Shown piece after piece: positions 1-64,000 of a stretch of 64,000 nucleotides of DNA (position 1 is the first letter of the stretch; each line of letters begins with the position of its first letter). Origin of the DNA: Macrostomum hystrix (lineage: Eukaryota > Animalia > Platyhelminthes); assembly GCA_950097015.1 (NCBI GenBank), contig CATNEN010000005.1, positions 5,704,001-5,768,000 on the forward strand. Reading direction: 5' to 3'. Both the position numbers and the translations under genes were made by a program. The notes under the pieces were generated by a model that searched no databases, was not told the origin of the DNA, and was given only the letters and a program-made list of their open reading frames with translations.

Positions 1-2
1 AC

Positions 3-2117
3 GCCTTCGAAACGAACTTCACTAAAGGCCTAAGGTACAGAGTAATGTTCCGACTGACGTATCACAACTCCACGAGAATCATCATTCCAGAGTGCACTGT
101 GAACAACTTGACCCTATCAGCTGGGGGCCGAGCTACCGTGTCCTGTCATTACCAGAAGATTCTAATCCCGCATTCTAATATTTACGGCGGCACATTGGAC
201 TGCGTGCTGCAGGCAAAATGCAACGCGGACACGTCCGACTACGTCTCCCAGGAGCTCACTTCTTTGCCTCATCGATTTGAATTCCTGTACAACTTCTTGG
301 ATCCGACAACGCAAGCGGACACGTCCGTACTCATTCCATCGGGCCCAATTAAACTTTGCATCAACATCACAAAGGTACCGATCATCGGCTTAGTCACATT
401 GCGGATAACCGCACGTCGAGAAGCTCTAGTTGCTAATGATAAACTTTCTCTGAAGATAGCACCACCATTAACCAACGAAACTGCAGTCGACAACGACTTT
501 TGCGCAATAAAATTCCAGGGGATGAACGTTCACTACGGAAATGTTTGCTCGCTGATCACGTTGATCAATGACGACGAAGAGGGCTTGATTGTGAGAGGTC
601 TTGACCCCAGTCAGATGGTTCCAATCGTTGAAGTCAACCTGAGCTACCGCTCCGATGACAGAAGTGGCGTGTATACGGCAAATGAGTGGGTCAAAACTCA
701 ATCCAGACAGTTGACTGTTGATATTTCAAGCTTGTATGGCACCGACAGAAAAGACTACTTTCACGTTTATAGTGATCCGATATGCAAACCAGCACTTTCC
801 GATCAAATGTATGTAGCAATTTTCTTTCACGAGGGATGCAGAGTTCTATCCTTGATGCGTCATAAAGTTCTGCCTTATGAAGTACAGGCCAAAGAGTGCA
901 ACACACCTTCAGTGAATTTCCATTCGGTTATCACTCAAGTAGCGATCAGTTATGAGTATCACCTGATCCAAATATACAGCATTGACAGAAAATTCCACGT
1001 CATCGCAAGGCAACTGGAGAGGAGTGCGCTGCCGTACAAAGCCGGCTATATTCCATCAGGGGTTACTGTTGAGGAAGCATCGAATGGAGTACGGGTCAAG
1101 CTCGATCTATACGGCACCCTCATTTATATCTGGGGGTTTATTACAAATACTGAAAACAAAGCTCATTGTATTCATAACTTTATTCAAAGCAGGAAGTCAA
1201 TGATAGAAAACAAGTGTTTTTTTAACTTCAGTGTATCAATGAACGGCTACGACTCCTTGGATGTAATGATCATTCCTGGCCTTTACGACACCCGAAGCAG
1301 GGTCGACGGGCTGATGTACAGGTTTAATTTTACGGACTGGAAACCAGAAGACACTGTAACGATGGACAGCTCCAGAGACATGTTCTCATATAAGTTTGAG
1401 CCAGGCAGAGTCACTGAAAGCGTGCTAAAACCCACGAGTACTTTAAACTTTTGTCAGTGCTATGATGGTGAGCCACCTGAATCACTTGACACAACTAAAC
1501 GGTGCGTCATCAGGAGATCAGAACATTCACGGACGAAGCGCTTTGCCGAAGAGTCAACTCTGAGCAGACAGGTACGATCTGTTGCATCATTTAGTGGATT
1601 ACAAAACATAACCGCGGATGTAGCTGCACAGGAGTGCGACAAATACATTCAGTCCCAAGCGACCTCAAAGGCTAGGGTTGTGTCTGTGTGCTCCGTCGCA
1701 ACAGGAATCCACGGTGGCTTGGACTTTATGACCAAGTTTAAAACTGTTTGCGTCCAGTATGCCACGCAACTGAATTCAATGAACTATACGGAGTCGATTT
1801 TTAACTCGATTGCTGACCAGTGTATCACAAATCTCAAGTTCAATGTATCATACGTTAGGAGTAGCGGCAGTACTCTTCAGCAGATGGATGCGGAAATCTG
1901 CCCAAACAGCTGCTCTGGAAAGGGTGCCTGCATATCCGGAGCCTGCTGGTGCTACCAATACTACTCAGGGTCGGGATGCGAGGTGGCGCCAGTCTTGGTT
2001 GTTCCTGGGTCAACTGATTCAATTTACAAGCGCAGCGGCTGTGACCAGCTGTTTTTGCTAATCTGTTCGATTCTGTGTGCTCTTTCACTCGTGTTCTTAA
2101 CTGAACTGACGAATTAA
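3..2117 (+). CDS. VWDE-like (von Willebrand D + EGF) cell-surface protein, 5'-truncated by window edge, intronless over >2.1 kb
   Basis: Frame is open from base 3 (AFETNFTKGLRYRVM...). VWD-like segment: VYSDPI...RHKVLPYEVQAK...DVMIIPGLYD..RVDGLMY. Furin-type RTKR at 1530-1541; Cys-rich C8-like helical region; tenascin-type EGF CPNSCSGKGACISGACWCYQYYSGSGCE; hydrophobic C-terminus (TM or GPI signal). Family assigned by motif recognition only. Confidence 0.7.
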   Translation, partial: AFETNFTKGLRYRVMFRLTYHNSTRIIIPECTVNNLTLSAGGRATVSCHYQKILIPHSNIYGGTLDCVLQAKCNADTSDYVSQELTSLPHRFEFLYNFLDPTTQADTSVLIPSGPIKLCINITKVPIIGLVTLRITARREALVANDKLSLKIAPPLTNETAVDNDFCAIKFQGMNVHYGNVCSLITLINDDEEGLIVRGLDPSQMVPIVEVNLSYRSDDRSGVYTANEWVKTQSRQLTVDISSLYGTDRKDYFHVYSDPICKPALSDQMYVAIFFHEGCRVLSLMRHKVLPYEVQAKECNTPSVNFHSVITQVAISYEYHLIQIYSIDRKFHVIARQLERSALPYKAGYIPSGVTVEEASNGVRVKLDLYGTLIYIWGFITNTENKAHCIHNFIQSRKSMIENKCFFNFSVSMNGYDSLDVMIIPGLYDTRSRVDGLMYRFNFTDWKPEDTVTMDSSRDMFSYKFEPGRVTESVLKPTSTLNFCQCYDGEPPESLDTTKRCVIRRSEHSRTKRFAEESTLSRQVRSVASFSGLQNITADVAAQECDKYIQSQATSKARVVSVCSVATGIHGGLDFMTKFKTVCVQYATQLNSMNYTESIFNSIADQCITNLKFNVSYVRSSGSTLQQMDAEICPNSCSGKGACISGACWCYQYYSGSGCEVAPVLVVPGSTDSIYKRSGCDQLFLLICSILCALSLVFLTELTN

Positions 2118-5100
2118 GAACTGACGATTCTTTTTTTTAATTTTACATAAGAATTTTTCAAAGAAGGTACGGCTTAGTTAAAATTATGACAGCACATTAT
2201 TTAATAGACGCATAATTCAGTATATGCACTAATAGCAGAGTCAATATCCAGAATCGAGGTGTCTTGCTAAAAAGCTTCTTAGACGATTTAAAATTGCCAT
2301 TTTGTTAGTTTAAGTGTGACATCATATTTAAATGTTTAGAATTGACAAAAACAAGATAAACAAAAAACCAGCTAATATAATATATATTTTTCTTATTTAC
2401 TATTTCTATTTTATGATGTTTTTTCATTTTTTCATGTCTTCTATTATATATAAAATATTGATCCAATTAGGTACGTTATTGGTTATAATTGCGTGATTCG
2501 AATAGTTTACTCCTGGCGTCGTTCACTCGAGCTCTGCATGTATCGAAGTGTAGAGATTTCTGTTATAAGTTTTTTTTTGTTGAATTTTATTGAATAATTT
2601 TTTCATTTCGAGCGTACAATGTATAAGTAGAGAGAAGGGCATATATGTTTCGTATGTTATTTGAAACTGTGCGCCTTTTGTTTAAACATTTTACATTACT
2701 TATTAAAATTTCTTGTAGCCCTTGTTCAGTTTTGTATAAAATGTTAAATTTGTTTATCCTTTGGTTAAATACACCCATTTAGCTATATATTCGGACTTTT
2801 CAAATAAAAAAATAAACGGCTATCAATAAAATGTTATCTCCGGAATGAGAGGAATTAATCATTTAACCGTTAAAACAGTACAATGTGCAAGTTTCTAGAT
2901 GGTCAAACTTAAAAGACTGTAACCACATTCAAAAGTCGTCCAGATGACGGAGTTGCTTTGATCATTATGTGAATTGGGAAGGTACCTTTAGCTATACTTC
3001 TGTTTTCTGAGTGTTTTAGCACGAGCTAGCCATATATGGAGGAACACAGGAAATTTAACATAAATTTCCGCTTTCGCCATGTCCTGCAAGTATTCCCCTA
3101 TGTTGAAACTTCTAGGTAGATATTAAAGTGGCAGCGAAAGCCGGTAGGCACGTCGTTCACACTATTTTTGGCAAAATGGTTCCAGCTTTTTGTTATGCAT
3201 AATTAAATATTAATGATTGCAATTACGAATAAGTAAACGCCATGTACAAACTTACGCAAAAGAGTGATTTCGCGCAACTATTTTTTAGTTCTTGTGAGGC
3301 TTTTATATTTTTTATACAAATGATGCATAAATAACATATAATTATATATTTCACACATAAATGTACTCCGTCAGAATCCAAAACAACAAATATTTTGGGC
3401 TTAATGATAGTCATTTGCTGGCATGAATGGTTGTCAGATTTTTTGAAGTAAAGGCTTTCCATTGAATATCTATAAGCATATGCTACATGCGAAATCCAAG
3501 GACTGCTATGAGTAGACTACTCCTGGCGGGCCTTGGCAGTAGCGTCTGACGTCTTGGCGCACTGTTTAGCAAAGACTTGACCGTAATTACCAGACTTCGA
3601 AAGAATAAAGCAAGCTAAAAGCTCAATTAAACAGATGGTAAATAAACTTTTCAGAATCGGAACCCTTTAGCAGGTCTTGCTTAACCTAAAATAATAATAA
3701 ATAACTTGAAGTACTTGCTATACTGCTTTATGCTTTTAAAAACTGAGTTATATTGCGTTTCTACGAAACTAGAACTCGAAATAAATTAGAATAAAGCCGA
3801 TGCAAATGTTTAGTATTGTTACTAACTATTAACTATTTAAATGTTTCAATACTTTAACACTAAAGTCACAAGTGTCGTGGGACCTATTCTTCCTAAAAGC
3901 CGGCTTCTCTTACCTTACTAAAGTACTAAATTAAATTGCCTTACTACCTTACTACCCTTAATGTTTTGATAATGACATTTTGTATGCTTTTGTCTAATTA
4001 CAGGTTTTATTCTCTCTGGTCACTGTTCATGCTCTATCTTCACTGTAATATCTAATTATTGCAAGTTTTATTCACCCCTGTGGGTTTATATTCCATAAAC
4101 AACAAATTAGGCCTAGCTTTTTATCTTATTTATTGTCATCTGTCATATTGTCATGTCACATGACTCATGTGTAGATTTTAGCAAGCTTACATTTTAAACA
4201 AGTATTGAAAATGAAGAGTTTTTACACATGAAATAGCCACAGTAATCAAACATTTTATACATAATAGTGTATTATTTACTTTTCTGATTATTTAGCTAAT
4301 TATGAATAGTGTTGTGTGTGATATGTTAAAAAGTATCACTTTAAAGTGATATTCTGATACCAATACTCATAGGCCTAATGTATCAGTGAGTTTTGTTGGT
4401 CTCATACCACAATGGAGGTATCACCCAATACTTTAATCCAATACTTAGTCCTATACAGTTTTCTTGATTTCTGTAGGCCTATCTGCCAAGGCTAAAATTT
4501 AAGAAAAGTTTTTAGTAAGTTCATTCTTAGACTCTAAAGGACTTAAGTACAACTTGGCTGACCAGAGAATAGGAATAAATATCCAAAATTGTTATAAATT
4601 GTAATTTCATTTTTATAAGTATTCACTATAAGTATTTGTATTTACAGTACAAATTTAAGTTGCCAGTACAAAAACTCATTATTAAAATTAAAGCAACTAT
4701 GTTTTAGTACAAGCTAAAATAAAAATTAAATTATAAAATAACTTGATATAGTAGTTTTAGTTGTAGTTTCTAACTAGTTTGTAAAAGTTGTGGACTTGTC
4801 ATCAGTTGTCGCTCATCATTATTGATAGGCCTAGTGGGTGTTCTGAATCAGAACAATAACTTAATGTAATGTTTAATTAATTAAAATTGAAATAAATGAG
4901 GTAGTTTATCGTTTTAGAATTTTATTATTATTGTTTTAAATTTTCCCATGTAAATAAATTTTGTCAATAAATTGTATTATAAAAATGTATTTTATTAGTA
5001 TAGTAAATGCTTTTATTCTTTTGTAATAAGTAGTCTTCTCGTTTAAAAAAGAAATTAATTGCAACATTTGTTTTAATTTTCTCTGCCACCCCCAACTTTT

Positions 5101-5297
5101 TGGTATATATAGCAGCAATTTTACGTCCTCGAAATATAACTTCTTCCTTCACCGTTGACTATAAAATTTATTCCAAAAGTAAAAGAAGCCATTATAACTT
5201 CGTGTTAATTATTTTAGGTTCTAGAACTGTATTAGTTCTGGTAAACGAGAAAGCATACGGTGATCATAGTGTTGAACTGTACTAGTTCTATACTATT

Positions 5298-5620
5298 ATA
5301 GGTTAAATCAATGTATTGTTGATCTGAATAAAGACGTATTGTCTTTATTATTTAGGTTAAATCAACGTATTGTTGATCTGAATAAAGACGTATTGTCTTT
5401 ATTATTTAGGTTAAATCAACGTATTGTTGATCTAAATAAAGACGTATTGTCTTTATTATTTAGGTTGAATCAAGGTATTGTTGATCTAAATAAAGACGTA
5501 TTGTCTTTATTATTTAGGTTAAATCAACGTATTGTTGATCTAAATAAGACGTATTGTCTTCATTAGTTAGGGTATAACAACTTACTGTTGATAAAATTAA
5601 GGCGTATTGCCTTACTGTTT
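5298..5620. repeat. 54-bp minisatellite (~5-6 units) made of two hairpins with identical GTATT loops
   Basis: Unit TAGGTTAA-ATCAAC-GTATT-GTTGAT-CTG-AATAAAGAC-GTATT-GTCTTTATT-ATT; explains the 18-aa periodic ORF 5339-5566. Confidence 0.9.
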
Positions 5621-5717
5621 AGGGTGTACTAGCAAGTTTTGCCCCCCTTCGGGGAGCAGAAATATTTTTAATTCATCTTGTATATACTTTTTAGCTGCTG
5701 TATTTTCAGCTTTTTTA

Positions 5718-6570
5718 AGCTACAATGATCACCCAGTTGACAATGATCCCCCAGTTGACAATGATCCCCCAGTTGACAATGATTCCCCAGTTGACAATGA
5801 TTCCCCAGTTGACAATGATCCCCCACTTGATGATGATCCCCCACTTGATAATGATCACCCAGCTGACAATGATCCCCCAGTTGACAATGATCCCCCAGTT
5901 CACAATGATCCCCCAGATGATAATGAACCCCCAGTTGACAATGATCCGCCAGTTGATAATGATTACCCAGTTGACAATGATCCCCCAGTTGACAATGATC
6001 CCCCAGTTGACAATGATCCCCCAGTTGACAATGATCCCCCAGTTGACAATGATCCCCCAGTTGACAATGATCCCCCAGTTGACAATGATCCCCCAGTTGA
6101 CAATGATCCCCCAGTTGACAATGATCCCCCAGTTGACAATGATCCCCCAGTTGACAATGATCCCCCAGTTGACAATAATCCCGCAGTTGACAATGATCCC
6201 CCAGTTGACAAAGATCCTCCAGTTAACAATGATCCCCCAGTTGATGATGACTCCCCATTGATGATGATCCCCAGTTAACAATGTTCCTCCAGTTTACAAT
6301 GTTCCCCCAGTTGACAATGATCCCCCAGTTGATGATTATCACCCAGTTGACAATGAACCCCCAGTTGACAACGATCCACCAGTTGACAATGATCCCCCAG
6401 TTGACAATGATCCCCCAGTTGACAATGATCCCACAGTTGACAATGATCCCCCAGTTGACAAAGATCCCCCAGTTGATGATGATCCCCCAGTTGATGATGA
6501 TCACCCACTTGACAATGATCCCCAAGTTCACCATGATCCCCAATTTGATGATGACTCCCCAGTTGACGTT
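5718..6570. repeat. 18-bp minisatellite (CCCCAGTTGACAATGATC)n, ~47 units
   Basis: Direct reading; produces the 6-aa periodic ORFs (PPVDND, MIPQLT, NWGIIV). Confidence 0.95.
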
Positions 6571-6589
6571 GATTTTTCAAATGCTGGTT

Positions 6590-9357
6590 AAGTCAAGATT
6601 CAAACTCAGATTTCGCCATGTTTTAAACCCTGGTGGGCTATGATTCAAACTCTCGTTTTGCCATGATTCAGACTCTGGTTGACTATGATTCAAACTCTGG
6701 TTTTGCCATGATTCAAGCTCTGGTTTAGCCATGATTCAAACGCTGGTTTAGCCATGATTCAAACTCTGGTTTAGCCATGGTTCAAACTCTAGTTTAGCCA
6801 TGGTTCAAACTCTTGTTTAGCCATGATTCAAACTCTGGTTTAGCCATGATTCAAACTCTGGTTTAGCCATGATTCAGACGCTTGTTTAGCTATGATTCAA
6901 ACTCTGGTGTAGCCATGATTTAGTCTCTGGTTTAGCCATGATTCAAACCCTGGTGTAGCCATGATTTAGTCTCTGGTTTAGCCATGATTCAAACTCTGGT
7001 TTAGCCATGATTGAAACTCTGGTTTAGCCATGATTGAAACTCTGGTTTAGCCATGATTCAAACCCTGGTGTAGCCATGATTTAGTCTCTGGTTTAGCCAT
7101 GATTCAAACCCTGGTGTAGCCATGATTTAGTCTCTGGTTTAGCCATGATTCAGACGCTTGTTTAGCCATGATTCAAACTCTGGTTTAGCCATGATTCAGA
7201 CGCTTGTTTAGCCATGATTAAAACTCTGGTTTAGCCATGATTCAAACCCTGGTGTAGCCATGATTTAGTCTCTGGTTTAGCCATGATTCAGACGCTTGTT
7301 TAGCCATGATTCAAACTCTGGTTTAGCCATGATTGAAACTCTGGTTTTGCCATGATTCAAACTCTGGTTTAGCCATGATTCAGACGCTTGTTTAGCCATG
7401 ATTCAAACTCTTGTTTAGCCATGATTAAAACTCTGGTTTTGCCATGATTCAAACTCTGGTTTAGCCATGATTTAAACTCTGGTTTAGCCATGTTTCAGAC
7501 GCTTGTTTAGCTATGATTCAAACTCTGGTGTAGCCATGATGTAGTCTCTGGATTAGCCATGATTCAAACCCTGGTGTAGCCATGATTTAGTCTCTGGTTT
7601 AGCCATGATTCAGACTCTGGTGTAGCCATGATTCAGACTCTGGTTTAGCCATGATTCAGACTCTGGTTTAGCCATGATTCAGACTCTGGTTCAGCCATGA
7701 TTCAGACTCTGGTTTAGCCATGATTCAAACTCTGGTTTAGCCATGATTCAGACACTTGTTTAGCCATAATTCAAACTCTGGTTTAGCCATGATTGAAACT
7801 CTGGTTTAGCCATGATAGAAACTCTGGTTTTGCCATGATTCAGACTCTGGTTTAGCTATGATTCAAACTCTGGTTTAGCTTTGAGCCATGATTCAGACTC
7901 TGGTGTAGCTATGAATCAGACTCTGGTTTAGCCATGATTCAAACTCTGGTTTAGCTATGATTCAAACTCTGGTTTTGCCATGATTCAGACGCTTTTTTAG
8001 CTATGATTTAATCTCTGGTTTAGCCATGATTCAGACTCTGGTGTAGCCATGATTCAGAGTCTGGTTTAGCTATGAGCCATGATTTAGACTCTGGTGTAGC
8101 AATGATTCAGACTCTGGTTTAGCCATGATTGAGACTCTGGTTTAGCCATGTTTCAGACGCTTGTTTAGCTATGATTCAAACTCTGGTGTAGCCATGATTT
8201 AGTCTCTGGATTAGCCATGATTCAAACCCTGGTGTAGCCATGATTTAGTCTCTGGTTTAGCCATGATTCAGACTCTGGTGTAGCCATGATTCAGACTCTG
8301 GTTTAGCCATGATTCAGACTCTGGTTTAGCCATGATTCAGACTCTGGTTCAGCCATGATTCAGACTCTGGTTTAGCCATGATTCAAACTCTGGTTTAGCC
8401 ATGATTCAGACACTTGTTTAGCCATAATTCAAACTCTGGTTTAGCCATGATTGAAACTCTGGTTTAGCCATGATAGAAACTCTGGTTTAGCCATGATTCA
8501 GACTCTGGTTTAGCCATGATCCAGACTCTGGTTTAGCCATGATTCAGACGCTGGTTTAGCCATGATTCAAACTCTGGTTTAGCTATGATTCAAACTCTGG
8601 TTTTGCCATGATTCAGACGCTTGTTTAGCTATGATTCAAACTCTGGTTTAGCTTTGAGCCATGATTCAGACTCTGGTGTAGCTATGAATCAGACTCTGGT
8701 TTAGCCATGATTCAAACTCTGGTTTAGCCATGATTCAGACTCTGGTGTAGCCATGATTCAGACTCTGGTTTAGCTATGAGCCATGATTCAGACTCTGGTG
8801 TAGCAATGATTCAGACTCTGGTTTAGCCATGATTCAGACTCTGGTTTAGCTATGATTCAAACTCTGGTTTAGCCATGATTCAGACTCTGGTTTAGCTATG
8901 ATTCAAACTCTGGTTTTGCCATGATTCAGACTCTGGTTTAGCCATGATTCAGACTCTGGTTTAGCCATGATTCAGACTCTGGTTTAGCCATGATTCAGAC
9001 TCTGGTTTAGCCATGATTCAGACTCTGGTTTAGCTATGATTCAAACTCTGGTTTTGCCATGATTCAGACTCTGGTTTAGCCATGATTCAGACGCTGGTTT
9101 AGCCATGATTCAGACTCTGGTTTAGCCATGATTCAGACTCTGGTTTAGCCATGATTCAGACTCTGGTTTAGCCATGATCCAGACTCTGGTTTAGCCATGA
9201 TTCAGACTCTGGTTTAGCCATGATTCAGACTCTGGTTTAGCCATGATTCAGACTCTGGTTTAGCCATGATTCAGACTCTGGTTTAGCCATGATTCAGACT
9301 CTGGTTTAGCCATGATTCAGACTCTGGTTTAGCCATGATTCAAACTCTGTTTTAGCC
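6590..9357. repeat. 23-bp minisatellite (GCCATGATTCAGACTCTGGTTTA)n, ~120 units
   Basis: Period 23 read directly (8941 to 8964); degenerate at the left end, homogeneous at the right end. Confidence 0.95.
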
Positions 9358-9429
9358 GATGTGCTATGATATATGATATTTTATTTACGAAATGAAAAAA
9401 ATAAATTAAAATAGTCTTCAATCACTACT

Positions 9430-9972
9430 GGCTGAAAATTAGTCTAAATGATTTGACGCAGTGCAGAATCGAACCCTAGCCTAGCCTAACCTTATTCCTA
9501 GTGCCTACACATCCGCTATTCCGACTGTTGGTTAGTGGGTGCAAAAATCAGCCTTATAAAATGAATTCTCAAAGTTCTGGCTTTGTACAATGAAGTGAGA
9601 AAATAGAGTACACTCAGTCTCGCGGTTGGTTGTGTACATTTATTTCCAATTTGTCTCCAGAGTGCAGGCTTCAAATTCAATCAGCTAGGGTTTGTTGCGC
9701 AATTTGACGATGCAATTCAAATTCAGTGGCAGTGAGTAAAATTCTCAATAGGCCAAGATGGTTTGACCTTTGAAAAATCATGTTTTTCGAATATTTAATT
9801 GCCTTAGCAATAAAGTAAGGCCTAATAAAAATACGTGTATAATTGTCCCCATATTTAGCATCTTTTGGTAAAGAAATGGTGAAAATCGGTTGAGCTGTTC
9901 GGGAGAAAATCAATTACAACCCACCAACCAACCAACCAAGCAAGCAAGCATTTCATTTTTAGTATAGTGGAT
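9430..9972 (+). mobile_element. Possible non-autonomous Helitron/Helentron-associated (DINE/HINE-like) element remnant
   Basis: 3' end AAATCGGTTGAGCTGTTCGGGAG...(ACCA)n(AGCA)n...TTTCATTTTTAGTATAGTGGAT resembles the microsatellite + TATAGAT ending of such elements. The terminal motif CTTCATTTTTAGTATAGTAG recurs at ~52970-52990. The 5' boundary is a guess. Confidence 0.35.
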
Positions 9973-12115
9973 GGAAGGATTATCCTGGACAAATAAGTAT
10001 AATAAGATCATACGTAGTGTTTGATCAGTCCTGATTGTGACTACCAGGCAACTTCAATCCACCGCGTAAAGCCCTGGAAGACTGGAAATAGAATTTTAGG
10101 GAGTGCCTTACCGCTCGGGCACATTCAGCTACCATAGTAACACGTCATTCACGTGATGCTAATAGACAAATATTAGAAACTAGGATAAATAAATACCGGA
10201 CACCCAAGACGGCTGCTACATAAAGATAAAGCTAATCTATTATGTAATTAACATATTTTTGTATTTTTTACTCAAATCCTTTGCAGGTTTTTTAGACAAA
10301 AATTTTAAGATGTATTAGTACTAGATTATGTGTATTGGATTATTGGACTTAAACAAATGTATTGCATGATACCAGGGTCCAATACTGAGAAAAAATTATC
10401 AAGGTCTGATACTCTGATACTCAAATGGTATTGTCAATACTATTGGAGTATCAGAGTATTAGACCTATGTCCAACATTGATTATAAAGCAATTGTGAGCA
10501 AACTTGAATACTTAATAGTTAATACAGTATAAAACTTTTATATTTAAAAACTTTTAGATTTATACTTTTAGAAAAAGCTTAAAAAGTTTAGAAATTTAAA
10601 TGTTTTTACAGCTTAAAAATTTTCAGCTACAATCTAAATATTTTTGTTATGGGTCTATTACATAGCTAAGTAAGTTGTGCCTAATTGTTATGTCATGCAA
10701 CTAGTCACAATAAGCCTTGAACACAAGCTTAATTAGAGTCTCACTTCTATGATTTCACATTGAATGATTTTTTAAATAACTAGCTGACGAGGCTACTAAA
10801 AAACTTATTTTCACAAGCACAAACTTTCAAGTACTTATAGGTAGCAAATGTGGTTTGTTTATACGTGTTAGTTTACTAAATAACTATGCATACAGTGATT
10901 AAAGTAAAACTTTGATGCAGTAAACTTTTGCTTATATTTCTTCCTTTTTAGGGTTTTGCAAATTGAAAGGCTCTTTTATCTAATTTGTCTGTCTGTTTTG
11001 GGACGCACAATTACCATCTCCAGTGCCATTATTGGATTAAGCCATTATTGTTGTTGAGTATAGCTGCCACACTAGAACTATTTTGGCACTATTGCACTAT
11101 TATCTTATAATGTCCATTCTGCACTAAATTAGTTTTCCAGTTATATACATCAACATTGTTTGCCATCCTTCAAGTCCAAGCCTTGGCACACACTTACTTT
11201 ATTTATTTTTTAAAAGGAATCCCTGAAAATATTTTAGGATTGTATACAAAGATCAAAAGGACTTGTCAGTTAGTTAGGAGCTTACCACTTGGCCTTACCC
11301 ATTTCCTTAACCATAGTCTGACAAGGTGTTGCTGATTGGGCCCTGTTCCAAAGTTCCAAGCCCTACCCCTCCAAAAGGGACAGTTTTTATTGACTCAGCA
11401 AACTCGACCCACTCACCCCAAGACTGCTTTTAATCCATTTTAAAATCAAAACATGTTATATGTTGGAAACTGAAAATGTTTGAAACTAAACAAGAAAATG
11501 ACTGAGTACAGAGTACTGAGTACAGATATAGAGTGCAGCGCTTGCAATCAAGTGCCAGCATAATGCTTCCAAAAGCAAAGCCAAGTCAATGAGGCACAAA
11601 ATGTGGCAATGCTTGGCTCCAAGAAAAATTCAGCACTGGCCTTCTAATCTCTCAGATCAGTGGTGTCAAAAAGACAAAATTGAAGGCAGGGCCTTTTGCA
11701 GGGCTGATGATAAATTAAGTTTATGCTGGGCTAAATCTTTGCTGCTGCACTAATACGAGTATAATAATACGTATTATTATACTTTCCCATGGTAACTATG
11801 TTGTTGAGTTTCTTATTCTAAAGGCGTTTATTTCCTGTCATGCGATTCCTCATTTCCATGACAGGTGGCTAAGCCGCTACACTTTAGCTGCTGTTACCTG
11901 GCCTGTCAGATTTTAATGCCCGGTACCTTCGGGATACTGCAGCAGCGTCAAAGGCAGGGTTATTATCTCACAAAGCTATTACATTGCTTTATGCGTGATA
12001 TAGATTGGCGAACGCTTAACATATTGAGTGCAAAGCTGAGCCTAGAGCTTGGAACTGATGGCTCGCGAATGCCTTGCCATTCAGTGAATCATAATTAGTC
12101 AGCACTGAATTTCAG

Positions 12116-12391
12116 GCGCAAGGCAAAATCAAGGTCAAAGCTAAACTGCCCGCCCAAGAGGCTCGGCGGCGTCAAACTCCAACTGGTAAGAAGACTAGCG
12201 AACGCGAAAGCATGCGCAAAGGTCGCATCGAGAAGGCGCCAAAGCGCGCCGGTGCTATAGCTTCGCAGTCTCATTCGCGCAATGTTCAGCGAGCTTTTGA
12301 TCGCATGATGACAAAGAAGGTCGAAGAGGACTGCCGCGCCAAGGCTAAGAGCCAGACTGGATACGAATCGAAACTTGATAAGAACCAATGA
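12116..12391 (+). CDS. C19orf53: UPF0390 / Leydig cell tumor 10 kDa (L10K) family small basic protein; exon lacks only the initiator ATG
   Basis: After TTTCAG| the frame reads 91 codons: AQGKIKVKAKLPAQEARRRQTPTGKKTSERESMRKGRIEKAPKRAGAIASQSHSRNVQRAFDRMMTKKVEEDCRAKAKSQTGYESKLDKNQ*. This matches the family pattern MAQG-K/R..P...RKG....APKK...KKIEHD...KA. Candidate cis ATG|GTAACT at 11789-11791; AATAAA at 12472-12477. Confidence 0.8.
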   Translation, partial: AQGKIKVKAKLPAQEARRRQTPTGKKTSERESMRKGRIEKAPKRAGAIASQSHSRNVQRAFDRMMTKKVEEDCRAKAKSQTGYESKLDKNQ

Positions 12392-12597
12392 AAGTTCGTC
12401 AATTTTCGTCGTTATGGCGCTTCTTATTGTCAGTTTAAACAAGTCTGGAGGAAACTGTAAATTGGTGTCTAAATAAAATGTTACAGGATCAGAAATTAGT
12501 TTTTTCGGTGTTCTTTTCTGTTTGATTTGGCAGCTAAGAGCGTAGTTAGAAATTAAGTGCGTTATTTACTATTTACGCTATTAAAGTCCGTCCGAAG

Positions 12598-12665
12598 CTT
12601 GAGGCCACATTTAATTTGAGGCGCAGCCGCGGAGAGAAGGTTTTAAGGGGCTTGTCGCTATATGC
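12598..12665 (+). mobile_element. SINE family B internal fragment
   Basis: GAGGCCACATTTAATTTGAGGCGCAGCCGCGGAGAGAAGG matches the body of the copies at 44139 and 33201. Confidence 0.65.
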
Positions 12666-12771
12666 AAGTCATAAGTCTGCGTCGAAAATTCCATGTAAAT
12701 CTACCAAACCCACCTGAGACGCAACTATTTTTCAAAGAGTGATTTAAAAAACATTGGCAAAGTTGCAGACA

Positions 12772-15700
12772 ATGGCTGCGCAGCCAGCTTGCCCTCACGG
12801 ATTGGCTTGCTGCGAAACTGGACTACTACATTTTGCCGATTTTTCTCACCCAGATGCTGAAGAAATTGACAATGATAAAGCCGGATTGCTTACTGAAGCT
12901 GTCAGTTGCGCTTGTCAAGACCATGACAGAGCAGAAGAGACTAATTCGGATGGCGGCAAGCCGTCTTTGAAGCGTCAAGACACGGTGCCGATTGATGACA
13001 GCTCGTTAATTGAGGCTAAACGGCTGAAATGCGACGAGGATAAAAATGGGATAGATGATTGTGTGAGTTATGCCAGATCAACAACTTCAGTTTTTCAATC
13101 CCAGATCCTCAGCAGATCCTCTCAGCCTTCAGATTCTCAATCCCAGATCCTCTCAGCCTTCAGATGCTCAATCCCAGATTCTCTAAGCCTTCAGATGCTC
13201 AATCCCAGATTCTCTCAGCCTTCAGATGCTCAATCCCAGATCCTCTCAGCCTTCAGATGCTCAATCCCAGATCCTCTCAGCCTTCAGATTCTCAATCCCA
13301 GATCCTCTTAGCCTTCAGATGCTCAATCCCAGATCCTTTAAGTCTTCAGATTCTCAATCCCAGATCCTCTCAGCCTTCAGATTCTCAATCCCAGATTCTC
13401 TAAGCCTTCAGATTCTCAATCCCAGATTCTTTCAGCCTTCAGATGCTCAATCCCAGATCCTCTCAGCCTTCAGATGCTCAATCCCAGATCCTCTCAGCCT
13501 TCAGATGCTCAATCCCAGATTCTCTCAGCCTTCAGGTGCTCAATCCCAGATCCTCTCAGCCTTCAGATTCTCAATCCCAGATCCTCTCAGCCTTCAGATT
13601 CTCAATCCCAGTTCCTCTCAGCCTTCAGATTCTCAATCCCAGATCCTCTCAGCCTTCAGATTCTCAATCCCAGTTCCTCTCAGCCTTCAGATTCTCAATC
13701 CCAGATCCTCTCAGCCTTCAGATGCTCAATCCCAGATTCTCTAAGCCTTCAGATGCTCAATCCCAGATCCTCTCAGCCTTCAGATTCTCAATCCCAGATC
13801 CTCTCAGCCTTCAGATGCTCAATCCCAGATTCTCTAAGCCTTCAGATGCTCAATCCCAGATCCTCTCAGCCTTCAGATTCTCAATCCCAGATTCTGTCAG
13901 CCTTCAGATGCTCAATCCCAGATCCTCTCAGCCTTCAGATGCTCAAACCCAGATCCTCTAAGTCTTCAGATGCTCAATCTCAGATCCTCTAAGTCTTCAG
14001 ATGCTCAATCCCAGATTCTCTCAGCCTTCAGGTGCTCAATCCCAGATTCTCTAAGCCTTCAGATTCTCAATCCCAGATCCTCTCAGCCTTCAGATTCTCA
14101 ATCCCAGATCCTCTCAGCCTTCAGATGCTCAATCCCAGATCCTCTTAGCCCTCAGATCCTCTAACTGTCTTTTATTCAAATATTCCAATAAGCGAATTTT
14201 AACGTGCTTTAAACTGTACTTCACAAATTCTACAGCAGTCTTCCCGTGGTCTTTCGCGCGGTCTGTCTCTTTTGCGTCAGTACAGCGCCATGTCGCATTC
14301 TCAACGCAAAGCAATTATAGCTGAAGCTTTGGCCGCTAGACGCAGTTTAGAAGAACGGCTTGCTCGAGCTGAATCTCGAGAGCGTCGCTTGCTAAGCACA
14401 GGATGCTTAGGTCTTCCACCTCTACCTGGAGAATTGGAGGCTATTAGCCAAGGTCATTATCTGACAGTGTCATTGTTAGCGCCGGATCTCAGCAGATACT
14501 GTCCCGGCTCCGCTGAGGAATCTCACTATCGACTGGCCGAGTCGCAGTTTCACCGTTTACTGGCTAGAGATTGCGTTGGATGGTTAGTCCCAGCTGCCAG
14601 ATCAATCTCATAGAGATTGTGTAAGATGTGTGATCTCAGCTTAGAATATCATAGAGATTGTGTAAGATGTGTGATGCCAGCTGAGAATCTCATAGAGATT
14701 GTGAAAAGTTTGTGATCTCAGCTGAGAATCTCATAGAGATTGTGTAAGATGTGTGATCTCAGCTGAAAATCTCATAGAGATTGTGTAAGATGTGTTATCT
14801 CAGCTGAGAATCTCATAGAGATTGTGTAAGATGTGTGTGATTTCAGCTGAAAATCTCATATAGATTGTGTAAGATGTGTGATCTCAGCTGAGAATCTCAT
14901 AGAGATTGTGTAAGATGTGTGATGCCAGCTGAGAATCTCAGAGATTGTGTAAGACGTGTGATCTCAGCTGAGAATCTCATAGAGATTGTGTAAGATGTGT
15001 GATCTCAGCTGAGAATCTCATAGAGATTGTGTAAGATGTGTGATCTCAGCTGAGAATCTCATAGAGATTGTGTAAGATGTGTGATGCCAACTGAGAATCT
15101 CATAGAGATTGTGTAAGATGTGTGTGATCTCAGCTGAGAATCTCATAGAGATTGTGTAAGATGTGTGATGCCAACTGAGAATCTCATAGAGATTGTGTAA
15201 GATGTGTGATCTCAGCTGAGAATCTCATAGAGATTGTGTAAGATGTGTGATGCCAACTGAGAATCTCATAGAGATCGTGTAAGATGTGTGATGCCAACTG
15301 AGAATCTCATAGAGATTGTGTAAGATGTGTGTGATCTCAGCTGAGAATCTCATAGAGATTGTGTAAGATGTGTGATGCCAACTGAGAATCTCATAGAGAT
15401 TGTGTAAGATGTGTGATGCCAACTGAGAATCTCATAGAGATTGTGTAAGATGTGTGTGATGCCAACTGAGAATCTCATAGAGATTGTGTAAGATGTGTGT
15501 GATGTCAGCTGAGAATCTCATAGAGATTGTGTAAAATGTTGAGAATCTCAGAGAATCTAGCTGAGAATCTCAGAATAATTTAGCTTCAATCCTTCAACGC
15601 ATAGCTTCCAGGTGACCAAAGTGGACTACATTATTAATCCAGAACTGTTAGCTGGATTTCGACAATTTCACGATGAACACACTCTGAAGGACAAAGGCGA

Positions 15701-17801
15701 CCAACTTAGCTGCAATACTCACCACAATAGCAGCCCAGTGTTAGCTTTTCACGGCACAGAAGAAGCCAACATCGATTCCATCTGTAGATTTGGATTCCGA
15801 ACTCCAGAAGATGGCGCGAATTACAAGCAGGGCAGCGATTCCGGCTGGTACGGCCGCGGAGTGTACTTTAGTGAATATCCTGCCTGCGCTATGGACTATG
15901 TGAAGGGTCGAAGTAAACTGCTGCTATGCCTCGTGAGTTTTTTGGGTACTCCTTATTGAAATTGCAATGAGCAGTCAATCTGGATGACCTTAAATTATCT
16001 CTACTTGATCTATCATTTTGTTGTTAAGACCTCTCATTAAATTGTATTGCATCTCGTTCAATCTGTATGACCACTCGTTCAATCTGTATGACCACTCGTT
16101 CAATCTGTATGACCACTCGTTCAATCTGTATGACCACTCGTTCAATCTGTATGACCACTCGTTCAATCTGTATGACCACTCGTTCAATCTGTATGACCAC
16201 TCGTTCAATCTGTATGACCACTCGTTCAATCTGTATGACCACTCGTTCAATCTGTATGACCACTCGTTCAATCTGTATGACCACTCGTTCAATCTGTATG
16301 ACCACTCGTTCAATCTGTATGACATCTCGTTCAATCTGTGTATGACCTCTCATTTAACCTGTTTGACCTCTCATTCAATCTGCGCATCTCGTCTCATTCA
16401 ATCTGTATGACCTCTCATTCAATCTGTATGACCTCTCATTCAATCTGTGCATCTCGTCTCATTCAATCTGTATGACCTCTCGTAAAATCTGTATGACCTC
16501 TCATTCAATCTGTGCATGTCCTCTCATTCAATCTGTGCATGTCCTCTCATTCAATCTGTGCATGTCCTCTCATTCAATCTGTGCATGTCGTCTAATTCAA
16601 TCTGTGCATGTCGTCTAATTCAATCTGTGCATGTCGTCTCATTCAATCTGTGCATGTCGTCTCATTCAATCTGTGCATGTCGTCTCATTCAATCTGTGCA
16701 TGTCGTCTCATTCAATCTGTATGACCTCTCATTCAATCTGTATGACCTCTCATTCAATATGTGTATGACCTCTCATTCAATCTGTATGACCTCTCGTAAA
16801 ATCTGTATGACCTCTCATTCAATCTGTGCATGTCGTCTCATTCAATCTGTGCATGTCCTCTCATTCAATCTGTATGACCTCTCATTCAATCTGTGCATGT
16901 CGTCTCATTCAATCTGTGCATGTCCTCTCATTCAAACTGTATGACCTATCATTCAATCTGTATGACCTCTCGTAAAATCTGTATGACCTCTCATTCAATC
17001 TGTGCATGTCCTCTCATTCTACCTGTATTACCAATAATTCAATCTGTATGTCCTTTTATTCAATAACCCAATAGTTTTTTTGTGACACCTATTTAAGATG
17101 TATATAAAAAATGAGTGTACAACCGTGTGTCGACGCTTGATGACAGTCTAGATGAGCCTTGGGGAGTTTGTCCTAAAATTTAGGCGTACATTGCACAAGA
17201 ATCCAAGTGAATGTGGTCTAACAAACCGATATTTCAGGTGAATCCAGGTCGCACCTATCACTGCCAGAGCTATAGTCACGGCCAGCCATGCCAGCCAGGC
17301 TATCAGTCTCATCGCAGTCCGGACCTTCGCGAGCTAGTCATATTCGACCCGCGTCAGGCCCTGCCAGCCTATGCTGTGCATTACGAACACGCGGCGCCTT
17401 CGAAGCCGGATTTGAAAATTGAAGCCAAAGGTCCCTACGATGATCTGCACCTGATGTACTTTGACGCCTCTAAAACTGAAGATACTACTTATAGAAGTAG
17501 CAGCCGCATTCTCCGCGGGAAAAATGTTCGCATTTTGAAGACCGGCTTTGGTTCAGCTGGTTTGTTATTGACTCGAGATCAAGTGGCTAGATTCTGTCTG
17601 GATGTTGGCGCCGACTCCGTCGTTAACTATGAGGATGTCGAAGATAGCGACACGTCAATTAGTTATTTAACAATTATTCTGGATGATTCTTACCTGCCTA
17701 AATTATCAGAAGGTGCTTCAGCAGCCAACAATGGCGAAGTCTGGACTTTGAAAGAATTGTTTCAGAAAGCTTTGCATGCTATCGAAATAAACTGCCAGTG
17801 A
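12772..17801 (+). CDS. ADP-ribosyltransferase (PARP-like), ~501 aa: N-terminal PBZ-type zinc finger, PARP catalytic domain, C-terminal BRCT-like domain
   Basis: Exons 12772-13062, 14281-14582, 15584-15932, 17238-17801; phases 0/2/0 join in frame with GT-AG. CPHGLACCETGLLHFADFSHP fits the CCHH PBZ spacing. FHGT...WYGRGVYFSEYPACAMDY...LLLCLVNPG...SHRSPDLRELVIFD is the ARTD H-Y-E signature. LRGKNVRILKTGF...RDQVARFCLDVGA...VWTLKEL is BRCT-like (lower confidence). AATAAA at 17809-17814. Confidence 0.85.
13095..14163. repeat. 31-bp minisatellite (CTCAATCCCAGATCCTCTCAGCCTTCAGATG)n in PARP intron 1, ~34 units
   Basis: Direct reading; 31-aa periodic ORFs cycling through frames. Confidence 0.95.
14605..15575. 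repeat. 41/43-bp minisatellite (CTCAGCTGAGAATCTCATAGAGATTGTGTAAGATGTGTGAT)n in PARP intron 2, ~23 units
   Basis: Direct reading; unit contains the palindrome CTCAGCTGAG and the hairpin AATCTC-ATA-GAGATT. Confidence 0.95.
16045..17050. repeat. 21/23-bp minisatellite (TCGTTCAATCTGTATGACCAC)n grading into CTCATTCAATCTGTGCATGTC variants, PARP intron 3
   Basis: Direct reading; perfect 21-bp block at 16050-16325 followed by variant units. Confidence 0.95.
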
Positions 17802-18056
17802 AAATGCAAATAAAGCCTCTACTAAATATTTTGAATTCAATTTTACTAAAACATTCTAAGAAAAACAGTTTTTCAAATTGCGCATCTGTAGGGATACTAT
17901 TTTTTCTAATAGATTTAATAAATAATAAATGACTAATGACTTCATCCGAGCCAAATTTTGTTTTACTTTACCCTTTTTTCTAGATTAAAGTGCTGTTGCT
18001 ACAAGTTCAGTTTTAGCGAAAATTTTGTCATGTGTTTTTTCTTTATATCTCGCCGT

Positions 18057-18180
18057 AAAGGTCGGGGGTTCGATTCCCCTGACTGGAACTGGATCTGGAA
18101 CAGTTTGTATTTTTTAGCAAAGGATACTTAGCTCTGCGTTGCTTCAGTTTACCCGGCTCTAAAATAGGTACCAACATGAG
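18057..18180 (+). mobile_element. SINE family A, diverged partial copy
   Basis: AAGGTCGGGGGTTCGATTCCC (B box) followed by TAGCAAAGGATACTTAGCTCTGCGTTGCTTCAGTTTACCCGGCT, matching the 23563 copy. Confidence 0.7.
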
Positions 18181-21100
18181 CGGGGTAAGCAAGAGTGGTT
18201 AGTTGATATACGAGTATATATGGTTGAATATCGATTTAGAACTACCATCACGTATATGAATAGCATTTTAACTACGAAAATCATGGACAAAAGTCGATCA
18301 GTAACCAAATATGCTTCGTTTAACAAAACGATTTTGCGCTTTTGCGATCCGCTTCGTTTCACATAAATATCGCTTTAATAATTTGGTCAGCTTTAAGGTA
18401 CACAAATTAAAGCTTTAATTGACAATTTTATACGAATCTTTTTGACTCAATAGGACCTCAGTTGAACTGAATTGCGTTGACGTCCAACACACCATTTCGA
18501 TTGTCACTACTTATTCCTTTAAAACTCGTTCTGACGACATTTATAATATTTTTCTTGTATTTTAGTTAACTAAAACCAAATTATTTCTGCACAAATTGCG
18601 TTTCTCCGTGCCTGTGCTTGTACAGGTAAACTGAATCTGAAATTATAACAGTCAATTATTTCAGTGATAATTTTTTGTAAAGTGTACTATAGAGACAAAG
18701 TTTTGTGTGTGTGACTATCTATTTTATTTTTATTTTATTTTTATGACTAATTATTTCTCGGGTCATAAAACTGGGACATTCATTCTCTGCAATCCTCTGA
18801 GTGCTAAAAACGACACATTCAACAGTTGCTAATGTTTGGCTGAAGTGATTAACAAGTAATAATATTTCTCTTAGTTCTCTTTATTTCTGTTGTCTTCGCG
18901 TTAACTTATTGACGTTCATAATTCATGAGCGAAACGTATTTGTTTTTTTCTTTGTGCATTAGACGCTTTTGTTTTGGCGGAGTTTCAACATGATTTAAGC
19001 ATATTATTTATTAATTACCGTGACTTGTTAAACTAGTGCACAGTACAGCTTAGATACGTTATATAATTTGACTTGATATATAATGTGAATAACGAATAAA
19101 CAGCTTGTAAAAGGTGTGGCGTTGACATTTAACAACTATATAAGTTTTCGTGTTGCGCCAAGCTGAACCACTCTGTACGACTATATCGAATAATGTAACC
19201 GACTTTTTTGTTCAGGTCAAAGAAAAAAATTAATTATTAGCTCATTCTTTGTATGATGTAGTGTAGACCTTTAAATTGATGACATTTAGATTCTGCATCT
19301 TCTTCTTTCTAAAAATGATTGTAGTGCAGAAAATTATTCATAAATCAAATGTAAATTTTAGTTTTTTGTTTGTTAGTACATATTTTTTGTATTTTAGCTT
19401 CAGATAAGGTTTAAAAGGTTCGATCATGTAGTTTTACGGAGTAATATTTTTAATACAATATATAAAAGCTTCTTTTGTAAAACACACTGGAACAGTAAAT
19501 ACTAAATTAACATAAGCTTATGTAACAGTTAGCCACTTTATAAATACGTTCTTTCTATTATAAAAATTGTAAAAATAAATAAAATCAAAAATGCGCCAAA
19601 AAAAATAATTTTTGTTTATCTTTGTACCGTATTAAAAGTAATGCTTATGTAAATAATTTCGTTTTAATACTGTATCCTGTAAATAATAATTTGTAAAATA
19701 TTATCGTTTTAACAAAATGTCAATTTGCTCTGTATAAATAGCCGCGAGTTTTGACCAGGAAAAATAAAGGGGGCAAACAAACCAGAGTGTTAAAGAGTCT
19801 AAAGTGTCTCCGAAGTTTTTTTGTAAGAAGTTGAAGTTAAAGACAAGTGTTCTAAGGTGTTTTCAAGAGTTTAAAGAGTGAGTTTAAAGTGAGATAATTT
19901 GAAGTGTGTAAAGAGTTGAAATTGAAGAAGTTTTAGTGTGTTTGTAAAAAGAGTTTTTAAGTGTGTTAAAAAGCAAATTTCCGAAGGTATTGCATTGTGT
20001 TATTCATTTTAAGAAGAAATAGCAGTGAGAGATATAATCAGAATTATACTCAGGAATTATACTAAGAATATTACAGAAGAGAAACTGCTAAACTCTAATC
20101 TCGGGGACGCCTAATTGACTGGAAACGTGTACAGTTGCCTAGTTACCGCTCGTGCATATATAAACGCTACCATTTGAGAAGTTAAAACGGCCCATTTAAG
20201 GACCGCCTTTTAAAATTATCTATTAGTTGAGTCAACAGCAGTGGAATTATTAAAATAGCCCAAGAACAACTTTGGTGGCATTCAGTAGAATTAAGTAAAA
20301 AGAAGTAAAGCCCTAGTACACTTAAAATAGCACGATGTGTTCATTACGCGCAGCAGAAAATGGCAGCTTTTGTTGATATTTTAATTTTTCTTGTAAAATT
20401 GTTTTCAAGTGATATTTTACTCTTTCCTTTAAAGTTTAACTTAAATCGTGGATTCTAATGTACTTAGTCTATTTAAGTACAGAGAATTGTAGTGCAGCTT
20501 ACTTACAATTACATACTTTTTATTTTGAATTTACACCATGACATGACATTTACCGATCGCTTATCTAATCTCTTGGAGCTGGTCTCTGCTATAAGTTGAT
20601 CTTGATGTGCCAATCATTTAACTAATGCATTTAACAACTAACAATAAAATATTAGCGCCAGATTTTTGTCTTGTTCTTAACATTAAAATGTTCGAGATCT
20701 TGCGATGTTGCCTTGCTAATTTATGCCAAATTTCAGATTTATTGTTTAAAACAACTGAATAAAAATAAAGCGAATCTTTATAAACTAAAATAAACTAACT
20801 TCTTTAGTAAAGTGGCTGCGACAGTTAGTTAACAAATTTTGTCAACGCGCGCCGGTTTGAGCTTAACCTACATTTTACGTGCCTTTGAATTTCGTTTTTC
20901 TTTCTTTAACAATGTCCTTCACTAATTATTGTGAAGAGTATAACTTCCTCAGAGTGAGCGAACACGATAAACACTGCCAGCTAATTGCAGCACGTCATGA
21001 ATTGTATGTACATAATCAATCACAGAATGACTCAAAGACAATGCTTTTTTAGTAGCAGTTTAACAAGCTAGCAATGGGTGCAGGCTATTCCATTGACATG

Positions 21101-21211
21101 CGCCTAATCGTGCGAATTTCGCTATCAGTGTGCTGGACTCAGAGGCGACCTAAAAATGATTTTCTTTATACCATGAAATAGTCACACCATTACAGCATAT
21201 AACGTATTAAG

Positions 21212-23090
21212 TATACTGGGTTCCACAGTGTGTTATACTGGGTTCCACAGTGTGTTATACTGGGTTCCACAGTGTGTTATACTGGGTTCCACAGTATGTT
21301 ATACTGGGTTCCACAGTGTGTTATACTGGGTTCCACAATGTGTTATACTGGGTTCCACAGTGTGTTATACTGGGTTCCACAGTATGTTATACTGGGTTCC
21401 ATTGTGTGTTATACTGGGTTCCACAGTGTGTTATTGGGTTCCATAGTGTGTTATTGGGTTCTATATTGTTCTACTGGGTTCCATTGTGTGTTATACTGGG
21501 TTCCACAGTGTGTTATACTTGGTTTCACAGTGTGTTATACTGGGTTCCACAGTGTGTTATACTGGGTTTCACAGTGTGTTATACTGGGTTCCATAGTGTG
21601 TTATACTGGGTTCCACAGTATGTTATACTGGGTTCCACAGTATGTTATACTGGGTTCCATTGTGTGTTATACTGGGTTCCACAGTGTGTTATTGGGTTCC
21701 ATAGTGTGTTATACTGGGTTCCACAGTGTGTTATACTGGGTTCCACAGTATGTTATACTGGGTTCCATTGTGTGTTATACTGGGTTCCACAGTGTGTTAT
21801 TGGGTTCCATAGTGTGTTATTGGGTTCTATATTGTTCTACTGGGTTCCATTGTGTGTTATACTGGGTTCCACAGTGTGTTATACTGGGTTCCACAGTGTG
21901 TTATACTGGGTTCCACAGTGTGTTATACTGGGTTTCACAGTGTGTTATACTGGGTTCCATAGTGTGTTATACTGGGTTCCACAGTATGTTATACTGGGTT
22001 CCATAGTGTGTTATACTGGGTTCCACAGTGTGTTATACTGGGTTCCACAGTGTGTTATACTGGGTTCCACAGTATGTTATACTGGGTTCCATAGTGTGTT
22101 ATACTGGGTTCCACAGTATGTTATACTGGGTTCCATAGTGTGTAATACTGGGTTCCACAGTGTGTTATACTGGGTTCCACAGTGTGTTATACTGGGTTCC
22201 ACAGTGTGTTATACTGGGTTCCACAGTGTGTTATACTGGGTTCCACAGTGTGTTATACTGGGTTCCACAGTGTGTTATACTGGGTTACACAGTATGTTAT
22301 ACTGGGTTCCATCTTGTGTTATACTGGGTTCCACAGTATGGTATACTGGGTTCCATAGTGTGTTATACTGGGTTCCACAGTGTGTTATACTGGGTTCCAC
22401 AGTGTGTTATACTGGGTTCCACAGTGTGTTATACTGGGTTCCACAGTGTGTTATACTGCGTTCCATAGTGTGTTATACTGGGTTCCACAGTGTGTAATAC
22501 TGGGTTCCACAGTATGGTATACTGGGTTCCACAGTGTGTTATACTGGGTTCCACAGTGTGTTATACTGCGTTCCATAGTGTGTTATACTGGGTTCCACAG
22601 TGTGTTATACTGGGTTCCACAGTGTGGTATATTGGGTTCCACAGTGTGTTATACTGGGTTCCACAGTGTGTTATACTGGGTTCCATAGTGTGTTATACTG
22701 GGTTCCACAGTGTGTTATACTGGGTTCCACAGTATGGTATACTGGGTTCCACAGTGTGTTATACTGGGTTCCACAGTATGGTATACTGGGTTCCACCGTG
22801 TGTTTTACTGGGTTCCACAGTGTGTTATACTGGGTTCCACAGTGTGTTATACTGGGTTCCATCTTGTGTTATACTGGGCTCCATCTTGTGTTATACTGGG
22901 TTCCACAGTGCGTTATACTGGGTTCCATCTTGTGTTATACTGGGTTCCATCTTGTGTTATACTGGGTTCCACAGTGTGTTATACTGGGTTCCATAGTGTG
23001 TTTCTGGGTTCCATAGTGTGTTATTGGGTTCCATAGTGTGTTGCACTGGGTTCTATATTGTTCTACTGGGTTCCATTGTGTGCTATGTGG
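21212..23090. repeat. 22-bp minisatellite (TGTGTTATACTGGGTTCCACAG)n, ~85 units, ending ~100 nt before the first recognisable ninein exon
   Basis: Direct reading; 22-aa periodic ORFs (CYTGFHSVLYWVPQCVILGSTV). Confidence 0.95.
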
Positions 23091-23225
23091 TTCCAAACTT
23101 TGTTAATTTGGTTCTTTAGTATCGCAAGAATTGGTAACCAATATTGAAAAAATGACTATGTCGTAGACAAATCGGTACATTTTACAGCCAATCAGAGAGC
23201 GCCTGGATTGCTAAGAGCGTTGGTC

Positions 23226-26200
23226 ATGGATTCTCTGGACCGGTTGATTCGCTCGCTTGACCCGACCCGAACCGGTCAGTTGAACTGGGTGCAGCTGGTG
23301 GAGCTGTGCTCACATTTCTCCCTATCCAAGGAGGAGACTAATCGAGTAGTTCGAGCTCTGCTAGCCGACCCGCGGGGCAGCGTTAGCGAGCTCCGAGTTC
23401 GAGTTGAATTTCCGAAGGTGGTTCACGAACAGGTGGTGCCACCCAGTGTCAGTTCGGGTGAGGAGAACTTGAAAGAATATGCTTTTATTGTTACTGCAAC
23501 CAGTAGCGTGTTGCGCATTTTAATCGTTGGCTTTTAAAATTGTATTTTAGTTAGTTAAGTTTGGTTGTAGCCTAGTGGTTAGGGCGTCGGACTCACGACT
23601 TGAAGGTCGGGGGTTCGATTCCCGACTCCACTGAAACAATTTGTGTCCTTTAGCAAGACACTTAACTCTGCAGTGCTTCAGTTCACCCAGCTGTTAAACG
23701 GGTTCCAGCATTAGCTGGGATAATTGAAGGTGGGTGTGGCGTCCCCCCAGTCCATGGACTGAACAGCTGTACGCAGTCTTCAGATGCGCCGCGCAATAGC
23801 TGCGGCTGTGCTGTCGGCTGCACATCTGACACGATTGCGGCAGGTGTAAAAATTATTATAATTTTTATTTTAATTAGTACATGTAGGATTCTTACACAAA
23901 CTAGGTACAAAAGTGTATTTCGAGTGTAGAAAAAGAGTTAACCCAAATCAGGAGTTAGCTCGTACATATATTAGGCAAACAGCATATTGGGTCTGAAACT
24001 CTCTGAAAACCTGTTAGGCAGAAAAAATGGTTGGCACATGCTGAAATCACGTGATCGCATTCCTGTTCGATTTGTTTAGAGAACGAATCAGAGGGCAGCC
24101 TGGCAGAGCCGAAGTACGTTCGCGACGATGGCCGAGTGTTTGGAAGAAGGACGAGACCAAGGCAAAGAGTGAGTGGTGGATGAGTCTGTGAGGTCGGATT
24201 GGCATGCACAATCTGTTAACCTGTTAGACAGAATCCAACCTGTTAGATACACTTCAACCTGTTAGACACACTTCAACCTGTTAGATAAAGACTCCAAACG
24301 GTTAGACACACACTCCAACCTGTTAGACACACACTTGAACCTGTTAGACACACACTCCAACCTGTTAGACACACACTCCAACCTGTTAGACACACACTCC
24401 AACCTGGTAGATAATGACTCTAAACGGTTAGACACACGCTCCAACCTGTTAGACACACACTTAAACATCTTAAATACACACTCCAACCTGTTAGACACAC
24501 ACTCCAGCCTGTTAGATAAAGACTCCAAAATGTTAGACACACCCTCAAACCTGTTAGACACACCCTCAAACCTGTTAGACACACTCCAATCTTTTAGACA
24601 CATCCTGAAGCCTGATAGACACACCCTCAAACCTGCTAGACACACCCTGAAGCCTGTTAGACACACCCTCAAACCTGTTAGACACACTCCATCCTGTTAG
24701 ACACACCTTCAAACCTGTTAGACACACCCTCAAACCTGTTAGACACACCCTCAAACCTGTTAGACACACCCTCAAACCTGTTAGACACACTCCAATCTTT
24801 TAGACACATCCTGAAGCCTGATAGACACACCCTCAAACCTGCTAGACACACCCTGAAGCCTGTTAGACACACCCTCAAACCTGCTAGACACACCCTGAAG
24901 CCTGTTAGACACACCCTCAAACCTGTTAGACACACTCCAACCTGTTAGACACACCTTCAAACCTGTTAGACACAAACACGCACAAAATTTCACCATTGCT
25001 AAGAGATCTTAGCCATGTAAAAGGATTCAAATGCGGTTTTTGCCGGCATCAGCACTGTCACAGGGCTGCCCATTGTTTTACAATAAAAACCAACCAAGCG
25101 AAAAAAACATCTGCAGGATTTAGAAAAATTTTCTCAGTCTTGGCTGACTCAAAAATTTCCAGCCACCGGGGGTTAGAAACTAAGGGGAGAAATTTAGAGG
25201 AAGACAAAACGATTGGAAACGCCCGATCAATCGATCAATAATTTCAACCCCTGCAACGTCCCTCTGCCACTATTGCTCTCTCGTCCGATCCTCGCCATTC
25301 TCGACTCCTAGCCCAAAAAAGAATTCCAATTTTGCTACTAAAGGAACCGCGCATGAACATGACTTCTCCGTTGTTTGACCAAGAGTTCTGAGCATGTACA
25401 CTGCTCAGAGCAATATCAATATTCCTCAGCTAATCCAGAGAGAGAGGAGGTACTATATAAGAGTGCCAATATGACTCAAGCGAGATATTATTAAAACAGC
25501 AAGGCGTTCTATCAAGACAGCCCCAGAAGGAATTGAATTGCAAACTGTTTTATGGACACTTTCAAATCATTCTTCAAGGTGAGTTCCTCTAAAACCAATT
25601 ATCCATCTGCGTTTTGTTAGCTCAAGACAGAAGGCTATGAAATGAGAACTTGAAGACGCGTGTAATAAACGCAGATGAGTTTTTGAAATCTTGGAAAGAC
25701 ACTGACTCTACGTCACAACTTAAGAAGCTTCATCAGAAAATAAATTTTCGCATAAAATTTTAGTACGCATCATAGTCATAGCCAAAAATGCTAAGTATTC
25801 ATGCTCTCCTTTTATTGCTAGTGTGAGTTGTCTGCGTACCTAGCGTACAACTCGCTTAGTCGTGTCAATGCTTCTAAAAATAGTAACAGCTAGCTTGTTA
25901 GAAGACTGCGATCGTTAAATATTTCCTATAGCTCGTACCAGCCCTGGGAGGGCAGCCACTAGAATATCAAGGAACTGCTTGCCATGGTTCTGTAAGAGTA
26001 GCTTAACTATGTCTACTGAGTTGTTGAATTCTGACTTTGATAAGTTCCAAGAGCTCTCAACTGCAGGGGGTGCCAAATGTGAAAGAAGACGGCGTTTTTT
26101 CTGTAGAAATTTTATTTAAAAGACATAGAGAAGTGCCTCAATATGAATAGGATCCCTTTGTACTTTTGTTTCACTGCGTCGCTTAGACAATTCACAGTGG

Positions 26201-29200
26201 TAACATTCTCAGCTTATATATGAAATGACTGAAATGATGAGACACGGGAGAGATGAGACACGGGAGAGATGAGACACGGGAGAGATGAGACACGGGAGAG
26301 ATGAGACACGGGAGAGATGAGACACGCGAGAGATGAGAGACGGGAGAGATGAGACACGGGAGAGATGAGACACGGGAGAGATGAGACACGGGAGAGATGA
26401 GACACGGGAGAGATGAGACACGGGAGAGATGAGACACGGGAGAGATGAGACACGGGAGAGATGAGACACGGGAGAGATGAGACACGGGAGAGATGAGACA
26501 CGGGAGAGATGAGACACGGGAGAGATGAGACACGGGAGAGATGAGACACGGGAGAGATGAGACACGCGAGAGATGAGAGACGGGAGAGATGAGACACGGG
26601 AGAGATGAGACACGCGAGAGATTAGACACAGGAGAGATGAGACACGGGAGAGATTGAGACACGGTATAGATGAGGCATAGTAGAGATGAGACATGGGAGA
26701 GAGATGAGACACGGGAGAGATGAGACGCGGGAGAGATGAGACGGAAAAGATAAGAGTGGTATATGGAATGGTACATGAACTAGTTTGCTATGGCCAAAAT
26801 CTGGCTAAATATTTGTTTGAGTAATACTCGTATGTAACTAATTGAGCTAATGAAAGCATCAATCCGTCTCGGGATAAAAATCCCAGCCATGACTGAAAGA
26901 GCACCCTACGGCTCCCCTAATCGACCGCAATCGACGGGGTCGAGAAATTCGTCAATCCGCATCGCCAAATCGGGGGCCAACAGGCCCGGAGTGACGCAGG
27001 ATCCGACAGCGACGGGCGTGGACAATCGACAGAGGCGCCTGCCTGATTCGCCGAGAATGACCGGCCCGACAACGTCCGGTTTGGCCAAGAAAGACGGAGC
27101 GGGAGGCAACCGGATGTATCACGATCCGAATCATGTCAAACGGCTCATTAGAGGTTAAGAAGCTGGGCCTGAGATGAGTTGACAGAATGGGCTCTGTTGC
27201 TGAGCTGTTAAGACGGTTTTAAATCACACTTTAATACCTTTGTTTTCTAATTTTTCCTAAAAACACATTTGCACGATCGCTTTCATAAAAATTGCTTTGA
27301 TAAAGCCTGCAGGAGGGTCTAACTGAAGGTTCAGGACTGGCTAACTGAAGGGTCAAATGAGGGTTCAGGGGTAGCTAATGAAGGTTCAGGGTTAGCTAAT
27401 CAAGGTTCAGGGGTAGCTAATGAAGGTTCAGGGGTAGCTAATGAAGGTTCAGGGGTAGCTAATGAAGGTTCAGGGTTAGCTAATCAAGGTTCAGGGGTAG
27501 CTAATGAAGGTTCAGGGTTAGCTAATCAAGGTTCAGGGGTAGCTAATGAAGGTTCAGGGGTAGCTAATCAAGGTTCAGGGGTAGCTAATGAAGGTTCAGG
27601 GGTAGCTAATGAAGGTTCAGGGGTAGCTAATCAAGGTTCAGGGGTAGCTAATCAAGGTTCAGGGGTAGCTAATGAAGGTTCAGGGGTAGTAAAGGAAGGT
27701 TCAGGGGTAGTAAAGGAAGGTTCAGGGGTAGCTAATGAAGGTTCAGAAGTAGCTAATGAAGGTTCAGGAGTAGCTAATGAAGGCTCAGGGGTAGTAAAGG
27801 AAGGTTCAGGGGTAGTAAAGGAAGGTTCAGGGGTAGCTAATGAAGGTTCAGGGGTAGTAAAGGAAGGTTCAGGGGTAGCTAATCAAGGTTCACGGGTAGC
27901 TAATGAAGGTTCAGGGGTAGCTAATGAAGGTTCAGGGGTAGCTAATCAAGGTTCACGGGTAGCTAATGAAGGTTCAGGGGTAGCTAATGAAGGTTCAGGG
28001 GTAGCTAATCAAGGTTCAGGGGTAGCTAATGAAGGTTCAGGGGTAGCTAATGAAGGTTCAGGGGTAGCTAATGAAGGTTCACGGGTAGCTAATGAAGGTT
28101 CAGGGGTAGCTAATGAAGGTTCAGGGGTAGCTAATGAAGGTTCAGGGGTAGCTAAGTGAAGTTCGTGAGAATTCTTGGTTAGATGACGGTGCGTTTTTAA
28201 GCTAATGAAATCATTTAAATAGATAAAAAAGCAGCTGCCAAATCTCATTTCTTTATTACTTTTCTTATTCTTATTTTGCTTTTTTATGGTTTCGATTGCT
28301 TTTTGAACCTTCGATTCGGTTAACTTGAAGTTTAGCATGAAAATTAGTTGCATTGATCCGAACAATATGCCCCAGAATCTCGGCGGAGATGATAAGGACA
28401 AACCAGCTGAGACTTCAGGAGCAGCCGCCACCGCGGCCGCCACCAGCGCAGCCACCCCGGCTGCACCATCTGGAGCAACGGCTTCAGCGGCTGCGATTGC
28501 TCTGGCCGCGGCAACAGCTCCGGCTGCTGCAGCTGGTGGAGACTTAGCTCCCGTCTCCGCAGCCGCGCCTGAAGTCCAAGAAAGCAAAGCTTCACCGCAG
28601 CCGCAAGGTCAGCAGCCTCAGCAGCCGCAGCAGCCTCAGCAGCCTCAGCAGCCTCAGCAGCCGCAGCCACTAGCTTCAACAGCTAGATCCCGCAGTCCTG
28701 GAGCTTCTACTGCTGCTCCTGCCGTTGTTGTCCCACAGCCACTGAAAGCAGTCCCCGCTGACCAGCCCCCTACCGCCTATCAGCAGTCTCAGCAGGTTCA
28801 GCAGATGCAACAGCAGAGAGCAAAATCTGCTTCTCCTAGTCGGCGACAACCGATTCAACAGCCGCAGCAGCAACAGCAACAGCAGCTGCTTCAAGTTGGC
28901 GCCGGCGGCAGCGGAGTCGGTGGAGGAGGAGCCGGGCGCCGAAATCCCCCGGTGGGAGCTGTTCCAGTTTTGCCGATGGGCCCGCTGCCCAGCAGTGGCA
29001 GAGAGGTTACCTACCACGGCGAGGGAGCCTTCAACAAAGTGCCAGAATATCTGAGTAAGTTGCTTACTAGAATTAAAGAAATAGCATTAAAATTCAATAA
29101 CTCAATGTGCGCACTCAATTTATGTAAAATTCAATTTTAATTGACTCCATTTCAGTTTGCGAACAGAATTAAAGATGTGCTTGTAAAACAGTTTTTTAAT

Positions 29201-32200
29201 TTTTTTTCTAAAACATTCCTTATTTCTTTTGAATTTTGCACACCTTTTTTATTCCGTTTTAACTTTATTTATTTAAAGTGCTTCATTAAAAACAAATCGA
29301 TCCAGACCAGCCTCAGTCCGCGAATTCAAACCCTCCAGACAACCCACCTCACTCCCTGTGATCATATCCCTCGAGTCAACCCACCTCACTCCGCGAAGCC
29401 TAAACCTCCAGACAACCCACCTCACTCCGCTAAACCTAACCCTCCAGAAAACCCACCTCACTCCCCGTGATCCTAACCCTACACACAACCCACCTCACTC
29501 CGCGAATCCCATCCCTCCACACAACCCACCTCACTCCGCGAATCCAAACCCTCCACACAACCCACCTCACTCCGCGAATCCAAACCCTCCACACAACCCA
29601 CCTTAACACACTGACCTTTCTCAATGAAGCTAAATGAAATAAAAACTTGGCTCCTGTGCATCGTGATCCTCAATAAATGTCAAATTTAGGCCAACTGGCG
29701 GCAGCAGGCGCCCAGAGCGGTCGCACGGAAGAGGAATACCTGCGCTCGATCTGGCAGGAGCTTGGCGTTGGCCGGTCTGGCTATCTGACACTGCCAGAGC
29801 TGGCTAGAGTTTGCGAATACATCGGCATGGATGATCTGACTGATTCGGTTAGTGCATTAAAGCTTTTCTACTAACGAAACTTTTCTACTTCAGCGAAGAG
29901 TGAGGTGGGAAGAGCCGTGGAGGGGAGTGAGGTGGGTGCCTGAGGGTTAGGGAGTGAGGTGGGCGCATAAACGCACAAAGTGCCTGGAAAAGCTAGCTCC
30001 AGTAGGAGTTTATTTTTGAGATTCCTTCTTTATTATCTTCTCTCCCCTGCAGCACCTCTATCAGCTGTTTGAAAATCTCGATGAAGACGGCGACGGCCAC
30101 GTCTCGTTCAACGAGTTCGTTCGCGGCCTGTTTCGTCACACGCCGAATGCAAGCGTCAGCGGTCCTGTCGGCATCGCCGGGGGCAACACAGGAAGTCCGA
30201 GGCCGCCGTCTCGCGGCGCTGGAGGTCCATCCGGCGCACCGATGCGACGTTCTCGATCCTCCGGCACGCCTGGCAACACGGTGACGCTGTTCACATCGAT
30301 CGACAAGGACGGCAGCGGATACGCTCGCGGAGCGGACATCTGCCGATTTCTGTCGGCCAACGGACTTCTGAACGGCGAAGAGATCCTGAAGTTTCTGCAG
30401 TTCGACGCCAACTCGCGGGTGAACCTGGCCGAGCTGACTTACGCTCTTGACAGCGAACTCGCCGGAGTGACCGACGGTGTCGTTCAGGCTGGCATCCTGG
30501 CCTACCAGGCCGAGCTTCGGCACAGTCGGGCAGCTCTGGAGAGTGCCACGGCTGAGCGTAACAAACTGCGCATGGATCTGGCGGACGAGAGGCAGCGAGT
30601 CAGCAGCATTATCCGAGAGGGCGACGAAGGACAGCGCGAGGCTGAGAGGCATCAAGCCAAGCAGATGGCGTAAGTTGAAAAGCCCCATTGTGTTTAACAG
30701 TACAAAGACCAGGCTATTTTTCCGACTGGCGTAAGACCACGGGGATATTTCAAATGCCCGCTCCCCACTTCACGATAAGATCCCGAACGAATGACTGATT
30801 TTCGTGTAAGCCAGCAATTTAGATAAAAATTTTAGCCCGATGAAATAATTCTCAAAGCCATCCGACGTCAGCATCGTCGAGTTATTTCTGCGATTTTTGA
30901 CGAAGACCCTGGTGATAAGAACAATGACAACTTCTATGATAACTCCATATTTGTTTTTTAAAAAGTCCTAGTTAATAAGTTCAAAACAGTTAACAGTGAT
31001 GGCCGATACAGGGTGAATTTTGTAAGCAGAAAAATGTATTTCTGGTTCTTGCCACCTGACACTCCGACAAGAATCGGTGAATACCTCGACGATGGCGATA
31101 TTTTGTGATAAAGGAAGTTGTTTCATCGGATGGAGCGGAAAATGTTTGCCTCTGTTACGAATTTTCATGCCGATTGGCTGAATATTTTGAGAGATACAGG
31201 AAAAAAGGTGGAAATTTTAAGTACCCCCATTACGAGTACATTTTCGCCACTGTAATACCAACAGGCTGTAAAGATAGTAATAATCGATTAAAATCTTTAT
31301 TTTTTGCCCGTGTGCTTACCTATGAACAACAGAGCTCAAGGAATCGGCAACGAGAAGCTGATGGAGATCAAGGATAAGTACAAGTAAACAGGCTCTCTAA
31401 ATTAGTAGAAAATGCTTCGACAACAGACATTGAAGGAAAGCAGTGTCTTTTCATTGTTGTTCGTTGCTTTGATTTCTGATTGCGAATTTCTTTTAATTGT
31501 TGGACGCTGGTGTATTTCTTGCTTCATTGAAAAAAACGATGTATTAATTCTGATCTTTCTCCTTGCTTTCTTTCGAACAAAATTTTGTTACTGCTTCAAT
31601 AGTAAATTATAATTTGCTTATTACGTTGCTAACCATCAAAAGGAATGTAGAGAAGCGCTACCAGGAGCAGATTCGCAGCCTCCAAGCCCAGATGGATTAC
31701 GAGCGCGATCGCTTCCAAACTGAATTCCTGAAGCAGCGCAAATCGATGGAGCACGTGATCCTGTCGCTGAAGGACGAGGAGACTCGATTGAAAGATCGCA
31801 TCGCTAGTCTACAGAGAGTGAGTCTGAGTTTTTGTAGATGCGTCTATTTTTAGAAAAGATGAATCATTCAAATATTTGTGGCTATTTTTAGAATCAATGA
31901 CTCATTCGAGTCTTTGTGGCTATTTTTAGAATCCATGATTAATAGCAAAAGAAAGAGTTAAATATGACGCGATAACTCAACACGAGCATGCAATAGTCCA
32001 AACGTATTAAAAAACGCGATTAAACAAATACATTTTTAAAATTATATTTGCGCCAGGAAATGGGTCGATGCGAGAGCGAGCAAATGGATCTTGTGGAGCG
32101 TTTAGCCGAATCGGAGAAGCTTAATGTTCGTCAGCAACGAGAGCTGGACGCTGTGGCTGAGCTGCATAGGAAGGTGAGGAATGAAGCTAGTGGTGCTAAA

Positions 32201-35200
32201 AAATTATACTTTGTAACCTCTATAGCATTAGTAAGCCGCTAACTTTTTAAACAACTTTATAAATTTTCTTTAACTATCTAATATTCAACGCTCAGATGTC
32301 CAAGGAGATTAAGCAACTCAGAGACTACCGGGTAAACTATAATTATAATGGACTGGCTTTTATTAGAATATCGATCGGGACATTGCACAATGGTTATATA
32401 ACATGCATATTTGTCCGGTTTCCTCTGATAAATTATTTATTTATTTCCGAGCATAATTCACAAATCCAAAATCAAAAATATCATTGCACTTCAAAAATTT
32501 TGTTTTACCATAGCTACTCACTGGACAGGGAATGAACAAGGTAAAAATGAAGAGGAAGACTTTACGAGACGAACTTTATTTTGTTTTAGGGATATCATTA
32601 GACTGTTCTTATTATAAAAAAATCGAAAGAAAATTAAATATCTATGGTTCTGCTTATTGTTGTTTAGGTGATTGGCTCCTTTCGTTAATTTTGGTGTCAG
32701 TTTTTCGTCTCTCCCATTTTATTTGCCACTCCCTTTAGTCGCTAAAAAATCGCCGAAATTTGCATTGAATATGAAACAAACCCAGCTGAACTCCATGGAG
32801 GAGCAGCTGAAGGACAGTGTGCCGAACAAGCAGCATCTGCAGCTGCAGGCTGAGGCTCATGACTTGCGCGGCCAACTCAAACGACTTCGCGACTACGTTG
32901 ACGAACTCGCTGGCCGGCTGGGGCCGCGGAAACGACGGCGCCGTAGTCGCGGCGATACTCTAGACGATCCGACTGCATCTTCAGAAGTTCGGCCTCACGA
33001 CGATGATGGCGACGAAAGATCTAAAGATAGGAGTCAGAGTGCTGGCAAGAGAGCTGACACTGTCCTCGAGGAGCATCGAGATGTCATGGTGGCTACGAGA
33101 CGGTCGAAGCCTTTGATTCGGAAGTTGACAGGTAAATTTGTTGGTTCCTGTGCGACTGTCTTAAAAAGTTTGAACTAGTCTAATAGTTCACGTCATGAAC
33201 GGGGTGAGTGGCAGACAGGTTATCGCGTTTGCCTATCGCACCAAGGTCCCTCAGCTCGATTCCGCGGCAATGTGACATTTATTTGGGGCGCAGCCGCGGA
33301 GAGAATGCTTGGAGGCTTGTCGTGCAATTTACGCCCTTAAGGGGCCAACCTCCAAGGGACACAGTGAAAGTGTACACTGCCTGACGATGAGAAAGTCAGG
33401 GCAGATGTACATACCGATGTGAGTATGTGCCTGTGTACAGTATCCGAGTGGCGTGTGTGCTCAGGAGTCAGCGAAATGTGCAGAATTGCCTCCTGGCTGG
33501 CTGCGGGTCCAGTCATTGCCCTCCAGCAATTATTATTGTTTCTTTATTACATGTTCTGCACCTCATCATAATTCTTAGCTGAGACAGAAACTGAAGAAGA
33601 AGCGGAATGGCTGGTCGGCAACAAGGTCCAAGCGTCAGCTTACAACGACGTTGTTGAAGCATTGAAGCACAATTTCGAAGAAAAATTAACCAAGTGAGGG
33701 CTTGGCATTCTGCTTTTGGTGACAAACTACTACTGATGGGATGTCCCTAGCATTATCGTTTATATTGTTTAGTAGCTAGCTGAAAACTCGCCATCCTCGT
33801 GCTTTTTAGCCTGGAGAAGAAGCACAACCAGGATCTAGTGCTCAGACTGCAAGCGGCAAAGCTACTCTACGACAAGAAGATTGAAGACATTCGCTCGAAA
33901 AATCTAGCATTGCAAGAATCTAACGAGAGAAAAGACGCAACGATTGGTATTTTGGTGAGTGAATGGTTACCTTTGGTCAATCTGCCCCATGTGCCCCAAT
34001 TGGGACAGATGTACAGCCGACAGCACAGCCAAAGCTATTGCGCGGCGAATCTGAAGGCTGCGTACGGCTGTTTGGTGCAAGAACTGAGGGACGCCACACC
34101 CACCCTGAATTACCCCAGCTGATACTGGTAACCATTTAACAGCTTGGTAACCTGGAGCAATGCAGTCTTAAGTGTCTAGCTAATGGACACAAATTCTTCC
34201 AGTGGAGTCGGGAATCGAACCTTCGACCTTAAAGTCGTACGTCCGACGCAATAACTAGGCGAAAAAATTCACTGCGTACAACTGTACAGTACAGTTCTAC
34301 ACCAGATACACAAACTTTTATTATTCATTCGAACTCGATTCGAACTCATGACCGCCCAAGTTAAAAGTCCGAATCCGTTACCTCTTTCATTACTATTTTA
34401 AAACAGAGCAGTGCAAAACCAATTACGGCTATCCTATTAATAATTTCAGCGTCTCGACGTAGAAAGTCTAAAACAGGCTCGCGACGAACTTGATGAGAAG
34501 CTTCGTCAGCTAAATGAGCAGCTGGATCAAATCGATACAGCCATGCTAGACGACCTGCCTGAGACTGTACGGAGACAGGTGGGCGATCTAGTGCGCGCGC
34601 GTCTGGCGCATCTGCACGCTCTGGATCGAGCTCGTCTGCTGCGCGAGTTTGCTCAGCACAAAGAGCGGCTTCTATTGCTGGCGGCTCAAAATGAGGCTAC
34701 GTCGACTGCCGACGCTCAGACGCAAACTGGAGACAATCTGGAGCAGTTAGGAACAGTGAGTATTGTGCTGGGGAATAAGTACATTACCAGAAATCGAAGA
34801 CTTTAGTATTCATGTGTGGGAGGAACGAATGAACAAAGACAGACGACAACATGTTTTTCGGTTGTTAAGCATGGCCTCAAAGTGCACATGTACAAAATGT
34901 AATTTTAAAGTTAAAATAGATGCCTATACGAGAAGTGAACTTTCTTATAAAAAAGCATGCCTATTTTAAATAGCCCTATCTGTTGCGGTTCTAGGCAAGC
35001 AAAGTCAAAAAAATGGTTTCCAATTTCAGCAGCCCGCAAATGCTAGTCTGCTTCAAGACGCAGCGCAGGCTCTGAGTCGAGTAGACCAGCTTCAATGGCT
35101 GTCGGAACTACCAGAATCGGAGGCGCAGAGCATTGCTGGTGCCGTCTGCGACCGCCTGCAACAGCTGAAGGGAAAGCGTCCCACAGTCAGCTGCATTCCA

Positions 35201-38200
35201 GTCAGAGTAAGCATTGGATAAAACCAAACTGCATGCATAGCAGTACAATACAAGCTTTGACAGTAGAAGGGGTAAGGACCGCAGTGGTATTTCAAATACC
35301 CACTACCGACTACACGATAGCTCCAAAATCGAATGACCAATTTTGGTGAAAGTGCACCATATGGATCTAAATTTTCCAAGGCTGTCCGATGTCAACATCG
35401 TCGAGATATACAGCGATTCCTGTCAAAGACCAAGGTGACGAGTACAACTAACACTGATCGCCATAAAACTCTTTAGCAAATCTTTTTTAGTTCCAAAATT
35501 AAAAAAATGCAATCAATCAAAATTAGTAAAAAAGGATAGCCGACATCTTTACATTATGAAGTTTTGTGAACAGTAAAATAATGCCGATTTTTTCTTTTTT
35601 TTGCCAATTGACACCCCGACGAGAATCATTGAATACATCGACGATGTTCTGGAAATTGTTTCAGTACATTAGGTAAAGTGAAAAATGTAGCCTATATTCT
35701 GGGCTTTCATGGCAATTGGTAGAATATTTTGGAAGATACAGAGAAAAGAAAACTAAAAAACTGTCTTTCTACTGTTAAAAACATCGTTTATTACTTCAGA
35801 AGGCCGATAAGCAACAGATTTATGAGGCAACTCAAGTGCTCAGCAAACTGCCTGAGCTGCATTGGCTTCAGGAAATGCCGCAGGATGAAAGAATTAGCCT
35901 GGTAGGCAATGTCTGCGACAACTTACAACATTTCAAAGAGACTGGCGGACTTGGTTTGCAAGGTTTCGATGGAAGCCAGGTAGGTTCTGATGTCAAAGGT
36001 GATTCAAATTATTTTTCAAACAAAGCAGGAATTTACCCAACAACTGACAAACACTTCAGCAACCAGGTGCTCAATTCATATTTGAAGCGACTGAGGCATT
36101 TATCCGTGCGCCGGAGCTCAGTTGGATTCAAGAGCTGCCTCTGAATGAGCGTTCGATGATGACTGATGCCTTGCGCAATAGTTTACAGAGCTTCAGAACG
36201 ACACCGGTAAATTTATTTGAAAAAACGTTATAATAGTTGAAAGTGTACCTCACAAATGACTCATAAAGTAAATTTTATACCACTAAAAAATTCAGCCATA
36301 TACAAAAGAAATCTTGCGAGCTGCTGCACAAATGCTTGGCAAAGTTGCGGAGTTGCAGTGGCTGGAGAGTCTGCCAGAGTCAGAGCAGATCACACTGGCA
36401 GCCGCCATGTGCGACAAACTGCAGCAGCTGAAGGACCCAGAGTTCAGGTCCAAGTATTCAGCATCAACTGCAGTCCGACAAGTAAAAATACATTTCCGCC
36501 TTACATTGCCACCAAATCACGCTCGATAACACAACGATAACATACTTTGTCGAATTTTCAGCCTCCAGACTCAGCGCTGCTCCAGCGAGCTGCCGATGTG
36601 CTGAGCGAGTCGGCCGAGCTGCACTGGCTCAAGCAGCTGCCTCAGTCTGACAGACTGCTGCTGGCTGAAGCCATCTGCGACTCCCTGCAGCAGCTGAGAG
36701 CCAGCCATCAGGTGGCGTCGGCCAGCCAGCAGGTGGCGTCGAGGAACGCTCAGGTGGTGCTGGAGGCCACGGAGCTGCTGAGCAGAGTCCCCGAGCTCAG
36801 CTGGATCCAGGAGCTGCCTCAGAGCGAGCGGTCGAGACTGGCAGCGACCGTGTGCGACAGCCTCCAGGGCTTCAGGAGCACTGCATCCTCAAGTGCTGTA
36901 AGATATTTTTAGTTGTTTGCTGTGATACAACAACAAACAACAACAATATACGCCAGGTCTCTCCATGGTCCATGGATACACAAGTAGAGACTAGAGCTTA
37001 CGCATGAATAATCTCCTGACACTCTGCAGCCCAAGGATCAGGCGGTGCTTCAAGAAGCGACAAAGACGCTGATGGAGGTTCCTGAGCTTCAGTGGCTGCA
37101 GAGTCTGACTCAGTCGGAGCAGATCTCACTGGCAGCCGCCATGTGCGACAAACTGCAGCAGCTGAAGGACCCGCAGCTGAGGGCCAAGTACCTGACGGCT
37201 GCTTCTGCTAGACCTGTGAGTTCACGTCTAAAAGTCATGTCAATTTTTTACATCTAGCTGCTAGGCTAAAATATAGCACAGGTTCAACTCTAAAGTATTC
37301 GTGCTTTGTGACGGGCTCGAATCGAGAAATGCGAAAAGAAGATACAAGGTTTATATGCAGTGTAAAAATGCTTTGTAAAGGATTTTAGATAATTATATAA
37401 AAAATGCCTTCTATAGATCTCATATTTGTCTGTAGCATTGCCACATTCAATAAGTGTGCTTTCAATGTAAGGGCTGTATTCCTTGTGTCAATAGCCACCA
37501 CTTTCATAGCTTTTAATTGACAAGTAAACTGGGCCTAGAGCAGTTTTATATTTGGTGCCAAGGCCAAAAGCTTCTTTGAAACTGAAATTTTCCAGTAGTT
37601 TTCCTACACAACCTAACTTTGATTATTTAGGCGCAGGATTCTCAGCTGCTCCAGCGAGCTGCCGATGTGCTGAGCGAGTCGGCCGAGCTGCACTGGCTCA
37701 AGCAGCTGCCTCAGTCTGACAGACTGCTGCTGGCTGAAGCCATCTGCGACTCCCTGCAGCAGCTCAGAGCCAGCCAGCAGGTGGCATCGAGGAACTCTCA
37801 GGTGGTGCTGGAGGCCACGGAGCTGCTGAGCAGAGTCCCCGAGCTCAGCTGGATCCAGGAGCTGCCTCAGAGCGAGCGGTCGAGACTGGCAGCGACCGTG
37901 TGCGACAGCCTCCAGGGCTTCAGGAGCACTGCATCCTCAAGTGCTGTAAGATATTTCTTGCTTTAAGTTGTGAAAGCACATGGCTGAAACTAAAGCCGTC
38001 AATCGCTGACACTCTGCAGCCCAAGGACCAGGCGGTGCTTCAAGAAGCGACAAAGACGCTGATGGAGGTTCCTGAGCTTCAGTGGCTGCAGAGTCTGACT
38101 CAGTCGGAGCAGATCTCACTGGCAGCCGCCATGTGCGACAAACTGCAGCAGCTGAAGGACCCGCAGCTCAGGGCCAAGTACCTGACGGCTGCTACTAGAC

Positions 38201-41200
38201 CTGTGAGTGCAAGTCTAAAAATTCTAGTCAATATGTTATAGATCTTCTACTTCTACTTCTATAGTGCGCCTTCGCTTTTGGCCTGTATTCACTTTGTCCA
38301 TCGTCAAACTTTCATAGAATTTTCACACATCGAGCAAGCTAAACCTAGAGATACGAATTCGCTCGCAAGCCTCGCTTGTCGAATGAAGGACGCTTGTCAA
38401 ATGTGAATTTCATCCTAACATCGTAGTTTTCTCTTATTGTCTTGTGGTCGCTTAAGCAGCTGAAGTGATAAACACAGCTTTGCAATCCGCAGTAACACCT
38501 TGCAAAGAAAACAGTAACATTAAATTACAAAATCAATAACTACTGAGTTCTGAAAACATTTTAGTTCAAGGACGACGATAATTTTATGCCACAACGCGAC
38601 ACAATGTGTCACGAAATTCTTTGAACATCTTTCAAAGTGAACTATTCCTGTAGTTTGTTCTAAAAAACTACATTTTGATTATTTAGGCGCAGGATTCTCA
38701 GCTGCTCCAGCGAGCTGCCGATGTGCTGAGCGAGTCGGCCGAGCTGCACTGGCTCAAGCAGCTAACTCAGTCTGACAGACTGCTGCTGGCTGAAGCCATC
38801 TGCGACTCCCTGCACCAGCTGAGAGCCAGCCAGCAGGTGGCGTCGAGGAACTCTCAGGTGGTGCTGGAGGCCACGGAGCTGCTGAGCAGAGTCCCCGAGC
38901 TCAGCTGGATCCAGGAGCTGCCTCAGAGCGAGCGGTCGAGACTGGCAGCGACCGTGTGCGACAGCCTCCAGGGCTTCAGGAGCACTGCATCCTCAAGTGC
39001 TGTAAGATATTTTTAGTTGTTTGCTGTGATACAACAACAAACAACAACAATATACGCCAGGTCTCTCCATGGTCCATGGATACACAAGTAGAGACTAGAG
39101 CTTACGCATGAATAATCTCCTGACACTCTGCAGCCCAAGGATCAGGCGGTGCTTCAAGAAGCGACAAAGACGCTGATGGAGGTTCCTGAGCTTCAGTGGC
39201 TGCAGAGTCTGACTCAGTCGGAGCAGATCTCACTGGCAGCCGCCATGTGCGACAAACTGCAGCAGCTGAAGGACCCGCAGCTGAGGGCCACGTACCTGAA
39301 GGCTGCTGCTGCTAGACCTGTGAGTTCACGTCTAAAAGTCATGTCAATTTTTTACATCTAGCTGCTAGGCTAAAATATAGCACAGGTTCAACTCTAAAGT
39401 ATTCGTGCTTTGTGACGGGCTCGAATCGAGAAATGCGAAAAGAAGATACAAGGTTTATATGCAGTGTAAAAATGCTTTGTAAAGGATTTTAGATAATTAT
39501 AAAAAAATGCCTTCTATAGATCTCATATTTGTCTGTAGCATTGCCACATTCAATAAGTGTGCTTTCAATGTAAGGGCTGTATTCCTTGTGTCAATAGCCA
39601 CCACTTTCATAGCTTTTAATTGACAAGTAAACTGGGCCTAGAGCAGTTTTATATTTGGTGCCAAGGCCAAAAGCTTCTTTGAAACTGAAATTTTCCAGTA
39701 GTTTTCCTACACAACCTAACTTTGATTATTTAGGCGCAGGATTCTCAGCTGCTCCAGCGAGCTGCCGATGTGCTGAGCGAGTCGGCCGAGCTGCACTGGC
39801 TCAAGCAGCTGCCTCAGTCTGACAGACTGCTGCTGGCTGAAGCCATCTGCGACTCCCTGCAGCAGCTCAGAGCCAGCCAGCAGGTGGCATCGAGGAACTC
39901 TCAGGTGGTGCTGGAGGCCACGGAGCTGCTGAGCAGAGTCCCCGAGCTCAGCTGGATCCAGGAGCTGCCTCAGAGCGAGCGGTCGAGACTGGCAGCGACC
40001 GTGTGCGACAGCCTCCAGGGCTTCAGGAGCACTGCATCCTCAAGTGCTGTAAGATATTTCTTGCTTTAAGTTGTGAAAGCACATGGCTGAAACTAAAGCC
40101 GTCAATCGCTGACACTCTGCAGCCCAAGGACCAGGCGGTGCTTCAAGAAGCGACAAAGACACTGATGGAGGTTCCTGAGCTTCAGTGGCTGCAGAGTCTG
40201 ACTCAGTCGGAGCAGATCTCACTGGCAGCCGCCATGTGCGACAAACTGCAGCAGCTGAAGGACCCGCAGCTCAGGGCCAAGTACCTGACGGCTGCTACTA
40301 GACCTGTGAGTGCAAGTCTAAAAATTCTAGTCAATATGTTATAGATCTTCTACTTCTACTTCTATAGTGCGCCTTCGCTTTTGGCCTGTATTCACTTTGT
40401 CCATCGTCAAACTTTCATAGAATTTTCACACATCGAGCAAGCTAAACCTAGAGATACGAATTCGCTCGCAAGCCTCGCTTGTCGAATGAAGGACGCTTGT
40501 CAAATGTGAATTTCATCCTAACATCGTAGTTTTCTCTTATTGTCTTGTGGTCGCTTAAGCAGCTGAAGTGATAAACACAGCTTTGCAATCCGCAGTAACA
40601 CCTTGCAAAGAAAACAGTAACATTAAATTACAAAATCAATAACTACTGAGTTCTGAAAACATTTTAGTTCAAGGACGACGATAATTTTATGCCACAACGC
40701 GACACAATGTGTCACGAAATTCTTTGAACATCTTTCAAAGTGAACTATTCCTGTAGTTTGTTCTAAAAAACTACATTTTGATTATTTAGGCGCAGGATTC
40801 TCAGCTGCTCCAGCGAGCTGCCGATGTGCTGAGCGAGTCGGCCGAGCTGCACTGGCTCAAGCAGCTAACTCAGTCTGACAGACTGCTGCTGGCTGAAGCC
40901 ATCTGCGACTCCCTGCACCAGCTGAGAGCCAGCCAGCAGGTGGCGTCGAGGAACTCTCAGGTGGTGCTGGAGGCCACGGAGCTGCTGAGCAGAGTCCCCG
41001 AGCTCAGCTGGATCCAGGAGCTGCCTCAGAGCGAGCGGTCGAGACTGGCAGCGACCGTGTGCGACAGCCTCCAGGGCTTCAGGAGCACTGCATCCTCAAG
41101 TGCTGTAAGATATTTCTTGCTTTAAGTTGTGAAAGCACATGGCTGAAACTAAAGCCGTCAATCGCTGACACTCTGCAGCCCAAGGATCAGGCGGTGCTTC

Positions 41201-44200
41201 AAGAAGCGACAAAGACGCTGATGGAGGTTCCTGAGCTTCAGTGGCTGCAGAGTCTGACTCAGTCGGAGCAGATCTCACTGACAGCCGCCATGTGCGACAA
41301 ACTGCAGCAGCTGAAGGACCCGCAGCTCAGGGCCACGTACCTGAAGGCTGCTGCTGCTAGACCTGTGAGTGCAAGTCTAAAAATTCAAGTCAATATGTTG
41401 TAGATCAAGCTGCTAGCCTAAAATATAGCTCTGCTTCATCTCAATAGTCTGCATGTTTTGTTACAGGCTCAAAAAATAGCGCTAAAGATAGAGAACTTTT
41501 ATTGTAAAGAAAATATGTGTTGTCGCGAATTTGAAATGGTTATAATAAAGCACTTTTAAGATCTCATCCTTCGCTATCTTATAGCCTACTTCTATAGTGC
41601 GCCTTCGCTTTTGGCCTGTATTCACTTTGTCCATCGTCAAACTTTCATAGAATTTTCACACATCGAGCAAGCTAAACCAAGAGATACGAATTCGCTCGCA
41701 AGCCTCGCTTGTCGAATGAAGGACGCTTGTCAAATGTGAATTTCATCCTAACATCGTAGTTTTCTCTTATTGTCTTGTGGTCGCTTAAGCAGCTGAAGTC
41801 ATAAACACAGCTTTGCAATCCGCAGTAACACCTTGCAAAGAAAACAGTAACATTAAATTACAAAATCAATAACTACTGAGTTCTGAAAACATTTTAGTTC
41901 AAGGACGACGATAATTTTATGCTACAACGCGACACAATGTGTCACGAAATTCTTTGAACACTTCTAGATATTTTTGCTTGACCAAGGCCAAAACTATCTT
42001 TCAAAGTGAACTATTCCTGTAGTTTATACTAAAAAAACTAATTTTGATTATTTAGGCGCAGGATTCTCAGCTGCTCCAGCGAGCTGCCGATGTGCTGAGC
42101 GAGTCGGCCGAGCTGCACTGGCTCAAGCAGCTGCCTCAGTCTGACAGACTGCTGCTGGCTGAAGCCATCTGCGACTCCCTGCACCAGCTGAGAGCCAGCC
42201 AGCAGGTGGCGTCGAGGAACTCTCAGGTGGTGCTGGAGGCCACGGAGCTGCTGAGCAGAGTCCCCGAGCTCAGCTGGATCCAGGAGCTGCCTCAGAGCGA
42301 GCGGTCGAGACTGGCAGCGACCGTGTGCGACAGCCTTCAAAGCATGAAATCTGGCGTTGGCTCGTCCAGACAGTCTGCTCAGATTGCTGTGAGATTTAAT
42401 TTCTGTGAAATAACGCCTTTGAGTTTTAAAATCAATCAGCTACTCCAATGTTCTCATTTCAGCAGCCGGATCTGCGCACTGTTTTCGAGGCCACTGAGCT
42501 TTTAAGCAAAGTTCCGGAGCTGCATTGGATTCAGGAGGTGCCACATTCGGATAGAACTAAGCTGGCTGCTGCTATTTTCGACACTCTGAATAGGCAGAGG
42601 AATAAAGAACATGTCCAAGTATCAGCAGCACCAGCGTTGACTGTGAGTTTTCAGTTTTTTTACATTTTTTATCTTACATGGAAGGTGGTTGATATAAGTT
42701 AGTAGCTGTGTTTTTCTCTTCTCATGCACAGCCTAAAGATGCTCAATTCGTTTTCGAGGCAACTGAACTGCTGAGCAGAGTCCCCGAGCTCAGCTGGATC
42801 CAGGAGATGCCAGCAGGTCAACGGATGAACCTGGCTAATGCTGCTTGCGACAGCCTCCAGAGAGCGAAAAACAGAACTGGGACTAGGCTTGAGTTGAACT
42901 TCCCGGTAAGTTTTTGAAACCTAAATCATAAAATTCGGAAAGTAAGTCTTGACGTTACGATCGATAAAGTTTAATCGATTTTCCAGCCTCAGCACGCTCA
43001 AACGGTATTTGAAGCAACCGAACTGTTAGGCAATTTGCCAGAGCTGCGATGGATTCAGGAGCTGCCTATGGCTGACAGGAACATTCTAGCTGCCACCGTC
43101 GCAGAATCTCTTCAAAGGGGCAGAACTGCACCTGAGCAACCGTCTTCACTTGCGTCGCTTGCCGAATCGCTGCCATTGACTTCAGCGCACGGCGCGTCAA
43201 CTGTTAGGAAAGCTGTTAACTCAACCAGCTTCTATATCGATCGGTCTTGGAAATATCGAACTGTAGGGGTGTGTACTTTTGCTTGTGCAATCGTTACAAA
43301 GACTAATCTAACAAAGACCTGAAAACAGATTATAGACCAATTTATTGTAAACGAAGACTGTGTAGCCGAATGAAGCTTATACATTTTAAATTGGTTTCTT
43401 CTACAGCCCAGAATTGCAATGTCAGCCTCAAGTGGTCGAGCGAACGCAGTATCGAGTTCATCGTTAACCAACAATGCTTCATCATCAGAGGAAGCTGAAG
43501 CAGATCATTTAGCACTGAGCGTGGACACAACAGACAACGCTGTGATAGTTGTGCCAAGTGATGCTTCTCTGATGCAAACAATGCCGCCAAAGGTTAGTAG
43601 CTTGCGTAATTAATGTCGCCATTCTGCAATTTTACATTCTTATCATATAATTAATTTTGTTTCGGAATAACAAATTTCAGATCTTCAGAATGAAAACAGC
43701 ACTGAATAATATTAATTAGAGATCCTTACCCATTGTTCCCTTGCTTATTTGGTACATGGTATTCTCATTAAAGCATTTTTGTCAAAATTACTCATTGGTT
43801 GATGGTATTGAAGTTATATTGTAGTTTTTGTTTGAATCGGTCGGAAAAAACACCAGAAGCCCAATTACTGTTCGCTATCTAGGACGAACGCGTCGAAATG
43901 CAGAACCTGAAGATTCAACTCGAGAAAGAGATCGACGAACTGAGGAGAACGAAAACCCTTGACGAGAATTATCGCAGCAAAGTGGACGAACTGAATGCCA
44001 CGAACGAGCGACTGCAGATGCAGAATCAACAGGCTGAGGAGGCCATCGCGCACATGGCTCAAAACGAGGCCGCTGTTAACGCCGCTGAGAAGGTCAGTCT
44101 AGAATTCCAACTTCTTATCGCCTCAAATTTATTTGATAGGGGGTCGGTGGCAGAGTGGTTGACGCGTTTGCCTCTCGCACCAAGGTCCCTGAGCTCGATT

Positions 44201-47200
44201 CCGCGGCGAGGCCACATATATTTAGAGTGCAGCCGCGGAGAGAAGGCTTGTGGGTTGTCGTGCAATTTACGCTCTTGAGGGCCAACCTCCAAAGTGCAGC
44301 GAAGTGTACACTGCCTGACGATGAGAAAGTCAGGGCAGATGTACACACCTGTGTGAGCGTGTGCCTGCGTACAGTATCTGTGTGCGTGTGTGCTCAGGAG
44401 TCAGCGGAATGTGCAGAATTGCCTCTTCGCTGGCTGCGGGTCTAGTGTCACCAAATGATGTGCCATTGCCCGCAGCCCACATGCAATTATTATTATTATT
44501 ATTTGATATGACTTTATCTGTTAGTTAATGACTACACGTGTTAGATATAACTACAGCAGTTAGATATGGCTACACCTGTTAGATATGACTGCATCCGTTA
44601 GGAATCTGTAAGGCATATATATTTTGAAATATATATGACACTCCTGTAACATGCATGTTTATTGTTATTTTCTAAAATTTAGCTTCTAATCAGTTCCAAG
44701 AATCTTCTAAGGACGTCACAGGTACACCAAATTACTATACCAAGCAATCTCAAATACTTAATTGGTCAAAGAAAATAAATGCAATATTTTCCGGTGATAG
44801 AAATGACCTACTCTATCTTTGTAAGCAATGCAAATATCTAGGTGTCACACGGGCCGTTTGAATACTGAAATGAATATTTTCTGCATTATGGTGTCTGTAA
44901 TACACTTCTATTGCTAGAATATTTGCTTGATTGTGGTTAAAAATATTAACAACAATGTACACACAGGCGGAAAACCAGTTTCTCAACATTGAGAAGCGGC
45001 ACAACGAGCTTTTGCAGGTGAAGCTAGTCTGTTTAATTTTATTTTCTACTGTAAAATAACACATGGTTGGTGAAAGGTTTTTGTGTGATTTCTTGGAAAG
45101 TGTTTAATTCAATAATGTTAGTTTTTTGTTTCATTTATTAATTATACAAATGTTCTGATTCAATCAATTCGTAGTTCAGTACGTTGATAAAAAAGTCCAT
45201 GGACTAATTCCAATACCATTCCATGTTGCACCAATTTTATTGATGGGTGAACTGAAGCAACAGGGTATTAAGTCTCTTGCTCAAGGACTCAAAATAGTTT
45301 TTCTGGGATTTGAGCTTGTGACCTCTCGCTGTCAGAATTTCAAAACTTCAACAACTTGGCTACAAGCTTCCTTACTTATTAAATTAGATACAATCAATAC
45401 GAACATGTCAATTTCGACATGTCAAATCTACGAGTAACTCATTTAAGGCGGCCAATGAGCGTTTCGCCAAGGAGAACAAGAAACTAGAAGAGGAGCTCGA
45501 GGAGACCAGAAAACGACTCAACGAAGCCGAAGCTGAGCTTGAGTTCAAATCTAAGGAGTGCAGTGGACTCAAAGTGAGTCTATTCTATTGACATGTCATT
45601 CTGGCTATGAGCTTATGCGGACTCAAAAAAATGTTTCGTAAAGCAAATCTTTGGTTCTAGGAAATTCGAGTTAACTTAATGCACTATCATCGTTATATTT
45701 TTAGTTCTTATTTTTTAAACATGAATAATCACAACCGTAAATTATCTTTTGTTATTTGTTAAAACTTGCATACACTCTGCTTCCTAATCCTTATCATTTT
45801 CACTCAGGAAAATCACGATAAGCTCACAGAGGCTGTTAGTAAGGGCCAACAGAATCTGGAAAAGGAGATGGTCTACTGCGACATCAAACAGAAAGAGATT
45901 GACGACTTGAAGGTGCCAATTAATTCACGCCTTTTATGTTCTTCCTCCGTGGGTCATTATTGGGGAAAGTACAGTTGCTTCGGATCCGATCAAACAAAAT
46001 CAGAGCGATGGAAAATGATTTATTTACAGAAAAATGTCGACAGACTAACCGCCGAGCGTGACAAAACCAAGGAGCTGCTTGAGAGGACGCGAACCGATTT
46101 GGAGGATAAAAGCAACGAGCTTGACGAATGCCAAGTAATTTGATGGCTAGAAGCTGGCAAAATAGCTTTTATTTACAAGGGGACTAGATGGTTCAAGTAG
46201 GTGGTGAGTGGCATAGCGGTCTAATGCCTCTCGCACCAAGGTTCCCCGAGCTCGATTCCGCAGCGAGGCCACATTCAGTTGGGGCGCAGCCGCGGAGAGA
46301 AGGCTTGGACTGCTTGTCTCGAAATTTTCGCCCTTGAGGACCAACCTAGCAAGGCACAGCGAAAGTTTACACTGACGGAAGATGAAAGAGTCCATATCTG
46401 TGTGCTCTATCACTCTATCCGCTGTGCATGGGGGTTGGTCCTCAGGTCGCCAATCACCCCTTGGTGCCGGAGTCAAACGAGTTTTCACTCTGGCACTGAC
46501 CCTCGAAGATTAGGATCACGCAGATAGCTAGTATTAAGATTGCAAAACATGCAAAACAAACAAAAATAAAAACCGATCAACACTATAGAAAAAGTTGGAA
46601 CAACTGCGTACCGACAAAGACCAGCTAGAAAAGAATCACAAAGACCTGGAACTGAAACTCGAAGCCGAGCACAAAGAGAAGGACTCACTAACTGAGGCGA
46701 ACAACACAATGACCTCCGCACTGGACCATAGCAACAAGAGCTTGGAGGATAAAAGCGGAGAGCTAGAACGGAAAGACGAACAAATGAAGGAAGCAAAAGT
46801 GAGATTTTTAGTTTGAGCAGGCTTTGAGCGGCTCTGATCACTCTTGTTCGTAAGAAACAATATCAGTAGAGTAACTGATGAAACTCCACTCTGCAGGATG
46901 AAGCAGAAAAGTACAAGCAAGAGAATGAAGAGCTCGAAAGAAAAGTTATCACCGCCGAGAAAGAGGTCGAGAAGAAGGACGACGAATTGAAAAGTCTTCA
47001 GGTTGTCAAGTTGCCAAGTCGTTTATCGTGCTTTCTTCTCCTATTTTTAATTAAAAAGAGAACGATGGCTTTCCTGGAGGTCTTGTTTTGTTTAATTGAC
47101 ATCGTTTCGGTGATTTTGAATCGGTGCTTTATTCTTGGAAACTTTTCCTCCGATGTTTTCGACCAGATTTTCAAGCCGGTTGAACAGAAATCAGAGGATA

Positions 47201-50200
47201 ATGCGACGATTCGATTAAAAAAACGATTTTAGACAACCGTGGCAGATTTGGAACGCGACAAGGAAGACCTCACCAAGCAGGTGCAGGATCTGGAGGATTC
47301 CGTTCGTACGAAAGAGCAAGACATTAACACATTCAAGGTGCCTAATTTGAGGACCAATAATTGTCATTCCTCATTTTAATTGGATTTCTTGCATAAGTTT
47401 TCGAATGGAGTTGAAGCGTGCTTTTTGATGTGTTTTTTGGCTTTAATTAAACCAAGTTTTTTCATCTAATTGACGGATTTCTATTCACTATCATTGAGGT
47501 CAAAAAGAATTTCATTCCAAAATGGATCGCATCATGTTTGACTCATTTACTCGTAAATTTTGTAATTCTTTTTCAATCATTGTTTTCAGCTTGGTTGTTG
47601 AATTCGCATTGCGTTCATTTGGCTGATAGCGAGACAGAGACGGTACTTTTTGCGTATCGTACAGCGAGTTTATAAATCTGACTCCCCTCTAAAAGAGTAC
47701 GCCTATACTTTTCAAACGAATCTTTCCCAGAGCAACAACGAGAAACTGTCGACCAGTGTCGAGCAGCAGGGCAGGAGTTTGGAGAAGAAATCAGCCGAGG
47801 TTGAAGCCAAACAACGCGAAATTGAAGCTCTGAAAGCTGAAAAAGCGAAATTGAATCAGGATCGGCGCGATGAAGAAGCACGGCTCCAGGAGAAGGCTAA
47901 GGAGCAGTACAAGGAGACTCTGGATGTTAAGCGAGAGCGGGATGACTTGAATCGCACCAAGGCCTCGCTTGAGAAGCAGGTGGACAAGTTGAAGCAGAAG
48001 ATTGAGTCGCTGCAGAAGGACATTGGTCAGCTGAAGGTGAGGAGCGACGAGAAGCCATCAAAGAGAAGATGAAATGTTACTTCTTGACTAATCTAACCGA
48101 TGACTTCTCCTTTTCCGACTAAATCTACAGGAGAACATTGATAATTTGACTTCATCATTGGAGACCTCAGAGAAGACACTGGAGGATACTAATAATCGGG
48201 CCAAGGAGCTCGAAGATGAGCTAAATAAATTGAAGGTTGGAGGATTTTCTAAATTAGTTCTAGCATGCTTTCTATAAAGAATCATCACAGCTAAGACGTG
48301 TACTTTCTGAAGATCGTTGGTTTTGGCGCCTTGGAAACAAAATTTTGAACCCTGGTGACAGATTTTTTATTGGAAAATTTATCTAATTACTCTTTCCTTA
48401 ATTTTACATAGCAAAATTTCAATATTAGCTAAAACTGAGTGTTATTTATTTTTATTCATTCAGTTTCTGATTTGCATGCGAACTTTAAAAGTTTATCTTG
48501 AACTAGTTTGCTTAGAATTGCTAATCACTTTACTGTCAGTAGATAGAAGGAAATTATTTTGTAAAACTTATAGAAAGTTCAAAATTTAATCGGGAAATCG
48601 CAGGACGAGAGGAACCGACTAGAGAACGAGCGAGAAGATCTCAAAAGGAAGCTGACAGACACTGAGGCTGACAAGGACCGGCTTCAGCAGGAGACGGAGA
48701 CGTTGAAGAAGTCAACGGAGGCAGCCGAGAGAGAAAAGGAGGCTACCCAACGCGAGGCGGACGACTATCGCAAGGAGGCGGAGGCCGCAGCCGATGAGTT
48801 GAAGAAGTCGAATGAGTCCATTGCCAAGAGTCTGGACAAGGCGATGAAGAATTTGGAGACTCGCAATCAGGAGTTTCAGGTGAGTCAAAAACCATTAAAC
48901 TTCACCAGCTTGACAAGTTTTCCATATCTCCCGTTCGTCACAAAAGGGTCGTGTAAGACATTCCGTATCATTAAACCAAAGCCCCTTTTAACCAAAGTAT
49001 CATTTTAACAAAGCATCATTTTAACAAAGCATCATTTTAACAAAGCATCATTTTAACAAAGCATCATTTTAACAAAGCATCATTTTAACAAAGCATCATT
49101 TTAACAAAGCATCATTTTAACAAAGCATCATTTTAACAAAGCATCATTTTAACAAAGCATCATTTCACCAAAGCATCATGACACCAAAGTATCATGACAC
49201 CAAAGTATCATGACACCAAAGCATCATGACACCAAAGTATCAGGATACCAAAGTATCATGACACCAAAGCATCATGACACCAAAGCATCATGACTCCAAA
49301 TAATCAGGACACCAAAGCATCATGACACCAAAGCATCATGACACCAAATAATCAGGACACCAAAGCATCATGACACCAAAGTATCATGACACCAAAGTAT
49401 CAGGACACCAAAGCATCATGACACCAAAGCATCATGACACCAAAGCATCATGACACCAAAGTATCATGACACCAAAGCATCATGACACCAAAGTATCATG
49501 ACACCAAAGTATCAGGACACCAAAGTATCATGACACCAAAGCATCAAGACACCAAAGTATCATGACACCAAAGCATCATGACTCCAAATAATCAGGACAC
49601 CAAAGCATCAAGACACCAAAGTATCATGACACCAAAGTATCATGACACCAAAGCATCATGACACCAAAGTATCATGACACCAAAGTATCAGGACACCAAA
49701 GTATCATGACACCAAAGCATCAAGACACCAAAGCATCATGACACCAAAGCATCATGACTCCAAATAATCAGGACACCAAAGCATCAAGACACCAAAGTAT
49801 CATGACACCAAAGCATCAAGACACCAAAGCATCATGACACCAAAGCATCATGACTCCAAATAATCAAGACACCAAAGCATCAAGACACCAAAGTATCATG
49901 ACACCAAAGTATCAGGACACCAAAGTATCATGACACCAAAGTAACATGACACCAAAGTAACATGACACCAAAGTATCATGACACCAAAGTATCATGACAC
50001 CAAAGTATCATGACACCAAAGTATCAAGAGACTTGGATTTCATGATACTTCAGTATTGTTATACGAGTGTCTTTCCGTGTCGTGATACTTCGGTGTCATT
50101 ATACATCTGTTTAGTCAGTTTTCGCTTCATTTAAAGCTTCTGTCTAGTGCTAGACACTGTAAGGTCACTGCTGGTTCACTGGCAGTTTGAGTGCTAATTT

Positions 50201-53200
50201 TCACAGTAGAAGGCGTCTACTTTTTTGCTCAAAGACAAACAAAAAGCAACTGACTTAAAACACAACACTGCAGTCCAGAAAGTTAGTGCCAATATTGACA
50301 TTGCTCACAGTTAGAATACGCTTGGAGGAACATGTATATATGGCCCTGTAGAAGACCATCTAATGCACGCATTTACTTTAATTTAGAGTTATTTTAATAC
50401 AATAGGCTTGCACACACTCGCAAAACTCTTGTTTCACACGTTCAGACAGGTGAACCTTTGTAGTGCCTGTAGATAAGATCACTTTGTGATGTCTCTGAGA
50501 ACACTTACTTAGTGATGTCTGTGAGATCACTTACTTAGTGATGTCTCTGAGATCACTTACTTATTGATGTCTCTGAGATCACTTACTTAGTGATGTCTGT
50601 GAGATCACTTACTTATTGATGTCTCTGAGATCACTTACTTATTGATGTCTGTGAGATCACTTACTTAGTGATGTCTCTGAGATCACTTACTTATTGATGT
50701 CTCTGAGATCACTTACTTAGTGATGTCTGTGAGATCACTTACTTATTGATGTCTCTGAGATCACTTACTTATTGATGTCTCTGAGATCACTTACTTAGTG
50801 ATGTCTGTGAGATCTCCCGGGAGTATCTAAGTATGATAATTTTATTGTCTTCCACGCCAGGCCAAAGCACGAGAGGCTCAGTCCCACCGCGAGGCCAAAG
50901 AGGCGCTGGCACTAGAAAAGGATCGTCTCGAGCACGCTCTGCGCAAAGCAACCACCGACTTGGAGAAGCGAACTCAGGACCTCGCCAGGGCCAAGTCGGA
51001 CAAGGAGCGCATTGAGGCTACTCAGTACGAATCCGAGCGACGCGCCAAAGATGCTGAGCATCGACTGACGGAGCGAACTCGCGACCTAGCCGATCAGCGA
51101 ACCAAAGCCGAACAGATTCAGGCTGAGAAGGCCGAACTGGAGGCCGGAGCTCGCGAGCAGCGCGCCAAAAATCAGGAGCTGCAGACGGAGATCTCCGGAC
51201 TGAAACGAGAGCGCGATCGGCTGCAGAGAGAGTTGGAAGATTTGAGACGATCAGCTGACACCATGGAGACCAAGAAGATGGACGCTGAGAAGGAGCTGGA
51301 TACCGAGAAGGTGAAAGAGAACATATTTGTCTTGAAAAATTATTACCATCACCGAATTTAATTTTTTAAAAACACGAAGAACACGTAGAACTAAAGTTTT
51401 TATTCTCTAAATCAGAAAAATTCCGGAAAACTTCGTCGCGACGCCGAGAGCCTGCAGGATCGCATCAGGGAGCTGGAGGCCCGCCTGGAAGGCAAGGATC
51501 GCGAAATTGCCGACGCTAAGGTAAATTACGAAACTAGAATGAATTGTCATTGTGTCATTGTCGTATTTTTGACGTAATAACAGTATCTGACATCATCGTA
51601 GAATCAATTTTCATGGCACAACTATCGTGACAACTTAGAATTCATATTTACTCCGTCTCACAAAATTACAAAGGCCTCACAAGAAGAAGCTCAGAAGGAG
51701 CGCAGAAAACTGCAGCGCGACTTGGACGACCAGAGAAAATCTGCAGAATCGTTGAAGGCCACCAACGAACGCCTGGAAGAGGAGCTTCAAGAAATCAACA
51801 GCAAGTTAGAGCGCGACATTGGCAAGACCGACGGTTCCGGTGGTGATCTAGCCGATCAACTGAAGGTACAGTAATGCAATTGCTTGTTGAATGATACAAG
51901 TTTGCCTGCAAACAGTTTTCTCGACATTAGGAATTTCAAAACGGAAATGCACACGATGCTACTACGAGCGTTTTTTTTTGCCATAGTCTAATCTCCGCTA
52001 AATTTTTTTCAACAAAATACACAGTTCGAGAACTCTCGCCTGACCAAGCAAAAGTTGGAGCTCAGTAGAGAACTGGCCGAGGTTAAGGACAAGCTCAAGG
52101 CGGCTGAGATCAAAGTCGATCGAGAGAAGGTAATCAATTAACTAATGGGAAATGATCCCGTCTAACAAGAAGTGTTTCTGTCTAACATAAATTATCCCTG
52201 TCTAACAGCAAGTGAAATTTTCTCGTACGAGACAATCCTGCCTGTAGTCACGTAATCCCATTTTAACATTTCTAACTAAAGATTTAACAAATGTTTTAAC
52301 AAACCCCTGGACAGGACGAGAACGACGACCTGCTAATGGAGACAAAGAATCTAAACAACAAAATCAAAGAAGTCCAGAATATGCTTAACGCTCAAGAGCG
52401 TGAGAACAAAGAGTTGAAGGTGATTTTTCACATTCTTTGAATTATTAGTAAAGTTTTTTAAATAAGCCAGGTCTATAAGCAAGCATTTTATATGAATTTG
52501 GATTCTTCTTTCGATGTTAATAACGCTTTTATCTAATTTAACTGCGGAGTTCGCGCATGCACTGCGAAAAATAACATTATTTTTATATTGGTGCTACTTC
52601 TAGGGTATATGCATAAAATGTAATGGAGTCAAAGTTGTTGTGGGCTACCGAATTCAGTTGAAATTAAAACTCAACTTTTCACCTCCACGCAGAGATTCAA
52701 CGACAATCTCGAAGCGGCTATACGCAACAGCGAAGCCGAGGATCGCGGCAAAGCTGAGCGTCTGGAGCGCGACTGCGAGCTGAAGGTGAAATCGGTGAAG
52801 TCGCAGTTGGCTCAACGCGAAGCGGAACTGGCTCAGCTCAAGGTGAGTGAATCCAAGTGCTATACTCGTAGTGAGATGTTTGAGCGGAGGTTAACCATCA
52901 CATTTTAGGCATTGTCGAAAGGTCTAATGGTAATTTAAATTCGAAGCCTTTCATTTATAATCAAACGTAACTTCATTTTTAGTATAGTAGACTAGAAAAA
53001 TATCACCCCATTTGGGAAATATGCGCTTTTGGACCAGAAGCAATTCTTGCTTCGTCGTATGAAAATGATGCTTCATATCTTATCGATACCCCCTCTATAC
53101 CCATGACATCCAATGTTATTCCATTGAAAATCTACAATTACACGCATATTTACATCTATTGTAGCTCGTATATTGCGCTACATCTTCAAGTCGCTGCTAA

Positions 53201-56200
53201 GACAGCTCAAAGTACGACTGTTTTTAGTCAGCGGACGGCAAATGGACAGCACGAGGCGCCTCTCGCCGACGAAGAGCTCCCAGATCTTGAACAGCCAGAA
53301 TAGAGTCGCCTCGCAGTACTCCGAGAAGCTCAGCTTCATGAGGTAGCGGCACTCGATGTCGTACTGCATGGTTGTGCCGACGATAGAGGAGAGCACGCCA
53401 ACTACGAAGTTGATGAACAGGACTGGAACCAGCAGGATAAAGGCCATGTGCGTTAGCATCAAGTCCGTGCGGTCGAGGTTGGGCTGAAACACGCCAGTGT
53501 CGAAGACATTCAGCGTGATGAGGAAGGTGCGGTAAGTGGCGGAGAAGGCGTCGAGCTCCTGAGTCGCCAAGCTGCTGTTGCCACCCGATGACGCAGTGGC
53601 GGATCGGTCGGCGACCTGGAAGAGGCGCGAAAAGGTCACAAGCATGAGCAGGTAGACGAACAGGAAATTAGCGAACATGGCGAAGCTGCGGTAGAAGCTG
53701 TTGATAAACTTAGACACAATGGGCAGCAGTCGGGCTGACGTCACCAGAGCGCATATCAGCAGCAGCAGGTCCACCAGCACGAGACTGCCCGACAGCGACC
53801 GGAAGCCTGCAGCTCCGAGCAAGCGGCAGGCGGCCTCGGGGCTGCTCATCAGGGAAAGCAGCGACGCATCGGTGAGGATGCTTAGGCAGACGGGCGCCAT
53901 CATCACGAGGCTTTCGATGTCGGCCCGTCTGGGCCAGTTTGGGAAGCCCAACCGCCGGCGGTAAAGGGTCTTGCGCAGCCGGCCCAGGAGGTCTGACACC
54001 ATGACCAGCGCCCTGGTGGCCATCAGGACGCTTCGCGTTACGATGAATAGGGCTGGCAGCGGCTGAGCTGGGGGGCTGCATGCGGCATCCACGAAGTTGC
54101 GGTACGTGGTGTCGCAGCCGGCCAGCAGGAGGCACACATCAAACAGCAGGAAAATGCAGAGCGTAAACAAAAGGAAGCGATGCCGACCATGAAACTCGTC
54201 AATTAGTGGGGCCAGTACCAGAGGCCGGCGAAACACGCCGAGCTCGGACACGCGGGACTCGCCAAAAACGTTAGACATGACGGACAGTAGGGAGACAGAG
54301 CGCTCTGGACCAGTGCAGACGACCTCCGTGAAGTCCAGCTCGACGTGCTCCATGAGTCCCGACATGCCTGAGTGGATCACCGACATGTGCGAGCGGTACA
54401 GGAGCTCGTCCACGAAGTCTGCGTAGCCGCAGTACATGCCCCAGTCCAGCGGGCGCATGTGGTAGCAGTTCCGCATTGTGGACATCCGCGTGACCTCCTC
54501 GACCGAGAAGAACTCGCGCAGGAAGAACCTGAGGTAGTCGCTTGACCGCGCTTCCTCGGAGGAGGGCTGGGCCTCCGCTCGGATGATGTCAAGCCCTGCG
54601 AACAGTGTGTGGTAGGACGTGAAACCACACTCGCTGATGGCGCTGACGTCGAGTCCTTCGGCCATTCGCCTGATGAGTTCGCAGCAGCTCCTGGCATCGT
54701 ACATCACCGCCAGCAGGAAGGGGTTTGACGGATACGGGTGCTGCACGAGCCGCTTGCTCACTCGCACTGACTTGTCGTAGGAGCGAAAACGCTGAGGGCA
54801 CTGACGCTTCTGGCCCTCGGTGTCGCAGCTCTGCAGGAATCCCCGCCAGTCCGGACCGCGACTCTCCAGGAAGCGGCGCAACTGCTCGGCGTCGTCCCTC
54901 AGGATGATCGTCACGACAGTCGGCCACTGGTCCTCATCGATGAAGCTCCAGATGTTCAGCTGCGGCTGAGCAGTGGCTTCAGAGACTTGTCCGTCTTTAG
55001 GACTCACCTTGACTAGCTTGCTCATTGTTAGCCCTGAGAACGAGTGTCTGTTCCGCTGTATCTCATTGCTTTGTGGTCCTCATGTAGCTTTTTATACTGC
55101 CGATCAAACCACAAGGTATTGATTACATATGGAGTTCTTCATGTGAAGTATAATGACTCAAATAGTCGTTACTGTTTGAACGGGGTGATATACAATGCAA
55201 ACCAATGTTCAACGAAAAGCTTCTACTGTAACTCGACAAATACATTAAGAGTAAATAGTGCGCTTGCTAATTCTAAAGTACCACCCGAAGTATCTGAGAT
55301 GAATGTGCAAATACTAGTAATTGTGCATATTGATCAACGATTCCGTATACTAAGCAGGTAACTGTTAACTTAACCTGCGCACACAGTTCCAAGTAAATAT
55401 GTCTGCACAAGAGCAATTTAGCTACTCTTGTGCCTTACTTGCAAACTGTCAATCATTGAATTTGGAAGGCTGTGCCGTTAGTAACCTGCAGCCACGCAAA
55501 TTGTCACTAAAGACCATTTAGAACTTCTATTTGCCACGTATCGTAGTGATTTAAAAAGCTTGAAGGTTAAATGTGCACACTTATAATTCATAGATTACTC
55601 TTTATTGGCATTCATTCGAGTGACGACTGCGGGACGATATTCGAACGATATTTTAGCACTGGACCGAAACACCGTTATGTACATGCACATAACAACATGT
55701 AGTAGTCTTGATAATAATAACTATTGTAATGGCACATCATTTGGTGACATTAGACCCGCAGCCAGCTAGGAGGCAATCCTGCCCATTCCGTTGACTCCTG
55801 AGCACACAGGCACACGCATGTTTTTCGTCAGGCCAGTGTACACTCTCACTGTGCCTTGGAGGTTGGCCCTCAAGGGCGTAATTTGCGCGACAAGCCCCAA
55901 AGCCTTCTCTCCGCGGCTGCGCCCCAAATGAATGTGGCCTTGCCGCGGAATCGAGCTCAGGGACCTTGGCGCGTTAACCGCTCAGCCACCGACCCCCTGT
56001 GTAGCAGTCTTTGGGGTAATTTCCCTTTCTGGAAGTTCCACTTAGCAGTTTTTCAATTGCTTCATCTTTCACAGGTGTAAATAAAAGAAATATTTCAAAC
56101 AAAATAAAAGATGTACACAATCGATTTAGCAGAAAACCAATAACCGTCTAGCTCGGAGGTAATTTGAGATTCTTTTATGACTAACCAACTATTTCAGGAG

Positions 56201-57985
56201 GACGCCGAGGGTCAATACTCCGCCAGGAAAGCAGCTGAAGAGTTTGCCAATCGTCTGGATCGCACACTGCGCAAGAAGGAGCTGGAGGCTGAGAAACTGC
56301 TAGAGGAGAAGCGCGCCCTTGAAGCCCAGGTGGAGGAGCTGAACAATCAGCTGCGCACTGATAGAACTGACCGCAATCGCTACAATGAGCTCATTCAGAA
56401 ATTGAACGAGGCTCAGAAGAAGGCCGACACGCTGGAGAAGGCGCTCAATATGAAGAATTCTGAGACGTCCAAGATGTTGCTTAGTAAGTGATCAATGTAT
56501 CTGTTTGAGTTGGACCCTTTGCTTAGCAATGCGTTGAAATCTGCTGGTGTGATACTAGTAGATAGAAGCTTAGGGGTTTTGGCTATACGAGTACATTTCT
56601 GAGCCTTAAGAGTACAAATACCCCAGGTGTTTTAAATACTTCACGATAGCTCCCAGACCGTCAAAATCCACCATATGGATCAAAATTTTCCACCCTTCAA
56701 GAAGAACTAACATTCAAAGCCATCCGGCGTTAGCATCGTCGAGATATTCAGCGATACTTGTCGAACACCCTGGTGATTCATATTGCTGTAATAATAATAA
56801 AATTACCAATATTATCAATACATCATCAACAGTAACAGCCGACATGGTTACATGATGAAGTTGTGTGAGAATAATAATAATTGATTACACCTGCCCCAAT
56901 TAGGCCAGATGTGCAGCCAACAGCACAGCCGCAGCTATTGCGCGGCGCATCTGAAGGCTGCGTACGGCTGTTCAGTCCATGGACTGGGGGGGACGCCACA
57001 CCCACCTTCAATTATCCCAGCTGATGCTGGTACCCATTTAACAGCTGGGTGAACTGAAGCAATGCAGAGTTAAGTGTCTTGCTAAAGGACACAAATTGTT
57101 CTAGTGGAGTCGGGAATCGAACCCCCGACCTTCAAGTCGTGAGTCCGACGCTCTAACCACTAGGCTACAACCTCTACTAGGCTACAACCTCTACTAGGCT
57201 ACAACCTCTACTAGGCTACAACCTCTACTAGGCTACAACCTCTACTAGGCTACAACCTCTACTAGGCTACAACCTCTACTAGGCTACAACCTCTACTAGG
57301 CTACAACCTCTAGGCTAAAACCTCTACTAGGCTACAACCTCTACTAGGCTACAACCTCTACTAGGCTAAAACCTCTACAAGGCTACAACCTCTACTAGGC
57401 GACAACCTCTACTAGGCTACAACCTCTACTAGGCTACAACCTACAACAACAGTGAGAAGAAACAAGGTCTATATTGATGGTTTTTGGCCACCTGACACCC
57501 CGACTAAAATCGTTGAATATCTCGACAATGCCGATATTAAAATGATTCTGGAAGTTCGTTTCACTTCACTTCGTGGACTTTCTCGTAGCTCGTACTAGTT
57601 ACGAGAGCTGGTACAGCATTTTAAAGCAAGGAGGCATCGCAAACATAATTTGTTAATTAATCCCGACTTCGCAGACACCCAAGAAGGCTACCAACGCCAG
57701 ATGCAGAACGAGCGTCGGGATCGCGAAGAGATGCAACAGAAGATGGAGCGCCAGCAGCAGCTACTGGCAGAACAGACTGACAAGATGAAGAAACAGCTGG
57801 AGAGGACGACCAAGACAGACCAGCTGCTCAAGGAGCTCTACGCTGAGAATGCTCAGCTGATGAAGGCTCTTCAAGTGACTGAGCAGCGGCAGAAGGTGGC
57901 GGAACAGCGCTGTCAACAGTTGGACGACAAGTGCAGAAATCTGCAGAAGGTTCTGGGCAGAGTCAGCCAGTCGGCTGTTCATTAG
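23226..57985 (+). CDS. NIN: Ninein/ninein-like (Bsg25D-type) EF-hand + coiled-coil centrosomal protein, ~51 exons, ~3,600 aa including a ~1,370-aa repeat insert
   Basis: Family motifs: LDPTRTGQLNWVQLVELCSHFSL (N-terminal EF-like), EPKYVRDDGRVFGRRTRP, EEEYLRSIWQELGVGRSGYL...QLFENLDEDGDGHVSFNEFVRGLF, LFTSIDKDGSGY, and C-terminal LLKELYAENAQLMKALQVTEQRQKVAE. In-frame GT-AG exons: 23188/23226-23457, 24080-24168, 28376-29054 (acceptor uncertain), 29690-29847, 30053-30669, 31333-31383, 31643-31817, 32057-32173, 32296-32331, 32786-33131, 33579-33693, 33810-33954, 34450-34755, [18 repeat exons 35030-43202], 43407-43592, 43883-44092, 44967-45017, 45448-45573, 45808-45912, 46030-46134, 46589-46798, 46897-47001, 47233-47337, 47731-48036, 48131-48235, 48604-48879, 50861-51310, 51416-51520, 51674-51865, 52025-52129, 52315-52419, 52693-52842, 56198-56483, 57675-57985. 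Confidence 0.88.
23563..23860 (+). mobile_element. SINE family A (tRNA-derived head, CORE-like central domain, ATT tail), full length
   Basis: A box TAGCCTAGTGGTTAG, B box GGTTCGATTCCC, central TGTGTCCTTTAGCAAGACACTTAACTCTGCAGTGCTTCAGTTCACCCAGCTG; near-identical antisense copy at 56869-57171. Confidence 0.9.
24215..24975. repeat. 21-23-bp minisatellite (AACCTGTTAGACACACACTCC / AAACCTGTTAGACACACCCTC)n in ninein intron
   Basis: Direct reading; a ~100-bp variant block is duplicated at ~24585 and ~24790. Confidence 0.9.
25454..25578 (+). promoter_or_regulatory. Candidate internal TATA promoter and short first exon (MDTFKSFFK|GTGAGT)
   Basis: TATATAAG at 25454-25461, ATG at 25552, strong phase-0 donor AAG|GTGAGT at 25578, compatible with the phase-0 acceptor at 28376. 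Confidence 0.35.
26232..26745. repeat. 16-bp purine-rich minisatellite (AGAGATGAGACACGGG)n, ~32 units
   Basis: Direct reading, period 16. Confidence 0.95.
26887..27153 (+). CDS. Candidate alternative ninein exon / alternative N-terminus (MTERAPYGSPNRPQSTGSR...HVKRLIR)
   Basis: GC-rich open frame between CCCAG|CCATG and AGAG|GTTAAG; 267 nt, phase 1-1, in frame with ninein exon 29690. No homology recognised. Confidence 0.45.
27340..28156. repeat. 21-bp minisatellite (GTAGCTAATGAAGGTTCAGGG)n, ~39 units
   Basis: Direct reading; PEPSLAT periodicity on the minus strand. Confidence 0.95.
29305..29605. repeat. ~37-39-bp C-rich minisatellite (core AACCCACCTCACTCC), ~8 units
   Basis: Direct reading; inverted copies of the core lie at 29898-29963. 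Confidence 0.85.
30735..31240 (+). mobile_element. Degenerate MITE-like element (family M)
   Basis: Left arm GGGGATATTTCAAAT...GCATCGTCGAGTTATT; right arm GAATACCTCGACGATG...ATTTTAAGTACCCC, forming an imperfect inverted repeat. Related arms at 35270-35720, 56620-57570 and 62940-63060. Confidence 0.5.
33201..33540 (+). mobile_element. SINE family B copy
   Basis: Colinear with 44139-44503 (GCCTATCGCACCAAGGTCCC...GCAGCCGCGGAGAGAA...GAGAAAGTCAGGGCAGATGTAC...GCTGGCTGCGGGTC, ATT tail). Confidence 0.85.
33985..34260 (-). mobile_element. SINE family A copy (antisense, moderately diverged)
   Basis: Reverse complement aligns with 23563-23860 including the B box (GGGAATCGAACC on +). Confidence 0.85.
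35030..43202 (+). repeat. Array of 18 phase-0 coding exons encoding 24 copies of a ~45-aa helical repeat inside ninein; 36562-42388 is a tandem exon+intron amplification
   Basis: Exons 35030-35206, 35800-35979, 36060-36206, 36296-36481, 36562-36897, 37030-37215, 37631-37945, 38020-38202, 38687-39001, 39134-39319, 39734-40048, 40123-40305, 40790-41104, 41179-41364, 42056-42388, 42463-42642, 42732-42905, 42987-43202. All lengths are divisible by 3, stop-free and GT-AG bounded. Confidence 0.88.
35270..35720 (+). mobile_element. Degenerate MITE-like element (family M)
   Basis: GGTATTTCAAATACCC...CAACATCGTCGAGATATAC...GACACCCCGACGAGAATCATTGAATACATCGACGATG shares both arms with 30735-31240. Confidence 0.5.
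44139..44503 (+). mobile_element. SINE family B (tRNA-derived head, (ATT)n tail), full length
   Basis: A box GGTGGCAGAGTGG, B-box-like GAGCTCGATTCC, ends in ATTATTATTATTATT; at least 6 copies in the window. Confidence 0.9.
46196..46445 (+). mobile_element. SINE family B, diverged 5' portion
   Basis: GCCTCTCGCACCAAGGTTCCCCGAGCTCGATTCCGCAGCGAGGCCACATT...GCAGCCGCGGAGAGAAGGC. Confidence 0.75.
49008..50030. repeat. 16-bp minisatellite with unit switch: (CATTTTAACAAAGCAT)n then (CATGACACCAAAGYAT)n, ~64 units
   Basis: Direct reading; transitional unit CATTTCACCAAAGCAT at ~49161. Confidence 0.95.
50475..50815. repeat. 26-bp minisatellite (GATCACTTACTTAGTGATGTCTCTGA)n, ~13 units
   Basis: Direct reading; unit holds the hairpin ATCAC-TTACTTA-GTGAT. 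Confidence 0.95.
53178..55025 (-). CDS. TRPV/TRPVL-like cation channel (degenerate ankyrin repeats + 6 TM), 615 aa, intronless, nested antisense in ninein intron 52843-56197
   Basis: Ankyrin-like SNPFLLAVMYD...LDVSAISECGFTSYH and NCYHMRPLDWGMYCGYADFV. Pre-S1 LDFTEVV..GPERSVSLLSV resembles TRPV YDLTEID..EQSLLELI. Six hydrophobic segments; pore YRTFLITLNVFDTG; S6 MAFILLVPVLFINFVVGVLS. Start context AACAATG. Confidence 0.82.
   Translation of the reverse strand: MSKLVKVSPKDGQVSEATAQPQLNIWSFIDEDQWPTVVTIILRDDAEQLRRFLESRGPDWRGFLQSCDTEGQKRQCPQRFRSYDKSVRVSKRLVQHPYPSNPFLLAVMYDARSCCELIRRMAEGLDVSAISECGFTSYHTLFAGLDIIRAEAQPSSEEARSSDYLRFFLREFFSVEEVTRMSTMRNCYHMRPLDWGMYCGYADFVDELLYRSHMSVIHSGMSGLMEHVELDFTEVVCTGPERSVSLLSVMSNVFGESRVSELGVFRRPLVLAPLIDEFHGRHRFLLFTLCIFLLFDVCLLLAGCDTTYRNFVDAACSPPAQPLPALFIVTRSVLMATRALVMVSDLLGRLRKTLYRRRLGFPNWPRRADIESLVMMAPVCLSILTDASLLSLMSSPEAACRLLGAAGFRSLSGSLVLVDLLLLICALVTSARLLPIVSKFINSFYRSFAMFANFLFVYLLMLVTFSRLFQVADRSATASSGGNSSLATQELDAFSATYRTFLITLNVFDTGVFQPNLDRTDLMLTHMAFILLVPVLFINFVVGVLSSIVGTTMQYDIECRYLMKLSFSEYCEATLFWLFKIWELFVGERRLVLSICRPLTKNSRTLSCLSSDLKM
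55711..55997 (-). mobile_element. SINE family B copy (antisense, internal deletion)
   Basis: Reverse complement has head GGGGGTCGGTGGCTGAG and 3' end GCTGGCTGCGGGTCTAATGTCACCAAATGATGTGCCATT + ATT tail. Confidence 0.85.
56869..57171 (-). mobile_element. SINE family A, full length, antisense
   Basis: Near-identical reverse complement of 23563-23860. Confidence 0.9.
57161..57445. repeat. 17-bp minisatellite (CTCTACTAGGCTACAAC)n, ~16 units, derived from the SINE A 5' end
   Basis: Unit reverse complement GTTGTAGCCTAGTAGAG versus SINE head GTTGTAGCCTAGTGGTTAGAG; contiguous with the SINE. Confidence 0.92.
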
Positions 57986-59077
57986 TCCTGACTAAGGACC
58001 GCCTCAAAGTAAAGGGGCCGTTGCATATTCACGTTGTGTTGGAAATTATTTCTTTCAAAAGTTGCAGCTTTAGTATTTGAGTAATGTGATGTGACGCGCC
58101 TTTTGCTTCATTATTGTACAAATTGTCGTCTATAATTTATTTAATATAATCGCTAACTATATCCTATTTTAACTGTGAACTTGACTTGTTTACAGTACTT
58201 CAGTCGGTATTATTAAAAACAAAATGACAGAAGTTTCGTTTGACTGTAGCGCCAGGATTGCAAGAAAATGACAAATTTGTTTCGAAAGATTATTTTACGT
58301 TCTATTTTTGTTATTTTTTGCATGCTTTTCTATCTCCTGCATCATTGATAGTGTTCTCTCAGCAATTCGATTTAGATAATTTTCGAACAAGACAAATTTC
58401 GTCTTAACATGAGCATTGATGTCGATTTTAATAATCAATTCTCTACATTTATTTGTATTTTTTGTTTAAAATTTCGATGACCAAATGTGTCAATTGTTCC
58501 CTCCGAGAAGGAGGCGGAAATTTGCCATTGTTTCTTTTTAACCTCTGTCTCTTCCTAATTTCCTGTAAATGGTTCGTTTCTTTTTGGCCGAGTTTTACTA
58601 TCATTTCTTTTGTTTATTTTTTATCTGATTTTTTCGTGCTTTGGCACTCGTATTTGTTGTTATAACGTGTGTTAGTGTAGCTCTTAATTCCGGAAAATAG
58701 TTACGAGCTACGAAAAGTATAAAATATCTAGCTAGTTGGTATTTCATAGTTACATTTTTGTTACCATAGACAATAGACCATAACCATTGCCATTATAGTG
58801 AATTAACTAGTAAAAGTGAGTTATTTGGATAATGACGCCGTTTTAAAAAACTTACCATAAATGTAGGCTTCAAAATAACAAACAGAAATAAACTCTATGC
58901 CCATATGATCATTTTTAGTACACAAGCAATGAGGAAATTTCATCTGTCAAATAAGTATTGATTAAATTCGATTTTGTTTAATTTGTCTAATTTGAAATTA
59001 TCGAATCCTGCACTAACGCAGGCTCGAATTATTATGGAAAAATATGAATGATAACATAACAATACGAATCTGAACCT

Positions 59078-59720
59078 TGTACCAATCTGAAGCCTGTACC
59101 AATCTGAATCCTGTACCAATCTGAATCCTGTACTAATCAGAATCCTGTACCAATCTGAAGCCTGTACCAATCTAAATCCTGCACCAATCTGAATCCTGTA
59201 CTAATCTGAATCCTGTACCAGTCTGAATCCTGTACCAGTCTGAATCCTGTACCAGTCTGAATCCTGTACCAGTCTGAATCCTGTACCAGTCTGAATCCTG
59301 TACCAGTCTGAATCCTGTACCAGTCTGAATCCTGTACCAGTCTGAATCCTGTACCAGTCTGAATCCTGTACCAGTCTGAATCCTGTACCAGTCTGAATCC
59401 TGTACCAGTCTGAATCCTGTACCAGTCTGAATCCTGTACCAGTCTGAATCCTGTACCAATCTAAATCCTGCACCAGTCTGAATCCTGTACCAGTCTGAAT
59501 CCTGCACCAATCTAAATCCTGCACCAGTCTGAATCCTGTACTAATCTGAATCCTGTACCAACCTGAAGCCTGTACCAATCTAAATCCTGTACCAAAATTA
59601 ATCCTGTACCAGTCTGAATCCTGTACCAATCTAAATCCTGTACCAATCTGAATCCTGTACCAATCTGAATCTTGTACTAATTTGTACAAATCTGAACCTA
59701 AACAAATGTACGTACTCTGT
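59078..59720. repeat. 17-bp minisatellite (CTGAATCCTGTACCAGT)n, ~37 units, between the convergent ninein and Phactr 3' ends
   Basis: Direct reading. Confidence 0.95.
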
Positions 59721-60570
59721 ACCAATCAGAATACCAGTTGCAGAATATTCACTCACTGACTGACTCACTAACCTCGGCATTTGCCTTCTGCGCTGTTCTT
59801 GCAACACACGACCTGAGAAAGGTAACGCTTGAAAAAGAAAAAAATCGAAAAAACGAAATTCCTGAATATTTTCGACACTTTAAAAGTTAATTTTAAACCT
59901 AATATTATTAGCTCGTATTATTGAAATAACACGCCAACTAAACTATAGAAATCGTAGAGACAGATTTCATTATTTTATTACAAAAAATTAACGAATTTGT
60001 TAAAGCAACAAAAAAGATTTTGAACAGGTGATTTACAAAAATATCCGTTAAAAAACTTTCCCTTCAAGGTTGGTAATGAGACAGTACTAGCACTATGTAG
60101 AAGAAAATTAAGTTTCAAAGGCAGCGCAAGATTAAGGCTTAATTAGGCATATGTACAATTGGACATGGAGAAAGAAGGCTTTCATGACAATTTTATGAAA
60201 TTCTTTACGACTTTTAGCAAAATATAGATAGAAAAAATGAACATGTCATTAGGGAAAAACCAAAAAATAGAAAATAAATCTTATAATAAGCTGCGTTTGT
60301 GTCTACTCAAAGTAGCTTTCAATGGTCGCAATAGGGAGAGAAAAACAGGGTTTGGTATTTGAAACTCGGCTGCTCGATTAGCTAGAATAAATGGGATAGT
60401 TTAATAAAGTAAAACACGCATAAAATTAAAAACAATCGGGAAGTGGAGCAAAAGACAAGTCCAACTATAAGCAGCTGTTTTGCATCCTCCCTAGCTACTG
60501 TTAGTAGTAGTCTTATAAAATTATGAATTGCGCACAAATGTAACAAAAGTGTTACCAGAGGACGAATAAT

Positions 60571-63462
60571 TTAAGGCTTATGAAATCGGGTGAATTTCTT
60601 ACTCTCTTCGTGCACCGGCATCTCGTAGGCTTTGAAGTCGTTTAATTCTTTGCGAATGCGAGCCTGCGCGGATTAGGAGGGGGTGGGTGGTTAAAGAGGC
60701 TTGACGAATCAAAATTTAGGAGCTTAGTTAATTTGTTATTGCAATATGATTAGAAAGGGAATTCGTTTTATCTAGGGGATAAGTAATATACCTGGGGATT
60801 TGCAGGGATGTACCTAGATAAATTATGTACCTAGGGATCTGTGTGGGATAATTAATCTACCTAGGGATCTGTGTGGGTATTAATCTACAAAGGGATCTGT
60901 GTAGGGATTATCAATCTACAAAGGGATCTGTGTAGGGATTATCAATCTACAAAGGGATCTGTGTAGGGATTATCAATCTACAAAGGGATCTGTGTAGGGA
61001 TTATCAATCTACAAAGGGATCTGTGTAGGGATTATCAATCTACAAAGGGATCTGTGTGGTGATTATCAATCTACAAAGGGATCTGTGTGGTGATTATCAA
61101 TCTACAAAGGATCTGTGTGGTGATTATCAATCTACAAAGGGATCTGTGTGGTGATTATCAATCTACAAAGGATCTGTGTGGTGATTATCAATCTACAAAG
61201 GGATCTGTGTGGTGATTATCAATCTACAAAGGGATCTGTGTGGGGATTATCAATCTACAAAGGGATCTGTGTGGGGATTATCAATCTACAAAGGGATCTG
61301 TGTGGGGATTATCAATCTACAAAGGGATCTGTGTGGGGATTATCAATCTACAAAGGGATCTGTGTAGGGATTATTAATCTACAAAGGATCTGTTTGGGGA
61401 TTATCAATCTACAAAGGGATCTGTGTGGGGATTATCAATCTACCTAGGGATCTGTGTGGGGATTATCAATCTACAAAGGGATCTGTGTGGGATTATCAAT
61501 CTACCTAGGGATCTGTGTGGGGATTATCAATCTACAAAGGGATCTGTGTAGGGATTATCAATCTACAAAGGATCTGTGTGGGGATTATCAATCTACAATG
61601 GGATCTGTGTGGGGATTATCAATCTACAAAGGGATCTGTGTGGGGATTATCAATCTACAAAGGGATCTGTGTGGGGATAATTAATCTACCTAGTGATCTG
61701 TGAGGGGATAATTAATCTACCAAGGAATCTGTAGGGATAATTAATCTACCTAGGGATCCGTGTAAGAAAAAAAATCTACCCTAGTATTCAGGGGATAAGT
61801 AAGTTCACCTAAAGATCTAAGTTGGGATATAACTTATAACTTAAGTACTCGAAGTGCGGATTCGCATGGTGATAATAATCTTACAGCAACCTTAAGATCC
61901 ATTGTGATGCCTAATACTCGTATACATGGGGATATCTCGGGGAAATCAATACACTTAAGGATATGAATATAACTATTTAATTTAACCCGACCTTATCAAC
62001 AGCTGTCAGCCTAGTCCATGGCTTATCCACAGCCCTGTCATATTCTTCAGTGTCGGTGACTTCAACATAATCGTTGAATCTGATAATTCGTTTCTCTCTC
62101 AGCTCTTGCACAGTTGGTCGGAAGCTCAGCTTTCTAGTCAGATATTTGATAATCTGCTCCTTCTCTGTTTCTAGGGCCGCTTCCGTCTTGTCGTGCAGAA
62201 TATTCCGACACTGCAGCTCCTCCGGCGTTGGTCTCTGACTAAGTCGACGCTCCAACACGCTGCCGATTCTATCTCGCTCCTCCCGTCGCTCCTGCGAGGG
62301 CACCCGCCGTATTGACAGGACCTGACGACGCTCGGCCTTTTGAGATTCCAGAAATCTGGCCAGAGAGTCTTTGCGTTTGATCTTGGCCGCTAATCCCGCT
62401 CGAGGCGTTGATGAATTCGAGTCGGCTGTAGTAGCATTCGATGGCGACGTTGTCAAAACGGCGTCAGGTCGGCGAACATTTTTGCCGGACTGAAATTATT
62501 AGATGATGGATTAGGCTCACATTGGCTCATACAATCTGAGACGAAGTCTGATGCAAGTGTCTGCTGCAGGAGACCAATTTCTACTTTCTGGACTAAGGAG
62601 GTAAGTGGTCGAATTCGTTTAACTCTCGCACCAAGGTCCCCGAGCTCGATTCCGCGGCCAGGCCACATTAATTTGGCCATTAAGGGTCAACCTCCAAGGC
62701 TCCTTTAGTGTCAAGTGAAAGTATACATGGCCTGACGATGAGAAAGTCAGGGCAGATGTACACACCTGTGTGCGTGTGTGCTCAGGAGTCAGCGAAATGG
62801 GCAGAATTGCCTCCTCGCTGGCTGCGGGTCTGGTGTCACCAAATTATGTGCGATTGCCTGCAGCACTCTGCAAGCTGAGATTCGAACCCCTGACCTTTTA
62901 GTCAAAAGATAAGATCTTTGCTTTATTTAAAAGCAGAAAGGCCATGGGGTATTTCAAATAGCCACGTTTCTGTATCTCCGAAAAAATGCCAAAGAATGGC
63001 TGAATCTCCCGCTCTATCAGACGAGACATTAAGATTTAGACACCTTTCAACCAATAAAGAAATTCATTCAGCTCCGGCCAATCACCTTGTCCTTATCCCT
63101 GGAGCCGGGTAGTTTAATGATGCCCCTCTCGGGCTGTCTGGTCAAGTCTGGCTCCTTCGCAGGCACCTGTTCGTAGCCATCGAAATTGCTGGCGGGAAAC
63201 TCGTCCTCAGCCTCATCCTCCTCCGCGTTCGCATCGTCCTCGTTGGCATCGTCGTTATTGTCGTCTTCGTCGGCCACGTCATCATAAAAACGATCGCCGC
63301 TTTTCTGATCAACATTCGCCGATTTGTCGTCTTCGACTTCGTCGTCATCTTCATCGTCGCTGTAGTCGTCTGGCAGCGGCGAAACTGACGACTGGGGAAC
63401 AGCCGCAGAAGCTGCAGCTGCCAGCATCTGCTGCTGTCTTTGGATTAACTGCTTCTGCAGCA

Positions 63463-63515
<53 letters not shown>

Positions 63516-64000
63516 TGTAGTCCGCCAACGGAGGAATAGGACAGATCAACAGTTGGTGCGGAACTAATACTTTGATTGTTTCGGCCGACGCCATAGTTAC
63601 CGTTGCTAACCAAACAACTGTTGTTAGCGTTAACACCTGGATGTTTGCGAATTAGATATTACTCGTACTTTTAAATATATTTTTTCATCAAGTTCAACCT
63701 CCAATTTCGACCCTAATGATCTAGACTAACTCTGAAGGATCTACACTAACCCTGAAGGATATATACTAACCCTGAAGGATCTAAACTAACCCTGAAGGAT
63801 CTACACTAACCCAGAATTATCTACACTAACCCTGAAGGATCTACACTAACCCTGAAGGATCTACACTAACCCTGAAGGATCTACACTAACCCTGAAGGAT
63901 CTACACTAACCCTGAAGGATCTATATTATAAAAGAATATAAAAGGAGAGAGTTTAACCAGCGACACTCACCACGCAGTTTAGTCACATCGGCGCATTCGC
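60571..64000 (-). CDS. PHACTR: Phosphatase and actin regulator (RPEL-repeat, PP1-binding), 3' exons; gene continues beyond the window
   Basis: Minus-strand exons >64000-63971, 63636-63086, 62489-61992, 60663-60571 join in phases 1/0/0. RKDSLA...RRLSQRPTPEELQCRNIL...RKLSFRPTVQELREKRIIRFNDYVEV...YDRAVDKPWTRLTAVDK|ARIRKELNDFKAYEMPVHEESKKFTRFHKP* is the diagnostic Phactr C-terminus. PolyQ and acidic tracts lie in the 63086-63636 exon. Confidence 0.95.
60830..61760. repeat. 30/31-bp minisatellite (GGGATCTGTGTGGGGATTATCAATCTACAAA)n in last Phactr intron, ~30 units
   Basis: Direct reading. Confidence 0.95.
62598..62865 (+). mobile_element. SINE family B copy in Phactr intron
   Basis: CTCTCGCACCAAGGTCCCCGAGCTCGATTCCGCGGCCAGGCCACATT...GAGAAAGTCAGGGCAGATGTACACACC...GCTGGCTGCGGGTCTGGTGTCACCAAAT. 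Confidence 0.85.
63458..63513 (-). repeat. (CAG)n coding microsatellite giving polyglutamine in Phactr
   Basis: (CTG)~18 on the + strand within the exon. Confidence 0.9.
63720..63925. repeat. 20-bp minisatellite (CTACACTAACCCTGAAGGAT)n in Phactr intron, ~10 units
   Basis: Direct reading. Confidence 0.9.

What the first reader, a model, noticed from the sequence alone, without database searches (positions are those of the whole stretch)
35030..43202. Ninein carries 24 copies of an unrecognised ~45-aa helical repeat on 18 symmetric (phase-0) exons
Seen: between two coiled-coil exons, 18 exons (1,371 codons in total) each encode one or two copies of a motif such as AQVVLEATELLSRVPELSWIQELPQSERSRLAATVCDSLQGF. 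Consensus: hhxA(T/A)xhLxxh(P/A)ELxWhxxLPxS(E/D)(R/Q)xxLAxAhCDxLQ, with invariant LxW. Outer copies are highly diverged yet keep the pattern, which implies long-term selection. Established: vertebrate NIN/NINL and Drosophila Bsg25D are EF-hand + coiled-coil proteins, and I know no such repeat in them. Inference: this is a lineage-specific beads-on-a-string module, probably a small three-helix fold, inside a microtubule-anchoring/dynein-adaptor scaffold. Because every exon is phase 0-0, any subset or the whole block (34755 to 43407) could be skipped in frame, allowing combinatorial isoforms.
Basis: partly seen in the sequence, partly recalled or inferred. Interest (0 to 1): 0.85.

Follow-up and report, generated by a model that had tools for sequence, protein, structure and literature searches.

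The report
Flatworm ninein with new helical repeat
In a Macrostomum flatworm, the gene for the centrosome anchor and dynein adaptor ninein carries a 1,371-residue insert of 24 copies of a small helical unit that matches no catalogued domain and turned up only in this genus; it is protein-coding and under selection, but its splicing and function are untested.

Summary
Observation confirmed: 18 AG/GT, phase 0-0 exons (4,113 nt, 1,371 codons) hold exactly 24 copies of a 46-aa motif. They sit in frame inside a 42-exon, 3,120-codon stop-free ninein-family reading frame (EF-hands, coiled coils, NIN/NINL-like tail). The repeat is coding: no stops, pS 0.70 versus pN 0.38. Two M. lignano gene models join the same upstream coiled-coil exons to matching repeats in the same order. 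No Pfam, NCBIfam, PDB, Atlas or fold match; a profile search of 1.84 billion proteins found only M. lignano. AlphaFold gives three helices (pLDDT 84); a four-repeat model weakly suggests neighbours pack in pairs. Two corrections. Only ten repeat types are old; 17 central copies come from three types by recent 1-2 kb tandem duplications. Phase 0-0 is not special (18 of 22 other introns are phase 0), so combinatorial splicing has no support. Best reading: a genus-level, acidic, multivalent docking or self-pairing array between the dynein-adaptor head and the anchoring tail, roughly where vertebrate ninein has its switchable CEP170-binding exon. Species probably M. hystrix (other agents' notes). 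The scan had no earlier ninein note.

The parts
29677..30669 (+). Ninein head: exons 29677-29847 and 30053-30669, EF-hand pair, pseudo-EF hands, start of coiled coil 1
   Evidence: Pfam EF-hand E 1e-8; frame check
31643..34755 (+). Six exons for the rest of CC1, the linker and CC2: 31643-31817, 32057-32173, 32786-33131, 33579-33693, 33810-33954, 34450-34755; include a DxxD pair and a Spindly-like stretch at NIN-like spacing
   Evidence: 59-88% identical to M. lignano P0003 from 32786 onward; motif positions
35030..35206 (+). Repeat exon 1, type W01
   Evidence: groups with M. lignano repeat 1 at weak support
35800..35979 (+). Repeat exon 2, type W02
   Evidence: 61% identical to M. lignano repeat 2, its best match
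36060..36206 (+). Repeat exon 3, type W03
   Evidence: 57% identical to M. lignano repeat 3 at the same position, which scores higher still against type W06
36296..36481 (+). Repeat exon 4, type W04
   Evidence: 54% identical to M. lignano repeat 4 and shares its basic tail
36562..37215 (+). First amplified unit: double exon 36562-36897 (types W05, W06) and single exon 37030-37215 (type W07)
37631..41364 (+). Four more units of about 1.05 kb: 37631-37945 with 38020-38202; 38687-39001 with 39134-39319; 39734-40048 with 40123-40305; 40790-41104 with 41179-41364
   Evidence: self-BLAST; intron comparison
42056..42388 (+). Sixth double exon, closing the amplified block
42463..42642 (+). Repeat exon 16, type W22
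42732..42905 (+). Repeat exon 17, type W23
42987..43202 (+). Repeat exon 18, type W24, followed by a Ser/Ala-rich spacer
43407..43592 (+). Low-complexity Ser/Ala linker exon after the block
43883..56483 (+). Fourteen coiled-coil exons, all entered in phase 0, many of 35 or 70 codons
57675..57985 (+). Last exon: NIN/NINL-type C-terminal motif and TAG stop
   Evidence: ESM Atlas top hits NINL and NIN, score 0.96
23193..23456 (+). Possible upstream exon with a degenerate EF-hand-like stretch (first ninein EF pair?); boundaries not settled
   Evidence: seen in translation; no Pfam hit; resemblance from memory only

Best explanation
This is a Macrostomum ninein whose middle was enlarged by repeated duplication of one symmetric exon encoding a 46-aa three-helix unit. 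Shown: exon anatomy, open frame through the gene, selection on the protein, presence and order of repeats 1-4 in M. lignano models, recent further amplification here. Predicted: helices at 3-15, 18-25 and 28-45 with a conserved apolar face (L7 A10 L14 L20 W22 L34 A35 C39 L42). Inferred: the exons are spliced into the main mRNA; units pack two by two, within a chain or across the two chains of the ninein dimer, and form a flexible, net-acidic array. The array starts about 200 residues behind the dynein-dynactin-binding head and ends before the coiled-coil tail. It most likely works as a multivalent docking or self-association segment and spacer that ties ninein to a partner or to other ninein dimers at microtubule-organising sites, leaving dynein activation alone. 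The central copy number is probably loosely constrained.
For: Frame and splice sites; pS 0.70 vs pN 0.38, differences highest at third codon positions; M. lignano P0001/P0003 join coiled coil to repeats; AF2 single unit pLDDT 84; four-unit model in which residues 52-166 align as one compact domain; ten local types all net -1 to -3. NIN dynactin contacts D549/D552 and Spindly motif 605-609 (doi 10.64898/2026.04.25.720804) have pattern counterparts at 396/399 and 453-457, so the block at 665 lies behind the adaptor part; the matching stretch of vertebrate ninein, exon 18 (aa 807-1518), is a partner-docking segment for CEP170 (PMC12651242).
Against: No RNA evidence here (closed). The M. lignano entries are gene models that stop after repeat 4 or 5, and no full-length M. 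lignano ninein with repeats was returned. The four-unit model is weak (pLDDT 68, pTM 0.49, five models 53-68, alignment of 13). No partner is known. The positional match to exon 18 rests on offset arithmetic, not on an alignment. M. lignano repeat 1 is basic (+3).
Confidence: 0.5

Rival explanations
1. Regulated switch: the whole block, or parts of it, is included in some cell types and skipped in others, changing where ninein anchors, as with vertebrate Nin exon 18. This can coexist with the best explanation.
For: Skipping from 34755 to 43407 keeps the frame; vertebrate precedent (PMC6429586); no full-length repeat-bearing M. lignano protein surfaced.
Against: Phase 0 is the gene's background (18 of 22); repeat donors look no weaker than the coiled-coil donors; the missing long protein can be explained by clustering and by the length limit of the search.
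Confidence: 0.25
2. Passive folded spacer: the units fold, but only add length and flexibility between head and tail; conservation reflects folding alone.
For: Most conserved positions are apolar and probably buried; linkers vary from 3 to 16 residues; copy number changed recently; the coiled-coil tail also seems to have grown by exon duplication.
Against: Polar positions E9, E19, D40 and Q43 are well kept, and repeat types 1-4 kept their order between species, which suggests position-specific roles.
Confidence: 0.2
3. The unit is a far-diverged piece of a known domain, such as the N3A helices of cyclic-nucleotide-binding domains, BSD, PRD or a histone fold.
Confidence: 0.1
4. The exons belong to a separate nested gene, or are non-coding duplicated DNA.
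For: The gene does host a nested opposite-strand ORF in a later intron.
Against: Same strand and phase as the flanking exons; no start or stop exon of its own; joined to ninein exons in two M. lignano models; purifying selection.
Confidence: 0.05

Closest known systems
Ninein / ninein-like protein (NIN, NINL; Drosophila Bsg25D)
   Same: EF-hands and pseudo-EF hands, long coiled coils, NIN/NINL-type C-terminal motif; DxxD pair and Spindly-like stretch at similar spacing.
   Different: At least 3,120 aa against 2,090 and 1,382 for human NIN and NINL; 1,371 aa of non-coiled-coil helical repeats in the middle, for which I found no report in any ninein.
Vertebrate Nin exon 18 (aa 807-1518, CEP170-binding, skipped in neurons)
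   Same: Large, frame-preserving central segment at about the same distance behind the adaptor head.
   Different: One 2,121-nt exon, not an array of 18; no sequence relation shown; skipping is proven there and untested here.
N3A helices of PKA/PKG cyclic-nucleotide-binding domains
   Same: Short helix-turn-helix with a Val-Pro turn and a Leu-Pro/Ser-x-Glu helix start (Foldseek, E above 1).
   Different: No beta-barrel or phosphate-binding cassette, a three-residue longer turn with invariant Trp; no support from VIA or HMMER.
PRD domain and fused histone doublets
   Different: 4-13% identity; scores within background; function unrelated.
Exon-duplicated repeat arrays under concerted evolution (general knowledge, e.g. 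spidroins, mucins, nebulin)
   Same: Symmetric exons copied in tandem, unequal crossing over, exons more alike than their introns.
   Different: Here the unit is a predicted folded domain inside a conserved motor adaptor.

Membership tests
Ninein/NINL | N-terminal EF-hand pairs | tested here: met
   Pfam EF-hand in exon 30053-30669; the first pair may lie upstream near 23193, not confirmed
Ninein/NINL | C-terminal NIN/NINL motif | tested here: met
   ESM Atlas ranks NINL and NIN clusters first at 0.96; other coiled-coil clusters follow at 0.95 and the recognition score is below the tool's threshold, so this is support, not proof
Ninein/NINL | Long coiled coils after the EF hands | tested here: met
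   Proline-free, E/K/Q/R-rich stretches at aa 201-400 and 2101-3120
Ninein/NINL | Dynactin pointed-end DxxD and Spindly motif | tested here: inconclusive
   Pattern and spacing fit in both species, but the fifth Spindly position is His and no alignment to human NIN was run
Ninein/NINL | Orthology by reciprocal search or tree | not testable with these tools
   The length-limited search with the CC1 region found nothing; no full-length homologues could be fetched
Ninein/NINL | Centrosome localisation, dynein activation | not testable with these tools
   needs bench work
Cyclic-nucleotide-binding domain | Eight-stranded beta-barrel with phosphate-binding cassette | tested here: not met
   All-helical models, spacers of 3-16 aa; no Pfam hit
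BSD domain | Three helices with a C-terminal Phe-Trp pair (from memory) | tested here: not met
PRD / histone fold | Significant structural or profile match | tested here: not met
Unstab_antitox PF09720 | Single small bacterial antitoxin domain above the gathering score | tested here: not met
   24 bits reached only by summing two copies in one double exon; 2 of 13 single copies at E 0.01

The most novel reading that the evidence does not exclude
The repeat is a new self-pairing domain that lets ninein dimers zip together or bind many copies of one partner, and Macrostomum switches the array in and out by splicing, having reached the vertebrate exon-18 switch independently with unrelated sequence.
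Probability: 0.15. Interest if true: 0.8.

Novelty: new variant of a known kind. Interest (0 to 1): 0.52.

Why it matters
How ninein links its dynein-activating head to anchoring sites is still open, and its middle is poorly understood. A natural version with a large, selected, apparently folded repeat array there shows that this region tolerates and may exploit new domains. Macrostomum has RNAi and transgenesis, so the array's role can be tested directly. The repeat itself is a candidate new small domain family. It is also a clear case of exon-level concerted evolution in a cytoskeletal gene. Reach is limited: so far it is seen in one flatworm genus only.

Tried and rejected
One search used a wrong donor for one exon; one search corrects it. 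The idea of a proto-repeat in exon 34450-34755 was rejected (-2 bits, 147 of 300 shuffles as high; hhalign probability 0.5%). N3A kinship rejected. No short repeat-bearing fragments at 90% clustering, none in metagenome contigs. P0002 (E 7.5e-4) is an unrelated low-complexity repeat. No DNA on record for P0001/P0003, so intron positions and dN/dS against M. lignano could not be checked. Their UniRef names (PLU-1, DUF4201) were not reproduced for P0003 by Pfam. No ninein entry in the held supplements of three Macrostomum papers; the one paper naming both ninein and Macrostomum is a general review. An isoform ending after the last repeat has no nearby AATAAA.

Full report
Observation. Each has an AG acceptor and a GT donor in phase 0, and together they make 4,113 nt or 1,371 codons. 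A profile from 13 copies (alignment A1) finds exactly 24 full-length copies in the window and nothing else above 11 bits. The unit is 46 residues long, followed by a variable spacer.

Host gene. Eight exons before the block, the 18 repeat exons and 16 exons after it give one stop-free frame of 3,120 codons from the ATG at 29677 to a TAG at 57983, every donor being GT. I chose these exons by hand from translations and splice signals, so this is a model. Further 5' exons near 23193 are possible. Exon 30053-30669 has a Pfam EF-hand. The last exon's nearest ESM Atlas clusters are NINL and NIN (0.96), a lead of moderate weight because other coiled coils score 0.95. From memory, the EF-hand region and the start of CC1 also resemble human NINL and NIN closely. 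A formal orthology test could not be run. The paper on the dynein-dynactin-NIN structure places dynactin contacts at D549/D552 and the Spindly motif at 605-609. The model has a DxxD pair at 396/399 and a Spindly-like stretch at 453-457, both kept in M. lignano. With that offset of about 153, the repeat block, which starts at residue 665, begins near where vertebrate exon 18 begins (aa 807). This is arithmetic, not an alignment.

Organism. The two database relatives are M. lignano models. Their coiled-coil exons are 59-88% identical to the window's, so the window is another Macrostomum. Other agents call this genome M. hystrix; 35 pieces fits a 42-contig assembly (PMC10468722). I did not test the species directly.

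Is it coding and in ninein? Among ten old types, synonymous sites differ at 0.70 and non-synonymous sites at 0.38; differences by codon position are 0.45, 0.31 and 0.60. No copy has a stop or frameshift. P0003 (A0A1I8JLS9) runs from the coiled-coil exons straight into four repeats, which line up with window exons 1-4 in order at 48-61% identity. In the tree, repeat 2 pairs with its M. lignano counterpart at 92/90 and repeat 1 at 85/84; repeats 3 and 4 fall in the right subgroups but are not resolved one to one. So at least four types predate the species split.

History of the array. Seventeen of the 24 copies come from three types. A unit of about 1.05 kb (double exon plus single exon) occurs five and a half times. 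Two unit versions have introns only 62-70% alike, yet their double exons differ at five nucleotides in 92 codons, which points to gene conversion limited to the exons. A later 2.1-kb duplication left two copies that differ by four substitutions and one indel, with otherwise identical introns. Variants shared between non-adjacent copies argue for real duplication, but an assembly error in the youngest copy is not excluded without reads.

Phase symmetry. Eighteen of the 22 introns outside the block are also phase 0. Many tail exons are 35 or 70 codons long and resemble each other more than heptad-shifted controls do (score 12.9 against 4.6, SD 1.7), so the tail probably grew the same way. Symmetry is the condition for exon duplication to survive; it is not evidence of alternative splicing.

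Mechanism. Shown: anatomy, selection, presence in two species. Predicted: three helices with a broad apolar face rich in small residues. Inferred: pairing of units, a flexible acidic array behind the adaptor head, and a role in multivalent docking or self-association (about 0.5). The net negative charge makes direct binding to the acidic microtubule surface less likely. Rivals are a regulated splicing switch (0.25, compatible with the first), a passive spacer (0.2), a remote known domain (0.1) and a separate gene (0.05).

Verdict. The feature is real and I found no description of it: a ninein variant with a genus-level repeat that is a candidate new small domain. It is less exotic than first framed, since most copies are recent duplicates and the combinatorial-isoform idea has no evidence. 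Interest 0.52.

Noticed in passing
window 53181-55079, - strand: Intronless open frame of 633 codons nested antisense in the ninein intron 52843-56197; several hydrophobic segments near its end suggest a membrane protein, perhaps channel-like. No Pfam or PDB sequence hit.
   Followed up: partly
window 43883-51520: Coiled-coil exons of 35 or 70 codons that resemble each other in register, suggesting that the tail also grew by exon duplication.
   Followed up: partly
window 36898-42055: Introns of the two unit versions have diverged to 62-70% while their exons are about 98% alike; the last intron (41365-42055) is a chimera of both versions.
   Followed up: yes
window 61980-63658, - strand: RPEL-repeat exon and a Gln/Asp-rich exon, probably a phosphatase-and-actin-regulator (PHACTR) gene converging on ninein.
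   Followed up: partly
window 14203-17798, + strand: Exons of a PARP-catalytic-domain gene (Pfam E 9e-10 for 15579-15956), split by minisatellites.
   Followed up: no
window 3-2114, + strand: 704-codon open frame ending in an EGF-like stretch and a hydrophobic tail; likely a membrane protein.
   Followed up: no
window 28307-29137, + strand: Ala/Pro/Gln-rich open frame of 277 codons just upstream of the ninein ATG; may be a further 5' exon of ninein.
   Followed up: no
window 33200-33520, 44140-44480, 46200-46520, 62680-62900: Several copies of a short interspersed repeat that looks SINE-like, seen as recurring translations.
   Followed up: no
P0001 residues 383-446: The M. lignano model has its own partial duplication of the repeat-4 type, so the array changes in that lineage too, or the model is mis-joined.
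   Followed up: partly
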